A stretch of 64,000 nucleotides of DNA from Amphiscolops sp. MND2022 (taxonomy: Eukaryota). A model generated the notes under the pieces. That model searched no databases. It worked only from the letters and a program-made list of their open reading frames with translations, and was not told the origin of the DNA. The stretch covers positions 17,362,001 to 17,426,000 of the forward strand of contig OZ076409.1 of the NCBI GenBank assembly GCA_964187785.1, in the 5' to 3' direction. This document shows positions 1 to 64,000 of the stretch, piece by piece; within the stretch, counting starts at the first letter, position 1; each line of letters opens with the position of its first letter. A program made the position numbers and the translations under genes.

Positions 1-623
1 GTCGATCAGTGATGACACATCTACCTTAATTTGTGTAAAAATCCTAATCACTGACCACGCTGTCCATCGATCAGTGATGCAAATTAAACACAATTAACGA
101 ATACCTGTCTTGATTCACACGAATCTTTACCGAATCGTTCACCACTTTTTCCATTGATGAGTAGATAGAAAAATCAGAAAAATTCAAGTTGAAACTCACT
201 ATAAGTTCTATAAGAGAGAAGATAAATTTACAAGTAACGGTTTCAATTATCCATACATAAAGTAAAGAGGCTCAAATACAACTTGGCCAAAAAATTGGAA
301 GAAAATTTTAAAGCGTAAATATCAAATAGCAAAAACAGCTGAAACGAATTGTTCATAAATACACAATAAAACAAAGTCAAACGCAAAAACTAATATCAAT
401 AAAGCAAAATCAAAATGGAAATGTAAAGCTTCCAATTCTATCTGTAAATTTTATAAATTCATTCTGATAAAGCTGATAAAGCTACTTTGCTACTGATATA
501 CTTGCTGCTGAATGTGAACAGAGTTATAATAGACACTGAGATCCATATAAAATTCTACTCCGTACTAATGTCTGTTCACGTGATGTAATTCAACATATTT
601 ATTTCCTTCCTTTTAGTCAGAGA

Positions 624-884
624 GCTCATTTACCTACTCTGCCTTGCACTTACTCACGCAACTTCCTATCTTCGCACGTACACCGAGGCACTTCCTTTCT
701 AGTATTTCTCAGGCGTAAGCTTTGAGGCTTTCTTACTCATTTCTACTCAATAATTGAATAGTCGCCTGAAAGTACTTTGCAAAATGCTAAGTAAACTGAA
801 CTGACTAATACGGATAACGATCGAACAGTCCTTGAAAAGAGAAAGCCGAAAATAGTAATTTAAAATCTATCCACGCGTGCGACA
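624..884 (-). repeat. Diverged dispersed repeat, copy 1 (LTR-like; minus strand starts TGTCGCACG)
   Basis: Aligns by eye with 5117-5376. Homology stops sharply after GCGACA in both copies. Confidence 0.5.
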
Positions 885-2733
885 GTATCGTAATGAGGAT
901 GCAGTATGGACTTCTTCGCAATGCGATCTACCACTCAAGTGTCTTCGTACCCCCCTGATTGCGTTTTTTTTTAAAAAAAAACACCTAAACATAGGTTATC
1001 AAAACTTACGGACCTGTTTCTTTTAGGTCAAAGGCCTTCGAAATAGCTCAACTCGAGTTGTCGATATACTGCATAGAATTTCTTTCTTTCATTGTTCTTT
1101 GCCCTTTAAACATTCTCACGTTTCATCTTATCTGGGGATGCAGATATCAGTTGTCATATTGACAAATGATAAAAGCGGAACAAGTTTCTTCCTGGCAAAA
1201 ACGATCCTTCCATCACTGTGTTCAATCACGGATTTCAACATTGGAATCGCCCTTATTCCAAACAGCAGCCGACTTCCTTTCCCGCCCACAGGTCGATTTC
1301 AATGAGAATGCGGAACTTACTGATAAAAAGTTGTTTCGAGAAAAAGGAACTGATATCAAAACCGAACAACTAGTTTTTAAAAACGAACACTTCGAAGGTG
1401 ACTTACCAGTTATCTTACTCCAAGTAAATTTTATCCATGTTTTGATAACACTGTAGCAATTGAATAATTTCAAACAAACTGTTCGGGGAGTCAAAAGCAT
1501 AAGGGTAGGGCAGATATTACTCTCACGAAATACGTCCAACGTTAACTGCAGATCAGAGCAAGATTCGAACCGAATATGTTGGACAAGTACCCAGAGCTGA
1601 AGACGTCTGGGACGTCTGAAGATTAGCGAAATGACACAAGAACGGTGAAAAGAAGCTCTGTTGCAAAACGTCTTGAATTGACTTCAAGAAGTACCACTCT
1701 CGAGCATATATGCTTACAACACTGAACAGAAAGAACCGAAGTACTTTCACTATTAAAGAAATAAAAAATGGACTATCTTCCGAAACAAAACCGCGAAACC
1801 GATAAAATGAAGCTTTTGCATTCGAAATATCAAGGACAGCTCAGCATAACATCAGCCGAACTAACAACCGAAAGCAAGCAAAGAACACCCGTTTGGGAAC
1901 TCACTCAATAGTCCTTGCCCATCAGGTAATTCAAGTTGAAATTCCACCAAACCCAAAAACCCCTTAGAACACTTCGGGTAATTAGCATAAGTGCATCAAT
2001 AAAAAGGTGTTCCAGAAAAAGCGAATGAGATACACTTCACACACTCTAGGAGAAAGTCCACACATGAGAAATTTTTACACCGAGTCCTTGATATCGTGAC
2101 GTCTCGATTGGCAAGATGAATCAAAATGACCCATGCTAAAAGACCTCTCCAGGCACCACACAAACAGCAGTAACCAATAGGGTTGTAACTATTCCCGAAA
2201 ACCCTGAACACCTTTACTTCCAAAGTTTTTGGTTGACCCAACATTCCTCTAGACATTGCCTCACTCAATTGTGTCATCTCCTCAATGTAGAATACAAAAG
2301 TCACTGCAGGCAAACAATCCCCTGTACCCACCTCAAAGCGTACCCGACCTAATAAGGTCTTTTTGACCTTCGTATAAATATTGATTCTACCCGACCCTTC
2401 CGACATTACTACTGGAAACTGACCTCTCCCTACACTTCCCAGAAAAAGACTGCGAATGCTAGGTGCGACTGTTAAGGGGTTATTTGGTGCAAATTAATAT
2501 TTTGATTATTTACTTTTGGTTACTGTGGGGTATATCTTGTGAAAAGGAAAACTTCATTGCTTTTAGAAAAGAACTTCTATTATTATAATTATCTTGATAA
2601 GAAATAGAATGAAAGCAACAAAATAAATTATAAATTACTAAAATAATTTTGGGCAAATGATGAAAATCAGCATCTGTTCTGTAGTAGAAAAATTCTGTTT
2701 ACTGAGCAAATTAAGTAAGTTCCCGTTCACTGT

Positions 2734-3287
2734 AAACAAGACGGGAACGTCAAGAGTCGGCGCTATATCTAAGCCTCAAAAAGCGCAGTTTTTAATCCTG
2801 TAAAAGCGGGGACCCTTTGGGCTTTTTGAAAATCCAGTTTGTTGCAAAATATCAAAGGAGACCCTTTGGAGACAAAAAAATGTCGAATTTTTTTTGATTT
2901 TCGAAAAAAAAACGAAAAATGAGAATTTTGAACAGTCTTATAGTGCCGAAATACATTAATGGGAAGACACTTTGGGCTGTTTGGCACTTTAGTTTGCTGC
3001 AAAATATCAAAAGAAACTTGAAGGTGGGACCCTTTGAAGTTTAAAAAATTGAAATAGTCGCACAGTGCCGAAAAAATCCAAGTTGAAAACACCAAGGCAG
3101 CCAAAGTTTGGATCTTTAGTTTGCTTTCTAGGTTCTGAACGTCGGCTTTATAAATTTGATGAGGTTTTGAGGTTTCCGGTATGTTTTGGTCAAGTTGAAC
3201 AAATGAACAAAAAAGTGTCCACTACGTGTCTAGAAAAACTACCCACTGTAATGGCGGGCACATTTTCTAAAATGCGCCGACCAAAAA
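2734..3287 (-). mobile_element. HINE/DINE-1-like non-autonomous Helentron, family A
   Basis: Ends AAACAAGACGGGAACGTC..AGTCGGCGC and GCGCCGACCAAAAA, with internal AAAGGGACCC-type subrepeats. Confidence 0.7.
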
Positions 3288-3299
3288 CGAGACGAGGAG

Positions 3300-4310
3300 G
3301 AAAGTGATGATTATTGTCTAGGTACCAGATAACAAATATGTTTGGGAAATATGTTGAGTAACTGTGAGCGATTAAATGTATAAATGTATATGACTAAAGG
3401 AAACAAAATGAAATGAAAAATGCATAGCATAGCACTTTTATAGCATAGCAACGGCGCCTTGATAAAGAAAAAAGAGCAAAAAGTTTTATAGGTTAGCAAC
3501 GTCGCCTGATAGAATGATGAACAATCCATTAAAAGAATGATTCATAGTATAGGCTGTTTTGCAAAAGTGCCTAGTAATTTCCTGTCTTGCACAAATGCTT
3601 TGTCACATTACTCCCGGAAGTGAAGGTTTGCGTCCCGCAAATGATCTGTTCACAGATCTATAAGCTCGCGTAGAGACCTCAAAAGTGGATCGCACCTACG
3701 ACAGGTACGTAGTTCCTGCTCGCGTCGGTGGACGCCGGCCAGGTCGCAACAGCGATATACTTCAAGCAGTTCGTTGTTGAGTAGGATGCGCTTCGTTTGT
3801 GTTACCAGAGGCACGTATTTGCTGAGTGCTTGTGGGACTGAGGGGTTTTGTCGGGGTGTAACAGATGTAACAGCGACTTCACTTGGTCATTTATGATGTC
3901 ACAGGGTGCTCACGGGAAATTATATTTACACTGGCTTCAGCCGTTGTTGGACTTGAGGAGGGGGCACCTTTCTCAATTTCGAGAAACGAATTCAGCTCCA
4001 TGGCTACCATTGCTAAGGCCAGAGCATCGTCCGCAGTAGCTGGTTTCGACTTGCGTAGCTCCCAGCGAAGGGTGGAATCGACGAAGCTGGTCAAAACTTT
4101 TTTAGATTAGGTGGGGAAAGGCGCGATAAGCTCGACGAGCCAGAGTGCGAATGTCTCATAGGAAGGCCGAAATATGTTGATTCGGTTGTTGGCGGGCTGC
4201 TTTCAATGGAGCCTTAAGGATATCGACGTTGGTGGTGTAATTTTGCCGGAAGGCATCAACCAGCATAGTGAAATCAGTTTGTTGGGCGGCAGACAGCGTA
4301 CTATAAAAGT
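3300..4310 (-). pseudogene. Decayed LTR-retrotransposon relic (gag fragment, putative PPT and LTR start)
   Basis: Minus strand reads FYSTLSAAQQTDFTMLVDAFRQNYTT..KAARQQPNQHISAFL*DIRTLARRAY..DSTLRWELRKSKPATADDALALAM (gag-like). GGGAGTAA|TGTGACA near 3601-3615 resembles a PPT followed by an LTR start. Confidence 0.5.
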
Positions 4311-5116
4311 GCAACTTTATATACTGCGGCGATTTAAATTTTAAGCAAAGCTGTGATTTGTTGCATGCAAATCATGGCAGCCATGCACCCTCGCAGATTT
4401 GCTTGACTGTTTTTATACGGCCAACGCGGGCTGAAGATTCATTCCTCCCGCAAAACTGGCAGAGCTTCAACTTCAAAAAGCTTTCTTCCTCCTTCACTTC
4501 ACTTTCTCTTCATTTGCTCCAACTCTCCCTCTTCTCTTTTCTTCCTTTTTGAGTTATTTCTCCTTTGGACTTGAGAAAGTCTATCTTATTCTCTCTCTTC
4601 TCTTGCTTTGGCTTTCTTCTCAGCAATTTTCTCTTGTCCCAAAATTTGCTAAGTTACACTCCTCTCATCTGAATTTTCTATCTTCGAAGGTTGTTCAAGT
4701 TCTATCTTGGAATATTTCCTCTGATATTAAAAAAGGATATTATGTTGATGTTTGTCCTTTATTTTCATTTTATTTTCTAGATTCAATCAATTGAAAGTCA
4801 AAAAAAAAACTATTCAAGTCTGACTGAATGGTGACACTAAAACTGAGTGTGCTGTCTGTTAATACAGCTTTTAATCTAATATCTGTAATTTCCGAGAGTA
4901 AATGGAACGTTCCATGAATTTTTGTCTATTGTAAATCTTCCTACGTAACTATTTAAATTGAAGTCTACGTTGTTTGTAATTTCTGCAGAAATTTGTTGCA
5001 AGACTAAATCGTGGAGATATGGAATATGTAGTTTTACCTACAAAAAAGTGTTCAGTCCCAATATAAGCTTTTTAATTATTGAACGTATTTGCTCATGCCT
5101 TTTTTGTATACGAACG

Positions 5117-5376
5117 GCTCATTTACTCGCACTGCCTTGCACTTACTCACGCAATCGCCTTTGTTTGCTCGTACACGCAGGGCACTTCCTTTTCAGTATA
5201 ACACGGAGTAATGTATTGAGACTTTCTTACTTCTAGTCAATGATAGAATGGTCGCGTGAAAGTACCTTACAAAATGCAAAAGCAGCTGAGCTGACTGATA
5301 ATCATAAGAGTAGAACAGTCCCTTAAAAAAGAGAGAACAGAAAATAATAATTTAAAGTTTATCCATGCGTGCGACA
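5117..5376 (-). repeat. Diverged dispersed repeat, copy 2 (LTR-like)
   Basis: Homologous to 624-884. Confidence 0.5.
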
Positions 5377-7028
5377 ATATTCCATGCCAAAACTATCTAA
5401 AATTGGATATACACAAGCATAATTGGAATATTTAGTCTCGTTTGTATATAGTAGGCTAACACGATGCAACGTGTCAAAGATTGGATGTACGTAATCTTAT
5501 ATGGGAGATATGCTGTCTGTCTTTCGACATATAGTGATATACTGCACGCCAAAACTCTCAGACTCGATATACGTGAGCAAATAGAGGATATATGCAGTCA
5601 ATTTCTCAGTATACAGTAGCATACTACATGTCAAAACCGTCTCAGATTTGATATTAGTAAGCATATGCAGGGTAAATGCATTCTCTTTCACTAGACAGCA
5701 GCATACTGTAGCTCAAAATCGTCTACGATCGATTTGTTTTGACTGTTTCCACATTGTTGGAGTGAGTCAGCCTGGCACTTAGACGTCGCGGCACTTAGAC
5801 TTTCGCCGGATTTCGACATTCAACATAAGTCCAACACACCATAATGGTGGCCTGAGCTGAAAACAAAATAATTGGTGCGAAGAAACAAATTCGGTATAGA
5901 AATACTTCGCTATAAACAAACCGAACAAAGTTGCAAAAACACTCAAATATAACATTTTCGAAGTTTGATTTTTTTTTCATTTTAGACTTTTGAGCAACTT
6001 ATTTCGCAAAATTTCGATTTTGTTTCGTCCTTCTTCCTGATCAAATTGTTGGGCAAAATAGTAATCCAATACATCAATTGAGAATAGGTTGTTCATTGTA
6101 ACATGCATAGTGCAAAATCTTATACTTCTGAGAAATCAAGTTCGTTATAATAGGAAATTCGTTTTAGGCGGATTCGTTATAAGCGGGCTCACCTGTATCA
6201 GCATTCTCAAATGATAATTGGATTACTTCTTTATTTCTTTATACCATATACCTTCAAGTTTTTGACAGTTATTTTCGCAATGCATACGAAACATTCAAAA
6301 TAAAACACTTACTTCAAATGAAAGAACAAATCTTAGTTTAGTTGTCGGCCGCGTTCGTGGCAGTCATTCAGTTCCTGTTTCGGACCAAATTTGTTTTTTA
6401 ATGCCTTAAACGCTGCTATAGAGCTTGTGGTAATACCAAAATGAGCTTACAGTGCAAAAGAATCAAAACATTTCCAGCTTTCCGTTGTGGATTTGTAAGC
6501 CATCAACTGCGGTCCCGGAGGTCGTGGGTTTGAGCCCCGGCATCACCCAAAATAGTTTTATTCAGGATCTGATACCGTTCCGCAGTAAAACATACATAGC
6601 AACTACTTACTATAGTCCAACTTTTTGTGACTCGTGATGTTTCAGTGTTCAGGTATTTTGTACCTGATAGCTTTGAGAAATACGGTACAAAGGGTCGCAA
6701 TTAGGAGTTAACACGAAGTTCGTGATTTTCAATAGATCGATGGCGCTTTTTCCGTGCACCTAATAGACTCACTGCAAATGCTTTTGATTACCCAGCATCA
6801 GACTCATCTCAAATTCAATATCTGTAGGGAGTCCCCTGCAATTTTCAATGAAATATGCAATCAAAGTTAGTTCCCGGTTCCTTTTAGTGGTGCTTCATAT
6901 CCTCCGATGTGATTTAAAGTGTAATAGTAAATAATTCTGTAGAAAATATCTACCTCCTGGGTTTTGGCATTGCTCAGTCATTATGGAAATTGTTCCATCT
7001 ATCGAAGCCATGTGTTAAAATTTTAGTA

Positions 7029-7205
7029 CAGTGGAGCCCGGATGTAATCATTGTCAGCGGAACGACTAGCTGTGTTTCTTAAAATCGAACTTTCTTGTAT
7101 GCGGCTTTTTAGAAGAAATTAAATAGGCAGTCGAGGCCAAGATACGCATTGACTAAATCAAACGGGCTTTTCTTATAACCGGACTTCTTATATCCGGATC
7201 CACTG
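7029..7205. mobile_element. pogo/Tigger-type MITE
   Basis: TA|CAGTGGAGCCCGGAT ... ATCCGGATCCACTG|TA. TIR resembles the Tigger-like element at 47367. Confidence 0.75.
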
Positions 7206-8146
7206 TACTACTCTTCTACTCAAAAGTGGAACATTTTGATTGTTGGACAATCAATCGATAACCAAAACCGATATTGGAACCTCTAGAAATTCATCCCAAA
7301 CAATTTTAGTCGATCTACTGAATTAATTGCAATGTCAAAAAGCCTTCCTACCTCCCACCTGTTGATTGGCTGGGTCACACAATTGGCCACCACTCGTTAG
7401 ATTCACTAGTTTAGTGTCTTTGTATATGTGACTGCCTGAAAGTTTATATGACGCCATTTCTAGATTTAGTACAAATATGGGTGATTTAATAAAAATTCGA
7501 TTTGATCGAATAGCTTGTTTACTGACAGCTCGGCCGAAGACGTTATTAGACTGGGAAAAGTAAACTTTGATCAAGGTTTTTATTATAATCCATGGCTTCC
7601 TTCGTCAATTCTGAAATGATATTGCGATGAAATTCAATCGTTTCTTAAATTCTAATAGTTTCATCTGTTAAACTTTCAACATTTAAAACATAGCAGATTA
7701 CTGCATATTTTGAGGTCTTACCATTGAAAGCCATCTGTTTTCTAGGTACAAGATGAACATTTTTTCCGGTAGAAAAATCAATATAACTTTTATAAAAATG
7801 CTAAATTTTTTTAAAAAATAGTAGACTTTTATGAACAAATTTCAGCTACAAAACAGTTATTGAGAAGATGCTGAAACTTAGTTAACAACAACATCCAGTA
7901 GGAAAAACGGCTCCAAGAACTTCGTGGAAAAATTTCAGCGTTTAGCAGTACAAAGTTCAGAAGAGTACCTACATTTTTTAATCTTAATGATTATTGTCTC
8001 TTGAACAAAAGACATCTCATCTCGTACTTATTAAGTACTGATAAAATTAATGTAGAAATGTCAAGTACCGTCTTTTTTCAGACTGCCAACTGATGACGTT
8101 AAAATGACGTCACCATGGTTTCCAGCTCATCCATAATCTAGACACC

Positions 8147-8537
8147 ATGGAATATTTATTCACTCGAAGTTTTCCAACAGTCTGCTATCTCTGTAAGAAA
8201 CCTCTGCTACTTAAACAACAGACAACCCGGCACCTTAATTCTGTTTCCTTCATTCACAGTTTGAGTTTCTCGGACCTGATCCCAAAATTCCAGTTGCTGA
8301 GATTGCGTCACTCTAAAAGACTAATATTTCAACTGAACAGAAGTCGGAGTCATAATGCAGTTTCTGGAGCCATTTCGAAGTCGAAAATTGGAGAAAGGTC
8401 AAAAGAAAGTTCCAGTGGGGGGTTTCACGAGGAAAGCGTAACCAAAAGTGATATTGCATTAGATCGAGGCGAAGATATTGTCCAGTACTCGAAAACTGTC
8501 ATTGAACAGACGCACGATTTTGCAGATTCCAAAAATG
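8147..8537 (+). CDS. COX10: COX10 exon 1 (putative mitochondrial presequence / N-terminal extension)
   Basis: ATG in CACCATGG context and a basic, Ser/Leu-rich N-terminus. Donor G|GTCAGT at 8538 is phase 1, matching exon 2. The sequence is not itself conserved, so the link is inferred. Confidence 0.6.
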
Positions 8538-10245
8538 GTCAGTGTTGGTTTTGTTTTTCTCTACTACAAAAGGGTACCAAAAAGCTTAAGACACTGTTTT
8601 GCTAACAAAAATTGCTAATCGCAATAAATTTCTACAAACAATTGACACAAAAGTTCCAGGCGCAAATTTTTCTCAGAATTAGAGGGTATTTTTGGTTTTG
8701 AAATCAAACAAAAATTACAAAAGTTTGAACACGTAGCTCTATGTTGGTTTTTGACGTTTTAATGAAATTTATCATGCAATATCTGATGTTCGTAGTAAAA
8801 ATGCTCGCTACATTTCCGCATACAAATGCCCACATGCTTTTTCTGAAAACGCGTTCCTTAAGATTTTAAACCACGAAAATGGTCAGGAAATGTGAATTCT
8901 AAAACTTTTGTTTCGACGGAATTGCGACTGTTTTTGGCTGCTCAATTTCCAAGAAACTTTTTTCAGAAAAAGTGGTAAATATAAAAGTTGAAGAACTGTG
9001 GCAAGGCTACAAAAATGATCAAGTTCTCATCAGTAGTTTTTTAGATATTGTGTGATAAATTTCAAACATTTCCAAAGTTCCCGGAATTACACTGTGATAA
9101 GCATTTTTCTCTAAACATCTCAAATTTTTGGCTTCAACCAAAATTTAGATATAAGTAGCTTGGGATTTTTTGAGTGAAGCCCATTTTCCCGTTTTGTTGA
9201 GAAATAATGCTCCAAAACTGAATGCATGAAAGCCGAATTTTGACAAACTTCAAAAGCATTTTTTCACTCCATCTCTGACAGTAGTCCCAATCAAAAAACA
9301 TACTTGAATTGATTTAATTTCAGTCGATTTTTGAAAGTTTGTTTTCTTTAGCAACAGTTGATTGAAAATAGTGAAAGCATAACTTTTGTACGAGTACAAA
9401 CATTCGAATTTTTTGTCGAAATTGCTGCGAAATTATAGTCGCTGAAAAAAGCAAAACTTCCTTTTGAGAACAACTTCTGGCTACCTGTCCATTTTTTGGT
9501 GATCAATTGTCAAGAAAACAAGTCCATTTTGATGTCTTTTTTCTTAAGAATATCAAGATTTTTCTACAAATGGAAAAAGTTGCATCTTCTGCATAGCAGA
9601 TACGTTTTAAGAAACCTTCTACAACAAAATCAGCCACGGAATCTTTTCGGGCAACATAAGAGTGCTTTGTAAACAAAATACAGAATTTAATTGAATTTTT
9701 CATTCAAGTTTGTGATTTTTTTCTTTGAAATAATCACTGTTCTGAAGTAATAGTGGCATGCGCTGTCATAAGGAAACACTGTTCATAAATTGGAATTTTA
9801 TCATCTTCGCTTTGCCAATTTTTGTATGACGTTTTTAAATATTTTGCTCATTTGACTTATTGCTGTCAGTCACAGACTATCAAATGACTGGTAAGAAATA
9901 CTACTCCGCCAAAATTCGTCACAAAATGGCTAAAATGCATCTTGACGTTCAAGATCTTCCTGATGACTTCAGTTATTAGTTTCAGAGCTTTTAAAAGTAA
10001 TGGGCTAATCAAAATACTTATTACTCTACAGATTATACTACGCAATAGCCAGACAATATCAAAGCTCTTTCCTTAACTTTCCTTGTTATCTTATCTCATG
10101 ATGAGTCGAAATGGCACAAGGAAATTCCATTATCTGTAGCGCTCTTGAACACAGTATAATACAGCAATGAATCAATCCACGAGATGAAAAGCTTTCATCT
10201 GCTGTGAAACGCCGTTTTCGTTCATTATTGCGGCATATGATATAC

Positions 10246-10839
10246 AAACAAGACGGGAACGTCTCAAGTCGGCGCCCCGCTTAAGGCTCAAAAGGTTAAT
10301 TAAAAATGCGCAAGCAAATGGTTAAGCAAATACTCTCATACTTTAAGAGAGCAAAAAATTCATAAGGGCACCCTGAGCCTTGAAAAGCGCTTTTCTCTGA
10401 CTGAACTCATCCAAAATTACAAATTTAGTGGAAAAAAATTGTTAGTTTTTTCCTGAAAAAAAGGAACAAAGTGTCAAAAAAACTCAAAAATAGGGCCCTT
10501 TAGGCCCGGTAAACGACTTTTCCAACGTTAAAACAATGCGAAAACCCAAGGAGGCCCTTTTGTCAAAAGGGGTTTTTTCGAAAAGTTGCACATTACGGAA
10601 ACATTTCAACCGGGTGACTGTTCGCTGCTTTTTTAGCCTTGTTAATGCCTTCTAGTTTGTCTGCCTAGATATGAAATGGTCCTAGATACGTTTAAGACTG
10701 GCTCAACGATGATATGAAGTCACTGAAGAAGATTGACAAATTGAACAAAAAAGTGAACCATTCAGTGTGGCCGTTGACAAAAACCTTGCCTGTGTAAGGT
10801 TCGGGCACTTCTTGTATTTCAGAAAACGCCGCCTAAAAA
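10246..10839 (-). mobile_element. HINE-like family A copy (diverged)
   Basis: AAACAAGACGGGAACGTCTCAAGTCGGCGC ... AAAACGCCGCCTAAAAA. Confidence 0.65.
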
Positions 10840-11034
10840 GCTTTCCTAGGTGAAACTTGGAACAGGAGATGCGGTAGCACTGTGCTATATCTCCATGCTG
10901 GCACGAAACGCTTTCTACATGAGCATGCTAATTTGAGCCAAAAGTTGTCAAAAAAGTCAGTGAAAATGAATTTTGAATAGGCGCTTCAGCATGACACTCA
11001 AAAATGGTTCCCACTAGTGAATTGTCGTGCATAA

Positions 11035-11513
11035 AGGAAGGAGTACCAAGTACACGAGTATTAGCAATACATTAATATAGAAAACAAATTCAAGGAAGCA
11101 CGTCGGAAAAATCGATCAGTGCCTGTGTCACAAAAATGGGCGTATTCGCAGTTGACAAAAATTTCCTCGGAGACAAATTGCAATTGCATTCGCGAACCTT
11201 GTTTGTAGAGTTTTTCGTTGTTAGGACCCCGAGCACCCCATAAGTCGCCTGTGTCTCTATTGGAAGTTTCCTAAGTTTATCTTGAAATCAACAAAACTAT
11301 TACATTACTATTACAAAACTATTCTATTCAGGACTCGTTCTGGGTTAATTAACCTCATTCACAGTGATTTAGAATTAACCCTAATGAACCTAGTGGTGCT
11401 TTAAAACTGCCTACCTTTTCTCCAATTTCTGATTCCTTTTGCCAGTAGCCCATTTTCTCTAGCACAGTTTTTTTCTACAAGTAATTGGTATCTAGTTGAT
11501 TTCAATGGCACAA
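11035..11513 (+). repeat. Local duplication copy 1 (empty site for the HINE at 14171)
   Basis: Near-identical to 13991-14940 once the 14171-14639 insert is removed. Confidence 0.9.
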
Positions 11514-12419
11514 TACGATCACCTTCGAGGATCAGCGAAATGATTTTTGCACATCCCTTATGAAATACCGCGGTATCTCATTACACTAGTTCACATGTTA
11601 CTGGAAATCAAACGAAATAGCCAAAAAGATTCTTTTAATAAAAATGAGATACCAGAGTTTTCAATGCTTGAAAGACACAAATGCTATGTGTTATCTTGTG
11701 ATTAGCAGTGTACCACCGTGGACTTTCCAACGAAGACAATATACCTTTCTGGAGCACCGAAATGATTTTTGCACATCCCTTATGAAATAAAGGTATCTCA
11801 TTACACTAGTGCACATGTTCCTGGAAATCAAACGGAATAGCCAAAAAGTCACTGAAGAAGATTGACAATTTGAACAAACAAGACGCCCGCTGAGCAGCGA
11901 GATATTTTCCGCCTCAAACTGTTCTACAACTATATAAATTTGAGGCTCAAGAATAGCCAAAGCACTCTGAAAAAAAGTTCGAACAAAAAAGCTTTGATTC
12001 ATCTTGGTCCATTTTTAGAGGCAACACCTAATTTACTTTTTCTGAAACAGCTGCCCACTTTTTGTATTTTCGGCACTATGGACTTACCACGTAAAGAGAA
12101 ACTTTTGGCGACAATTTTCGAAAAACATTCCACAAATTTTAGTTTTTGAGGTTTTGGTGGTGACCTCTGTTACTTTTGATACTTTGGAACTGATGAGTTT
12201 TTTGATGGTTGTGGAAAATACCTTTCATTTTTGTTTTTGGGTCATTCCCATGTTTTCTTCCTACGTGGGAGCCTGCAAAAACTTTCCCTTTGAAGGTTTA
12301 CTGCATATCTAGTGATTTCGCTTGGAGCTTTTTGAAATTAAATGTTTCAGAAATAAGGTCGAAAATAAATTTACGTTTTCAGATACATTTTTCAAAAATT
12401 GTGCACAAAAACTTGTCTG

Positions 12420-13830
12420 ATATCATACCGAAACACTACCGGCAGCTACACGTTTCAATCCTGGGCCTATGGGTTTCCTGATGGACGTAAAGTTTCGGAA
12501 AGGTTCCAAAATTGTTACTTGGTTGTCGAAAATTGAGAAATTTCGGAAATTCTGACACCTTTGTTGTAAACTCGAAGAACTTCATCGTACTTTCTTTCCC
12601 GAATTGCGTTTTCAATACCCTTTTGTTTCAACGTTCAGGTAAATTGACTTTCTGTTCCACAAAACGTTTGTGGTTGAACAAAAATTTGGATTGATTCGTC
12701 AAAAAACGTGTTTTTTGTCATTTGTTGGATTTTGGGGTGTTTTTGAGGCCAATTCCAAAAACATTGCAGTTATATCTACAAAAAGCCTACTGGATACCGG
12801 GATTGGTCATTACTGAGTTTTATAAACCTCTTTATGCAAGGAAGTAGCTTGAAAGTTGTACAAAAAAGTGCATAAAATGTTTTAAAAAATTTAAAAGTTT
12901 TTGCATTATTTGGGTCATTCTGAGGAAACTTTCTGGCATAAAATATGCAAATTTCTCTTTCAAAAACTCCTGCGAACCTAATTTTATCATATTAAACTTT
13001 TGGAAGCTTTTATCTTTATAATTTTCTAATGTCAAAAATTTCTAGTCTCAAATAGAAATTCACTGGAAATGTCAGAAATAAGCAAAATTTCGACTTTTTG
13101 CGGTCATTTTTAACCATTTTCCAACCGAAGTCTGCAAATTCTTCCTCAAGAGCCTACTGGATTATGAGTTCAATCATTGTTGAAAGTTTGCCAACATTCT
13201 GACTCCAAAACTATTCAAAAAGTACATGTATGTTGCATAAAAACGAGATGTTGAACTCTTTCCATTTTTCGACTCATATGGAGTCATTCTGGAGTGTTTT
13301 TGAAGCAAAATGCTGCAACGTACTCTTCAAATATTGTAATGCATAGCTCTCGGTTTTTTCGTTTTGACTGTTCTAGAATTTATAACGAAAGCTCTCGGAA
13401 AATGTACAAAAAGTGCATCAAAACGACAAAAACTTCAAAGTTATCGACATTTTCTGAGTCAATTTGAGGCATTTTCTATTACAAATTGTATGTATCTCTC
13501 AACGAAAGCTCACTGAAACAAGGAGTGCTTCCATTGTGTAGGGGTTTCAACATTCTAGTCTACGAAGTCTGTCGAAAATTTGACAAAAATTGAAAACTTT
13601 GAAAATTGTTAAATTTTACGTTTTGTCATTTTCGGTTTCAATTTGAGATATTTTTCAAATTCCAATCCACGAAGTCTGTCATAAATTTCACAAAAACTGC
13701 ATAAAATGTTAAAAATCTAAAATTTATGGAATTTTTGTCTTTTTCGGGGTCATTTTGGGTCATTATGGGGTCATTTTTGTCATTCCCAAAAAAAGTCCAA
13801 AAATCTCTACAAATACATATTGGACGAAGC
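12420..13830. repeat. Highly diverged ~180-bp tandem repeat
   Basis: Recurrent motifs (AAAGCCTACTGGAT-like at ~12782, ~13150, ~13505; GTGCATAAAA; GGGTCATT) spaced at multiples of ~180 bp. Boundaries are approximate. Confidence 0.45.
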
Positions 13831-14170
13831 TAATTTTACGTGAGTTCAATTCTATGGGTAACTCCCTTTAAGGTGAATATAAATTTCGTGCTTGGCAAAT
13901 TTTGTAAAAAATACCCCATTTGATTTGAATATTTTCCTATCCCATATGAAATATGGGCGGAAAATGAAATGTGAACTATTCAGTGTGGCTAGGAGGGAGT
14001 ACCAAGTACACGAGTATTAGCAATACATTTATATACAAACACATTCACGGAAGCGCGTCGGAAAAATCGATCACTGCCTGTGTCACAAAAATGGGCGTAT
14101 TCGCAGTTGACGAAAATTTGCTCGGAGACAAATTGCAACTGCATTCGCAAACCCTGTTTGTAGAGTTTTT

Positions 14171-14639
14171 AGTCGGCGCTTTTATGAATAAAAGAGCCCG
14201 ACTATTACAGCCACTCGTTTTTTTTCTTTAAGACAGACTCGAAGCGACGATCGTTAAATTTAACGTTCAACTACTAAATACAGTACTACTAAAATACTGA
14301 CAGTGCATTTCAGATAATGCAAAGGGTCCCCCTTTCAGTTAGTCCATTTTTATCGTAAGATACAAAACAGGACGAGACTATAGGGTCCCCCCTTTGAGTT
14401 TTTTTCGGCACTGTGCGACTTTTTTTCGAAACTCTTTTTGTCCCCAAAGGGTCCCCCCTTCGAGTTTTTTGATATTTTGTAACGGAATGTATGTTAATAA
14501 ATCCAGAAGGGTCCCCCTTTTACATTTTTCGGCACTATGCGACTTTTTTTGACAGAAAAAAAATTCAATTTTTTTGCAAAATCTTTTGCGCTTTTTGAGC
14601 CTTAGATATGGCGCCGACTTTAGACGTTCTCGTCTTGTT
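14171..14639 (+). mobile_element. HINE-like family A, complete copy with empty-site paralog
   Basis: TTTTT|AGTCGGCGC ... GCGCCGACT TT AGACG-TTCT-CGTCT TGTT. Absent from the paralogous site at 11211-11215. Confidence 0.85.
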
Positions 14640-15620
14640 CGTTATTAGGACCCCGAGCACCCCATAAATCGCCTGTGTCTCTATTGGAAGTTTCCTACGT
14701 TTATCTTGAAATTAACAAAACTATTACATTACTATTACAAAACTATTCTATTCAGGACTCGTTCTGGGTTAATTAACCTCATTCACAGTGATTTAGAATT
14801 AACCCTAATGAACCTAGTGGTGCTTTAAAACTGCCTACCTTTTTTTCCAATTTCTGATTCCTTTTGCCAGTAGCCCATTGTCTCTAGCACAGTTTTTTTT
14901 CTACAAGTAATTGGTATCTAGATTGACTTAAATGGCACAAGCATTAGAAACAGGGAATGTGTCTCCAAAGCTGAGAAAAATGGGTTTTTTGCACAAAAAT
15001 TAGATATATTTTCCCAAAGTTCAGTTTTTGACGAAATCTTGTTTTCTCAAAAGTCTTTGATCAATAGAAAAAAGCCAACCACATACCCATCCACAGCAAG
15101 TCCTGGTGCAACAAACCCGAAAAATATTCAGTTGTTACTATGTGGAATGGTCGCGATGCTTCGATACCGGAAAAATCTAAAATTCTGGCGAAATCCTGGG
15201 CGTGCGGCGACAGGGGCTCATCTGACCAAAATGAAAGCCCAATAACAGACCTTTCAAACGCGCTATAGTTCGTTTCTCTGGTACGCGTAGTTGTGGATAT
15301 GCTAATTTTTATAAAATTTTTATTCAATTTTTTTGAAAATTTTTATTAACGCCCAGGTCAATTGGCAAACGTCGCATCCTGGAAAAAAGTTGTTGCAAAA
15401 TTGTATCGAAAGGCCAGTATTGACGCAGAAAATTGACGCCGTGCATTTCTGGTCGACTGATTCACAAGTTGCAGAATTTCTTGGTCTCAGATCAGGGACT
15501 CCGCAAAAATCATGGCCATTATTAAATGGAAAGTAAAAAAAATTATTGCCCTATTTTTTCTCAAATAAATTTAATTGAGCATTGCAAAAAATAAAATATG
15601 CCAATTCTTGTACAAAGATC

Positions 15621-15982
15621 AACAAGCCGGGACCGGCCCAAGTCGGAGCCATTTCTAAAGCTCAAAAATAGCAAAAGGACTTCAAAATGTCAAAGTATTG
15701 GTGATTGGGGACCCTTTTATGAAAAAAAAATGACCCACAATGCCGGAGAAAACTCAAAGGTGGGACCCCTCGGTCTCGCCCGGTATTGTATGTTACGCGG
15801 AAAAAAGGAAAAACCTTTTTGATTCTGTTCGCTAGGCCAAATGGGTCAATTTGACACCATAAAATTTTGTAGAACTTGTTGAACTTATTTGGTCACTTAG
15901 GTGTATCGATTTTTTTTTAAAACACTGACGAAAAGCCATGACTATAGTCTAGACCACGACTAGAAAAGCGCCGACTCAAAAA
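15621..15982 (-). mobile_element. HINE-like family A copy nested in the hAT element
   Basis: AACAAGCCGGGACCGGCCCAAGTCGGAGC ... AAAAGCGCCGACTCAAAAA. Confidence 0.75.
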
Positions 15983-16279
15983 TAAATTTCAATCAATCAG
16001 GTGCTGAATTGAAGAAACTGTCTCCGCATTCCGAAAGTCCTTATTGACTTTTAAAAAAAAGAAAAAAAAGATAAAATGGGGTCACATTTTGTCTTAACAG
16101 TCCTAAATCTAGCTTTGCCTTGCAGAAAAGTCTTTCGCAAATGTTGGATGTCCCTGGAATCTAGTCCATATTGATGCAGTTCGATTTGTCAGTTTTTCGT
16201 TTTTTTTTGCGCTCCGCAATTCTGCAGCAAAGTACTAGGACTTTGATGAAGTTGGTGGTTGCTTATTAATCTCTGCGAC

Positions 16280-17165
16280 GTTCCAGTTTTTTCAATGCCA
16301 CTTTTTCCGATGGTGTTAACTGATCAAAATCTCTGTCAACTCACTAACGAGAATTTTTGAATTTCATGATGTCAGCATTCAGCATAGCCATATTCATTGC
16401 TGGAAATTGTGAAAGTACTCCATCAAATAGTGTACGCACATCTGAAAAACTTATTCTTCTTTCTGCTGTACCTTTGTCACCGATTGTAACTTTTTGTGCT
16501 GCTTCTCTAACAGTTCTTCAAACTCTTCAGTTTTGGTTTCATCCATAATGAAGGTAAGCAACTCAATATCATCAGTGGGAATATGTCCCTAGATCTTCTT
16601 ATAGCGCTTGCACACTTCAAAGTAGACTGCCACCTGGTTTTGGTACGCTTAACAGGTCCAAGTTGACACATTTTTTGCGTCGTTTAATGGTGTCCATTTT
16701 TACCATCAATGAGTGAATCTTGTTAGTAATTACCGCATGTACGCTGACCATAGAATCAGTTGCCAAATGCAACCTGACTCGCGCATCCAATCATTGGAAC
16801 CTTAATTGCGTCTGCAATAGCTTTTGCAACAATAGCCAATACAAATCTGCGTGTGTCCACCCATCAACGAGAGTCACAAACCTGGTTGGCTTTACTTCTG
16901 AGATCTTGCTTTCGACTCTGGCTGACAACTTTTCTATAATGCAAATAAACGTGTCCAGTGAAATCTTGTTTAAATTTGTATTCTTTAGTGTGTGCTCCGT
17001 TTCGCAGAATTATAAGATAAGTTGTCAATGATAATCCACTCTAGATAGCTGTACACGTTAGAAGTTTTTGCAGTGCGTTTGCCTTTGAAAAAGACAGTTT
17101 ATATTTTCTTACGCGATATTCTGCTGCCCAATTAGGATGTTCAACTGCAATGTGAGTTGGTGTAA
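16280..17165 (-). pseudogene. hAT transposase relic (frameshifted, internally deleted)
   Basis: Minus-strand fragments THIAVEHPNW, YSYLEWIIIDNL, KPTRFVTLVDGWTHA (first catalytic Asp), VPMIGCAS/RLHLA (CxxH-type motif), GPVKRTKTRWQST and ISFSDVRTLFDGVLSQFP. Confidence 0.75.
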
Positions 17166-17204
17166 TCCTTTTTCTGCTGTTTGCCGTTTTGAGAACTACG
17201 ACAG

Positions 17205-18430
17205 AGGAATTCCCTAACAGCCGAAATTCCAAACAGCAGAAAATGAAAAATTGGTCTAAAACAGCGAAATATTTCTTTATGCTGCAATCTGATTGGCTAA
17301 AATTTGAAATTGAATTGAATTCACTAAGCTGAAAACGCGTGTCAGATTTTGTCGAAATTATTATTATAACGTAGTCAGCTATGTTCACATACCTCTAGTG
17401 CCCTAAATGCAGGAGCGAAGCGAAGCAGAGTGACGTGCCATATGGTCATGCCTCAATGTTGCTACTTGGCGAAGGGAGCGAAGTGACCGAGCCATACAAT
17501 AAATATGCAAACTTTCTCAAATAAATCAAGTTTCAACATATTGGCTGTAACAGCACTAAAAGCTGGTAATTTGAATTCTGCTGTATAGGACCAAATTTTC
17601 ATTTTCGACTGTATGAATAGGCACCCTACGACACTGTCAGGTATCATCCCTCGTACACGTGATATAACTCAGCGAAACTTCTTTGGGAATTTTACCGGTC
17701 ATTACTGCAAGTGGCGAGTCTGCTATGTTCACATACTCCTAGTGCCCTAAATGCAGGAGCGAAGCGAAGCGGAGCGACGTGGTATATAGCCATGCCTCAA
17801 TATTGCTACTTGGCGAAGGGAGCGAAGCGACCCAGCCATACAACAAATATGCTAATCGCCACAAAATGTAACCAAATGAAAATAATATGGAATTCTTTCG
17901 ACGCATTGAATAGCTTTTCATTTTTCGACGATTTGAATGTTCGACGAATTGAAGTTGCACCGTGGCGAGCAATAAGCAGCGAGTGAAGCAAAGTTGCGTG
18001 CTAAGCGAGCGGGGAATTCCCACACAGCAGAAGTCTCATACAGCAGAAAATGAAAATTCGGTCCCATTCAGCAGAATATTTCTTTATACTGCAATCTGAT
18101 TGGCTGAAATTTCAAATCGAATTGAATTCACTATGATGAAAACGCGTGTCAGATTTTGTCGGAATTATTATAACGTAGTCAGATATGTTCACATACCCCT
18201 AGTGCCCTAAATGCAGGAGCGAAGCGAAGCGGAGCGACGTGCCATATGGCCATGCCTCAATGTTGCTACTTGGCGAAGGGAGCGAAGCGACCGAGCCATA
18301 CAACAAATATGCAATCCTTTTCAAATAAATCAAGTTTCAACATACTGGCTGTAACAACACTAAAAGCTAGTAATCTGAATTCTGCTGTATGGGACCGAAT
18401 ATTCATTTTCTGCTGTATGAATAGGCCCCA
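17205..18430. repeat. Cluster of three related repeats sharing a GCGAAGC-rich ~130-bp core; two have long inverted termini
   Basis: Core ATGTTCACATACC..GGAGCGAAGCGAAGC..GAGCCATACAA at ~17381, ~17725 and ~18185. Inverted termini CATACAGCAGAAAATGAAAATTCGGTCCCA / TGGGACCGAATATTCATTTTCTGCTGTATG at 18037-18419. Confidence 0.8.
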
Positions 18431-18810
18431 AGCGAGCGAACTGTGTGCAATTATTAACGAATAAACGCGAGTTTCGTGCGCAGCAAGCAAGCAAAGCAAG
18501 TATAACGAGCAAATATGCGAGCGGCGCGCCGTCTGGCGGAAATGTGGAATGCGGTCTCTGTGTTATGCAGGCACAAATGCTGTGTTAATATGGAACCATT
18601 ATTGTGACCTCAAATCTGAAAGGCCCTGTTTTTTTAAATAAAGTAATTAATGGACCTACATTTTTGACGTAAATAAATTTATGGCCATTATTATTCCCTA
18701 CCATAATTGGAGTCCCTGTCCGAGATGCTATTCTTGAAACTTTGGCAAAAACTTGTTAAATTGTTTCTTAGTGTTCATCTGAGTTTTTATAAGTTTGAAA
18801 CATTTCTTTT

Positions 18811-19810
18811 GGACCATGTCATCTATTAGCCCATTGTCAATTCGGTCCAACTTTTGTGTTTTTCGGGTACTGTAAAAAAGAATACTTGACACTTTTAGTC
18901 CTTTTGCTATTTTTGAGCCTCAGATATGGCGCCGACTTATGCCGTTCCCGGCTTGTTCTTGTTTTCGACCGATTTACCTAAAAGTGTTTCGGCAAGTTTT
19001 TTTTTACTTAATCATTTCTTCCAGATCTACTGAAGCCATACATTACCGTTTTCAGAAATATCAGGCTCAAGTTGTCTAAAAACCTTCGTTTTATACCATC
19101 AGGATTGGTAGTTAGGTTTTCGCAAGGAAAACTAATTATTATTTCTTTTTACATTGTTTCTGGTAAAAAATACAATTGGGTTCTAGACAACCTGCAGAAT
19201 TCACCGAATCCCTAAAATTTTGAGGCCATTTTTTTCAAAAACATGCTCAAAATTGGAAAAAAGTTTCCTTTTTGCGCTTCAATTCAAAATTGAAGTTATT
19301 GCAAATAAAAATTTCGGACCATGCCATCTATTCCCCCAGGGACACCTTGTTGTGAATTTTTCCCCAACACGAAAACACATTTTGTTCTTGATTAAAAAAT
19401 ATTTCACTAATAAGAGAATATGATATGAATGTAAATTCTTAGAGGATTGTCTCTACAACTGTTTGGACACTGCAGGCAAAAAAATTACCATAATTTTTTG
19501 ATATTGTTGTCCAAAATAGTAACAATTCACGTTTGGAACAAACTAAAATCGTATAAAAGGCCCCTATTTCAGCGCAAATTTTGCCCGCTATAAAATCTAA
19601 TGAGCAACTTCTAACTGACAGTCAATGTAATGGATAGGATTATGTCGACATCAATTATTTTATTGGACCAAAATTCCAACGCAAACAATGTCGACATAAT
19701 CGTATTTGAACCTTTTCTCTTATTGCCCCCTGCCGCAGTTTGGGGGATAGTTGGTAATTATAGTATTATTAATAATTAGTAGGGGGGGGGGGACATAGAT
19801 GACATTGTCC
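18811..19810. mobile_element. Non-autonomous TIR element with GG..CC ends and 8-bp TSD (Merlin-like), composite
   Basis: TIR GGACCATGTCATCTAT / ATAGATGACATTGTCC, with TTTCTTTT on both sides. An extra internal terminus lies at 19316, and the element contains a HINE 3' end. Confidence 0.7.
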
Positions 19811-20698
19811 TTTCTTTTTTGTTCAATGAAAATTGACGTTTACCGTTGGTGATTTTTGTCGAGTATATACTGATTTATACGAAATGAAGACCTAGTATAC
19901 GAAATCTGCAAGACACGTTTGGAGAAGTCAAGAATAATTGAATGATTCCAAATCAAAAATATTTATTAGGCCCATTTTTTTTCATAAAAGTCTACAATTT
20001 GGAACACGTTCCTTTGGAACATGATATCCTTTGAAAAGGTCACAAAAATCAAATGATGTTGGACATTTGATACGCCTTAAAACATCACGACTATTTCGGT
20101 CGTTGAAGTGAGTACTGCAATGAAGACAGAAAGACTTTTGTACGATCTACAAGCAGCACTGAAGCAACAGTTCTGAGAAGGTTGGAAATTGTCGAAGAAC
20201 AGCTGCTTATTCTGTCTCCTAGCACCAAAGCCCATGAAAAATTTTCCTTTTTGTTTATCGGAAAGGCCCCGTAGGTCTCGGAGAAACAATACAATGATAA
20301 ATCTAACAACAATAGAATATTTTTAAAGTTTGTCTCACAAATTGGATGTGTGCTTGTTCTTTTTGTCCTGAAAACCTCTTTAGAGCATCGAGAAGTTGGA
20401 AAGAAATATGAAATTCAGAATATAACTGAAAAATACGCAGGATTTCAACCAAAAATTTTTCACAGGGTCCCGCGGTACCGAAAAAAGGTCAAACTTGTCC
20501 CCCGTAGTTGTCTTTGTGTGTCGTTGAAATGAAATTCCCACTTTGCCTAAATTATTGTACGCCAGCCTGCATAATCCAAAGATGAGGAGGACATGAAGTG
20601 TTTTAGTTTTGATCAGAAACAACTTTTTGTCATTCAGCTCCGAAATAGTATTAGAGGTTGTGCAACTTTCGCTCCTCGGATCTCTGATCCCTCCAGCC

Positions 20699-21209
20699 CA
20701 GTGAATTGACTCGTGTACTGAAAATCGTGTATCGTGTTGTTCCTGTATTTTCCCGTAATACATCGGTATCGCGTACAAGAAATTATCGTGTACAGTCACG
20801 TGTATCGACTGTAAAAAAATCGAGTTTTTGAAAATTCGTTTACAAATTTACAAAACGCAATTTTAACAATCTTTTTCAAATTCATTAATAAACGTCTGTT
20901 TAGTCTGTCAGTACATCTCGAATTACCAAAAAAGAAAATCTTTTTCACTGATCCAGACCTGGCCGGAGTTGACAAGACCTCCAGAACTAGATTTTTGATG
21001 CCTTGTTCTAGTTCCTTTCATCGCCAGAATGTCATTTCATACTTTTCCGAGTTTTTTTTGCGTGTCCGAGCGAACGCCGAATATCTTTTATACTCATTTC
21101 GGAAGCCAATGAAATTGCTTCATTTTCTCGCATCAATCGGTAGTTCGTGTGACGATACAATAAAATGCGTGTATTCCGGTACGGTACATGTACCGACGTC
21201 AATTCACTG
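20699..21209. mobile_element. hAT-type MITE (uninterrupted paralog of 42689-49028)
   Basis: TIR CAGTGAATTGAC / GTCAATTCACTG. The body is collinear with 42689-42849 + 47119-47366 + ~48950-49028. Confidence 0.75.
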
Positions 21210-21426
21210 CCCCAACTCCTCTCAATCTAGCCCCAAATAAGTTTGTAGTTCGTTTTTTTTGTCGAGAAAAATTATGAAGCTGAAAAGTTTCCCAATGTTT
21301 ATTTCGAATAAGAGCCATCCTCAATTAAAAGTATCAAGTTAATTTTTTGAATAAAATGATTAGTTCATAAATAGCTTCGAAAAGTATAGAAATCATTTCA
21401 TTTAAAGCATCAATCAATATCCAAAA

Positions 21427-21647
21427 AGGACAAGAAGCCTCATTTGCGCAGCGGTCAAAAAGTGTTGTTTGATAAAATATTGTTGGTTGTGGCTATCACT
21501 TTCATTCATTGTTCACTGCGGTGGCTTCTAGTGAAACATTTGTTCTGTGAATTTCTAATCTTTTGTTCTCCGTATTGTCTAAATACTGACGCAATTTTAG
21601 AAGAGTTTGTGGACACGAAGGTCCATTACAAAGGGTGTTGTACGGAA
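21427..21647 (+). repeat. Dispersed repeat with a second copy at ~25254-25450
   Basis: Shared AAAGGACAAGAA..CATTTGCGCAGC..TTGTGGCTATCA..GAAGAGTTTGTGGACACGAAGGTCC. Confidence 0.75.
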
Positions 21648-21767
21648 AATGAGTCAATGCTTCAAGAGTTTCAAATTTTTATAGCAGATAGCATGCAGAA
21701 AAATTGTTACAGGTTAGGATATGCGGTTTCAATAAATTGGTTTGAATAATTTTTTATTTGTTTTTAG

Positions 21768-22109
21768 GATCCCCTAGTGCAAGACGAGATGAAACCATTT
21801 TCGATGCCCCTGACGTTAAACCTTTGTCTTTTTCTGAACAACATCCTAAATGGACTAAAGCATATGCTACCTTTGGTCACAAGAAGAAACTGAACGAATT
21901 TCTGACTCTCGGCAAAATACGTTTGACGTCTTTCGTGGTCGTGTCCGCCATGGGAGGCCATTTGATAGCCCCTGTGTCAGTTTCGCCATCTTGCTTTGCT
22001 GCCCTGTCAGTGGGAGTTCTTTTGACCTCAATGAGTGCCAATTCTATGAATCAGTTTTTGGAGGCTCCCTATGACGCGCAGATGGCTCGCACTCAGAACA
22101 GACCTTTGG
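21768..22109 (+). CDS. COX10: COX10 exon 2, protoheme IX farnesyltransferase
   Basis: Acceptor TTTTTAG|. Encodes LGKIRLTSFVV..SANSMNQFLEAPYDAQMARTQNRPL (UbiA/Cox10 NxxxxxxxDxxMxRTxxRP motif). Donor G|GTAAAG. Confidence 0.95.
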
Positions 22110-22845
22110 GTAAAGCTATTTACCGTGCAAAAATTCTTGCACAAAAAAGTAGTATTAACAAAGTTCGATATTTGTTATGTAACTGGGTATACAGTTAGAT
22201 GAACTCGAATGAATCCCCTTTTAAGAATTCAGTAACGATGGCAGGAAACTCTCACGTCTAATCGAAGGTCTCTAGCTGGCGCAGTTTGTATCAATATGTT
22301 CCCAATTATTACAGTCTCGAGTTTTTTTCCAGAATACAAACCTCACATCGAGTGGTCGTTTTTTAAACAATCTTCTAGACTAAGATCTAAAGCGTATCCA
22401 CAGAGACTAAAGAGTCTCCACGTTGAAAATGCCACGTTTTCAATTGGATGAGGTTTAAACTATGTGAGATTGAAGGGTACTCCCGTAGGTTTTTTAGAAA
22501 TGGTTTCAGATAGGAAACATCTTTTTTTGAACCCAAAGGGTCCCATGTGATTATTTTTCGGCGCTGAGATTTTCCGAAAATCACATGAACACCTTTTAAA
22601 CGTTCAACTTTTCACTTCTTCAAACTGAAACGGGCCCCAACGTTAGACTTTCTCGTTTTGTTCACTCTTTCGTTCACATCACAAGCCAATTGTTCCATTT
22701 TTAGTCGGCGCTTCATGAAGTTTGATGTTTTGGAGAATGGAATTTGAAAAATTTCAAAGGACCCTTTTAGCGCGCACCCGGCACGGCAATTTAGTCGTTT
22801 GAATTTTTCGAAAGTGTTTCGAAACTTTTTTGATGTCCTTTTGCT

Positions 22846-23240
22846 ATTTTTAGTCGGCGCTTTTCGTAGAAAACGCAGAGTATAGCACTGGCTTTTTTGA
22901 GACCAACGAGGTGACAGATTTTATAAGCTTTATACGCTTCCACTAACTGCCACACTAAACTCGTAACTTCTACTGCCACTTGGCATAATCAGGATTTTTG
23001 AGGTCTGGGAAGCAGAAGGACGTTGGTTCGAGTCTCACCTTTGACCAAAATTTTCTTTGTGCATGTTATTTCGGATTTCTAAGACTTTTTTTCGCAAATT
23101 TTTTTTAATGTCTGCAAAGGGCCCCACTTCAATTTTTTGATATTTTGCATCAGAATGGATGTTCAAAAAATCTCAAAGTGTCCCCCCTTTTATATTTTTT
23201 CGGCACTTTGCGACTTACCGTGGACTTCAAAAAATTTTTG
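22846..23240 (+). mobile_element. HINE-like family A, subfamily with tRNA-like segment (3' truncated)
   Basis: Starts TTTTTAGTCGGCGCTTTTCGTAGAAAACGC. Contains TTGGCATA..GGTTCGAGTCTC at ~22980-23040. Confidence 0.65.
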
Positions 23241-23292
23241 GAAAATGGAAAATGGTAGAGATAAAATTGTATTATGTTGATTGGCGTATGTA

Positions 23293-24060
23293 CCATACCG
23301 TAATAAATGAATTGGACCTCTGATTGTAAAAAATGATTTGGACTCGATTAAAGGAGACCAAAATCTTCTGAACGAAAAAGTTTTTTGGAAAACTGTAAAA
23401 CTAAAAGTTTATTAAATTTTAACGTTGATTACAAACAGTATTGTTTGAAAATTTTGAGATCAATTACAAAAACTTAGAAACTATGCATTTTACTACTGAT
23501 TTCGTTTCTAACTTATTTTAGTTCAAATTTCAAAGGCCTTGAGTGTTGAAAAAAGTTTGTTTTTAATCTTTCAGACGCTTTTTCAACAAAAGTATCCATG
23601 GAAATATTTTTTATGGCAGAACTTTGAAAAGAAACCTTCTTGAACAGGACAAGAAACTTGAATGCAATGTATTAAGATAGGGCATAAAATTACTTTTGAA
23701 AGAACCCTTATATTTTTATAGTTTTCTTCATGTTTTCTGTAAACAAAACATTATCGCCATTAGTGGATGGATTAGTTTCTGTCATTATTACAAAATTGCA
23801 AAACTGCGTCTGTGAGACGTCTAATTTTGCAAAATTTGCTCCTAGATCAAAATTTAGTAGTGAATACAAGTTGGTGAAAGTGTTATTACAAAGTTCCAAA
23901 ATTGTTTGCAAAACTGATTCTGAAGTGTTTTCACAAATTTATTAATATTTGATCAAGCGTTTTTTGATTACCTCCAAAATCACTCGGGTTTCGAGCTAAT
24001 TTATTTTCAGTCCAAATCATTTTTTACAATCAGGGGTCCAATTCATTCGATACAGTATGG
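23293..24060. mobile_element. MITE with ~55-bp TIRs, TA-flanked
   Basis: TA|CCATACCGTAATAAATGAATTGGACCTCTGATTGTAAAAAATGATTTGGAC ... GTCCAAATCATTTTTTACAATCAGGGGTCCAATTCATTCGATACAGTATGG|TA. Confidence 0.8.
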
Positions 24061-24321
24061 TAGTTGTCAAATACACATGAACTATTTCGTCGCGAAATTT
24101 GGTTTTTCTGTTCTCGATCGTTTTCCTTGAAACATTAATCCCATATTAGCTAAAGTCAATTTTTGAATTTATCGGATAATCACTGATCCTTTTTTTCCTT
24201 TTTTATGGTTGAAACCCTGACATACTAAATGTCCAGTGAAAAGAATTCCATATTCTTACTTTTTTTCCGTCGTGAAAAAGCGTAACACGGTTTTCTAGTC
24301 GGCGCTTTACATTGGCAAGTG

Positions 24322-25112
24322 TTTTAGTCGGCGCTTCATGGAGTGAAACGCGACTAATATAGTGACGCTTTTTTTCTATCCACACGAACTGACCAAAATA
24401 GTTCTTGAAAGTTTTACAAAATATAATTGCACCAAATTGCTCCATTTGGCCTAGCGAATTGAACCAAAAAGGTTTTTCCTGTTTTTCCGCGTAACATACC
24501 ATACCGGGCGAGGCCAAAGGGTCCCCCTTTCAATTTTTTTGGCACTGCGAGACTTTTTTGGGAAAAATTTTTTCCCCAAAGGGTCCCCCTTCAATTTTTT
24601 TTGCTGTTTTGCGTCAGAATGGAAGTTGGAAAATCCCAAAGGGTCCCCCCTTTCAGTTTTTTTTTGGCACTGAGATTTTTTTCCGAAATAAAAATTTTCC
24701 CTCCTTCAATTTTTTGATGTTTTGCGACAGAATGGATGTTGAAAAACCCCAAAGGTCCCCCCTTTCAGTTTTTTGGTATTGTGAGACTTTTTAAAAAAAA
24801 TTCTCTCCGAAGGGTTCCCTCTTCAATTTCTTTGATATTTTACAACAAATTGGGTGTTTAAAAATCCCAAAGGGTCCCCCTTTCAGTTTTTCGGCATTGT
24901 GAGACTTTTTTCCGAAAATTTGTTTTTTTTCTCCAAAGCCCCCCCCCTTCAACTGCGACAAAAATGTTGACAATTTCGGAAGTGTCCCCCCGCCACTCGG
25001 TCCATTTTTTTGCTTTTTCGATTTTCGACTACTGTAAATTGACTCTTGGATGTCCTTTCGCTATTCTTGAGCCTTGGATATTGCGCCGACTTGGGCCGGT
25101 CCCGGCTTGTTT
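24322..25112 (+). mobile_element. HINE-like family A, long copy with expanded internal subrepeats
   Basis: TTTTAGTCGGCGC ... GCGCCGACTTGG GCCG-GTCC-CGGC TTGTTT, with several AAAGGGTCCCCC units. Confidence 0.8.
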
Positions 25113-25470
25113 GAAAGACCACAGACTTCACGCTGAATGGTGCACTTTTTTATACTGACTTCACGCCTAAGCTCTGAAGGGTATATAAGGAGCCCTAGGA
25201 GACTAAGGGGTACTCCCTTGGTGTTTTTTACAATATTTACCGTATCCTTGGTAAAGGACAAGAACCCGCATTTGCGCAGCTTTCAAAAGCGTTGTTCGCT
25301 GAAATATTGTTGGTTGTGGCTATCATTTTCATTCATTGTTCACTGCGGTTGCTTTTCTTTGCTCGACGAATTTCTTCGGTTCTATTTTTGACGCAATTTT
25401 GGAAGAGTTTGTGGACACGAAGGTCCTTTGCGGAGGGTGATGTTATGGAATATCTTGGAAATGCCAAACT

Positions 25471-25994
25471 AAATCAAGCCGGGAACGGCCCAAGTCGGCG
25501 CCATATCTAAGGCTCAAAAATAGCAAAAGGACTTCAAAGTGTCAAGTATTCTCTTCTACAGTACCCGTTTGAGGAAAAAATTGAAAAAAAAACCGATTTT
25601 TTTTGAAATATTTTAATTTTTTTTGGTCTCCCGTAAGTCGCATAGTGCCGAAAAATGTAAAAGGGGGCCCTTTGGGAGTTTTTGAACATCTATTCTTTTG
25701 CAAAATAGAAAAAAATGAAGGAGGGACTCTTCGGAGATATTTAAAAAATTTGCGAAAAAAATGTCTCACAAAGCCGAAAAACCTCCACAAAAAAATTTTG
25801 TCATGGGCGGGATTCGAACCCACGTCCTTCTGCTTGGCAGACCTCAGAAAATCCTAATTAACCTCTATGCCAAGTGCCAGTAGAAGTTACGAGTTTAGTG
25901 TGGCAGTTAGTGGAAGCGCATAAAGCTTATAGAAAAAAAGAAAAGTCACTTGGTCTATACTCTGCGTTTTTCTACAAAAAGCGCCGACTAAAAA
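25471..25994 (-). mobile_element. HINE-like family A, complete copy with tRNA-like segment
   Basis: Both termini present. Minus strand has TGGCATAGAGG..GGGTTCGAATCCC at ~25805-25873. Confidence 0.8.
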
Positions 25995-26659
25995 TCCGAA
26001 TGGAAAAGAAATAAAGCATCATTTGTTGACACAGAAGGCGATCACAGACTGTGTTACTGGTTATCCATACTTGTTGGTGCTGAGAAAGTAGTGAATGAGT
26101 GGTTCTTAATGCATTTAAGAGCATAGACAATGGATGCAACGCAGCTATCTGTCACATTTTTTAATGCGTTTAACAGATCGTGAAGTGGTTTTTCGGTAAA
26201 AAATCCACTCATGTCCAAATTAAAATTTTTGAATCATTTTTGATGTTTCTATTTTTATACCTTTCAATTGATACTTTTTCCTAGATTGATAGTTTTTTGA
26301 TGACTAATAATTATTTCTCGACTGAACTGTATGTAGAAAAATCAATGTCGTTTTTGGTCTGCGCTTCTATTCGGGCTAGGTTCATGACAGATACACTAGG
26401 TATTTTTCTGGAACTCGCCATTTGGGCTCGCAAGCTCTGGTATATAATTACAGTACTATAGTGTAAAATGCTGCACCCAAACCGTTTTCTGACTGCTTCG
26501 GGATAAACGAGACCATTGGCATCTAAGACTCTCGGAAATCTCAGAAAATAATTCGAAATCTACCTAAAAGGTAAACTTGACTTTTCTAATTGATTTCCGT
26601 TAATTAGGCCTTAAAAGGCTGTTTTACACTGGTAAGATTTTTGAAAAGAAGTCTGAGTA

Positions 26660-26824
26660 CAGTTAACTCCGGTTATATCGTCTCCCGATTATTCGGCTCT
26701 TCGTTTAATTCGTATGTATCTGAGAGGCCCTGTTTCGCGACGACCCCTGTCATAAGATCCGTATTCTCATTATTCGTACTATTTTATTCGGTCCCTAGCG
26801 ATACGGATTAGGCGGATTCAACGG
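26660..26824. mobile_element. pogo/Tigger-type MITE (diverged)
   Basis: TA|CAGTTAACTCCGGTTATATC ... GATTAGGCGGATTCAACGG|TA. Confidence 0.55.
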
Positions 26825-27390
26825 TACTAGCCTCTCCAAAGCCATTGTTTCCAAGTATTTGATGTTTGAGGTTGAAAATGATTTTTTCTGCCAAAATTGA
26901 ATGAAGCCGAGACCTTGTCAGCAAGTTTTTCTACCTGCAAGCGGTTTCTCAAAGCCCTCAGGCTGAAAATCAATATCGTAAGTACAATAGGTTTTGCGCT
27001 CAAGATAAAAAGAAGGAAAATAAATGTTTTTAGTGACGAGAATCTCGGTGCCGTCTCAAAAATCCTCCCTCCATTACCGTCCCTAATCAACATCCTCTTT
27101 ATCGTTTGTTCACATTCTTTTTAAATGAAACAAGGACCGTGCGCAACGAATGTAGTTTGTTAGCTCATTTTTCAATTTTCAATGAGGGGGCAAGCCTAAA
27201 ATGAAGGTTGAGGTGGTGTCGTTCCGGCGCAAGCCTCCTTGCAGTGTCATTAACAGTCCCATGAAAAAAAAACACGAAAGTTTCAGCAAGTTGATGACTA
27301 ATATATAAATTAAAACACTAAAATGCGTGTCAAGATAAGTGCATCAACATCTCTCGGTTTTTGTCTGTAATCAAGGTAGTGTTGTTTCAG

Positions 27391-27624
27391 TGAAACGTTC
27401 GCTCACTCCGGAAGCAGCTCTGTGTTTTTCTGTGTTCTCTGGGGCCCTTGGTTGTTCGACGCTGTTGCGGGGTTGCAATGCCCTGACGGCTGGCATCGGA
27501 CTGGCCAACATTGTGCTGTACACTTCGGTGTACACTCCCCTCAAGAGAGTCAGTATCGTCAACACGTGGATTGGTTCTCTCGTGGGGGCCCTACCGCCTC
27601 TGATGGGATGGACAGCTGCTACTG
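27391..27624 (+). CDS. COX10: COX10 exon 3
   Basis: Acceptor TTTCAG|. Encodes NIVLYTSVYTPLKRVSIVNTWIGSLVGALPPLMGWTAATG. Donor G|GTACGT, phases 1-1. Confidence 0.97.
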
Positions 27625-28048
27625 GTACGTGCTAGTCTTTCATGGCGCAGGGAATACATTTAATAGTATCACTTATTTTATCCGAAAGAGTATGTGAAAA
27701 TAGAAATGGGGAGACCGTTCTGACTAATTTGCCAATTTGTAGAATTTTGAATTTTGGTATTGGGCATGAAATTGGTCACTTCGACCGGATTGAAAAAACA
27801 ACACGACGGCAAGTCACTAGAATAGTCGCATTTTATTTCATGAAGCGTCGACTAAAAAGTAGAAATATTATAAAAGAAGTAGACATCGAAGTTTAACATA
27901 ACATTTGATCAAAAATTGTATCAATAAAAATTAGCTGGTAGCTACGTTTAAAATGAAAAATATTCAGTCACATGAGCAAAATTACTCAATTCCAGATTAC
28001 GAACGAAAGGTTTTATGATTTACAGGCCAATAAAGGTGTTTTTTCTAG

Positions 28049-28373
28049 GTTCCTTGTGCCCAACTGCCTTCATCATGCCGTTAGTTCTGTACTCTTGGCA
28101 ATTTCCTCACTTCAACGCTCTGAGCTGGAATCTGCGCAGCGACTACTCACGGGCTGGCTACCAAATGATGTCAGTAACAGACCCTGCTCTGAGTAAGCGT
28201 GTCGCTTTCAGACACACTTTGTTGCTCTTCCCGATTTGTCTCGCTGCGCCCCTCTCCGGGTTGACCATGTGGTTCTTTGCCCTGGATTCGACATTGCTGA
28301 ACATGTACTTCGCTTATCTAGGGTACCATTTTTACAGAGACGGGGACTCTAAGTCTGCACGTGCCTTATTCAG
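28049..28373 (+). CDS. COX10: COX10 exon 4
   Basis: Acceptor TTTTCTAG|. Encodes LYSWQFPHFNALSWNLRSDYSRAGYQMM..SARALF. Donor AG|GTTGCT, phase 2. Confidence 0.97.
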
Positions 28374-30234
28374 GTTGCTGGGCATTGTCAGCACTGTCAT
28401 TAATTGAAAAAAAATCTGCAATCTTAGGAAACGCAGACTTTATTGGTGGTTTTTTCTGAGACCAGCGAACTGACAGCTTTCTATTGATTCAATAACTTGT
28501 AACTTCTCCAGCCACTTGGCCTATTGGTTAGCGAAGGAGTGACAACGGCTGGGGAGCTGAAATTTGTGGGTACAATATATTAAAATGAGACCAAGGTGCC
28601 CGCTCTTCTGATTAAAGGTTACTGTTTAGAACGTTTTCGCTGTGGAAAAACGTTTCGCGGGCCTGAAAAGTCTCTTATTTGGTTTTTCGGCACTGTGACT
28701 TTTTAAAACAAGTCGGGACCGGCCCAAGTTTCAAAAAACCAAGTTCCTTGAAAATGCAAAAGACACTGTTTTCAAACTTTTATCAATTTCTCAGTGCCGA
28801 AAAATACCCCGAGGGATACACATAAGACTCACTCGGAAACCTTTTTTTCCCGACACCTGGAAACACCAAAAAATTCATATTTTGAAAATTATTTTTTCGA
28901 TTTTTTTTCGGAGAAGTCTCAGTGCCTAAAAAGAAGCTTTCGGCTGGCAAAAGTACTTTTTCTCAAGTTGAAATTAGCTGTTAAAGCAAAAAGGGTACCC
29001 TTTGACCAAATGAAAGTTTCAGAAAAAAGATGGAGAGCCGAAAAAGCTTATAAAAGGTATTTTCCACAATCATTAGGAAATTGTTTCTCTGCTCAAGTTT
29101 CTTGAATATGCAAAGGACACTGTTTTTGAACTTTTATCACTTTCCCAGTGCGGAAAAAAATACGCAAAAGGATGCGCATAAAACTCGGAAACCACATTTT
29201 CCCCAACTGGAAACAAAAAATCTTTTTTCCTCGAAAAAAATCGATTTTTTCGGAAAAGTCTCATAGTGCCGAAAAAAAGAACTTTCAGCTCGAACAACTA
29301 CCTTTTCTCAAGCTGAAATCAGCTATGCAAAGCGGGAGGGTAACCTTTGACCAAATGAAAGTTTTGGAAAAAAGGCACAGAGCCAAAAGAAGCTCTAACA
29401 AAGTGTGATAAAGTTTTGAGAATAAAACGGTTGAATTGAGAAAGAATACCGAAAAATTCAAAAGAGAGACCTTTTGGCTTTAAATGATTTTGCATTAACT
29501 CTGAATATCCTAAAAATCAAAAGGGGGACGCTTTTGTAACATTGAAAAATTCTCAAAAAATGTTATATCCGGAATTCGTTATGGATTCGGTGATATGTAT
29601 TGTGCTGTTGCTGGCGACAGTGGCTGGACAGCAGGAGAATACTGGGCTTGTCGAAAACTTTCAACATTTGCAATGCTAGTCTAAGTCAAAACCTAGACCT
29701 TTTTTGGCACTGCGCAACTTTTGCCCCAAGTTTTTATATTCACTCAAAAGTCCCGTCTTTGAATGTGCTGATGTTCTAGCAATGAAAAAGCGTTTCCGAA
29801 TTTCAAGGTTTCTGGCTTTCTGGCGCGTGAATCTTATTCCGAAAAAAATGGGTTTTTGATGTTTTCTGTTAGGGAAAAATGTTTTTCAAGCTTCAAGGAT
29901 GCCCCTTCGAGGACCATTTGGGCACTGTGAGGTTGTTGAGTTGTTAAAAAATTTTCCGTGATGCTATGCTCTTTTTGAGCCTGAAGTTGGGCTATGCTGA
30001 CTGTTGTTTCAAAACGCGACGACTACGATTGCTGATAACAGTAACTTACTGTTGAAAATCATGTTTAAAAGGTGACCCATGTGAAAACTTTCTTTTCTCG
30101 AAATTGACAGCCTAAGGTTGGCTGTCGCAATTAAGCACTCATAAGGTAGTCAGTCTTATACGTAGTAGAAAATGTGTTGATAATTGCAAAAGTTCCAGAA
30201 GTCGCTTGGACGTGTAAGCTGACAATGCCTGCAG

Positions 30235-30379
30235 GTTCTCTTTGGTCTACTTGCCCTTGGTGGTCGGTCTGATGTTGTGCTCAAAGTACTGGGACTGTTT
30301 CACCCTCTTCAAAGACGGCAGGGTGCTTGCTCTGAGACATCCAAAGACTTACCATTCTGCTGCAACAACTAATCCTTAG
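30235..30379 (+). CDS. COX10: COX10 exon 5 (terminal)
   Basis: CTGAC branch-like motif, then CCTGCAG|G. Encodes (R)FSLVYLPLVVGLMLCSK..NP*. Phase matches exon 4, giving a 1437-nt total CDS. Confidence 0.9.
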
Positions 30380-30915
30380 TTATCAATTGATAAAAATATA
30401 TTTTGTGATAGCGGAAATCTTATCCTCGGTAATTTTATCATCTTGTCTCTACGTCCTTGTTAGAGAAGCAGAATCTTAGGCTCAAGGATTGTTGAAAACT
30501 GAAATGATGATGGGAACGATCTGATGGTCTCAAAGCTTGACTCCAGTTGATTTTAATTTTCTTTCGCTTTTCCACTGTTCCACGTATTCTATAGCTTCAA
30601 GTACCCACATGAGAATAATTTGCCATTTGCATCCACGCTTTTACTGAATCTCAAAATAGTTTTCACATCTCGAAAAAAATTTTGTCTCACGGTACTAAAA
30701 TTTCTATCGCTTTATTGTTGCCGTGAAATACTGTACCATGATTGCGTTGTAGAGTGTTTTTAATGGATGCACCACAAAATGGCCGATTTTCAACATAACA
30801 AAATGCCGCTTTCTAAAGTGTAACAAAATGGCCAGTTTTGACAACGTAACAAAATGGCTGATTTTCAAATTTAGCAAATGTTATGCCTAAGAGTCAGCCA
30901 TTTTGTGCAGTCTCC

Positions 30916-31505
30916 TTTCTAGCCGGCGCTTTTGGATTTTTTCAATATATACCATTAAGTGGAACGCGACTATTATAGTGACTTTTTTCAATCCAAACGA
31001 ACTGACCAAAATAGTTCTTGAAAGTTCTACGAAATTTCATGGACCCAAATTGAATCATTTCGCCTAGCAAACTGAACCAAAAAAAGTTTTTCTTGTTTTT
31101 CCGCGTACCATACAATACCGAGAGAGACTAAAGGGTCCCCCTTTCAGTTTTTTTCGGCGTTGTGAGACTTTCTTTCGAAAAAAAATCCCCAAAAGGTCCC
31201 CCTTCAATTTTGTGATGTTTTGCGACTGAATGGATATTGAAAAATCCTAAAGGGTCCCCCTTTCAGTTTTTTGGCAGACATTTTTCGAAAAAAAACGTTT
31301 CACCAAAGGGTTCCCTCTTCAATTTTTTGATGTTTTGCAACAATGCATGTAAAAAATCTGAAAGGATCCCCTTTTTGGCGCGCCAATTTGATCCAACTTT
31401 TGGGCTTTTCCGGGTACTGTAAAAGAATACTTGACACTTTGAAGTCCTTTTGCTATTTTGGAGCCTTAGGTATGGCGCCGACTTATGCATGTCCCGACTT
31501 GTTTT
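30916..31505 (+). mobile_element. HINE-like family A copy (duplicated at ~39644-40234)
   Basis: TTTCTAGCCGGCGCTTTT ... GGCGCCGACTTATGCATGTCCCGACTTGTTTT. Confidence 0.7.
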
Positions 31506-33078
31506 CAACACTATCCGAAATTTTGACGTAATATAATAAAGCGCTAGTTTCTGACGTTATATGCGAACTTTATTGCGTTTTACTAAAGAGGAGGTGGAGG
31601 TCGAAAACAGGAGTTTTTCATGAAAACGTCCAACTCATATTTAACAAGCCGGGAACGGCGCAATATGATTTTAGCTTGTTTCAAACGTGAATTTCTGCTA
31701 TTTTGGACAATAATATCAAAAAATTAGGCAGGTTGTCTAGAACCCAATTGTATTTTTTACCAGAAACAATTTAAAAGAAATAATAATTAGTTTTCCTTGC
31801 GAAAACCTAACTACCAATCCTGATGGTATAAAACGAAGGTTTTTAGACAACTTGAGCCTGATATTTCTGAAAACGGTAATGTATGGCTTCAGTAGATCTG
31901 GAAGAAATGATTAAGTAAAAAAACTTGGCGAAAAACCTTTAGGTAAATCGATCGAAAACAAGAACAAGCCGGGAACGGCATAAGTCGGCGCCATATCTAA
32001 GGCTCAAAAATAGCAAATGACTACAAAGTGTCAAGTATTCTTTTTTACAGTACCCGAAAAACACAAAAGTTGGGCTGAATTGGCGCGCCAGGGGGACGCT
32101 TTGAGATTTTCAATTTTTCTGTCGCAAAACATCAACAAAATTGAAGGGAGCCCTCTGAAGTCAATGAATATTTTCGAAAAGTCCCACAATGCCGAAAAAA
32201 ACGTTTTCCTAGGTCTAAAATTGGTGGGAAAAGTGTTTCTCAGTCACAGTACTGTATTATATGAATTATTTTATGCAATATTATTGAAGTCTTTCACTTT
32301 GATTAAAGACTAATTTGTCAACTTCTAAAAATACAGCAAAAGCTGGAAAAAGTGCTTAAAAACTTCAAAATGTTAGAACAGAACTGAAAATATTTCGAAC
32401 AAGACAGAGACATATTACCTCCATCAATGAGTGGCATGTGCGTATCGGAACCTACATATATGCAGTTTAAAAATATTTTAGGAACAGTTTGTTACAGAAA
32501 AGTCCTTACAAAACCGAAACTCTGTTTGTTAGAACTTGGATTGCAATCAAAACATGAAACAAACAAATGAGCTATTTTTCATTCGTGGATGAATTAAACA
32601 AAATATGGCATTTGTAGTGGAATGAAAATAGGTTATTTGTTTTCTTCGTTTGGTGAACATACTTGAAATATTTGCCTTGTTGTTTGCAGGAAAATGGGAT
32701 TCGTTGGTTTCGTCTCTTTACATTGAAAAAACTCGAGTCTGCGCGGAATTCGAACATATCTACCCCTAGTAGCTCAAATGGCGTAGCAACGACATGAAGA
32801 AAATTATAAAATATTTTCAAGATCCGTCAGTTCGAGTGCTCTTAGAAACAGTAACGACTAGAATCTTCGTTTTTAGTCGGCGTTTTCGAAGAAAAAGCAC
32901 GACTCTTACAGTGGCTAGATTTATTTCGTCAGTTCAACGTGATCGGTCCACGTTTTTGTTCAACTTCTTAACCGAGAGGTTAACCCGGATATTCAAAGTT
33001 TTGAGCCTTAGATATAGCGCCGACTTTTGACGTTACCGTCTTGTTGACTTTAGATATTATCCCCCCTCTAAGCTGTTT

Positions 33079-33128
33079 TAGTTACTTGACTATTTTAGTT
33101 ACTAGTAACTAAAATAGTCAAGTAACTA
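33079..33128. repeat. Perfect 50-bp palindrome (also at 41808-41857)
   Basis: TAGTTACTTGACTATTTTAGTTACT|AGTAACTAAAATAGTCAAGTAACTA. Confidence 0.95.
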
Positions 33129-34120
33129 TAGGTGAGGTCGAAGAAACTATGAGGAGATTTGGCAGAATTTGGAAAAAAAAACGGAACATAGAATATGATT
33201 TTCCTCCCCCATTATATGTGGGCGGAAAATAATAATTTGAATGTGGATACAATCGTGATCAGCTATGATCTGTACGTCCAAGCCTGTAAACACAGGAACG
33301 AAGCAGAGAAATGTGCCATTGCTGATCTAGAGGCTTGTTTCAGAAGCGGCCCAAAAAGGAAGGCCTAGTCATACAACATAGTTTCAAAACCTGTTTTTAC
33401 TTTGGACCGTAATTTCTTTTGAAGACCTTTTTTGAATTCCAATAAACAGTCTTGGGGCGTTATTTCCTTCTACCCTCTTACGATATATGGAGCGTGCATT
33501 CAGCGTCAATCATGATGGTAAGCATGCCGGGAACGACACAAGTCGGTGCCATATCCAAGGCTCAAAAATAGCAAAAGGACTTCAAAGTATCAAGTATTCT
33601 CTTCTAAAGTACCCGCATGAGGAAAAAATTGGAAAAAAATCGTTTCAAAGTTTTTTAGGTCCGGTAAGTCGCATAGCGCCGAAAAATGTAAAAGGGGACC
33701 TTAAAAAAGCCTAATTGCCCTCTATCTCAAGTGCCAGTAGAAGTAGTGTGACACTTAGTGTTAGTTTAAGTCAGCTCATAAAGCTTATAAAATCTGTCAC
33801 TTCGCTGGTCTTAAAAAAAGAAAAAGTCACTACTATAGTCTGCGTTTTCTACGAAAAGCGCCGACTAAAAACTGCGCTTTTTATGCCGTAGGTATAGCGC
33901 CGACTTTGGCCGTTCTCGGCTTGTTTAAATAATTGGATATATTAATAAATACTTGAAACGTGTACTGAAAATCATGTATCGTGTTTTTGCTATATTTTTC
34001 CCCTGAGGATCGGTATCGTGTGCAAAAAATTATCGCGCACAGTTCCATGTATCGACTCTGGAAATCAAATTCTTGAAAATTCTTCAAATTCATGTACAAA
34101 ACGCAATTTTAATCACTTAC

Positions 34121-37100
34121 TGTGGTATATATTCTGAATGAATGATTCATACATGATTGATTTTCACATAATTTTGATTTGTAATTGACTGAATAAGTAA
34201 CGAAGGTTTTCCCGCAGTCAAGAATATGAAATGGCGACAGAGATAAACTAAAACTAGTGAAACCAATGTCTGAAACTTTCAACCGACCTGCGCCCGAACC
34301 TTTTTTACCTGATCCCGGGAAACCAAGAGTTCCGTGGAAGGACTGGATTCGCCTCTTCAATAATTACATGACGGCTACAAACTACGCAGAGTTGGCTAGT
34401 AACAGAAAAAAAGCTATTTTGCTCCATTTAATTGGACTTGAAGGTCAGACCGTTTATTATTCTTTACGAGATGATACGCAAATAGCTAATAATACTTATG
34501 AACAAGTTTTACAATGCCTTGAAAATCATTTTGCTGATAAAGTCAACGTAGTTTCCGAGCGTTATTCATTTGGGTGTCGTATTCAAAAGTCAGGTGAAAG
34601 TATTGATGAAGTTGTTGTTGCTTTACGACGACTTGCTCAAAAATGCGATTTTGGTGCTTTTCTAAATACATCTCTGCGAGATCAGTTAATCAAAGGAGTT
34701 AGAGAAATTCGCGTAAGAGATCGCTTACTTCAAGATAACCCTTATCTGGAAGAATGTCTAAAAATTGCTAAACGAATCGAAGCGGGAATTGCTACATCTG
34801 TTTTTACTCAAAAATACAAATTACACTGACACTGCTCATAGTAATACTCACACTGTTCAGCGGTTCAATTCGAAATTCAGTCAACAAAAATCGAAATTTA
34901 CTGCTAAATTTATCCATTCTTGTTTTCGTTGTGGATCCAAATTACATTTCGCTAACAGTAAAGATTGTCCGGCTGCGGACAAGAAATGCAAAAACTGCAA
35001 CAAAACTGGTCATTTTGCAAAAGTGTGCCGTAGTGCGAGTTCAAATGTTGTTGTCACAAACACTCTGGGAGAAAATTCTTCTACACCCGTTACCCTTACT
35101 GTAAATAGTCCTTTCAATTCGATTTTTCCTGAATTCTTCAAATATTCCTTACAGTTGGACAACAAAAATGTTGTATTTGTCGTTGGCAGTGGTGCCAAGG
35201 CATCATTTATTTCTAAAGATACGTTCGACAAATTATTCCCAAACAAAAAGTGCATCAAAAACCATTCAAAAATTACTGGTTATGGTGGTTCTGCTATTGA
35301 TGCTCATGGAATTTCTAACTTCGAAACCATGAGTGGTTCTTTGTCATTCAGACAAGACTTTTATGTAGCTCATGGCATTTCTTTGATTGGCCTCGATATT
35401 CTAGATAAACTGCATTTTGCAATATCGATAAACGATACACAATTGAATCGTGTACATACTTGCATACCAGAAACAAGTCCAGGAAGTATCCTCAAGCAGA
35501 AATTTCAAAAATTGTTTGACTCCGACACTCTAGGTCATGCAAAGAACTTTGTTTTGTCTTCAGCAATCGATGCAACAAAAACTCCCGTCATTTCGAAAGC
35601 TCGTCCTTTTCCTTTTGCAATGAAAGACCATGTCGAGAAGGAAGATAAAAAACTTTGTTCACTGGGTGTTCTTGAACCCTGTAACAATGCCGATATCGAT
35701 TGGGCTAGTCCTCATGTTGTTTCATGGAGAAAAAATGGAAAAATTCGGCTTTGCTGTGACTTGCGAGAAGTAAACAAAGCGATAAAGAAAGATCCTTACC
35801 CCTTACCTAACATTGAGTCCACTATAAATTCGATAACTAATGCAAAAGTTTATTCAAAAATAGACTTATCTAACGCTTACCATCAACTTCCAGTCGATTC
35901 AAAAACTCAACGTATGCTTGGTTTTAATTTACCCTGTGGACTATACGAATTTCTGAGAGCTCCATTTGGGTTACGGGACGTTCCTCCGAAGTTTCAAAAA
36001 ATGATGGATATAATCCTAGCTGACTTAAAAGGTTGTTTCAGTTTTCTTGACGACATCATTGTTTATGGTTCTACAAAGGAAGAACATGATGAAAGATTAA
36101 ATGCTGTAATGAATAGATTGCAATCCAATGGATTGGTAGCTAACTTTGACAAATGTGAGTTTGAGAAGAAAACGAACATTGAATGGCTAGGCCTCAAACT
36201 GGGTCTGAACGAATTTGCTATTCTTGAGAACAATTTGACTTCAATCGCTGAAATGAAAGTTCCTTACGATAAACAATCCTTAGCTTCTGCTCTAGGTTTA
36301 TTCAGTCACTATCGAAAATTTTTACCGAGTGATTATTCTTCAAACGCTGCCGATTTCTATATACTACTTCATAAAAATGTTGCCTTCAAGTGGACAGAGG
36401 GTCTTACCGAACAGTTCAAATGCCTTCAAAAAATGTTACTTCGTGCTAAACCTTTGGCAATGTATAATCCTCTAGCAGAAACGATTGTTACATGTGATGC
36501 TTCCAAAATTGGAATCGGTGGTGAATTATCACAGTTGCAAGATAATGGTGAATACAAAACAGTTTCATTTTTCTCTCGTTCATTACAAGAATTTGGAAAA
36601 AAAATAGTGTTCCTGAATTGGAACTACTAGCTTGTATTTGTACTTGCGTGAGATTCGGAAGATTCCTGTGGGGTAAACACTTCACATTAAAGACTGACCA
36701 TAAATCCTTACTGCAACTTATAAATGGTGAAACTGGGGACTGGTCTGCCAGGTTACTACACTATGATTTTACTGTAGTACACAAACCTGGAAAAAGTAAT
36801 GCTGTGGCTGATGCGCTTTCACGATTACCAGTTGATTGTTCATTTACTGATGATGATTCGTATGTTCTAAATGCTCTTTTTGATAACTTGTCTGCTTTCA
36901 CTGTTGATGAAGTTGACAATGTTTCCAAACAGGATCAAGTTTTGATCAAAGTGCACGATTTCATTATTAATGGTTGGCCACTAGACGAAATGTTATGGAT
37001 GAAAAATTACTACCTTACTTTGCAGTTCGGAATGAACTTTATTGTTGGTCTAAATACAGTGTAGGTCGCGGTGCAGCCATTGTAATGCCTGAAAGTCTTT

Positions 37101-38381
37101 ATTCGAAAGCTCTCCAACTAGCTCATGAAGATCATTTTGGAATTGTCCGTTCGAAACATCAGTTGCGGAGTTTTGCTTGGTGGCCAAAGTGTTCAGCTAT
37201 GTTGGAACAGCTGGTTAAAAGTTGTTCAGCTTGTTGTGAGACCGATAAAGCATAAGTTGTTCGAGATGTTCCGCATGGGAAAATCATAACAGCAGATGAA
37301 AAGTTTACAACGATCAATATAGATTTTAGTGGTCCTTACAACGATGCGCCGAGTAACTTCAAGTATTTGCTTCTTGTTGTTGATGAATACTCGAGATGGC
37401 CTGAAGTTTATGCGCTTGATAACACGCACGCGAAACAAACAGTTATATCTTTAAAAGATTATTTTGCTCGTTTTGAGGTACCTGAGTTAATTCGCTGTGA
37501 TGAAGGTTCTTCGTTTACCAGTGCGGAGTTCAAAACTTTTATCATTCATTAAGGTGCTGCCCTGAAGTATAGCCCATTGTACTGCCCTCGCAGTAATGGT
37601 CTCGTTGAACGATTCAATCAAACCATACGAAATTTATTGCAAACCAATTTTGAAGATTCACGCAGCTGGTATGATACATTGAAATCTGTGTTACAAACTT
37701 ATCGAAGTACAATTCATCCTGCATTGGGAAAATCTCCTTATGAAATGGTTTTCGGGAACAAAGTGAGAACGAAGTGTACAGCGCTTTTGGCAAAACTTCC
37801 ATCCAAGAGTTTAAACAACACAAACGTCTTCCCTGGTCTATCGGCGCAGAAACAAAATCATTTTAAAAAATTCGAAGTCGGTGGTTGGGTTCGAGTTAAA
37901 GATCCAATTCGACAAAAAGGGAAATTGCATTACAAGTTCTTCAAGCCGCAGAAAATTCTTAAACGAACTAAAACTACTGTTACACTTGATGATGGGCGAA
38001 CCTGGAATTTATCCCAAGTTGCTCCTGCCTCAAATAAAAGAATAGAAGATCTCAACTATTTTGATGATCTGGAGTTGTCTTCTTCCGATAATACGCGATC
38101 GGAAAATCATTCCTCCGATGTTCCAATGAGACGGTATCCTATCAGGAATACAACAAAAACAAATAAATTTCAAGCGGGACAATGAATTATTAAAGTATAA
38201 CCTAATATATTCATGCGTTTCTCTGTTATTCCTTGAAATCCTCCTACGACTTGTATTCAAAGAGGAGGGGATGTGGTATATATTCTGAATGAATGATTCA
38301 TACATGATTGATTATCACATAATTTTCATTTGTAATTGACTGAATAAGTAACGAAGGTTTTCCCGCAGTCAAGTTATGAAA
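34121..38381 (+). mobile_element. Ty3/gypsy LTR retrotransposon, Mag-like, copy 1
   Basis: LTRs at 34121-34231 and 38272-38381, TSD CTTAC, PBS TGGCGACAGAG at 34232, PPT AAAGAGGAGGGGA, domain order gag-PR-RT-RH-IN. Confidence 0.95.
34266..38185 (+). pseudogene. Disrupted gag-pol polyprotein, copy 1
   Basis: Double Cys/His knuckle, protease VGSGA (catalytic Asp lost), RT FLDDII, RNase H TCDAS..TDHKSL..NAVADALSR, integrase HHCC and SNGLVERFN. Frameshifts plus stops at 37253 and 37550. Confidence 0.93.
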
Positions 38382-38962
38382 CTTACAAATTCATTGATAG
38401 ACATATGTTTCGTCTGTCAGCACATCTCAAATTACCAAAAGAGAACATACTTTCCACTGACACAGGACTGGCTGGAGTTGACAAGATCTCCAGAACTATT
38501 GTTCTAGTTCCTTTCCCCAGGAGAATGTCCTTTCATACTTTTCCTTTCTACTTTCGTGCCACAGCTAACGCCCAATAACTTTTGTACTCATTTTGGAAAC
38601 CAAAAAAATTGCTTCATCTCGTATAAATCGTGTACAGTGGAATCCGGCTGATATAATATTGAGGGGAGACATGAAAAAATCCAATAGAAGAATACTCTTT
38701 TTTAAAAACTTCGATTTTGACATGAAATAGGTTGTTATTGAAGTTTGTCGTTTGGACGTTAATGCTTTTCCCATCGATTTCTTCAATACATCTCAGCAAG
38801 TCCTAATCATTTTCGATCCATAGCTGTACAAACGGTCCGAAATTGTAAGAGCTTTCACGCAGTCCGTTGCGGTTGATGGTGCAATTGCATCAACCACGTC
38901 ATGATCTTTACCGTTTTCCAAATCTGGGATTTGTACATTTGGTATAAGAACTTCGCCTGCAG

Positions 38963-39107
38963 GTTCTCTTTGGTCTACTTGCCCTTGGTGGTCGGTCTGA
39001 TGTTGTGCTCAAAGTACTGGGACTGTTTCACCCTCTTCAAAGACGGCAGGGTGCTTGCTCTGAGACATCCAAAGACTTACCATTCTGCTGCAACAACTAA
39101 TCCTTAG
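38963..39107 (+). pseudogene. COX10: Duplicated COX10 terminal exon
   Basis: Identical by eye to 30235-30379. Keeps only 8 nt of intron (GCCTGCAG). Confidence 0.8.
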
Positions 39108-42100
39108 TTATCAATTGATAAAAATATATTTTGTGATAGCGGAAATCTTATCCTCGGTAATTTTATCATCTTGTCTCTACGTCCTTGTTAGAGAAGCAGA
39201 ATCTTAGGCTCAAGGATTGTTGAAAACTGAAATGATGATGGGAACGATCTGATGGTCTCAAAGCTTGACTCCAGTTGATTTTAATTTTCTTTCGCTTTTC
39301 CACTGTTCCACGTATTCTATAGCTTCAAGTACCCACATGAGAATAATTTGCCATTTGCATCCACGCTTTTACTGAATCTCAAAATAGTTTTCACATCTCG
39401 AAAAAAATTTTGTCTCACGGTACTAAAATTTCTATCGCTTTATTGTTGCCGTGAAATACTGTACCATGATTGCGTTGTAGAGTGTTTTTAATGGATGCAC
39501 CACAAAATGGCCGATTTTCAACATAACAAAATGCCGCTTTCTAAAGTGTAACAAAATGGCCAGTTTTGACAACGTAACAAAATGGCTGATTTTCAAATTT
39601 AGCAAATGTTATGCCTAAGAGTCAGCCATTTTGTGCAGTCTCCTTTCTAGCCGGCGCTTTTGGATTTTTTCAATATATACCATTAAGTGGAACGCGACTA
39701 TTATAGTGACTTTTTTCAATCCAAACGAACTGACCAAAATAGTTCTTGAAAGTTCTACGAAATTTCATGGACCCAAATTGAATCATTTCGCCTAGCAAAC
39801 TGAACCAAAAAAAGTTTTTCTTGTTTTTCCGCGTACCATACAATACCGAGAGAGACTAAAGGGTCCCCCTTTCAGTTTTTTTCGGCGTTGTGAGACTTTC
39901 TTTCGAAAAAAAATCCCCAAAAGGTCCCCCTTCAATTTTGTGATGTTTTGCGACTGAATGGATATTGAAAAATCCTAAAGGGTCCCCCTTTCAGTTTTTT
40001 GGCGGACATTTTTCGAAAAAAAAACGTTTCACCAAAGGGTTCCCTCTTCAATTTTTTGATGTTTTGCAACAATGCATGTAAAAAATCTGAAAGGATCCCC
40101 TTTTTGGCGCGCCAATTTGATCCAACTTTTGGGCTTTTCCGGGTACTGTAAAAGAATACTTGACACTTTGAAGTCCTTTTGCTATTTTGGAGCCTTAGGT
40201 ATGGCGCCGACTTATGCATGTCCCGACTTGTTTTCAACACTATCCGAAATTTTGACGTAATATAATAGAGCGCTAGTTTCTGACGTTATATGCGAACTTT
40301 ATTGCGTTTTACTAAAGAGGAGGTGGAGGTCGAAAACAGGAGTTTTTCATGAAAACGTCCAACTCATATTTAACAAGCCGGGAACGGCGCAATATGATTT
40401 TAGCTTGTTTCAAACGTGAATTTCTGCTATTTTGGACAATAATATCAAAAAATTAGGCAGGTTGTCTAGAACCCAATTGTATTTTTTACCAGAAACAATT
40501 TAAAAGAAATAATAATTAGTTTTCCTTGCGAAAACCTAACTACCAATCCTGATGGTATAAAACGAAGGTTTTTAGACAACTTGAGCCTGATATTTCTGAA
40601 AACGGTAATGTATGGCTTCAGTAGATCTGGAAGAAATGATTAAGTAAAAAAACTTGGCGAAAAACCTTTAGGTAAATCGATCGAAAACAAGAACAAGCCG
40701 GGAACGGCATAAGTCGGCGCCATATCTAAGGCTCAAAAATAGCAAATGACTACAAAGTGTCAAGTATTCTTTTTTACAGTACCCGAAAAACACAAAAGTT
40801 GGGCTGAATTGGCGCGCCAGGGGGACGCTTTGAGATTTTCAATTTTTCTGTCGCAAAACATCAACAAAATTGAAGGGAGCCCTCTGAAGTCAATGAATAT
40901 TTTCGAAAAGTCCCACAATGCCGAAAAAAACGTTTTCCTAGGTCTAAAATTGGTGGGCAAAGTGTTTCTCAGTCACAGTACTGTATTATATGAATTATTT
41001 TATGCAATATTATTGAAGTCTTTCACTTTGATTAAAGACTAATTTGTCAACTTCTAAAAATACAGCAAAAGCTGGAAAAAGTGCTTAAAAACTTCAAAAT
41101 GTTAGAACAGAACTGAAAGTATTTCGAACAAGTCAGAGACATATTACCTCCATCAATGAGTGGCATGTGCGTATCGGAACCTACATATATGCAGTTTAAA
41201 AATATTTTAGGAACAGTTTGTTACAGAAAAGTCCTTACAAAACCGAAACTCTGTTTGTTAGAACTTGGATTGCAATCAAAACATGAAACAAACAAATGAG
41301 CTATTTTTCATTCGTGGATGAATTAAACAAAATATGGCATTTGTAGTGGAATGAAAATAGGTTATTTGTTTTCTTCGTTTGGTGAACATACTTGAAATAT
41401 TTGCCTTGTTGTTTGCAGGAAAATGGGATTCGTTGGTTTCGTCTCTTTACATTGAAAAAACTCGAGTCTGCGCGGAATTCGAACATATCTACCCCTAGTA
41501 GCTCAAATGGCGTAGCAACGACATGAAGAAAATTATAAAATATTTTCAAGATCCGTCAGTTCGAGTGCTCTTAGAAACAGTAACGACTAGAATCTTCGTT
41601 TTTAGTCGGCGTTTTCGAAGAAAAAGCACGACTCTTACAGTGGCTAGATTTATTTCGTCAGTTCAACGTGATCGGTCCACGTTTTTGTTCAACTTCTTAA
41701 CCGAGAGGTTAACCCGGATATTCAAAGTTTTGAGCCTTAGATATAGCGCCGACTTTTGACGTTCCCGTCTTGTTGACTTTAGATATTATCCCCCCTCTAA
41801 GCTGTTTTAGTTACTTGACTATTTTAGTTACTAGTAACTAAAATAGTCAAGTAACTATAGGTGAGGTCGAAGAAACTATGAGGAGATTTGGCAGAATTTG
41901 GAAAAAAACGGAACATAGAATATGATTTTCCTCCCCCATTATATGTGGGCGGAAAATAATAATTTGAATGTGGATACAATCGTGATCAGCTATGATCTGT
42001 ACGTCCAAGCCTGTAAACACAGGAACGAAGCAGAGAAATGTGCCATTGCTGATCTAGAGGCTTGTTTCAGAAGCGGCCCAAAAAGGAAGGCCTAGTCATA

Positions 42101-42849
42101 CAACATAGTTTCAAAACCTGTTTTTACTTTGGACCGTAATTTCTTTTGAAGACCTTTTTTGAATTCCAATAGACAGTCTTGGGGCGTTATTTCCTTCTAC
42201 CCTCTTACGATATATGGAGCGTGCATTCAGCGTCAATCATGATGGTAAGCATGCCGGGAACGACACAAGTCGGTGCCATATCCAAGGCTCAAAAATAGCA
42301 AAAGGACTTCAAAGTATCAAGTATTCTCTTCTAAAGTACCCGCATGAGGAAAAAATTGGAAAAAAATCGTTTTTCAAAATTTTTGAGGTCCGGTAAGTCG
42401 CATAGCGCCGAAAAATGTAAAAGGGGACCTTGAAAAAGCCTAATTGCCCTCTATCTCAAGTGCCAGTAGAAGTAGTGTGACACTTAGTGTTAGTTTAAGT
42501 CAGCTCATAAAGCTTACAAAATCTGTCACTTCGCTGGTCTTAAAAAAAGAAAAAGTCACTACTATAGTCTGCGTTTTCTACGAAAAGCGCCGACTAAAAA
42601 CTGCGCTTTTTATGCCTTAGGTATAGCGCCGACTTTGGCCGTTCTCGGCTTGTTTAAATAATTGGATATATTAATAAATACTTGAAACGTGTACTGAAAA
42701 TCATGTATCGTGTTTTTGCTATATTTTTCCCCTGAGGATCGGTATGGTGTGCAAAAAATTATCGCGCACAGTTCCATGTATCGACTCTGGAAATCAAATT
42801 CTTGAAAATTCTTCAAATTCATGTACAAAACGCAATTTTAATCACTTAC

Positions 42850-45800
42850 TGTGGTATATATTCTGAATGAATGATTCATACATGATTGATTTTCACATAA
42901 TTTTGATTTGTAATTGACTGAATAAGTAACGAAGGTTTTCCCGCAGTCAAGAATATGAAATGGCGACAGAGATAAACTAAAACTAGTGAAACCAATGTCT
43001 GAAACTTTCAACCGACCTGCGCCCGAACCTTTTTTTACCTGATCCCGGGAAACCAAGAGTTCCGTGGAAGGACTGGATTCGCCTCTTCAATAATTACATG
43101 ACGGCTACAAACTACGCAGAGTTGGCTAGTAACAGAAAAAAAAGCTATTTTGCTCCATTTAATTGCACTTGAAGGTCAGACCGTTTGTTATTCTTTACGA
43201 GATGATACGCAAATAGCTAATAATACTTATGAACAAGTTTTACAATGCCTTGAAAATCATTTTGCTGATAAAGTCAACGTAGTTTCCGAGCGTTATTCAT
43301 TTGGGTGTCGTATTCAAAAGTCAGGTGAAAGTATTGATGAAGTTGTTGTTGCTTTACGACGACTTGCTCAAAAATGCGATTTTGGTGCTTTTCTGAATAC
43401 ATCTCTGCGAGATCAGTTAATCAAAGGAGTTAGAGAAATTCGCGTAAGAGATCGCTTACTTCAAGATAACCCTTCTCTGGAAGAATGTCTAAAAATTGCT
43501 AAACGAATCGAAGCGGGAATTGCTACATCTGTTTTACTCAAAAATACAAATTGCACTGACACTGCTCATAGTAATACTCACACTGTTCAGCGGTTCAATT
43601 CGAAATTCAGTCAACAAAAATCGAAATTTACTGCTAAAATTATCCATTCTTGTTTTCGTTGTGGATCCAAATTACATTTCGCTAACAGTAAAGATTGTCC
43701 GGCTGCGGACAAGAAATGCAAAAACTGCAACAAAACTGGTCATTTTGCAAAAGTGTGCCGTAGTGCTAGTTCAAATGTTGTTGTCACAAACACTCTGGGA
43801 GAAAATTCTTCTACACCCGTTACCCTTACTGTAAATAGTCCTTTCAATTCGATTTTTCCTGAATTCTTCAAATATTCCTTACAGTTGGACAACAAAAATG
43901 TTGTATTTGTCGTTGGCAGTGGTGCCAAGGCATCAATTATTTCTAAAGATACGTTCGACAAATTATTCCCAAACAAAAAGTGCATCAAAAACTATTCAAA
44001 AATTACTGGTTATGGTGGTTCTGCTATTGATGCTCATGGAATTTCTAACTTCGAAACCATGAGTGGTTCTTTGTCATTCAGACAAGACTTTTATGTAGCT
44101 CATGGCATTTCTTTGATTGGCCTCGATATTCTAGATAAACTGCATTTTGCAATATCGATAAACGATACACAATTGAATCGTGTACATACTTGCATACCAG
44201 AAACAAGTCCAGGAAGTATCCTCAAGCAGAAATTTCAAAAATTGTTTGACTCCGACACTCTAGGTCATGCAAAGAACTTTGTTTTGTCTTCAGCAATCGA
44301 TGCAACAATTACTCCCGTCATTTCGAAAGCTCGTCCTTTTCCTTTTGCAATGAAAGACCATGTCGAGAAGGAAGATAAAAAAAACTTTGTTCACTGGGTG
44401 TTCTTGAACCCTGTAACAATGCCGATATCGATTGGGCTAGTCCTCATGTTGTTTCATGGAGAAAAAATGGAAAAATTCGGCTTTGCTGTGACTTGCGAGA
44501 AGTAAACAAAGCGATAAAGAAAGATCTTTACCCCTTACCTAACATTGAGTCCACTATAAATTCGATAACTAATGCAAAAGTTTATTCAAAAATAGACTTA
44601 TCTAACGCTTACCATCAACTTCCAGTCGATTCAAAAACTCAACGTATGCTTGGTTTTAATTTACCCTGTGGACTATACGAATTTCTGAGAGCTCCATTTG
44701 GGTTACTGGACGTTCCTCCGAAGTTTCAAAAAATGATGGATATAATCCTAGCTGACTTAAAAGGTTGTTTCAGTTTTCTTGACGACATCATTGTTTATGG
44801 TTCTACAAAGGAAGAACATGATGAAAGATTAAATGCTGTAATGAATAGATTGCAATCCAATGGATTGGTAGCTAACTTTGACAAATGTGAGTTTGAGGAG
44901 AAAACGAACATTGAATGGCTAGGCCTCAAACTGGGTCTGAACGAATTTGCTATTCTTGAGAACAATTTGACTTCAATCGCTGAAATGAAAGTTCCTTACG
45001 ATAAACAATCCTTAGCTTCTGCTCTAGGTTTATTCAGTCACTATCGAAAATTTTTACCGAGTGATTATTCTTCAAAAGCTGCCGATTTCTATATACTACT
45101 TCATAAAAATGTTGCCTTCAAGTGGACAGAGGGTCTTACCGAACAGTTCAAATGCCTTCAAAAAATGTTACTTCGTGCTAAACCTTTGGCAATGTATAAT
45201 CCTCTAGCAGAAACGATTGTTACATGTGATGCTTCCAAAATTGGAATCGGTGGTGAATTATCACAGTTGCAAGATAATGGTGAATACAAAACAGTTTCAT
45301 TTTTCTCTCGTTCATTACAAGAATTTGGAAAAAAAATAGTGTTCCTGAATTGGAACTACTAGCTTGTATTTGTACTTGCGTGAGATTCGGAAGATTCCTG
45401 TGGGGTAAACACTTCACATTAAAGACTGACCATAAATCCTTACTGCAACTTATAAATGGTGAAACTGGGGACTGGTCTGCCAGGTTACTACACTATGATT
45501 TTACTGTAGTACACAAACCTGGAAAAAGTAATGCTGTGGCTGATGCGCTTTCACGATTACCAGTTGATTGTTCATTTACTGATGATGATTCGTATGTTGT
45601 AAATGCTCTTTTTGATAACTTGTCTGCTTTCACTGTTGATGAAGTTGACAATGTTTCCAAACAGGATCAAGTTTTGATCAAAGTGCACGATTTCATTATT
45701 AATGGTTGGCCACTAGACGAAATGTTATGGATGAAAAATTACTACCTTACTTTGCAGTTCGGAATGAACTTCATTGTTGGTCTAAATACAGTGTAGGTCG

Positions 45801-47113
45801 CGGTGCAGCCATTGTAATGCCTGGAAGTCTTTATTCGAAAGCTCTCCAACTAGCCCATGAAGATCATTTTGGAATTGTCCGTTCGAAACATCAGTTGCGG
45901 AGTTTTGCTTGGTGGCCAAAGTGTTCAGCTATGTTGGAACAGCTGGTTAAAAGTTGTTCAGCTTGTTGTGAGACCGATAAAGCATAAGTTGTTCGAGATG
46001 TTCCGCATGGGAAAATCATAACAGCAGATGAAAAGTTTACAACGATCAATATTGATTTTAGTGGTCCTTACAACGATGCGCCGAGTAACTTCAAGTATTT
46101 GCTTCTTGTTGTTGATGAATACTCGAGATGGCCTGAAGTTTATGCGCTTGATAACACGCACGCGAAACAAACAGTTATATCTTTAAAAGATTATTTTGCT
46201 CGTTTTGGGGTACCTGAGTTAATTCGCTGTGATGAAGGTTCTTCGTTTACCAGTTCGGAGTTCAAAACTTTTATCATTCATTAAGGTGCTGCCCTGAAGT
46301 ATAGCCCATTGTACTGCCCTCGCAGTAATGGTCTCGTTGAACGATTCAATCAAACCATACGAAATTTATTGCAAACCAATTTTGAAGATTCACGCAGCTG
46401 GTATGATACATTGAAATCTGTGTTACAAACTTATCGAAGTACAATTCATCCTGCATTGGGAAAATCTCCTTATGAAATGGTTTTCGGGAACAAAGTGAGA
46501 ACGAAGTGTACAGCGCTTTTGGCAAAACTTCCATCCAATAGTTTAAACAACTTAAACGTCTTCCCTGGTCTATCGGCGCAGAAACAAAATCATTTTAAAA
46601 AATTCGAAGTCGGTGGTTGGGTTCGAGTGAAAGATCCAATTCGACAAAAAGGGAAATTGCATTACAAGTTCTTCAAGCCGCAGAAAATTCTTAAACGAAC
46701 TAAAACTACTGTTACACTTGATGATGGGCGAACCTGGAGTTTATCCCAAGTTGCTCCTGCCTCAAATAAAAGAATAGAAGATCTCAACTATTTTGATGAT
46801 CTGGAGTTGTCTTCTTCCGATAATACGCGATCGGAAAATCATTCCTCCGATGTTCCAATGAGACGGTATCCTATCAGGAATACAACAAAAACAAATAAAT
46901 TTCAAGCGGGACAATGAATTATTAAAGTATAACCTAATATATTCATGCGTTTCTCTGTTATTCCTTGAAATCCTCCTACGACTTGTATTCAAAGAGGAGG
47001 GGATGTGGTATATATTCTGAATGAATGATTCATACATGATTGATTATCACATAATTTTCATTTGTAATTGACTGAATAAGTAACGAAAGTTTTCCCGCAG
47101 TCAAGTTATGAAA
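42850..47113 (+). mobile_element. Ty3/gypsy Mag-like LTR retrotransposon, copy 2 (made by the duplication)
   Basis: LTRs at 42850-42960 and 47004-47113, with the same CTTAC TSD, the same flanks and the same shared stops as copy 1. Confidence 0.95.
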
Positions 47114-47366
47114 CTTACAAATTCATTGATAGACATATGTTTCGTCTGTCAGCACATCTCAAATTACCAAAAGAGAACATACTTTCCACTGACACAGGAC
47201 TGGCCGGAGTTGACAAGATCTCCAGAACTATTGTTCTAGTTCCTTTCCCCAGGAGAATGTCCTTTCATACTTTTCCTTTCTACTTTCGTGCCACAGCTAA
47301 CGCCCAATAACTTTTGTACTCATTTTGGAAACCAAAAAAATTGCTTCATCTCGTATAAATCGTGTA

Positions 47367-48936
47367 CAGTGGAATCCGGTTGATATAATATTGAGGGGAG
47401 ACATGAAAAAATCCAATAGAAGAATACTCTTTTTTAAAAACTTCGATTTTGACATGAAATAGGTTGTTATTGAAGTTTGTCGTTTGGACGTTAATGCTTT
47501 TCCCATCGATTTCTTCAATACATCTCAGCAAGTCCTAATCATTTTCGATCCATAGCTGTACAAACGGTCCGAAATTGTAAGAGCTTTCACGCAGTCCGTT
47601 GCGGTTGATGGTGCAATTGCATCAACCACGTCATGATCTTTACCGTTTTCCAAATCTGGGATTTGTACATTTGGTATAAGAACTTCATCTACTGTAAATA
47701 CGACTTCATCGATGTCGAAGAATTCGTCCAAGTTGTATGTGTGACCTGATTTTTCACAGGAAACAAAGTTCGTGCTACTTCATTAGGTTGCTCCTCCAGT
47801 TTATTTTCTTCAACTGTTTTATCTTCGAATCCAACATGTCGAAAACAGATTTGAACCGCAGATGTTACTTTGCCACATGATCTTTGAAGTATAAAAAGTG
47901 CATCAATTAGAGTCTGTTTAAACTCGATGCATGAGTCGATGCCCATTATTTTCTTCTGACGAAGCAAGTTCCCATAGTGCACCTTTTAGTTTCTTATAAT
48001 TCCGGCATCCATGGGCTGGGAAACCGACGTTGTGTTAGGTGGAAGAAAAAACACTTTGGTATTGTTGAGTGACTCAATTATGTGACGAGCAGTTGTCCAG
48101 TATTAGAGCAACATTACGTCGTTTGGCTCGATTTTCTCTCGGAACGGATGACCCAATTCGCGAAAATGTCCGCTGTCATCGACGACTTCCTATTATACTT
48201 TCAAGTCAACGCAGGCAAACCCTGTTTATTCCATGTCGCAATATCCATCTCGATATCCAAGTTGCAGAATTTCCTCGACTAATCTTTCATGTTGAACAAG
48301 TTCATTGGGTTTCGCCAATGAAATTGGTCCGTTCACACATGTATTCAATGCACGCACATTTCTAAACCAAGTTAGCAACGCCTCGTTTATGTTCTCAGAC
48401 TTTGGATGACATTGGAGTTTCTTTCCCAGATTTGTTTCTCCAAAGAAATAATTTGTTTTGATTGCGTCCATATTTGACAGTAACTTGGACAGGATAGACT
48501 GTGCAACTTCAAGTTGTCGCATATCTCTTTTTGTTTCATTGAGTGATGCATTTCAACAAAGCGCGCAACTTCAAACTTCCTTGAAAGAGGCAAATATTCA
48601 CGTTTTCTACAGGCAATCAATTCATTGCAAATCTGAAACGTTAGTAAATTTGGTTAGTATTGTCAGTCTTTTCATGAAAGTACAGCCATTTATTGGCTGC
48701 GACAAATGAGTTTACGTGTTCAACTTTAATACAACAGCGTTAATATAATAGTTTCGCATGCCGTCATTGTTTTACTGAGTGCGGGACCGGTTTACGCAAT
48801 TCTACATATTAGACTGATTTTTCTTTCTAATCGTTGGAATTCTATTGCACTGAAAATAACGCGTGGCGAGATTGTGCAAAGTGCACTTTTTCAAATACTA
48901 GATTTAATTTAGAATTCTATTCGCCGGATTCCACTT
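47367..48936 (-). mobile_element. Decayed pogo/Tigger DNA transposon (truncated duplicate at 38635-38954)
   Basis: TA|CAGTGGAATCCGG..ATATAAT and ATTCTATTCGCCGGATTCCACT TIRs. Minus strand has an HTH (RKREYLPLSRKFEV), a CENP-B-like segment (NINEALLTWFRNVRA..VNGP) and the DDE motif FFLPPNTTSVSQPMDAGII. Confidence 0.9.
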
Positions 48937-49093
48937 TTTTAAGTGAACCGTGTTAACCGGTAGTTCGTGTAACGGGACAGGAAATTCGTGTATTTCGGTA
49001 CGGTACATGTACTGACGTCCATTCATTGCTTGAAACACTCGAAACGCGAAATTCTTGTGTGAATTTTTTTAACGTTTGCAATGAAGACTTAAA

Positions 49094-50135
49094 TTTTTTA
49101 TTAGGAGTCGGAAAAAAATTTTCGACTACTTATGCAATCGTGCTGTTTTTTTTGTTTTTTTTTCTCCCGACCTTTTCATGAAAATTTCAAATTTCTCAAA
49201 AACTGTCCATACGATTTTCACGAAATTTTGCACAGTCATTCTACACCCAAAGGGGCCCCTGCGTGTGCAAAGGCATCAAAATCGTATGGCCTGGATGTGA
49301 GAAACATAGCCAAAATTAGCCCAAAAATGGCCAAAAAACAGCCATTTTTCGACTTTTTTCGATTTTCTCAAAAACTGTCCATACGATTCGAACGAAATTT
49401 TCTACAGTTATTCTACACCATATTAGAGTCCTATATGTGCAATGGCATCAAAATCGTATGGCCTGGATGTGAGAAACATAGCCAAAATTAGCCCAAAAAT
49501 GGCCAAAAAACAGCCATTTTTCGACTTTTTTCGATTTTCTCAAAAACTGTCCATACGATTCGAACGAAATTTTCTACAGTTATTCTACACCATATTAGAG
49601 TCCTATATGTGCAATGGCATCAAAATCGTATGGCCTGGATGTGAGAAACATAGCCAAAATTAGCCCAAAAATGGCCAAAAAACAGCCATTTTTTGACTTT
49701 TTTCGATTTTCTTAAAAACTGTCCATACGATTCGAACGAAATTTTCTACAGTTATTCTACACCATATTAGAGTCCTATATGTGCAATTTCATTAAATTCG
49801 TATGGCTGGGATGTGAGAAACATAGCCAAATTTAGCCCAAAAATGGCCAAAAAACAGCCATTTTTCGACTTTTTTCGATTTTCTCAAAAACTGTCCATAC
49901 GATTCGAACGAAATTTTCTACAGTTATTCTACACCATATTAGAGTCCTATATGTGCAATTTCATTAAATTCGTATGGCTGGGATGTGAGAAACATAGCCA
50001 AATTTAGCCCAAAAATGGCCAAAAAAAACAGTCATTTTTCGATTTTCTCACAAACTGTTCATACGATTCGAACCAAAGCGAGTCAGAAGGAAAAAGACTT
50101 AAGCCGACTCCTTTACCGCATATGCGGCTCTGGTT
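49094..50135 (+). mobile_element. HINE/DINE-1-like family B with central tandem array
   Basis: T-run, subTIR AGGAGTCGG (49103) with adjacent fold-back, CCGACTCCT (50104), hairpin CCGCATATGCGG (50116-50127), end CTCTGGTT. Confidence 0.7.
49190..50072 (+). repeat. 172-bp tandem repeat, ~5 units
   Basis: GGCATCAAAATCGTATGG recurs at 49272, 49444 and 49616, followed by two variant units. Confidence 0.95.
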
Positions 50136-52172
50136 CAATTTTTAGAATCACAATACACGGTGATTTATTCCATATGATGCGTCATATTCTCTGTTTAAGC
50201 AACGGTGTGATGAATGTTTAGGGTAATTCAAGTTTTGCCTGAGTAAAACTCGAGAACCACTTGCTTACTGAATTGTGATCCAAGCAAAACCTTCATCCGA
50301 TTCACAAATGCTTAGAAGTGAAATGATTAGGGTATGATGCGTCCAAAAATACCGAAAATAACCTTTATTGGCAAATTTTTTTCAAAAACGGAACTTGAAT
50401 CACGCTATTGTACAAAGCATTCAAAGTCAAGCTCCACTTTGAACTTTTATCACTCCCCTGCTATTAGACCCAGAGTCTATGAATATACTTCATTGTGCCA
50501 CCTGTTCGGGCGAAAGTTAGAAATTGACTCACTCATTGTTTGGCGAAAAGCCTATTTTAAATTTTTTGATGTCGGCATTGCTTTTTTCCTCTTAGATATC
50601 CCCAGACTCCAAGGGCGATTGAATGGCGCTGATATGTTTCAAATCAGAAAACCTTTTTTATTCACTGTGTTTTGTAACCACCCCTCCGTTTATCAACTAT
50701 TTTTGATGTCTTTAACATAAAAATTACTCAAGTTTTCCGTTTTTCGCTCATATGACTTCGAGAAGGCTTGGCGTTACTGAAAGTATTTATCCACTGTGGC
50801 AAGTTTTACGCAATTTGCATTGAGGTATTGATTAATAACCATTTAATCCAGTAACATTCATGAGTACAACGAAAACTGCTCCTTACGGATAATCACGAAC
50901 CAAGCGAGCCTCATACTGGCAAATCATTACCTTTCAATCTGTTCACATAAGATAGAAATGTCCCTTCTTCGTGAGTTTTCCGTTAACCTCTTTGGCGCCT
51001 ACTGTATTTTGTCAAAAAATGACTGCTAGGTTCAGTTGAGAGCCACGTTGGAGTTGGCGGAGGTTTAAATAACAGATTTTTAGAGTCAAGTTTTTATATT
51101 TGCGTCTAAATGTCAAATGACAAAGTTACGAAAACTCAAATTGTTTTTGGTTAAAAGCCACGTTTTTGGCAGCGATCAGAAAATGGAATTTGCTGTTAAA
51201 TTTAGACGACGCCAATATAATAAATGTAGACCGGTTATTACGTTTTGTCGAGGTTTTTTCAATCCACCGGAAGTGACCTAACAACTGCTTTCACAGAAAA
51301 ATCAACGGTATAAAAGTTGAGGAACCAAAGATTAGCAGCTTAGTGGTGACCACTGGGCTTTTAGCTAGAAGTTCGTGGACATCTGTCCTTATGAAAAATT
51401 TCCAAGTTTTGTTTTTATGGATTTTCTTCGTTTTTTGTCACCCCCGCTTTTTTGAAAACAGTCTTTTTGGAAAGTGCATCGACTTATTAATATTTCAGCG
51501 TAAACTGGAATTTTATTGAAATTTAGTATTTTCCATTTGCCAATTCTTTTCTTGATTAAAAAGCAAAATTGTTCATTCGCCATCTAATTCGGAACTTGGT
51601 TTCTTGAAATTTTCTCATTTTTGTCATCAGCTTTTTTATGAATGGCTGCGCGCCCCATGAACAAATAGTTTCATCGTTCCATTGTATCTGAGAGTGTATT
51701 GTACTCCGCGTTTCTATGCTACACCAAGATGCTGTCAGTTTTTCCGCATCTGGCGACCTCTTGCCTGGCCATTTATAGAAAGTGCGTTTCTTTTTCCTCA
51801 TTGATGTAAGTGTTGAAGTTTTGGTGTAGTGCGTGTATGATATACAAAGAAAGAGCTTTCAATTTTCAGAGATATGAGTTGGTGCTATTAGATCATAGAT
51901 AAGATTCTGTTACCGCCGCTGCCAGTGAAGCGTGACCTAGTTGGTTTAGTCAGAAGTACAAACCATTCGACAGTACAATAGTGCAGTTTGAACATTTGAA
52001 GCAGCAATCGTGAATTATATATATTCTCCAAACGTCTACTTCAAACGTCATTTTACATTGTTCGAAAACCGGGGTGACTGCTTTACATTTCATCAAAGTT
52101 GAGGCCAATCCGAGGGATAAACAATCAGTGCGATTAGTTATTACAGTTAAATAATCACTCAATCAAGACACA

Positions 52173-52341
52173 ATGGAGATGAATGGTGATTCGAAGAACG
52201 CAGTCAATGGCAATGAAGGAAGCAAAACTCTTTTGATCACAGGGGGCGCCGGCTTCATTGGATCACACACAGTTTTGGAACTGCTCAACAGAAATTTCGA
52301 CATTGTTGTCGTAGACAACTGCGTCAATGCTTTCAAAACAG
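52173..52341 (+). CDS. GALE: GALE exon 1, UDP-glucose 4-epimerase
   Basis: LLITGGAGFIGSHTVLELL..VVVDN Rossmann motif. Donor G|GTTTAC, phase 1. Confidence 0.95.
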
Positions 52342-53020
52342 GTTTACATTCATTTCATACTTTTTATTTTTGTGTCGAAAAGCTCCAATCACTGCAATTA
52401 ACCTCAATTTTACACGTGAATCATGTATGAGCGATTTTCTTCTCACTGATGTAAAAACAATCTTCTAAAATTTGATACTATTTTTGAATTGAAACCACCA
52501 ATGAAGTTTGTGGAAGACCAACAGTCCTATTCGCACTCAATTTCATCCCAAAGTGGCAAAGTGGTTAATCTACAAACGGGTTACCTTCGATAGAGCACCG
52601 AAATAAGTTACCGAAATTGGATTCTGCTGACCAATGTTTTGACCTGGAACCTGGTAGGATCGCTTTGGTTCAAGGTTACTCTGAGTCTGTGGTTACTCCC
52701 GTCAAGCAATTTCCTCAGAGCTAGTTAATGCTTCCGGAACTAAACGCGTCATTTGTTTACATAGCTAAAACTCACCGAGGCTTTTAAGATGAATTTGTTA
52801 AAAGAGAATACTGTATTAGTTTAAAAAAATAGTTGACTAATTAATATTTGATTGAGATGATTCTGACAACCTTCAAAAGAGTGAATGCAAAAAGGCATTA
52901 TCACTAACTATTATTCTTTGCTTCAAACTTTGAATGATTTCAGTGGTTACATGACATTCCCTAATGCAATTTCAACCTATGCAACTTCAACCGTCGCAAT
53001 TTCAACCTTTGAAATAATCA

Positions 53021-53495
53021 TTTTTAGTCGGCGCTTTTCTTAAGAAAAGAGCCCGACTATTACAGTCACTCGTTTTTTTTATTTTTTTTTATTTAAGACA
53101 GACTCGAAGCGACGAACGTTAACGTTCAACTAAAGGAAACTAAATACCAGGGAAACGCATGTAAATTATTCCAAAGGATCCTCCTTTGGTTTTTTACTTT
53201 TTAAACGTTACCTACAAGCCCGGACGGGACTAAAGGGTCCCCCCTTTCGATTTTTTTTCGGCACTGTGCGACTTTTTTTCGAAATTTTTTTAATGTCCCC
53301 AAAGGGTCCCCCCTTTGAGTGTTTTGTTATTTTGCTACAGAATGCGTGTTTATAAATCAAAAAGGGTCCCCCTTTTACATTTTTTGGCACTACGCGACAT
53401 TTTCCGAAAGAAAATTTTTTTTCGAAAATTTCAAGTTTTTTTTCCAAAAAAAATGTTTTGCGCTTTTTGAGCCTTAGATATAGCGCCGTCTTGTT
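53021..53495 (+). mobile_element. HINE-like family A copy in GALE intron 1
   Basis: 5' fold-back TTTTTAGTCGGCGCTTTTCTTAAGAAAAGAGCCCGACT. The 3' end is shortened to GCGCCGTCTTGTT. Close to the 14171 copy. Confidence 0.8.
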
Positions 53496-53987
53496 AAGTA
53501 TACTGCCTTTAGTAATTTATAAAATTGCTTTCACCGAATACTGAATGAATAAAGTGTTTTCTTACATGTATCTTACGTCGTTACATGCACGAAAGTTGCT
53601 ATCTTCATACGTGCCGAAATGCGGGTCGTTTATAATGCGCGTCAAGACTAAATGGTCACAGTGGAACACTTTGCGGGTGTCTTGGCACTTGGTGGGTTTG
53701 GATCCATCCAGTTTCCTTCAAAAGGAAAAACTTCACCATGCATAAGCTCTCATTATTGCGAATTAAATACGAATATGGCAAAATATGCTTAGTCAAATCT
53801 GCGTTAAAACTTGTAGCTGAACGAATTCATCTGTTGATCTTCATCCGGCATTTAGAGCACTTGATCTCTATGATCAAGGCATTGCAGATTTAGACTGACG
53901 ATGTATTGGCCTGAAGTGATACCATTTGAAGTGATAGCACTTCTGGCATTGTACAATCCAATAAATTTGAAGTTGTTTTTTTTTCAG

Positions 53988-54103
53988 GTTCCCAGAAGCT
54001 TCCTGAAAGTCTGAAGAGAGTGGAGGAGCTAACAGGGCGCAAAATCACGTTCTACCTCATAGATTTAACTGACCTTTCAAAGCTCCGAGGAATTTTTTCA
54101 CAG
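53988..54103 (+). CDS. GALE: GALE exon 2
   Basis: Poly-T CAG| acceptor. Encodes SQKLPESLKRVEELTGRKITFYLIDLTDLSKLRGIFSQ. Donor |GTTAGC, phases 1-0. Not in the ORF track. Confidence 0.95.
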
Positions 54104-54404
54104 GTTAGCTTCACTTGAGAGAAATAAACTTTTTTGAGAAACAAAATTCAAAATTTCTGCTGAAAAAAGGCGCCCAGAGGAAACATGTTCTCATATAAGA
54201 AACATACATTTCTAACCTGTCAAAGTAAATGATGGGTTGCCGCATAGATTTTATTTTTCGAATTTTATACAAGTTCATTTTGTTTATTCATAACCCTTGT
54301 TATTTTCCGCCCGCATATGATGGGAGAGGAAAATCATTATCTGTGTTGCGTTTTTTTACAAGTTCTGCCAAATCTCCACTTTATTACTGCATTTAGTACA
54401 TTCT

Positions 54405-54477
54405 AGTCACCATGGCGCAGTTGGTAGTGCGTCTGCCTGGCAGACACGAGGTCGTGGGTTCGAACCCGTGCTGATGC
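54405..54477 (+). pseudogene. tRNA-derived sequence (SINE-like head or pseudogene, Ala-like)
   Basis: A-box TGGCGCAGTTGG and B-box GGTTCGAACCC. Acceptor and anticodon stems do not pair canonically. Confidence 0.6.
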
Positions 54478-55040
54478 GTTACATTTTTTGCGGAAAATAT
54501 CCCGGTGCTTAACGGGCGTCTTGTTAGCATTTCTGCGTAAGCTGAAATATTATAGGAGCCGTAAATTTGATCTTTTTTCAAGATATTTTTATCGACCCAC
54601 TTTGTTGGCGAATTTTGATTGACTACTCCAAGTCTTAAGCTTGCGTATTTAATTCCCGTAGCAGCGCTTTCATTGGGATGAAGCGAACGAAGGTGAATTA
54701 TCTATTCATACGCCGAGTTCATTGAGATAAAGCCAGCGAGTTTTAATTATTCGTATGCCTTCGCCTGCATTCAAATACGAATGCGAAACGTCATGCGAAT
54801 GCGAACTTAGTAGTTGTATTTTCTCCAGTCCTAGAAGAATTGTTGAAAACCAACCGGGAGAGTGATTTATTGTGCGCTATAATGAAATTACAGGAGTGTA
54901 TAGTTATTCTAAAAATGTTTTAATTATCGGACTTTGAAGTTAATGGTTATTGTATTCTGAAGCAGAATTATCACTGTGCGCCGCAGGGGCCTATTTTACC
55001 TTCTGTGTGTAAGCTGTAATTGTACCAAATGGCTTGAGAG

Positions 55041-55536
55041 AAAACAAGACGGGAACGTCTAAAGTCGGCGCTATATCTAAGGCTCAAAAAAGCGCAATTT
55101 TCAAAATTTGTTACAGGGGGGACCCTTTCGACTTTTTGAAAATCCAGTCTGTTGCAAAATATCAAAAAAATTGAAGGGGGGACTCTTTGGAGAGATTAAA
55201 AACTTTCGAGAAATTTTTTGAAAAAAAATTCGAAAAAAAAACGAAAAATGGAATTTTGAAACTCTCACAGTGCCGAAAACTAGAAGGGGGACCCTTTGCG
55301 CTTTTTGAAACTTCAGTTTGCTGCAGAATATCAAAAAAAAGTTGAGGGGGGACTCTTTGGAGACATTTAAAAAATATAATTTTTTTGGAAAAATTTTCGA
55401 AAAAAAAACGAAAAATGAGATTTTTGAAACAGTCTCATAGTGCCGAAAAACTAGAAAGGAGGACCCTTTGGGCTTTTTGAAACTTCAGCCACTGTAAGTG
55501 TCGGGCACTTTTCACTAGAAAAGTGCCGACTAAAAA
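55041..55536 (-). mobile_element. HINE-like family A, complete copy
   Basis: AAAACAAGACGGGAACGTCTAAAGTCGGCGC ... GTCGGGCACTTTTCACTAGAAAAGTGCCGACTAAAAA. Confidence 0.8.
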
Positions 55537-56785
55537 CAGGTTCGCCCTTACATGCTCAGTCTGTTACTACTCGTTAGAAAAAGTGGTCATTGACGTGCTA
55601 ATGTTATTGCGAAATCTTCGAGCTTTTTGTCAGTTTAATGAATTTCTTTTTTCACGAGGACGGGAATATACTTCAACTTTGCCGGTTCTTTTGGGGTTCA
55701 TTGCAGATCCACGCCTCATCATGAATTTATCATTTCCACATAAAACTCATAGTATGACTGGCCTTCCTTCGCGCCCCTGCAGGTCAACCTTCATTAAAGT
55801 TAGCCGCTTGACCAGCAGTGGCACCTCGGTTGGCTCCTCCATTTAAGCCCCTGGGCCCCTGAAGGTAGGGGGATGTTGCTGTTTGCCGATCGTTGTCGAA
55901 ATCACGCTATAGTAACTTGATCAATTATGCTCAGTGGTGAGCTCTGGCCAATCTGTTTCATTTCCGTTGAGAAAAAAATGAAAATTTATGTTTAGTGAAG
56001 AAAGCTAAATTTGTTTTTGTAAATTGCTCTTTTGTTTTTTGTTCATTTTGTTCGTTCACCGCATTTTTTCCGCTCGTTCTCTTTTAACAGTATTCTAACA
56101 TACTTTTGCTGGCAATAGGTGATCGTGTAATTTATCCTTCGCTGAGAGCTTTTGGAATGCAAAGTTTCAATTTCCTTACTTGTAGCATTATCTGTTCAAA
56201 TGTACAGGATTATTATGTACTCCGTCTCAGATTTGATCATTTTTAAAAAACTTTTTGGTTTTCAATTTTTGGAATTTGAATATAATAAATGTTTCGTGAA
56301 ATCTACCTTAGATTGAAATTCAGGAATTTAATCAAAAATGATATTTTTTTTGGTAATTTTTTCGACTTGAAGAAATGTTGTTGAGACATTTTTGGAAACT
56401 TCTTCCTTTCCACCTTTGGTTCTTTTTACATTTTGAGTCAAGAAAAAACTTTGAGGCGCTAATGTTTTCTTTGGCCCTTTGAGATTTTTCGACGTTTTTA
56501 TAAAAACATATTCGAAAAACGAAGAACTAAAGCCAACTTGATAAAAAGTTTTGCTGATTTTTTTCTATGTATCTTTTTTACTGCCTCGCGTATTTGTTCT
56601 GTTTCTAATTGAATTGTGAGCTCGACCCAAGTTGACGCGCTCTTTCGGATTTTTTAACATCCATTCAGTTGCAAAGTATCAAAAAAATCGAAGCAGGAGA
56701 CTTTCAAGACATTAAAAAATATTTCGAAAAAAAATGTCTCACAATGCCGAAAAAAATGAAACGGCCCCTTTTGTGATTTTTTTTC

Positions 56786-57065
56786 ATCCGAGCTTTGAAT
56801 ACGTTACATCCGAACTTTGAAAACGTTACATCCGATCTTTGAAAACGTTATATCTGAACTGGAACTTTGAAAACGTTACATCCGAACTTTGAAAACGTTA
56901 AATCCGAACTTTGAAAACTTATATCCGAACTTTAAAACGTTACATCCGAACTTCGAAAACGTTACATCCGAACTTTGAAACGTTATATCCGAAATTCCAG
57001 AACGTTACATCCGAACTTTGAAAACGTTATATCCGAACTTGAAAACGTTACATCCGAACTTTGAA
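56786..57065 (+). repeat. ~21-bp minisatellite (CATCCGAACTTTGAAAACGTTA-like, ~13 units) inside a family A element
   Basis: Direct reading. Followed by the family A terminus GCCGACTAAAAA at ~57181. Confidence 0.9.
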
Positions 57066-58886
57066 TATCCGGGATAACCTCTCGGTTAAGAAGTTGAACA
57101 AATGAACAAAAAAGTGGACCGATCACGTTGAACTGACGAAATAAATCTAGTCACTGTAAGAGTCGTGCTTTTTCAAAAACGCCGACTAAAAACGAAGATT
57201 CTAATCGTTACTGTTTCTAAGAGCACTCGAACTGACGGATCTTGAAAATATTTTATAATTTTCTTCATGTCGTTGCTACGCCATTTGTGCTACTAGGGGT
57301 AGATATGTTCGAATTCCGCGCAGACTCAAGCTTTTTCAATGTAAAGAGACGAAACCAACGAATCCCATTTTCCTGCAAACAACAAGGCAAATATTTCAAG
57401 TATGTTCACCAAACGAAGAAAACAAAAACCTATTTTAATTCCACAAAAATGCCATTTTTTGTCTATTTTAATTCCACTAAAAATGCCATATTTTGTTTAA
57501 TTCATCCACGAATGAAAAATAGCTCATTTGTTTGTTTCATGTTTTGATTGCAATCCAAGTTCTAACAAACAGAGTTTCGGTTTTGTAAGGACTTTTCTGT
57601 AACGAACTGTTCCTAAAATATTTTTAAACTGCATAAATGTAGGTTGCGATACGTACATGCCACTCATTGATGGAAGTAATAGGTCTCTGTCTTGTTCGAA
57701 TTATTTTCAGTTCTGTTCTGACCTTTTGAAGTTTTTAAGCACTTTTTCCAGCTTTTGCTGTATTTTTAGAAGTTGACAAATTAGTCTTTAATCAAAGTGA
57801 AAAACTTCAAGATAATATTGCAAAAAATAATTCAGATAATACAGTACTGTGACTGAGAAACACTTTCCCCGCCAATTTTAGACCTAGGAAAACTTTTTTT
57901 TTCGGCATTGTGGGACTTTTCGAAAATATTTATTGACTTCAGAGGGCTCCCTTCAATTTTGTTGATGTTTTGCGACAGAAATATTAAAAATCTCAATTCG
58001 CGCCAATTCGGTCCAACTTTTGTGTTTTTCGGGTACTGTAAAAAAGAATACTTGACACTTTGTAGTCCTTTTGCTATTTTTGAGCCTTAGATATGGCGCC
58101 CACTTATGCCGTTCCCGGCTTGTTCCTGTTTTCGACCGATTTACCTAAAGGTTTTTCGGCAAGTTTTTTTACTTCGTCATTTCTTCCAGATCTACTGAAG
58201 CCATACATAACCGTTTTCAGAAATATCAGGCTCAAGTTGTCTGAAAACCTTCGTTTTATACCATCAGGATTGGTAGTTAGGTTTTCGCAAGGAAAACTAA
58301 TTATTATTTCTTTAAAATTGTTTCTGGTTGAAAATACAATTAGGTTCTAGACAACCTCCAGAATTCACCGAATCCCTAAAATTTTGAGGCCATTTTTTTC
58401 AAAAACATGCTCAAAATCGGAAAGTTTCCTTTTTGCGCTTCAAATCAAAAAAACTTTTTTGAATTTTTTTAAAAAAACCTTGTTAAAAATACAAAAATCA
58501 TTAAATTAGAAATTTGTCAAAAATTTTCCAGATTGTCTTGTAGGTGCGCTGCTACATCCAGTTTTTCCATTTGTTCCAAATCCTCATCAGACCATAACAT
58601 CCTTATCATCGTAGTCGTCCATTTGTCGTTCTACAATAAGACTACTAGAATACTTTTCGCACAAACTTTATTTTATTACCCGCCCCCGGTTAAAACCCGC
58701 ACCCGCTTACAGCCCGCATTGAACGCTCCAATTTAATAATACAACCCGCGGGTTATATCCGAAGAAATACGGTATACATTTTATTGGACCGAAATTTCAA
58801 CGCAAACTATGTCGACATAATGGTATTTGAACCTTCTGTCTTATTTCTCACCGCCGCAGTTTGGGGGGAAATAGATGACATGGTCC
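57057..58886. mobile_element. Composite element related to 18811-19810; 57057-58357 is an inverted copy of ~31731-33000
   Basis: The same spurious ORF MKIFYNFLHVV occurs on opposite strands at 32820 and 57242. Right TIR ATAGATGACATGGTCC at 58871-58886. No left TIR found. Confidence 0.7.
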
Positions 58887-59189
58887 AAAATTTGGTTCGG
58901 AACCTAATTGAAGAGTAGAAGTTTACATGTAAAGAGAAAATCAATGATCCTCAAGACTCATTTCTATACCCAATCCTAATATATGTATGGGATTTCCAGT
59001 TTGGAAAGTATCTCATTTTCTTTGTATGTGTATTCACTGAGGGCCTTAAAGGTTGACACTGTAGTCATTAGACAATGATGAGTTGGAGGATGAATAGAAA
59101 TTCAATTGAAAGTGTTTCTGAAGGACGCAAAAAAGTTGAAAACCAAACCTATATCGCAAACCAAATCTCAACCCTCCCGCTAACATCCG

Positions 59190-59456
59190 TAATGGTGCGA
59201 CTTCAATTCGTCGATCATTCAAATCGTCGAAAAAGGAAAAGCTGCTATTCAATGCGTCGAGAGAATTCCATATCAGCGATTATTTTCATTTGGTTATATT
59301 TTGTGGCGATTAGCATATTTGTTATAAGGCTCGGTCGCTTCGCTCCCTTCGCCAAGTAGCAATATTGAGGCATGGCCATATGGCACGTCGCTCCGCTTCG
59401 CTTCGCTCCTGCATTTAGGGCACTAGAAGTATGTGAATATAGCTGACTACGTTATC
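59190..59456 (-). repeat. GCGAAGC-core repeat, inverted copy (others at ~63175-63220 and ~63845-63985)
   Basis: Reverse complement of ~17723-17960. Confidence 0.8.
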
Positions 59457-59947
59457 GTAATTTTGAATGCTCGAATTTGATTGGTCGAAATCATTTCATT
59501 CCATTACGTCATACCATGCTCGCTAAATTAATACATGTTCGACGAATTGAAGAGTCCCCATCCGTAATGATTGTCACCGAAATTTCAAATTTGAACTGGA
59601 TGAATTTTCGGGAAACTTTTATAAAAGGCATTCGTCTTGATAATCAATGGTTTTTAAAAACAAGAAAAATAGCGTGTTCCAAACGTTATTATCAAGAAGT
59701 TTATATCTTCGATCACGAGAGAGAGTGTTGTGACAACGACATTCATATCAAACAATAAAAGCGGAAAAAATTTTCTTTAAAAATTCAAAAACGAAATAAA
59801 ATATAACAAAGTGTTGGAAAGATTTTAAATTTCATTAAACCCCTGCTTTTTGCACATGACGAAGTCAATGTGCATTGCAGTCCAGCTAAGTAAGTTTTTT
59901 TTCCACAATAGTCAACTTCATAATGAGCGCCTTTTAGAAAAAAGCCA

Positions 59948-60020
59948 AAACCCCTGAGAGATTCGAACCTGCAGCCTCCCGCTTGCACGGCATAAGTGTT
60001 GACCACTGTGCCATAGGGAC
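59948..60020 (-). pseudogene. tRNA-derived sequence (Ala-TGC-like)
   Basis: Minus strand TGGCACAGTGG..GTGCAA..GGAGG..GGTTCGAATCT, with imperfect stems. Confidence 0.5.
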
Positions 60021-60758
60021 GTTATTGAACAAAGTTGAACTGTTCAATATATACGCATGCGATTGAATATATACGATTTTTCGGCATTCGTCTAGCCATG
60101 ATTCGTCTTCGTCATGTGTTGCGAAGCACCGCTTCGCCTCTGTTTCAAACTTTCGACTCTCACGAATTTCAACCCGGAATTGCGTTGTGGTACGTTTTGG
60201 CACCACTCAAGATCTGCAAACTTCTAGAGGCACCAGCTGACAGTATGGTAAAGAAAACTCTTGAATAAGATTTTCAGACTTGATTACACAGCATTGCACG
60301 CATTTTCACGAATTGTTGACTTGACGTCTCCAAAATCAATAAAACGGGACCAAAAAATCAAAAAACTGTGTGCAAAATTTCCGTTTTTCCTGTTTTCTTC
60401 TGTGGCCACTTTATACCACTGGGGACAAGTTTGGGTCAAAGTGGCCATAGCATGTTTTGAAACATGCTGAAATGCAGTCAGAGACACCGCGTGCAGTTTT
60501 GGCAGTTTAAAAATTGATTTGAAAGCCCTGATGCTCCTCTTTTGAACGCTGTATAAATAGTTTGTCGGACTTGAATAGTTTTGGAGATTTTGCGGTTTAA
60601 AGTTTAAGCACCAGATTTTTGGGTGGATCCCGAAAATTTTTCCTCCAATCCGGGTTAATACTGATTTTCATTTAGCGTAGTACACTGCTTTGTTTTAAAA
60701 CCAATATATATTTTTTAAAATAAAGGTATAATTCAGTGTTTTTCACATTGTTTTTCAG

Positions 60759-61049
60759 CACCATTTTTACTGTGTGATCCACTTCGCCGGACTGAAGGCA
60801 GTGAACGAGAGTGTGAAGAAGCCGTTGCTGTACTACCAAACCAACCTCATATCTGCAATGAACGTCATCCAGTGCATGAGTGAACACAATGTCTCCAACA
60901 TCATCTTTTCCAGCAGTGCCACTGTGTACGGCTCGCCCCACTTCCTGCCCATCACAGAACAGCACCCGGTAGGGGAGTGCACCAACGCCTACGGCAAAAC
61001 CAAGTTCTTCATCGAACAGATTCTCACGGACCATGCAAAAGCAAATCCG
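60759..61049 (+). CDS. GALE: GALE exon 3 (gene continues beyond window)
   Basis: Acceptor TTTTTCAG|. Encodes VIHFAGLKAVNES..FSSSATVYG..YGKTK (YxxxK). Donor |GTTAGA, phases 0-0. Confidence 0.96.
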
Positions 61050-62557
61050 GTTAGAAAATGGGAAAATACACCAATAAATTTTTAGCAAACCTAGTAATTA
61101 AAACTCGGCAAATTTCTTTCCGAGGTTATTGTGATACGAAAGCTAATATTGGCGACTTTGGTAATAACATTTTATATTTTTGAGGTAATGTATCGACTTG
61201 TCCTAAGTGATCACAAAATGAGCCTGTGCATTGGAGTTTTGACCTAATTTTTCGTTAGCGATGCACATTTGCGGCAACTAATAGATTGTCCAAATTCCAA
61301 ATTTCTTCTGAGTATACACGGATTTCAAAATGAATTTCGAAAAAACTCCAACTCTTTCACTTGTAAAACGCACACAGTATGAAAACACAGTAGTCTTTTT
61401 TCTTGCAAAAACTGAATTAAAGTATTTTGAAACAAACTTGAAGTTAAACATTGAACGATTTTCAGGAAAAGCTTTTTTATCGAAATAGCAATTTTGAAAT
61501 TAGCGGTTTAGCAATTAGCGAAAAAAAATTGGCGATGTCAAAACCCTGCTGAGCATTCTATTTCTTGTTGATGTATTTTTTGTTTGCACGTCGTTTCCTT
61601 GTTTTGCATCTTATCGTCATTGTATAACAACTATTTATAAGCCTCCATTTAAAAATTGCTTTCGCCTGTCGTTTGAAAAATGTAGACTGAAAATTTGCTT
61701 GAACCTATGTGCTAATGTGTGTTTTCCGTTTTCCTGTGCTCTAAGTCATGTTATTTAATTTGAAGTGTACTTGTCTTTGAAGAAAACAAAATCGAATTGA
61801 GTCGCCGCAATTTTACTGCTTCCTGTGCAGATGTACACAATAATTTGGTCTCTAGTTTCCCTGGGAAATAGAGATTTCCCCACACTGTGAAGGTGTTAGC
61901 ACGGAAGTGAATTGAGACCAGCCGCAGCTCTATTAAATTTCAATCCTATTTTGCATCCCTCCATTTTTTCACTTTTTCTTCCCACTTTTCGGCCGACATC
62001 CTCCCTTAAATTAAAACTAGAACTATCCCTTGCAGTGTAAGGATAACGCTGCCTGCGCTCTCACAACCCTGGAAAGAAGGGACGGATGTAGAAATGTGGT
62101 TGGAATCGAAGGATGAAATTACTGAAATTGTGGATAATTAGCGGTATTAGCGTGTATATAACTATAAATAAGTCTGTATAAATTAGATGAGCCTCAGCTC
62201 GCTTTGTTTCTGCAGGCTGTTGAGGATTGAAAGTGCATGGGGAGAGAAAAGGGTTGCCTAATTGCTCGGACTCCGATTGTTTCCTTAGTGGCCTCCGATT
62301 GTGTTAATGTATCATTATCGCCTCTAATTGTTCCAAGTATCTATTACAGATTTAAAAAAAAACAATCAATCCTCGCTTCCTTGATTTCAAACCTTTTGTT
62401 TGTTTTTTTTTTGGCATTGATGAAAAGATAGTTTTAGGAAGTTGAAGCTCTGAAATTGGAGAGTTATGTATGTTGAGCCGATCGACTCCTATTGTCCAAA
62501 CAAATTTTGGTATACAAATATGTTCACTGTATTCAGTTCTCGATGCAATCGAAGTTT

Positions 62558-63032
62558 AAACAAGCCGGGAACGGCCCAAGTGGGCGCCATATCCAAGGCT
62601 CAAAAATAGCAAAAGGACTTCAAAATTTCCAAGTATTGGTGAATTGGGGCTACTTTTATTTAAAAAATTGAAAAGTCTCACAATGCCGAAAAAACTGAAA
62701 GGGAGGACCCTTTGGGATTTTTCAACATCCATTCTGTTGCAAAACTCCAAAAAAATTGCAGGGGGCCTTTCGTGGTGGAAAAAGTTTCTTTGAAAAAAAT
62801 CGCACAGTGCCAAAAAAATGGACCCTTTGGTCTCGTCCGGTATTGTATGTTACGCGGGAAACCTTTTTGGTTCAGTTCCTTGGGCCAACAGGTACATTTT
62901 GGCGTCTTCTGAAAATTTTGTAGACCTTTTGGTAGAACTATTTTGGTCAGTTCAGGTGGTCTTAAAAAAACACTGACGAAAAGCCATGACTGTAGTCGAC
63001 TCTTTTCTAAAGAAAAGCGCCGACTAAAAAAA
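62558..63032 (-). mobile_element. HINE-like family A, complete copy in GALE intron 3
   Basis: AAACAAGCCGGGAACGGCCCAAGTGGGCGC ... AAAAGCGCCGACTAAAAA. Confidence 0.8.
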
Positions 63033-63730
63033 CATCCAGTGACTTTATTCTTCTGCCGGTCGGGAAACAAGGACTTATTACGGCATTGAAACGGCATGAA
63101 GCGGGAAGGTGAAAGTCAATCCTGTGTATGGGATGTTTGTTCCTCAATTGTTATTATGTAGTCAGGTGTATTCACATGCCCCCCTAATGCCCTAAATGCA
63201 GGAGCGAAGCGACGTGCCACTACTAGTTTTGCGGCTGGTTTTGACGAAGACCTATTTTCTAAATGCGGTTGTATGGATAGTCGAATGAAAGGTTTTAGTC
63301 GCCAGTTTTACGAATTGTAATTTGCACGAACAACCTGCAGTTGCTTCAAGAAAATCTATATATTTATTAATCATGATGCAATAATGATTATAAAAACTGA
63401 CAATAAAAGATTCATTTTTATTTTGTTTGAATCATTTCATTTTATGGTGGCACTGTATTGTATTTGGTCTTCGAACAGTTACTAAAAGTTACTGCAAAAC
63501 AACTAGAGGTCTAACTAAACTTAGACGTCTTTTTGCGCATCGCGTATCATTTTCAAGAGGGGCCACGTCACATGTACAACTTTAGAGCATCTCGTCTTGT
63601 TTTTTCATGCTGTGATGTGTGAATAATTTTGTTGTCAAGTGATGGAGAAAAGCATTTGCTATTCAAGATCAACAAGTGACACCGTTGTGTTGTACTAGCT
63701 TCGTTTAACATTCTCACAAGGATTGCTATT

Positions 63731-63827
63731 CATTATTCCGAAAATAATTTACAGTTCCATTATCCCGAAAATAAATTTACCGTTCCATTATTCCGAAAAT
63801 AAATTTACCGTTCCATCATTCCGAAAA
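63731..63827 (+). repeat. 28-bp minisatellite, ~3.5 units
   Basis: CATTATTCCGAAAATAAATTTACCGTTC repeats. Confidence 0.85.
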
Positions 63828-64000
63828 GTTATTTGAAGAGGTTAGCATATTTGTTGTATGGCTCGGTCGCTTCGCTCCCTTCGCCAAGTAGCAACATCGA
63901 GGCACGGCCATATGGCACGTCGCTCCGCTTCGCTTCGCTCCTGCATTTAGGGCACTAGGGGTATGTGAACATAGCTGATTACATTATCGTAATTAGTTCA

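Follow-up and report, generated by a model that had tools for sequence, protein, structure and literature searches.

Both Helitron2 and Helentron elements are placed by HELIANO (PMC11417382) in the HLE2 group of rolling-circle transposons. According to the description given by Bao and Jurka (2013; PMC3627910), Helitron2 elements carry asymmetric repeats of 8-15 bp; the 5' repeat lies 0-2 bp from the end, in a hairpin, and the 3' repeat lies about 20-30 bp from the end, directly before a hairpin. The same account has these elements begin with T and insert between TTTT and T/C without duplication, and it proposes that the two repeats pair with each other, thereby opening the 5' hairpin and terminating copying. 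Central tandem repeats are described as typical of HINEs, oyster HINEs are well known for satellite-like interiors (PMC7492417), and a doubling of the 5' end is known from elements of Xenopus and Fusarium.

An initial annotation of a 64-kb stretch of DNA (hereafter the window) had described a very abundant Helentron/DINE-1-like (HINE) family with about 20 copies and fragments. We find that the repeat family is real, non-coding and very common, and all 14 of the positions that had been named for it proved to be copies or fragments. We consider it highly probable that this is a non-autonomous HLE2 rolling-circle family of elements about 180-800 bp long, which would depend on the Rep-helicase (RepHel) of an autonomous partner located elsewhere in the genome.

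The focal copy was confirmed at 14166-14639 on the forward strand (strands are given below as + or -), with the parts that had been ascribed to it. It is 474 bp long with its flanking T-runs, non-coding and intact at both ends. It opens with a run of five T (14166-14170, +), read as host TTTT followed by the first T of the element, a split that the sequence alone cannot fix; given one T per element end, the limits of the element itself would be 14170-14638. The 5' asymmetric inverted repeat AGTCGGCGC (9 bp, 14171-14179, +) follows the run and pairs with an inner arm at 14189-14204 in a fold-back spanning 14170-14204 (+), with an energy of -9.9 kcal/mol and a z of -5.5 in a DNA fold compared with shuffles. 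Behind the fold-back lie a subfamily-specific 5' module (14205-14320, +), which in the window is common only to the copy at 53021, and a central array (14320-14560, +) of ~60-bp subunits that make up a ~120-bp dimer unit and whose core, AAGGGTCCCC, recurs at spacings of 59, 66 and 60. The last part of the conserved 3' block (14587-14619, +) is the 3' inverted repeat GCGCCGACT (14611-14619, +). A hairpin with a 5-bp stem and a 4-nt loop (14622-14635, +) comes next, then TG, and then TT at 14638-14639.

Terminal structure and classification

Of the 12 both-ended copies, 11 have 9-bp repeats that match each other at eight or more of nine positions; complementarity ends at 9-10 bp in all 12 pairs. 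The 5' repeat stands directly after the T-run, and the empty site described below leaves 0-2 T for the 5' end; the 3' repeat starts 28-29 nt and ends 19-20 nt from the terminus, just before the hairpin. The 5' fold-back, which includes the repeat, beats shuffles (p<=0.05) at 11 of 16 ends and fails to do so at five. When 12 5' ends were aligned and folded to a consensus, only four outer pairs were retained (-0.57 kcal/mol), a weak result because the loop region aligns poorly. At the other end, the stem is in register in 13 of 15 folded 3' ends and significant in 8 of 15, and an alignment of 14 ends has 94.6% of its 56 stem cells paired. One stem pair switches between A-T (six ends) and C-G (six ends); since this double change is a single event splitting two subfamilies, it suggests constraint and is no proof of independent covariation. 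Mean identity is 67% among the 5' ends versus 77% among the 3' ends, and HLEs are described as varying more at their 5' than at their 3' ends (PMC11417382).

Set beside Helitron2 elements such as Helitron-1N1_CRe (PMC3627910), the family is alike in its 9-bp asymmetric repeats, in both hairpins and in the positions of the repeats, as well as in the 5' T, the TTTT|T target and the compensatory changes between subfamilies. No sequence match with the elements described there was found in 12 of the 14 supplementary files. With the HINE/DINE-1 elements of Thomas et al. (2014; PMC4067079) it shares subterminal repeats, a 3' stem-loop, central tandem repeats and a T-rich target with two or more T to either side that is left unmodified, and with DINE-1 in particular an inner partial repeat beside the 5' one. 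However, the repeat is 9 bp long as against 12-15 bp in that account and is not palindromic, it lies 19-20 nt from the 3' end as against 38-60 in the mite HINE, and no microsatellite was reported in family copies by Tandem Repeats Finder at a score of 50. Nor is the 9-bp repeat one of the 15 listed in Table S2 of PMC4067079.

The HLE2 elements of HELIANO (PMC11417382) are likewise described with short inverted repeats, a 3' stem-loop after the right repeat and T|T insertion, and the doubled 5' ends of HelenXT233 in that survey resemble those of our copy with 5' ends at 24293 and 24322; the 9-bp repeat of the family falls below the tool's setting of 11-18 nt. Cg_HINE of the Pacific oyster (PMC7492417) is alike in having conserved flanks around satellite-like arrays, a T-rich target, and related flanks with diverging arrays. 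The oyster repeats in that description are 11-12 bp, with a microsatellite, whereas our family has a ~120-bp unit with one 22-bp exception.

The family agrees with the description of Helitron2/HLE2 in repeat length, repeat positions, a 5' hairpin that contains the repeat, a 3' hairpin and the target, and it has the inner repeat, 3' stem-loop and central repeats of DINE-1. The subterminal repeats of 11-15 bp that define a strict Helentron or HINE are absent, and so is repeat identity of at least 11 bp to a described family, as judged against the 15 repeats of Table S2. Judged by the terminal features testable here, the family is placed with Helitron2/HLE2, and a 9-bp repeat 19-20 nt from the end is a better fit to Helitron2 than to HINE/DINE-1. 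The earlier Helentron/DINE-1-like (HINE) label is thus borne out as to the HLE2 rolling-circle group and not as to the 11-15-bp repeats of a strict Helentron. A partner with an endonuclease would make the family a Helentron, and one without it a Helitron2 in the narrow sense. Canonical Helitron1 (5' TC, 3' CTRR, A/T site) was considered and rejected, the ends here being T-run/AGTC and CTTG/TT and the target a T-run.

By analogy with the biology of the group, the HUH Rep domain of the partner would nick one end and its helicase would displace a single strand. Copying would start and stop at points marked by the 5' fold-back, by pairing between the two 9-bp repeats and by the 3' hairpin, and the strand would be joined into TTTT|T without a staggered cut and hence without duplication. 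Copy-and-paste amplification of several master copies, together with slippage in the interior, may account for the split into two subfamilies at the 3' end, for the four or more 5' modules and for the variable length of the arrays.

Copies and fragments in the window

The 9-mer AGTCGGCGC, with up to one mismatch, occurs 50 times in the window compared with 3.3 expected, a number that was matched by none of 100 shuffles. Its contexts sort into two kinds of end: a 5' kind, in which a T-run precedes the 9-mer and its complementary arm lies further inside, and a 3' kind consisting of the conserved block, the inverted 9-mer, a short hairpin, CTTG and TT. End profiles were trained on 13 ends per kind (the training ends match by construction), and 20 simulated 64-kb sequences from a first-order Markov model served as control. 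Most real ends scored 31-64 bits and the weakest counted ends 11-20 bits; the best scores in the simulated sequences were 9.6 and 8.2 bits. The census excluded the second copy of an 8.7-kb duplication, and reverse-strand self-matches and near-background matches were dropped. Hand-picked profile matches outside the duplicate came to 17 5' ends and 18 3' ends, and since the two are about equally common they give no pointer to the direction of copying. A 3' end on the same strand follows within 1 kb after 13 of the 17 5' ends, two of which share one. Both-ended copies, 176-820 bp long, thus number 12 when the second copy of the duplication is set aside, and three more lie within that copy, in addition to fragments. 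Family sequence amounts to 9155 bp in 25 segments (14.3% of the window), dispersed on both strands. The proposal that the family shapes much of the non-coding DNA of the genome is supported on the scale of the 64-kb window only, where its share is 14%.

Among the both-ended copies, 2735-3287 (-) belongs to the A-T hairpin subfamily, and 15621-15981 (-) and 62559-63030 (-) to the C-G hairpin subfamily. The copy at 10246-10839 (-) has a decayed 5' end and a largely different interior, with a weak unit match of 15 bits. At 24293-25112 (+) the 5' end is doubled (24293 and 24322) and about four ~120-bp units are present, and the copy at 25473-25994 (-) carries a tRNA-like segment at about 25800-25880. 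Two copies lie in a GALE-like intron. One of them, 53021-53495 (+), is the nearest relative of the focal copy in the window, at 77% identity; its 3' hairpin is gone by a 16-bp deletion between two CCG trimers, and the terminal CTTGTT is retained (53487-53495). The other, 55043-55536 (-), has an array with a 170-bp period.

Three further both-ended copies recur in the second copy of the 8.7-kb duplication: 30915-31503 (+; duplicate 39643-40232), 32870-33045 (+; duplicate 41599-41774), which is 176 bp long and has no central unit, and 33521-33871 (-; duplicate 42248-42600), which has a damaged hairpin. This head-to-tail duplication (30227-38954 and 38955-47686, 99.4% identity) contains an LTR element as well as family copies, and may be recent, or an assembly or haplotype artefact. 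The LTR retroelement (34121-38381, duplicate 42850-47113) has 111-bp direct repeats that are 96% identical, and its frameshifted frames match RVT_1, RNase H and, weakly, integrase.

Several fragments have a 5' end and no 3' end. At 22698-23237 (+) two 5' ends are stacked (22698 and 22847), the second of which sits at the five-T run of a family 3' block. The 5' part at 56633-57192 (-) has a 22-bp satellite ahead of the ~120-bp unit, and a 5' fragment at 27729-27858 (-) lies between two UbiA-family exons. The 3' part only is present at 18838-18957 (+), 31963-32202 (-; duplicate 40692-40931) and 57895-58124 (+), which are three paralogous loci. Other pieces are a 3' hairpin fragment at 28706-28729 (-), a lone 3' hairpin end at 31643-31663 (-), 300 bp beyond the 3' end at 31963, and a lone 3' end at 33873-33925 (+; duplicate 42602-42654). 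The last of these stands head-to-head with the 5' end at 33871, and the two use one five-T run in common. We considered 33521-33925 as one element with long terminal repeats and rejected this in favour of a both-ended copy abutting a lone 3' end; the arrangement is present at one independent site only.

Around the three paralogous loci, segments at 18838-19746, 31663-33000 and 57057-58867 have 89-96% identity and share the family 3' end together with several hundred bases of downstream flank, and one of them has the lone hairpin end next to it, at 31643. They could be the outcome of end-bypass capture, which was considered for 31643-33871, or of plain local duplication.

One layout had been claimed for every copy. 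The order of T-run, repeat, fold-back, interior, inverted repeat, hairpin and TT is indeed general, but several copies deviate from it: those at 22847 and 57192 have no 3' end, that at 32870 has no tandem interior, that at 53021 has lost its hairpin, and the 5' fold-back does not beat shuffles at five of the 16 ends.

A dispersed satellite spread by local duplication, whose conserved ends would be incidental, might account for such a pattern, since the interiors are tandem arrays and the local duplications in the window (8.7 kb at 99.4% and 1.3 kb at 92%) inflate the copy count. Most copies, however, lie in unrelated flanks and have sharp borders at T-runs, their ends are better conserved than their arrays, and the copy at 32870 has ends and no array. 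A clean empty site, described in the next section, largely refutes this explanation, and we regard it as extremely unlikely.

Insertion into T-runs

An empty paralogue of the focal site was found at 11035-11513 (+), with a run of five T at 11211-11215. Its 11035-11218 part is 92% identical to the left flank of the focal copy and its 11211-11513 part 96% identical to the right flank, the focal flanks so matched being 13991-14173 and 14635-14940; the joined focal flanks align with the empty site over 116 bp, ungapped, at 95%. Eleven both-ended copies were tested for empty sites, and that of the focal copy was the only one found. The empty site has five T and the filled site has five T, the insert and two T, which is a net gain of two T with no longer duplication. 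This is what insertion at host TTTT|T with one T per element end predicts; the letters, at this one true empty site, are equal for a TT duplication or for two T at one end. Because the empty site lacks it, the hairpin tail outside the 3' repeat belongs to the insert. Since the two sets of flanks are only 4-8% divergent, the insertion at the focal site is probably more recent than the local duplication, precise loss of the insert from the other copy (11035-11513) being the less likely alternative.

The 5' run consists of exactly five T at 11 of 16 ends; one end has seven, one has four, and three runs are interrupted. Among the runs of at least five T, 11 of 12 have exactly five (p=0.017 under a plain host-run model). 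At the 3' side, 14 undamaged independent sites have runs of 2, 3 and 4 T in 6, 5 and 3 cases, respectively. On the simplest reading, the element enters a host run behind its fourth T and brings one T of its own at each end. The stacked 5' ends at 22847 and 33871 begin at five-T positions of the family's own 3' block, and in both cases the remainder of the interrupted copy is absent; they agree, weakly, with a five-T target.

Exact junction repeats at the 11 both-ended copies are T-runs only, plus one TTG, and no non-T junction repeats longer than 4 bp were found near their borders. The initial annotation had named consistent target-site duplications longer than 2 bp as evidence against its reading. 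None was seen, and the one empty site has a net TT only, so that both the empty site and the junctions of the 11 copies have the form of TTTT|T or T|T insertion without target duplication. Compared with the Chlamydomonas elements CRe-1/2/3 as described in PMC3627910, the family has neither an excess of 3' ends nor long duplications at truncated copies; CRe-1-like long target duplications are absent at six 5'-truncated ends, where the best shared word is 4-6 bp.

The net TT bears on a second explanation, in which the family would consist of MITEs derived from a cut-and-paste DDE transposon, the 9-bp repeats being terminal and the TT a target duplication. Elements like DINE-1 were for a long time classed as MITEs, inverted repeats are present at both ends here, and the net TT can be read as a 2-bp duplication. 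Against this, the 3' repeat is not terminal: a conserved hairpin tail of 19-20 nt lies outside it and, by the empty site, within the insert. In addition, insertion needs a T-run and keeps to one register within it, as the 11 of 12 runs of exactly five T (p=0.017) indicate. A MITE is, in our judgement, very unlikely.

A third explanation involves a tyrosine recombinase (Crypton- or DIRS-like) or an undescribed single-strand transposase with integration of a circular form at a short overlap of T. Recombination at a TT overlap would likewise account for a gain of two T without other duplication, and no RepHel partner was found among the scanned ORFs of the window. Cryptons and DIRS elements would, however, be expected to have different ends. 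The combination of fold-back, asymmetric repeats, 3' hairpin and TTTT|T is moreover the signature described for Helitron2 (PMC3627910), and we consider this explanation unlikely.

Interiors, partner search and host genome

The interiors had been described as interchangeable, which turned out to be mostly wrong, since one ~120-bp unit, made up of two ~60-bp subunits, is common to 11 of the 12 both-ended copies. The profile of this unit, with a training set from five copies, matches one of the 11 weakly. The periods of 118 and 170 bp reported by Tandem Repeats Finder are forms of the same array. What varies is a module of 100-150 bp behind the 5' end, of which there are at least four types. The first occurs in copies 14166 and 53021, the second in 15981, 24322, 30919 and 63030, the third in 22847, 25994 and 33871, and the fourth in 10839, 32870 and 57192; the types mostly track the two hairpin subfamilies. 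Copies 32870 and 57192 are one insertion in duplicated flanks, the former being an arrayless form of 176 bp and the latter having a 22-bp repeat in 12.7 copies (56785-57065). This satellite begins at a motif of the copy's own interior that is also present in the paralogue 32870, and it is possible that the array represents the birth of a satellite within an element.

Module type 3 includes a tRNA-like segment, seen at 25800-25880 (-), at 22975-23045 (+) and, in part, at 33697-33741 (-). In Rfam it matches the tRNA-like arm of tmRNA (E 0.00038, 17 bits, below the gathering score of 47), and what we take to be a B-box-like motif is present at 25820 and 23025. The segment may be a captured SINE or tRNA fragment. 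Further tRNA-like pieces outside the family, in epimerase introns at 54413-54480 (+) and 59950-60020 (-), carry presumed A-box-like and B-box-like motifs and are possibly host SINEs. ARAGORN, and Rfam at the gathering score, gave no tRNAs or structured RNAs.

These observations could be taken to mean that the family itself is a SINE or other non-LTR retroposon on the opposite strand, with the T-run as a short poly(A) tail. The opposite strand does end in an A-run, one subfamily has the tRNA-like segment with its presumed B-box-like motif, and more tRNA-like pieces lie nearby at ~54413 and ~59969. The run is nevertheless fixed at five and not variable in length, and duplications of 7-20 bp are absent at the 11 both-ended copies and at the six 5'-truncated ends. 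The tRNA-like piece is internal and oriented away from the T-run, only three of the copies examined have it, and the ARAGORN search, like Rfam at the gathering score, was empty. A retroposon origin is as improbable in our view as the dispersed satellite. Even when the MITE, SINE, recombinase and satellite explanations are pooled, they remain improbable as a group, and we retain the assignment to HLE2.

The search for a partner covered 290 of the 312 window ORFs of at least 55 aa, taken outside 34121-47686 and scanned against Pfam; the 22 unscanned ORFs are mostly frames that overlap scanned ones or lie inside copies. Helitron, PIF1 and endonuclease families were absent among the 290 of 312 ORFs, a scan that shorter or decayed fragments would escape, and only UbiA and epimerase scored above the cut-off. 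Relatives were also looked for in other sequence collections. A strict 3'-end pattern had no match in metagenome contigs and a loose one had 68 loci, which had neither a 5' end (best E 0.8) nor a central unit and were treated as chance matches; GC was below 47% in one of 69 metagenome loci. Viral scans returned one chance locus and none, and a scan of prokaryote genomes returned none. Among the literature matches listed for the 9-mer, all are unrelated to transposons, and in 12 of the 14 supplementary files of PMC3627910 it occurs once, inside unrelated coding DNA.

The window is eukaryotic and holds exons of a UbiA-family gene at 21746-28404, which we take to be COX10-like, and of a UDP-glucose 4-epimerase gene at about 52173-61049. 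Their introns reach about 6.6 kb and hold several family copies, those between 22698-27858 and 53021-58124 sitting between exons of the two genes. The closest named relatives of one epimerase exon are the acoels Symsagittifera roscoffensis and Convolutriloba macropyga, at 71-72%; fish and molluscs reach 66% or less among the named animal matches. Judged by this one exon, the host is probably an acoel, a marine worm.

These data add an HLE2 family of clear structure to what is probably Acoela. Our literature searches, mostly of non-subscription sources, found no acoel Helitron report, and the repeat table of PMC9911081 might list Helitrons. In the survey tables of HELIANO (PMC11417382) no xenacoelomorph names were found, control terms being found. 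The family is probably new, of a known Helitron2/HLE2 design, and the record for the host group is probably new as well; it leaves the understanding of rolling-circle transposition as before. In the acoel genome papers, repeats left unclassified make up about one fifth of the sequence (20.4% in P. naikaiensis), and a family that makes up 14% of the window, much of it in introns, could be part of that fraction. It is a tentative possibility that ordinary HLE2 elements make up a large, unrecognised share of an acoel genome, missed by tools that need repeats of at least 11 bp. We rank this as more likely than the alternative that Helitron2-like ends with a strict five-T register are served by a non-RepHel enzyme, whether a tyrosine recombinase or a single-strand transposase of an undescribed kind. 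This alternative is very unlikely and, if true, would amount to a new kind of transposon converging on the HLE2 layout. With its high copy number and fixed T register, the family would allow the number of terminal T carried by an HLE2 element, a point raised in PMC4067079, to be determined from empty sites across the genome.

Other repeats are also present in the window. A tandem array at 49185-50077 consists of 5.2 copies of a 172-bp unit (93% matches), and no relation to the family was found. A direct repeat pair of ~310 bp (28740-29394, 76%) has decayed matches to the central unit of the family nearby. A second dispersed repeat family occurs at 17206-18429, 59194-59462 and 63731-63999 with ~89-94% identity and adjoins a 28-bp minisatellite at 63731-63827, and a perfect 50-bp palindrome lies at 33079-33128.
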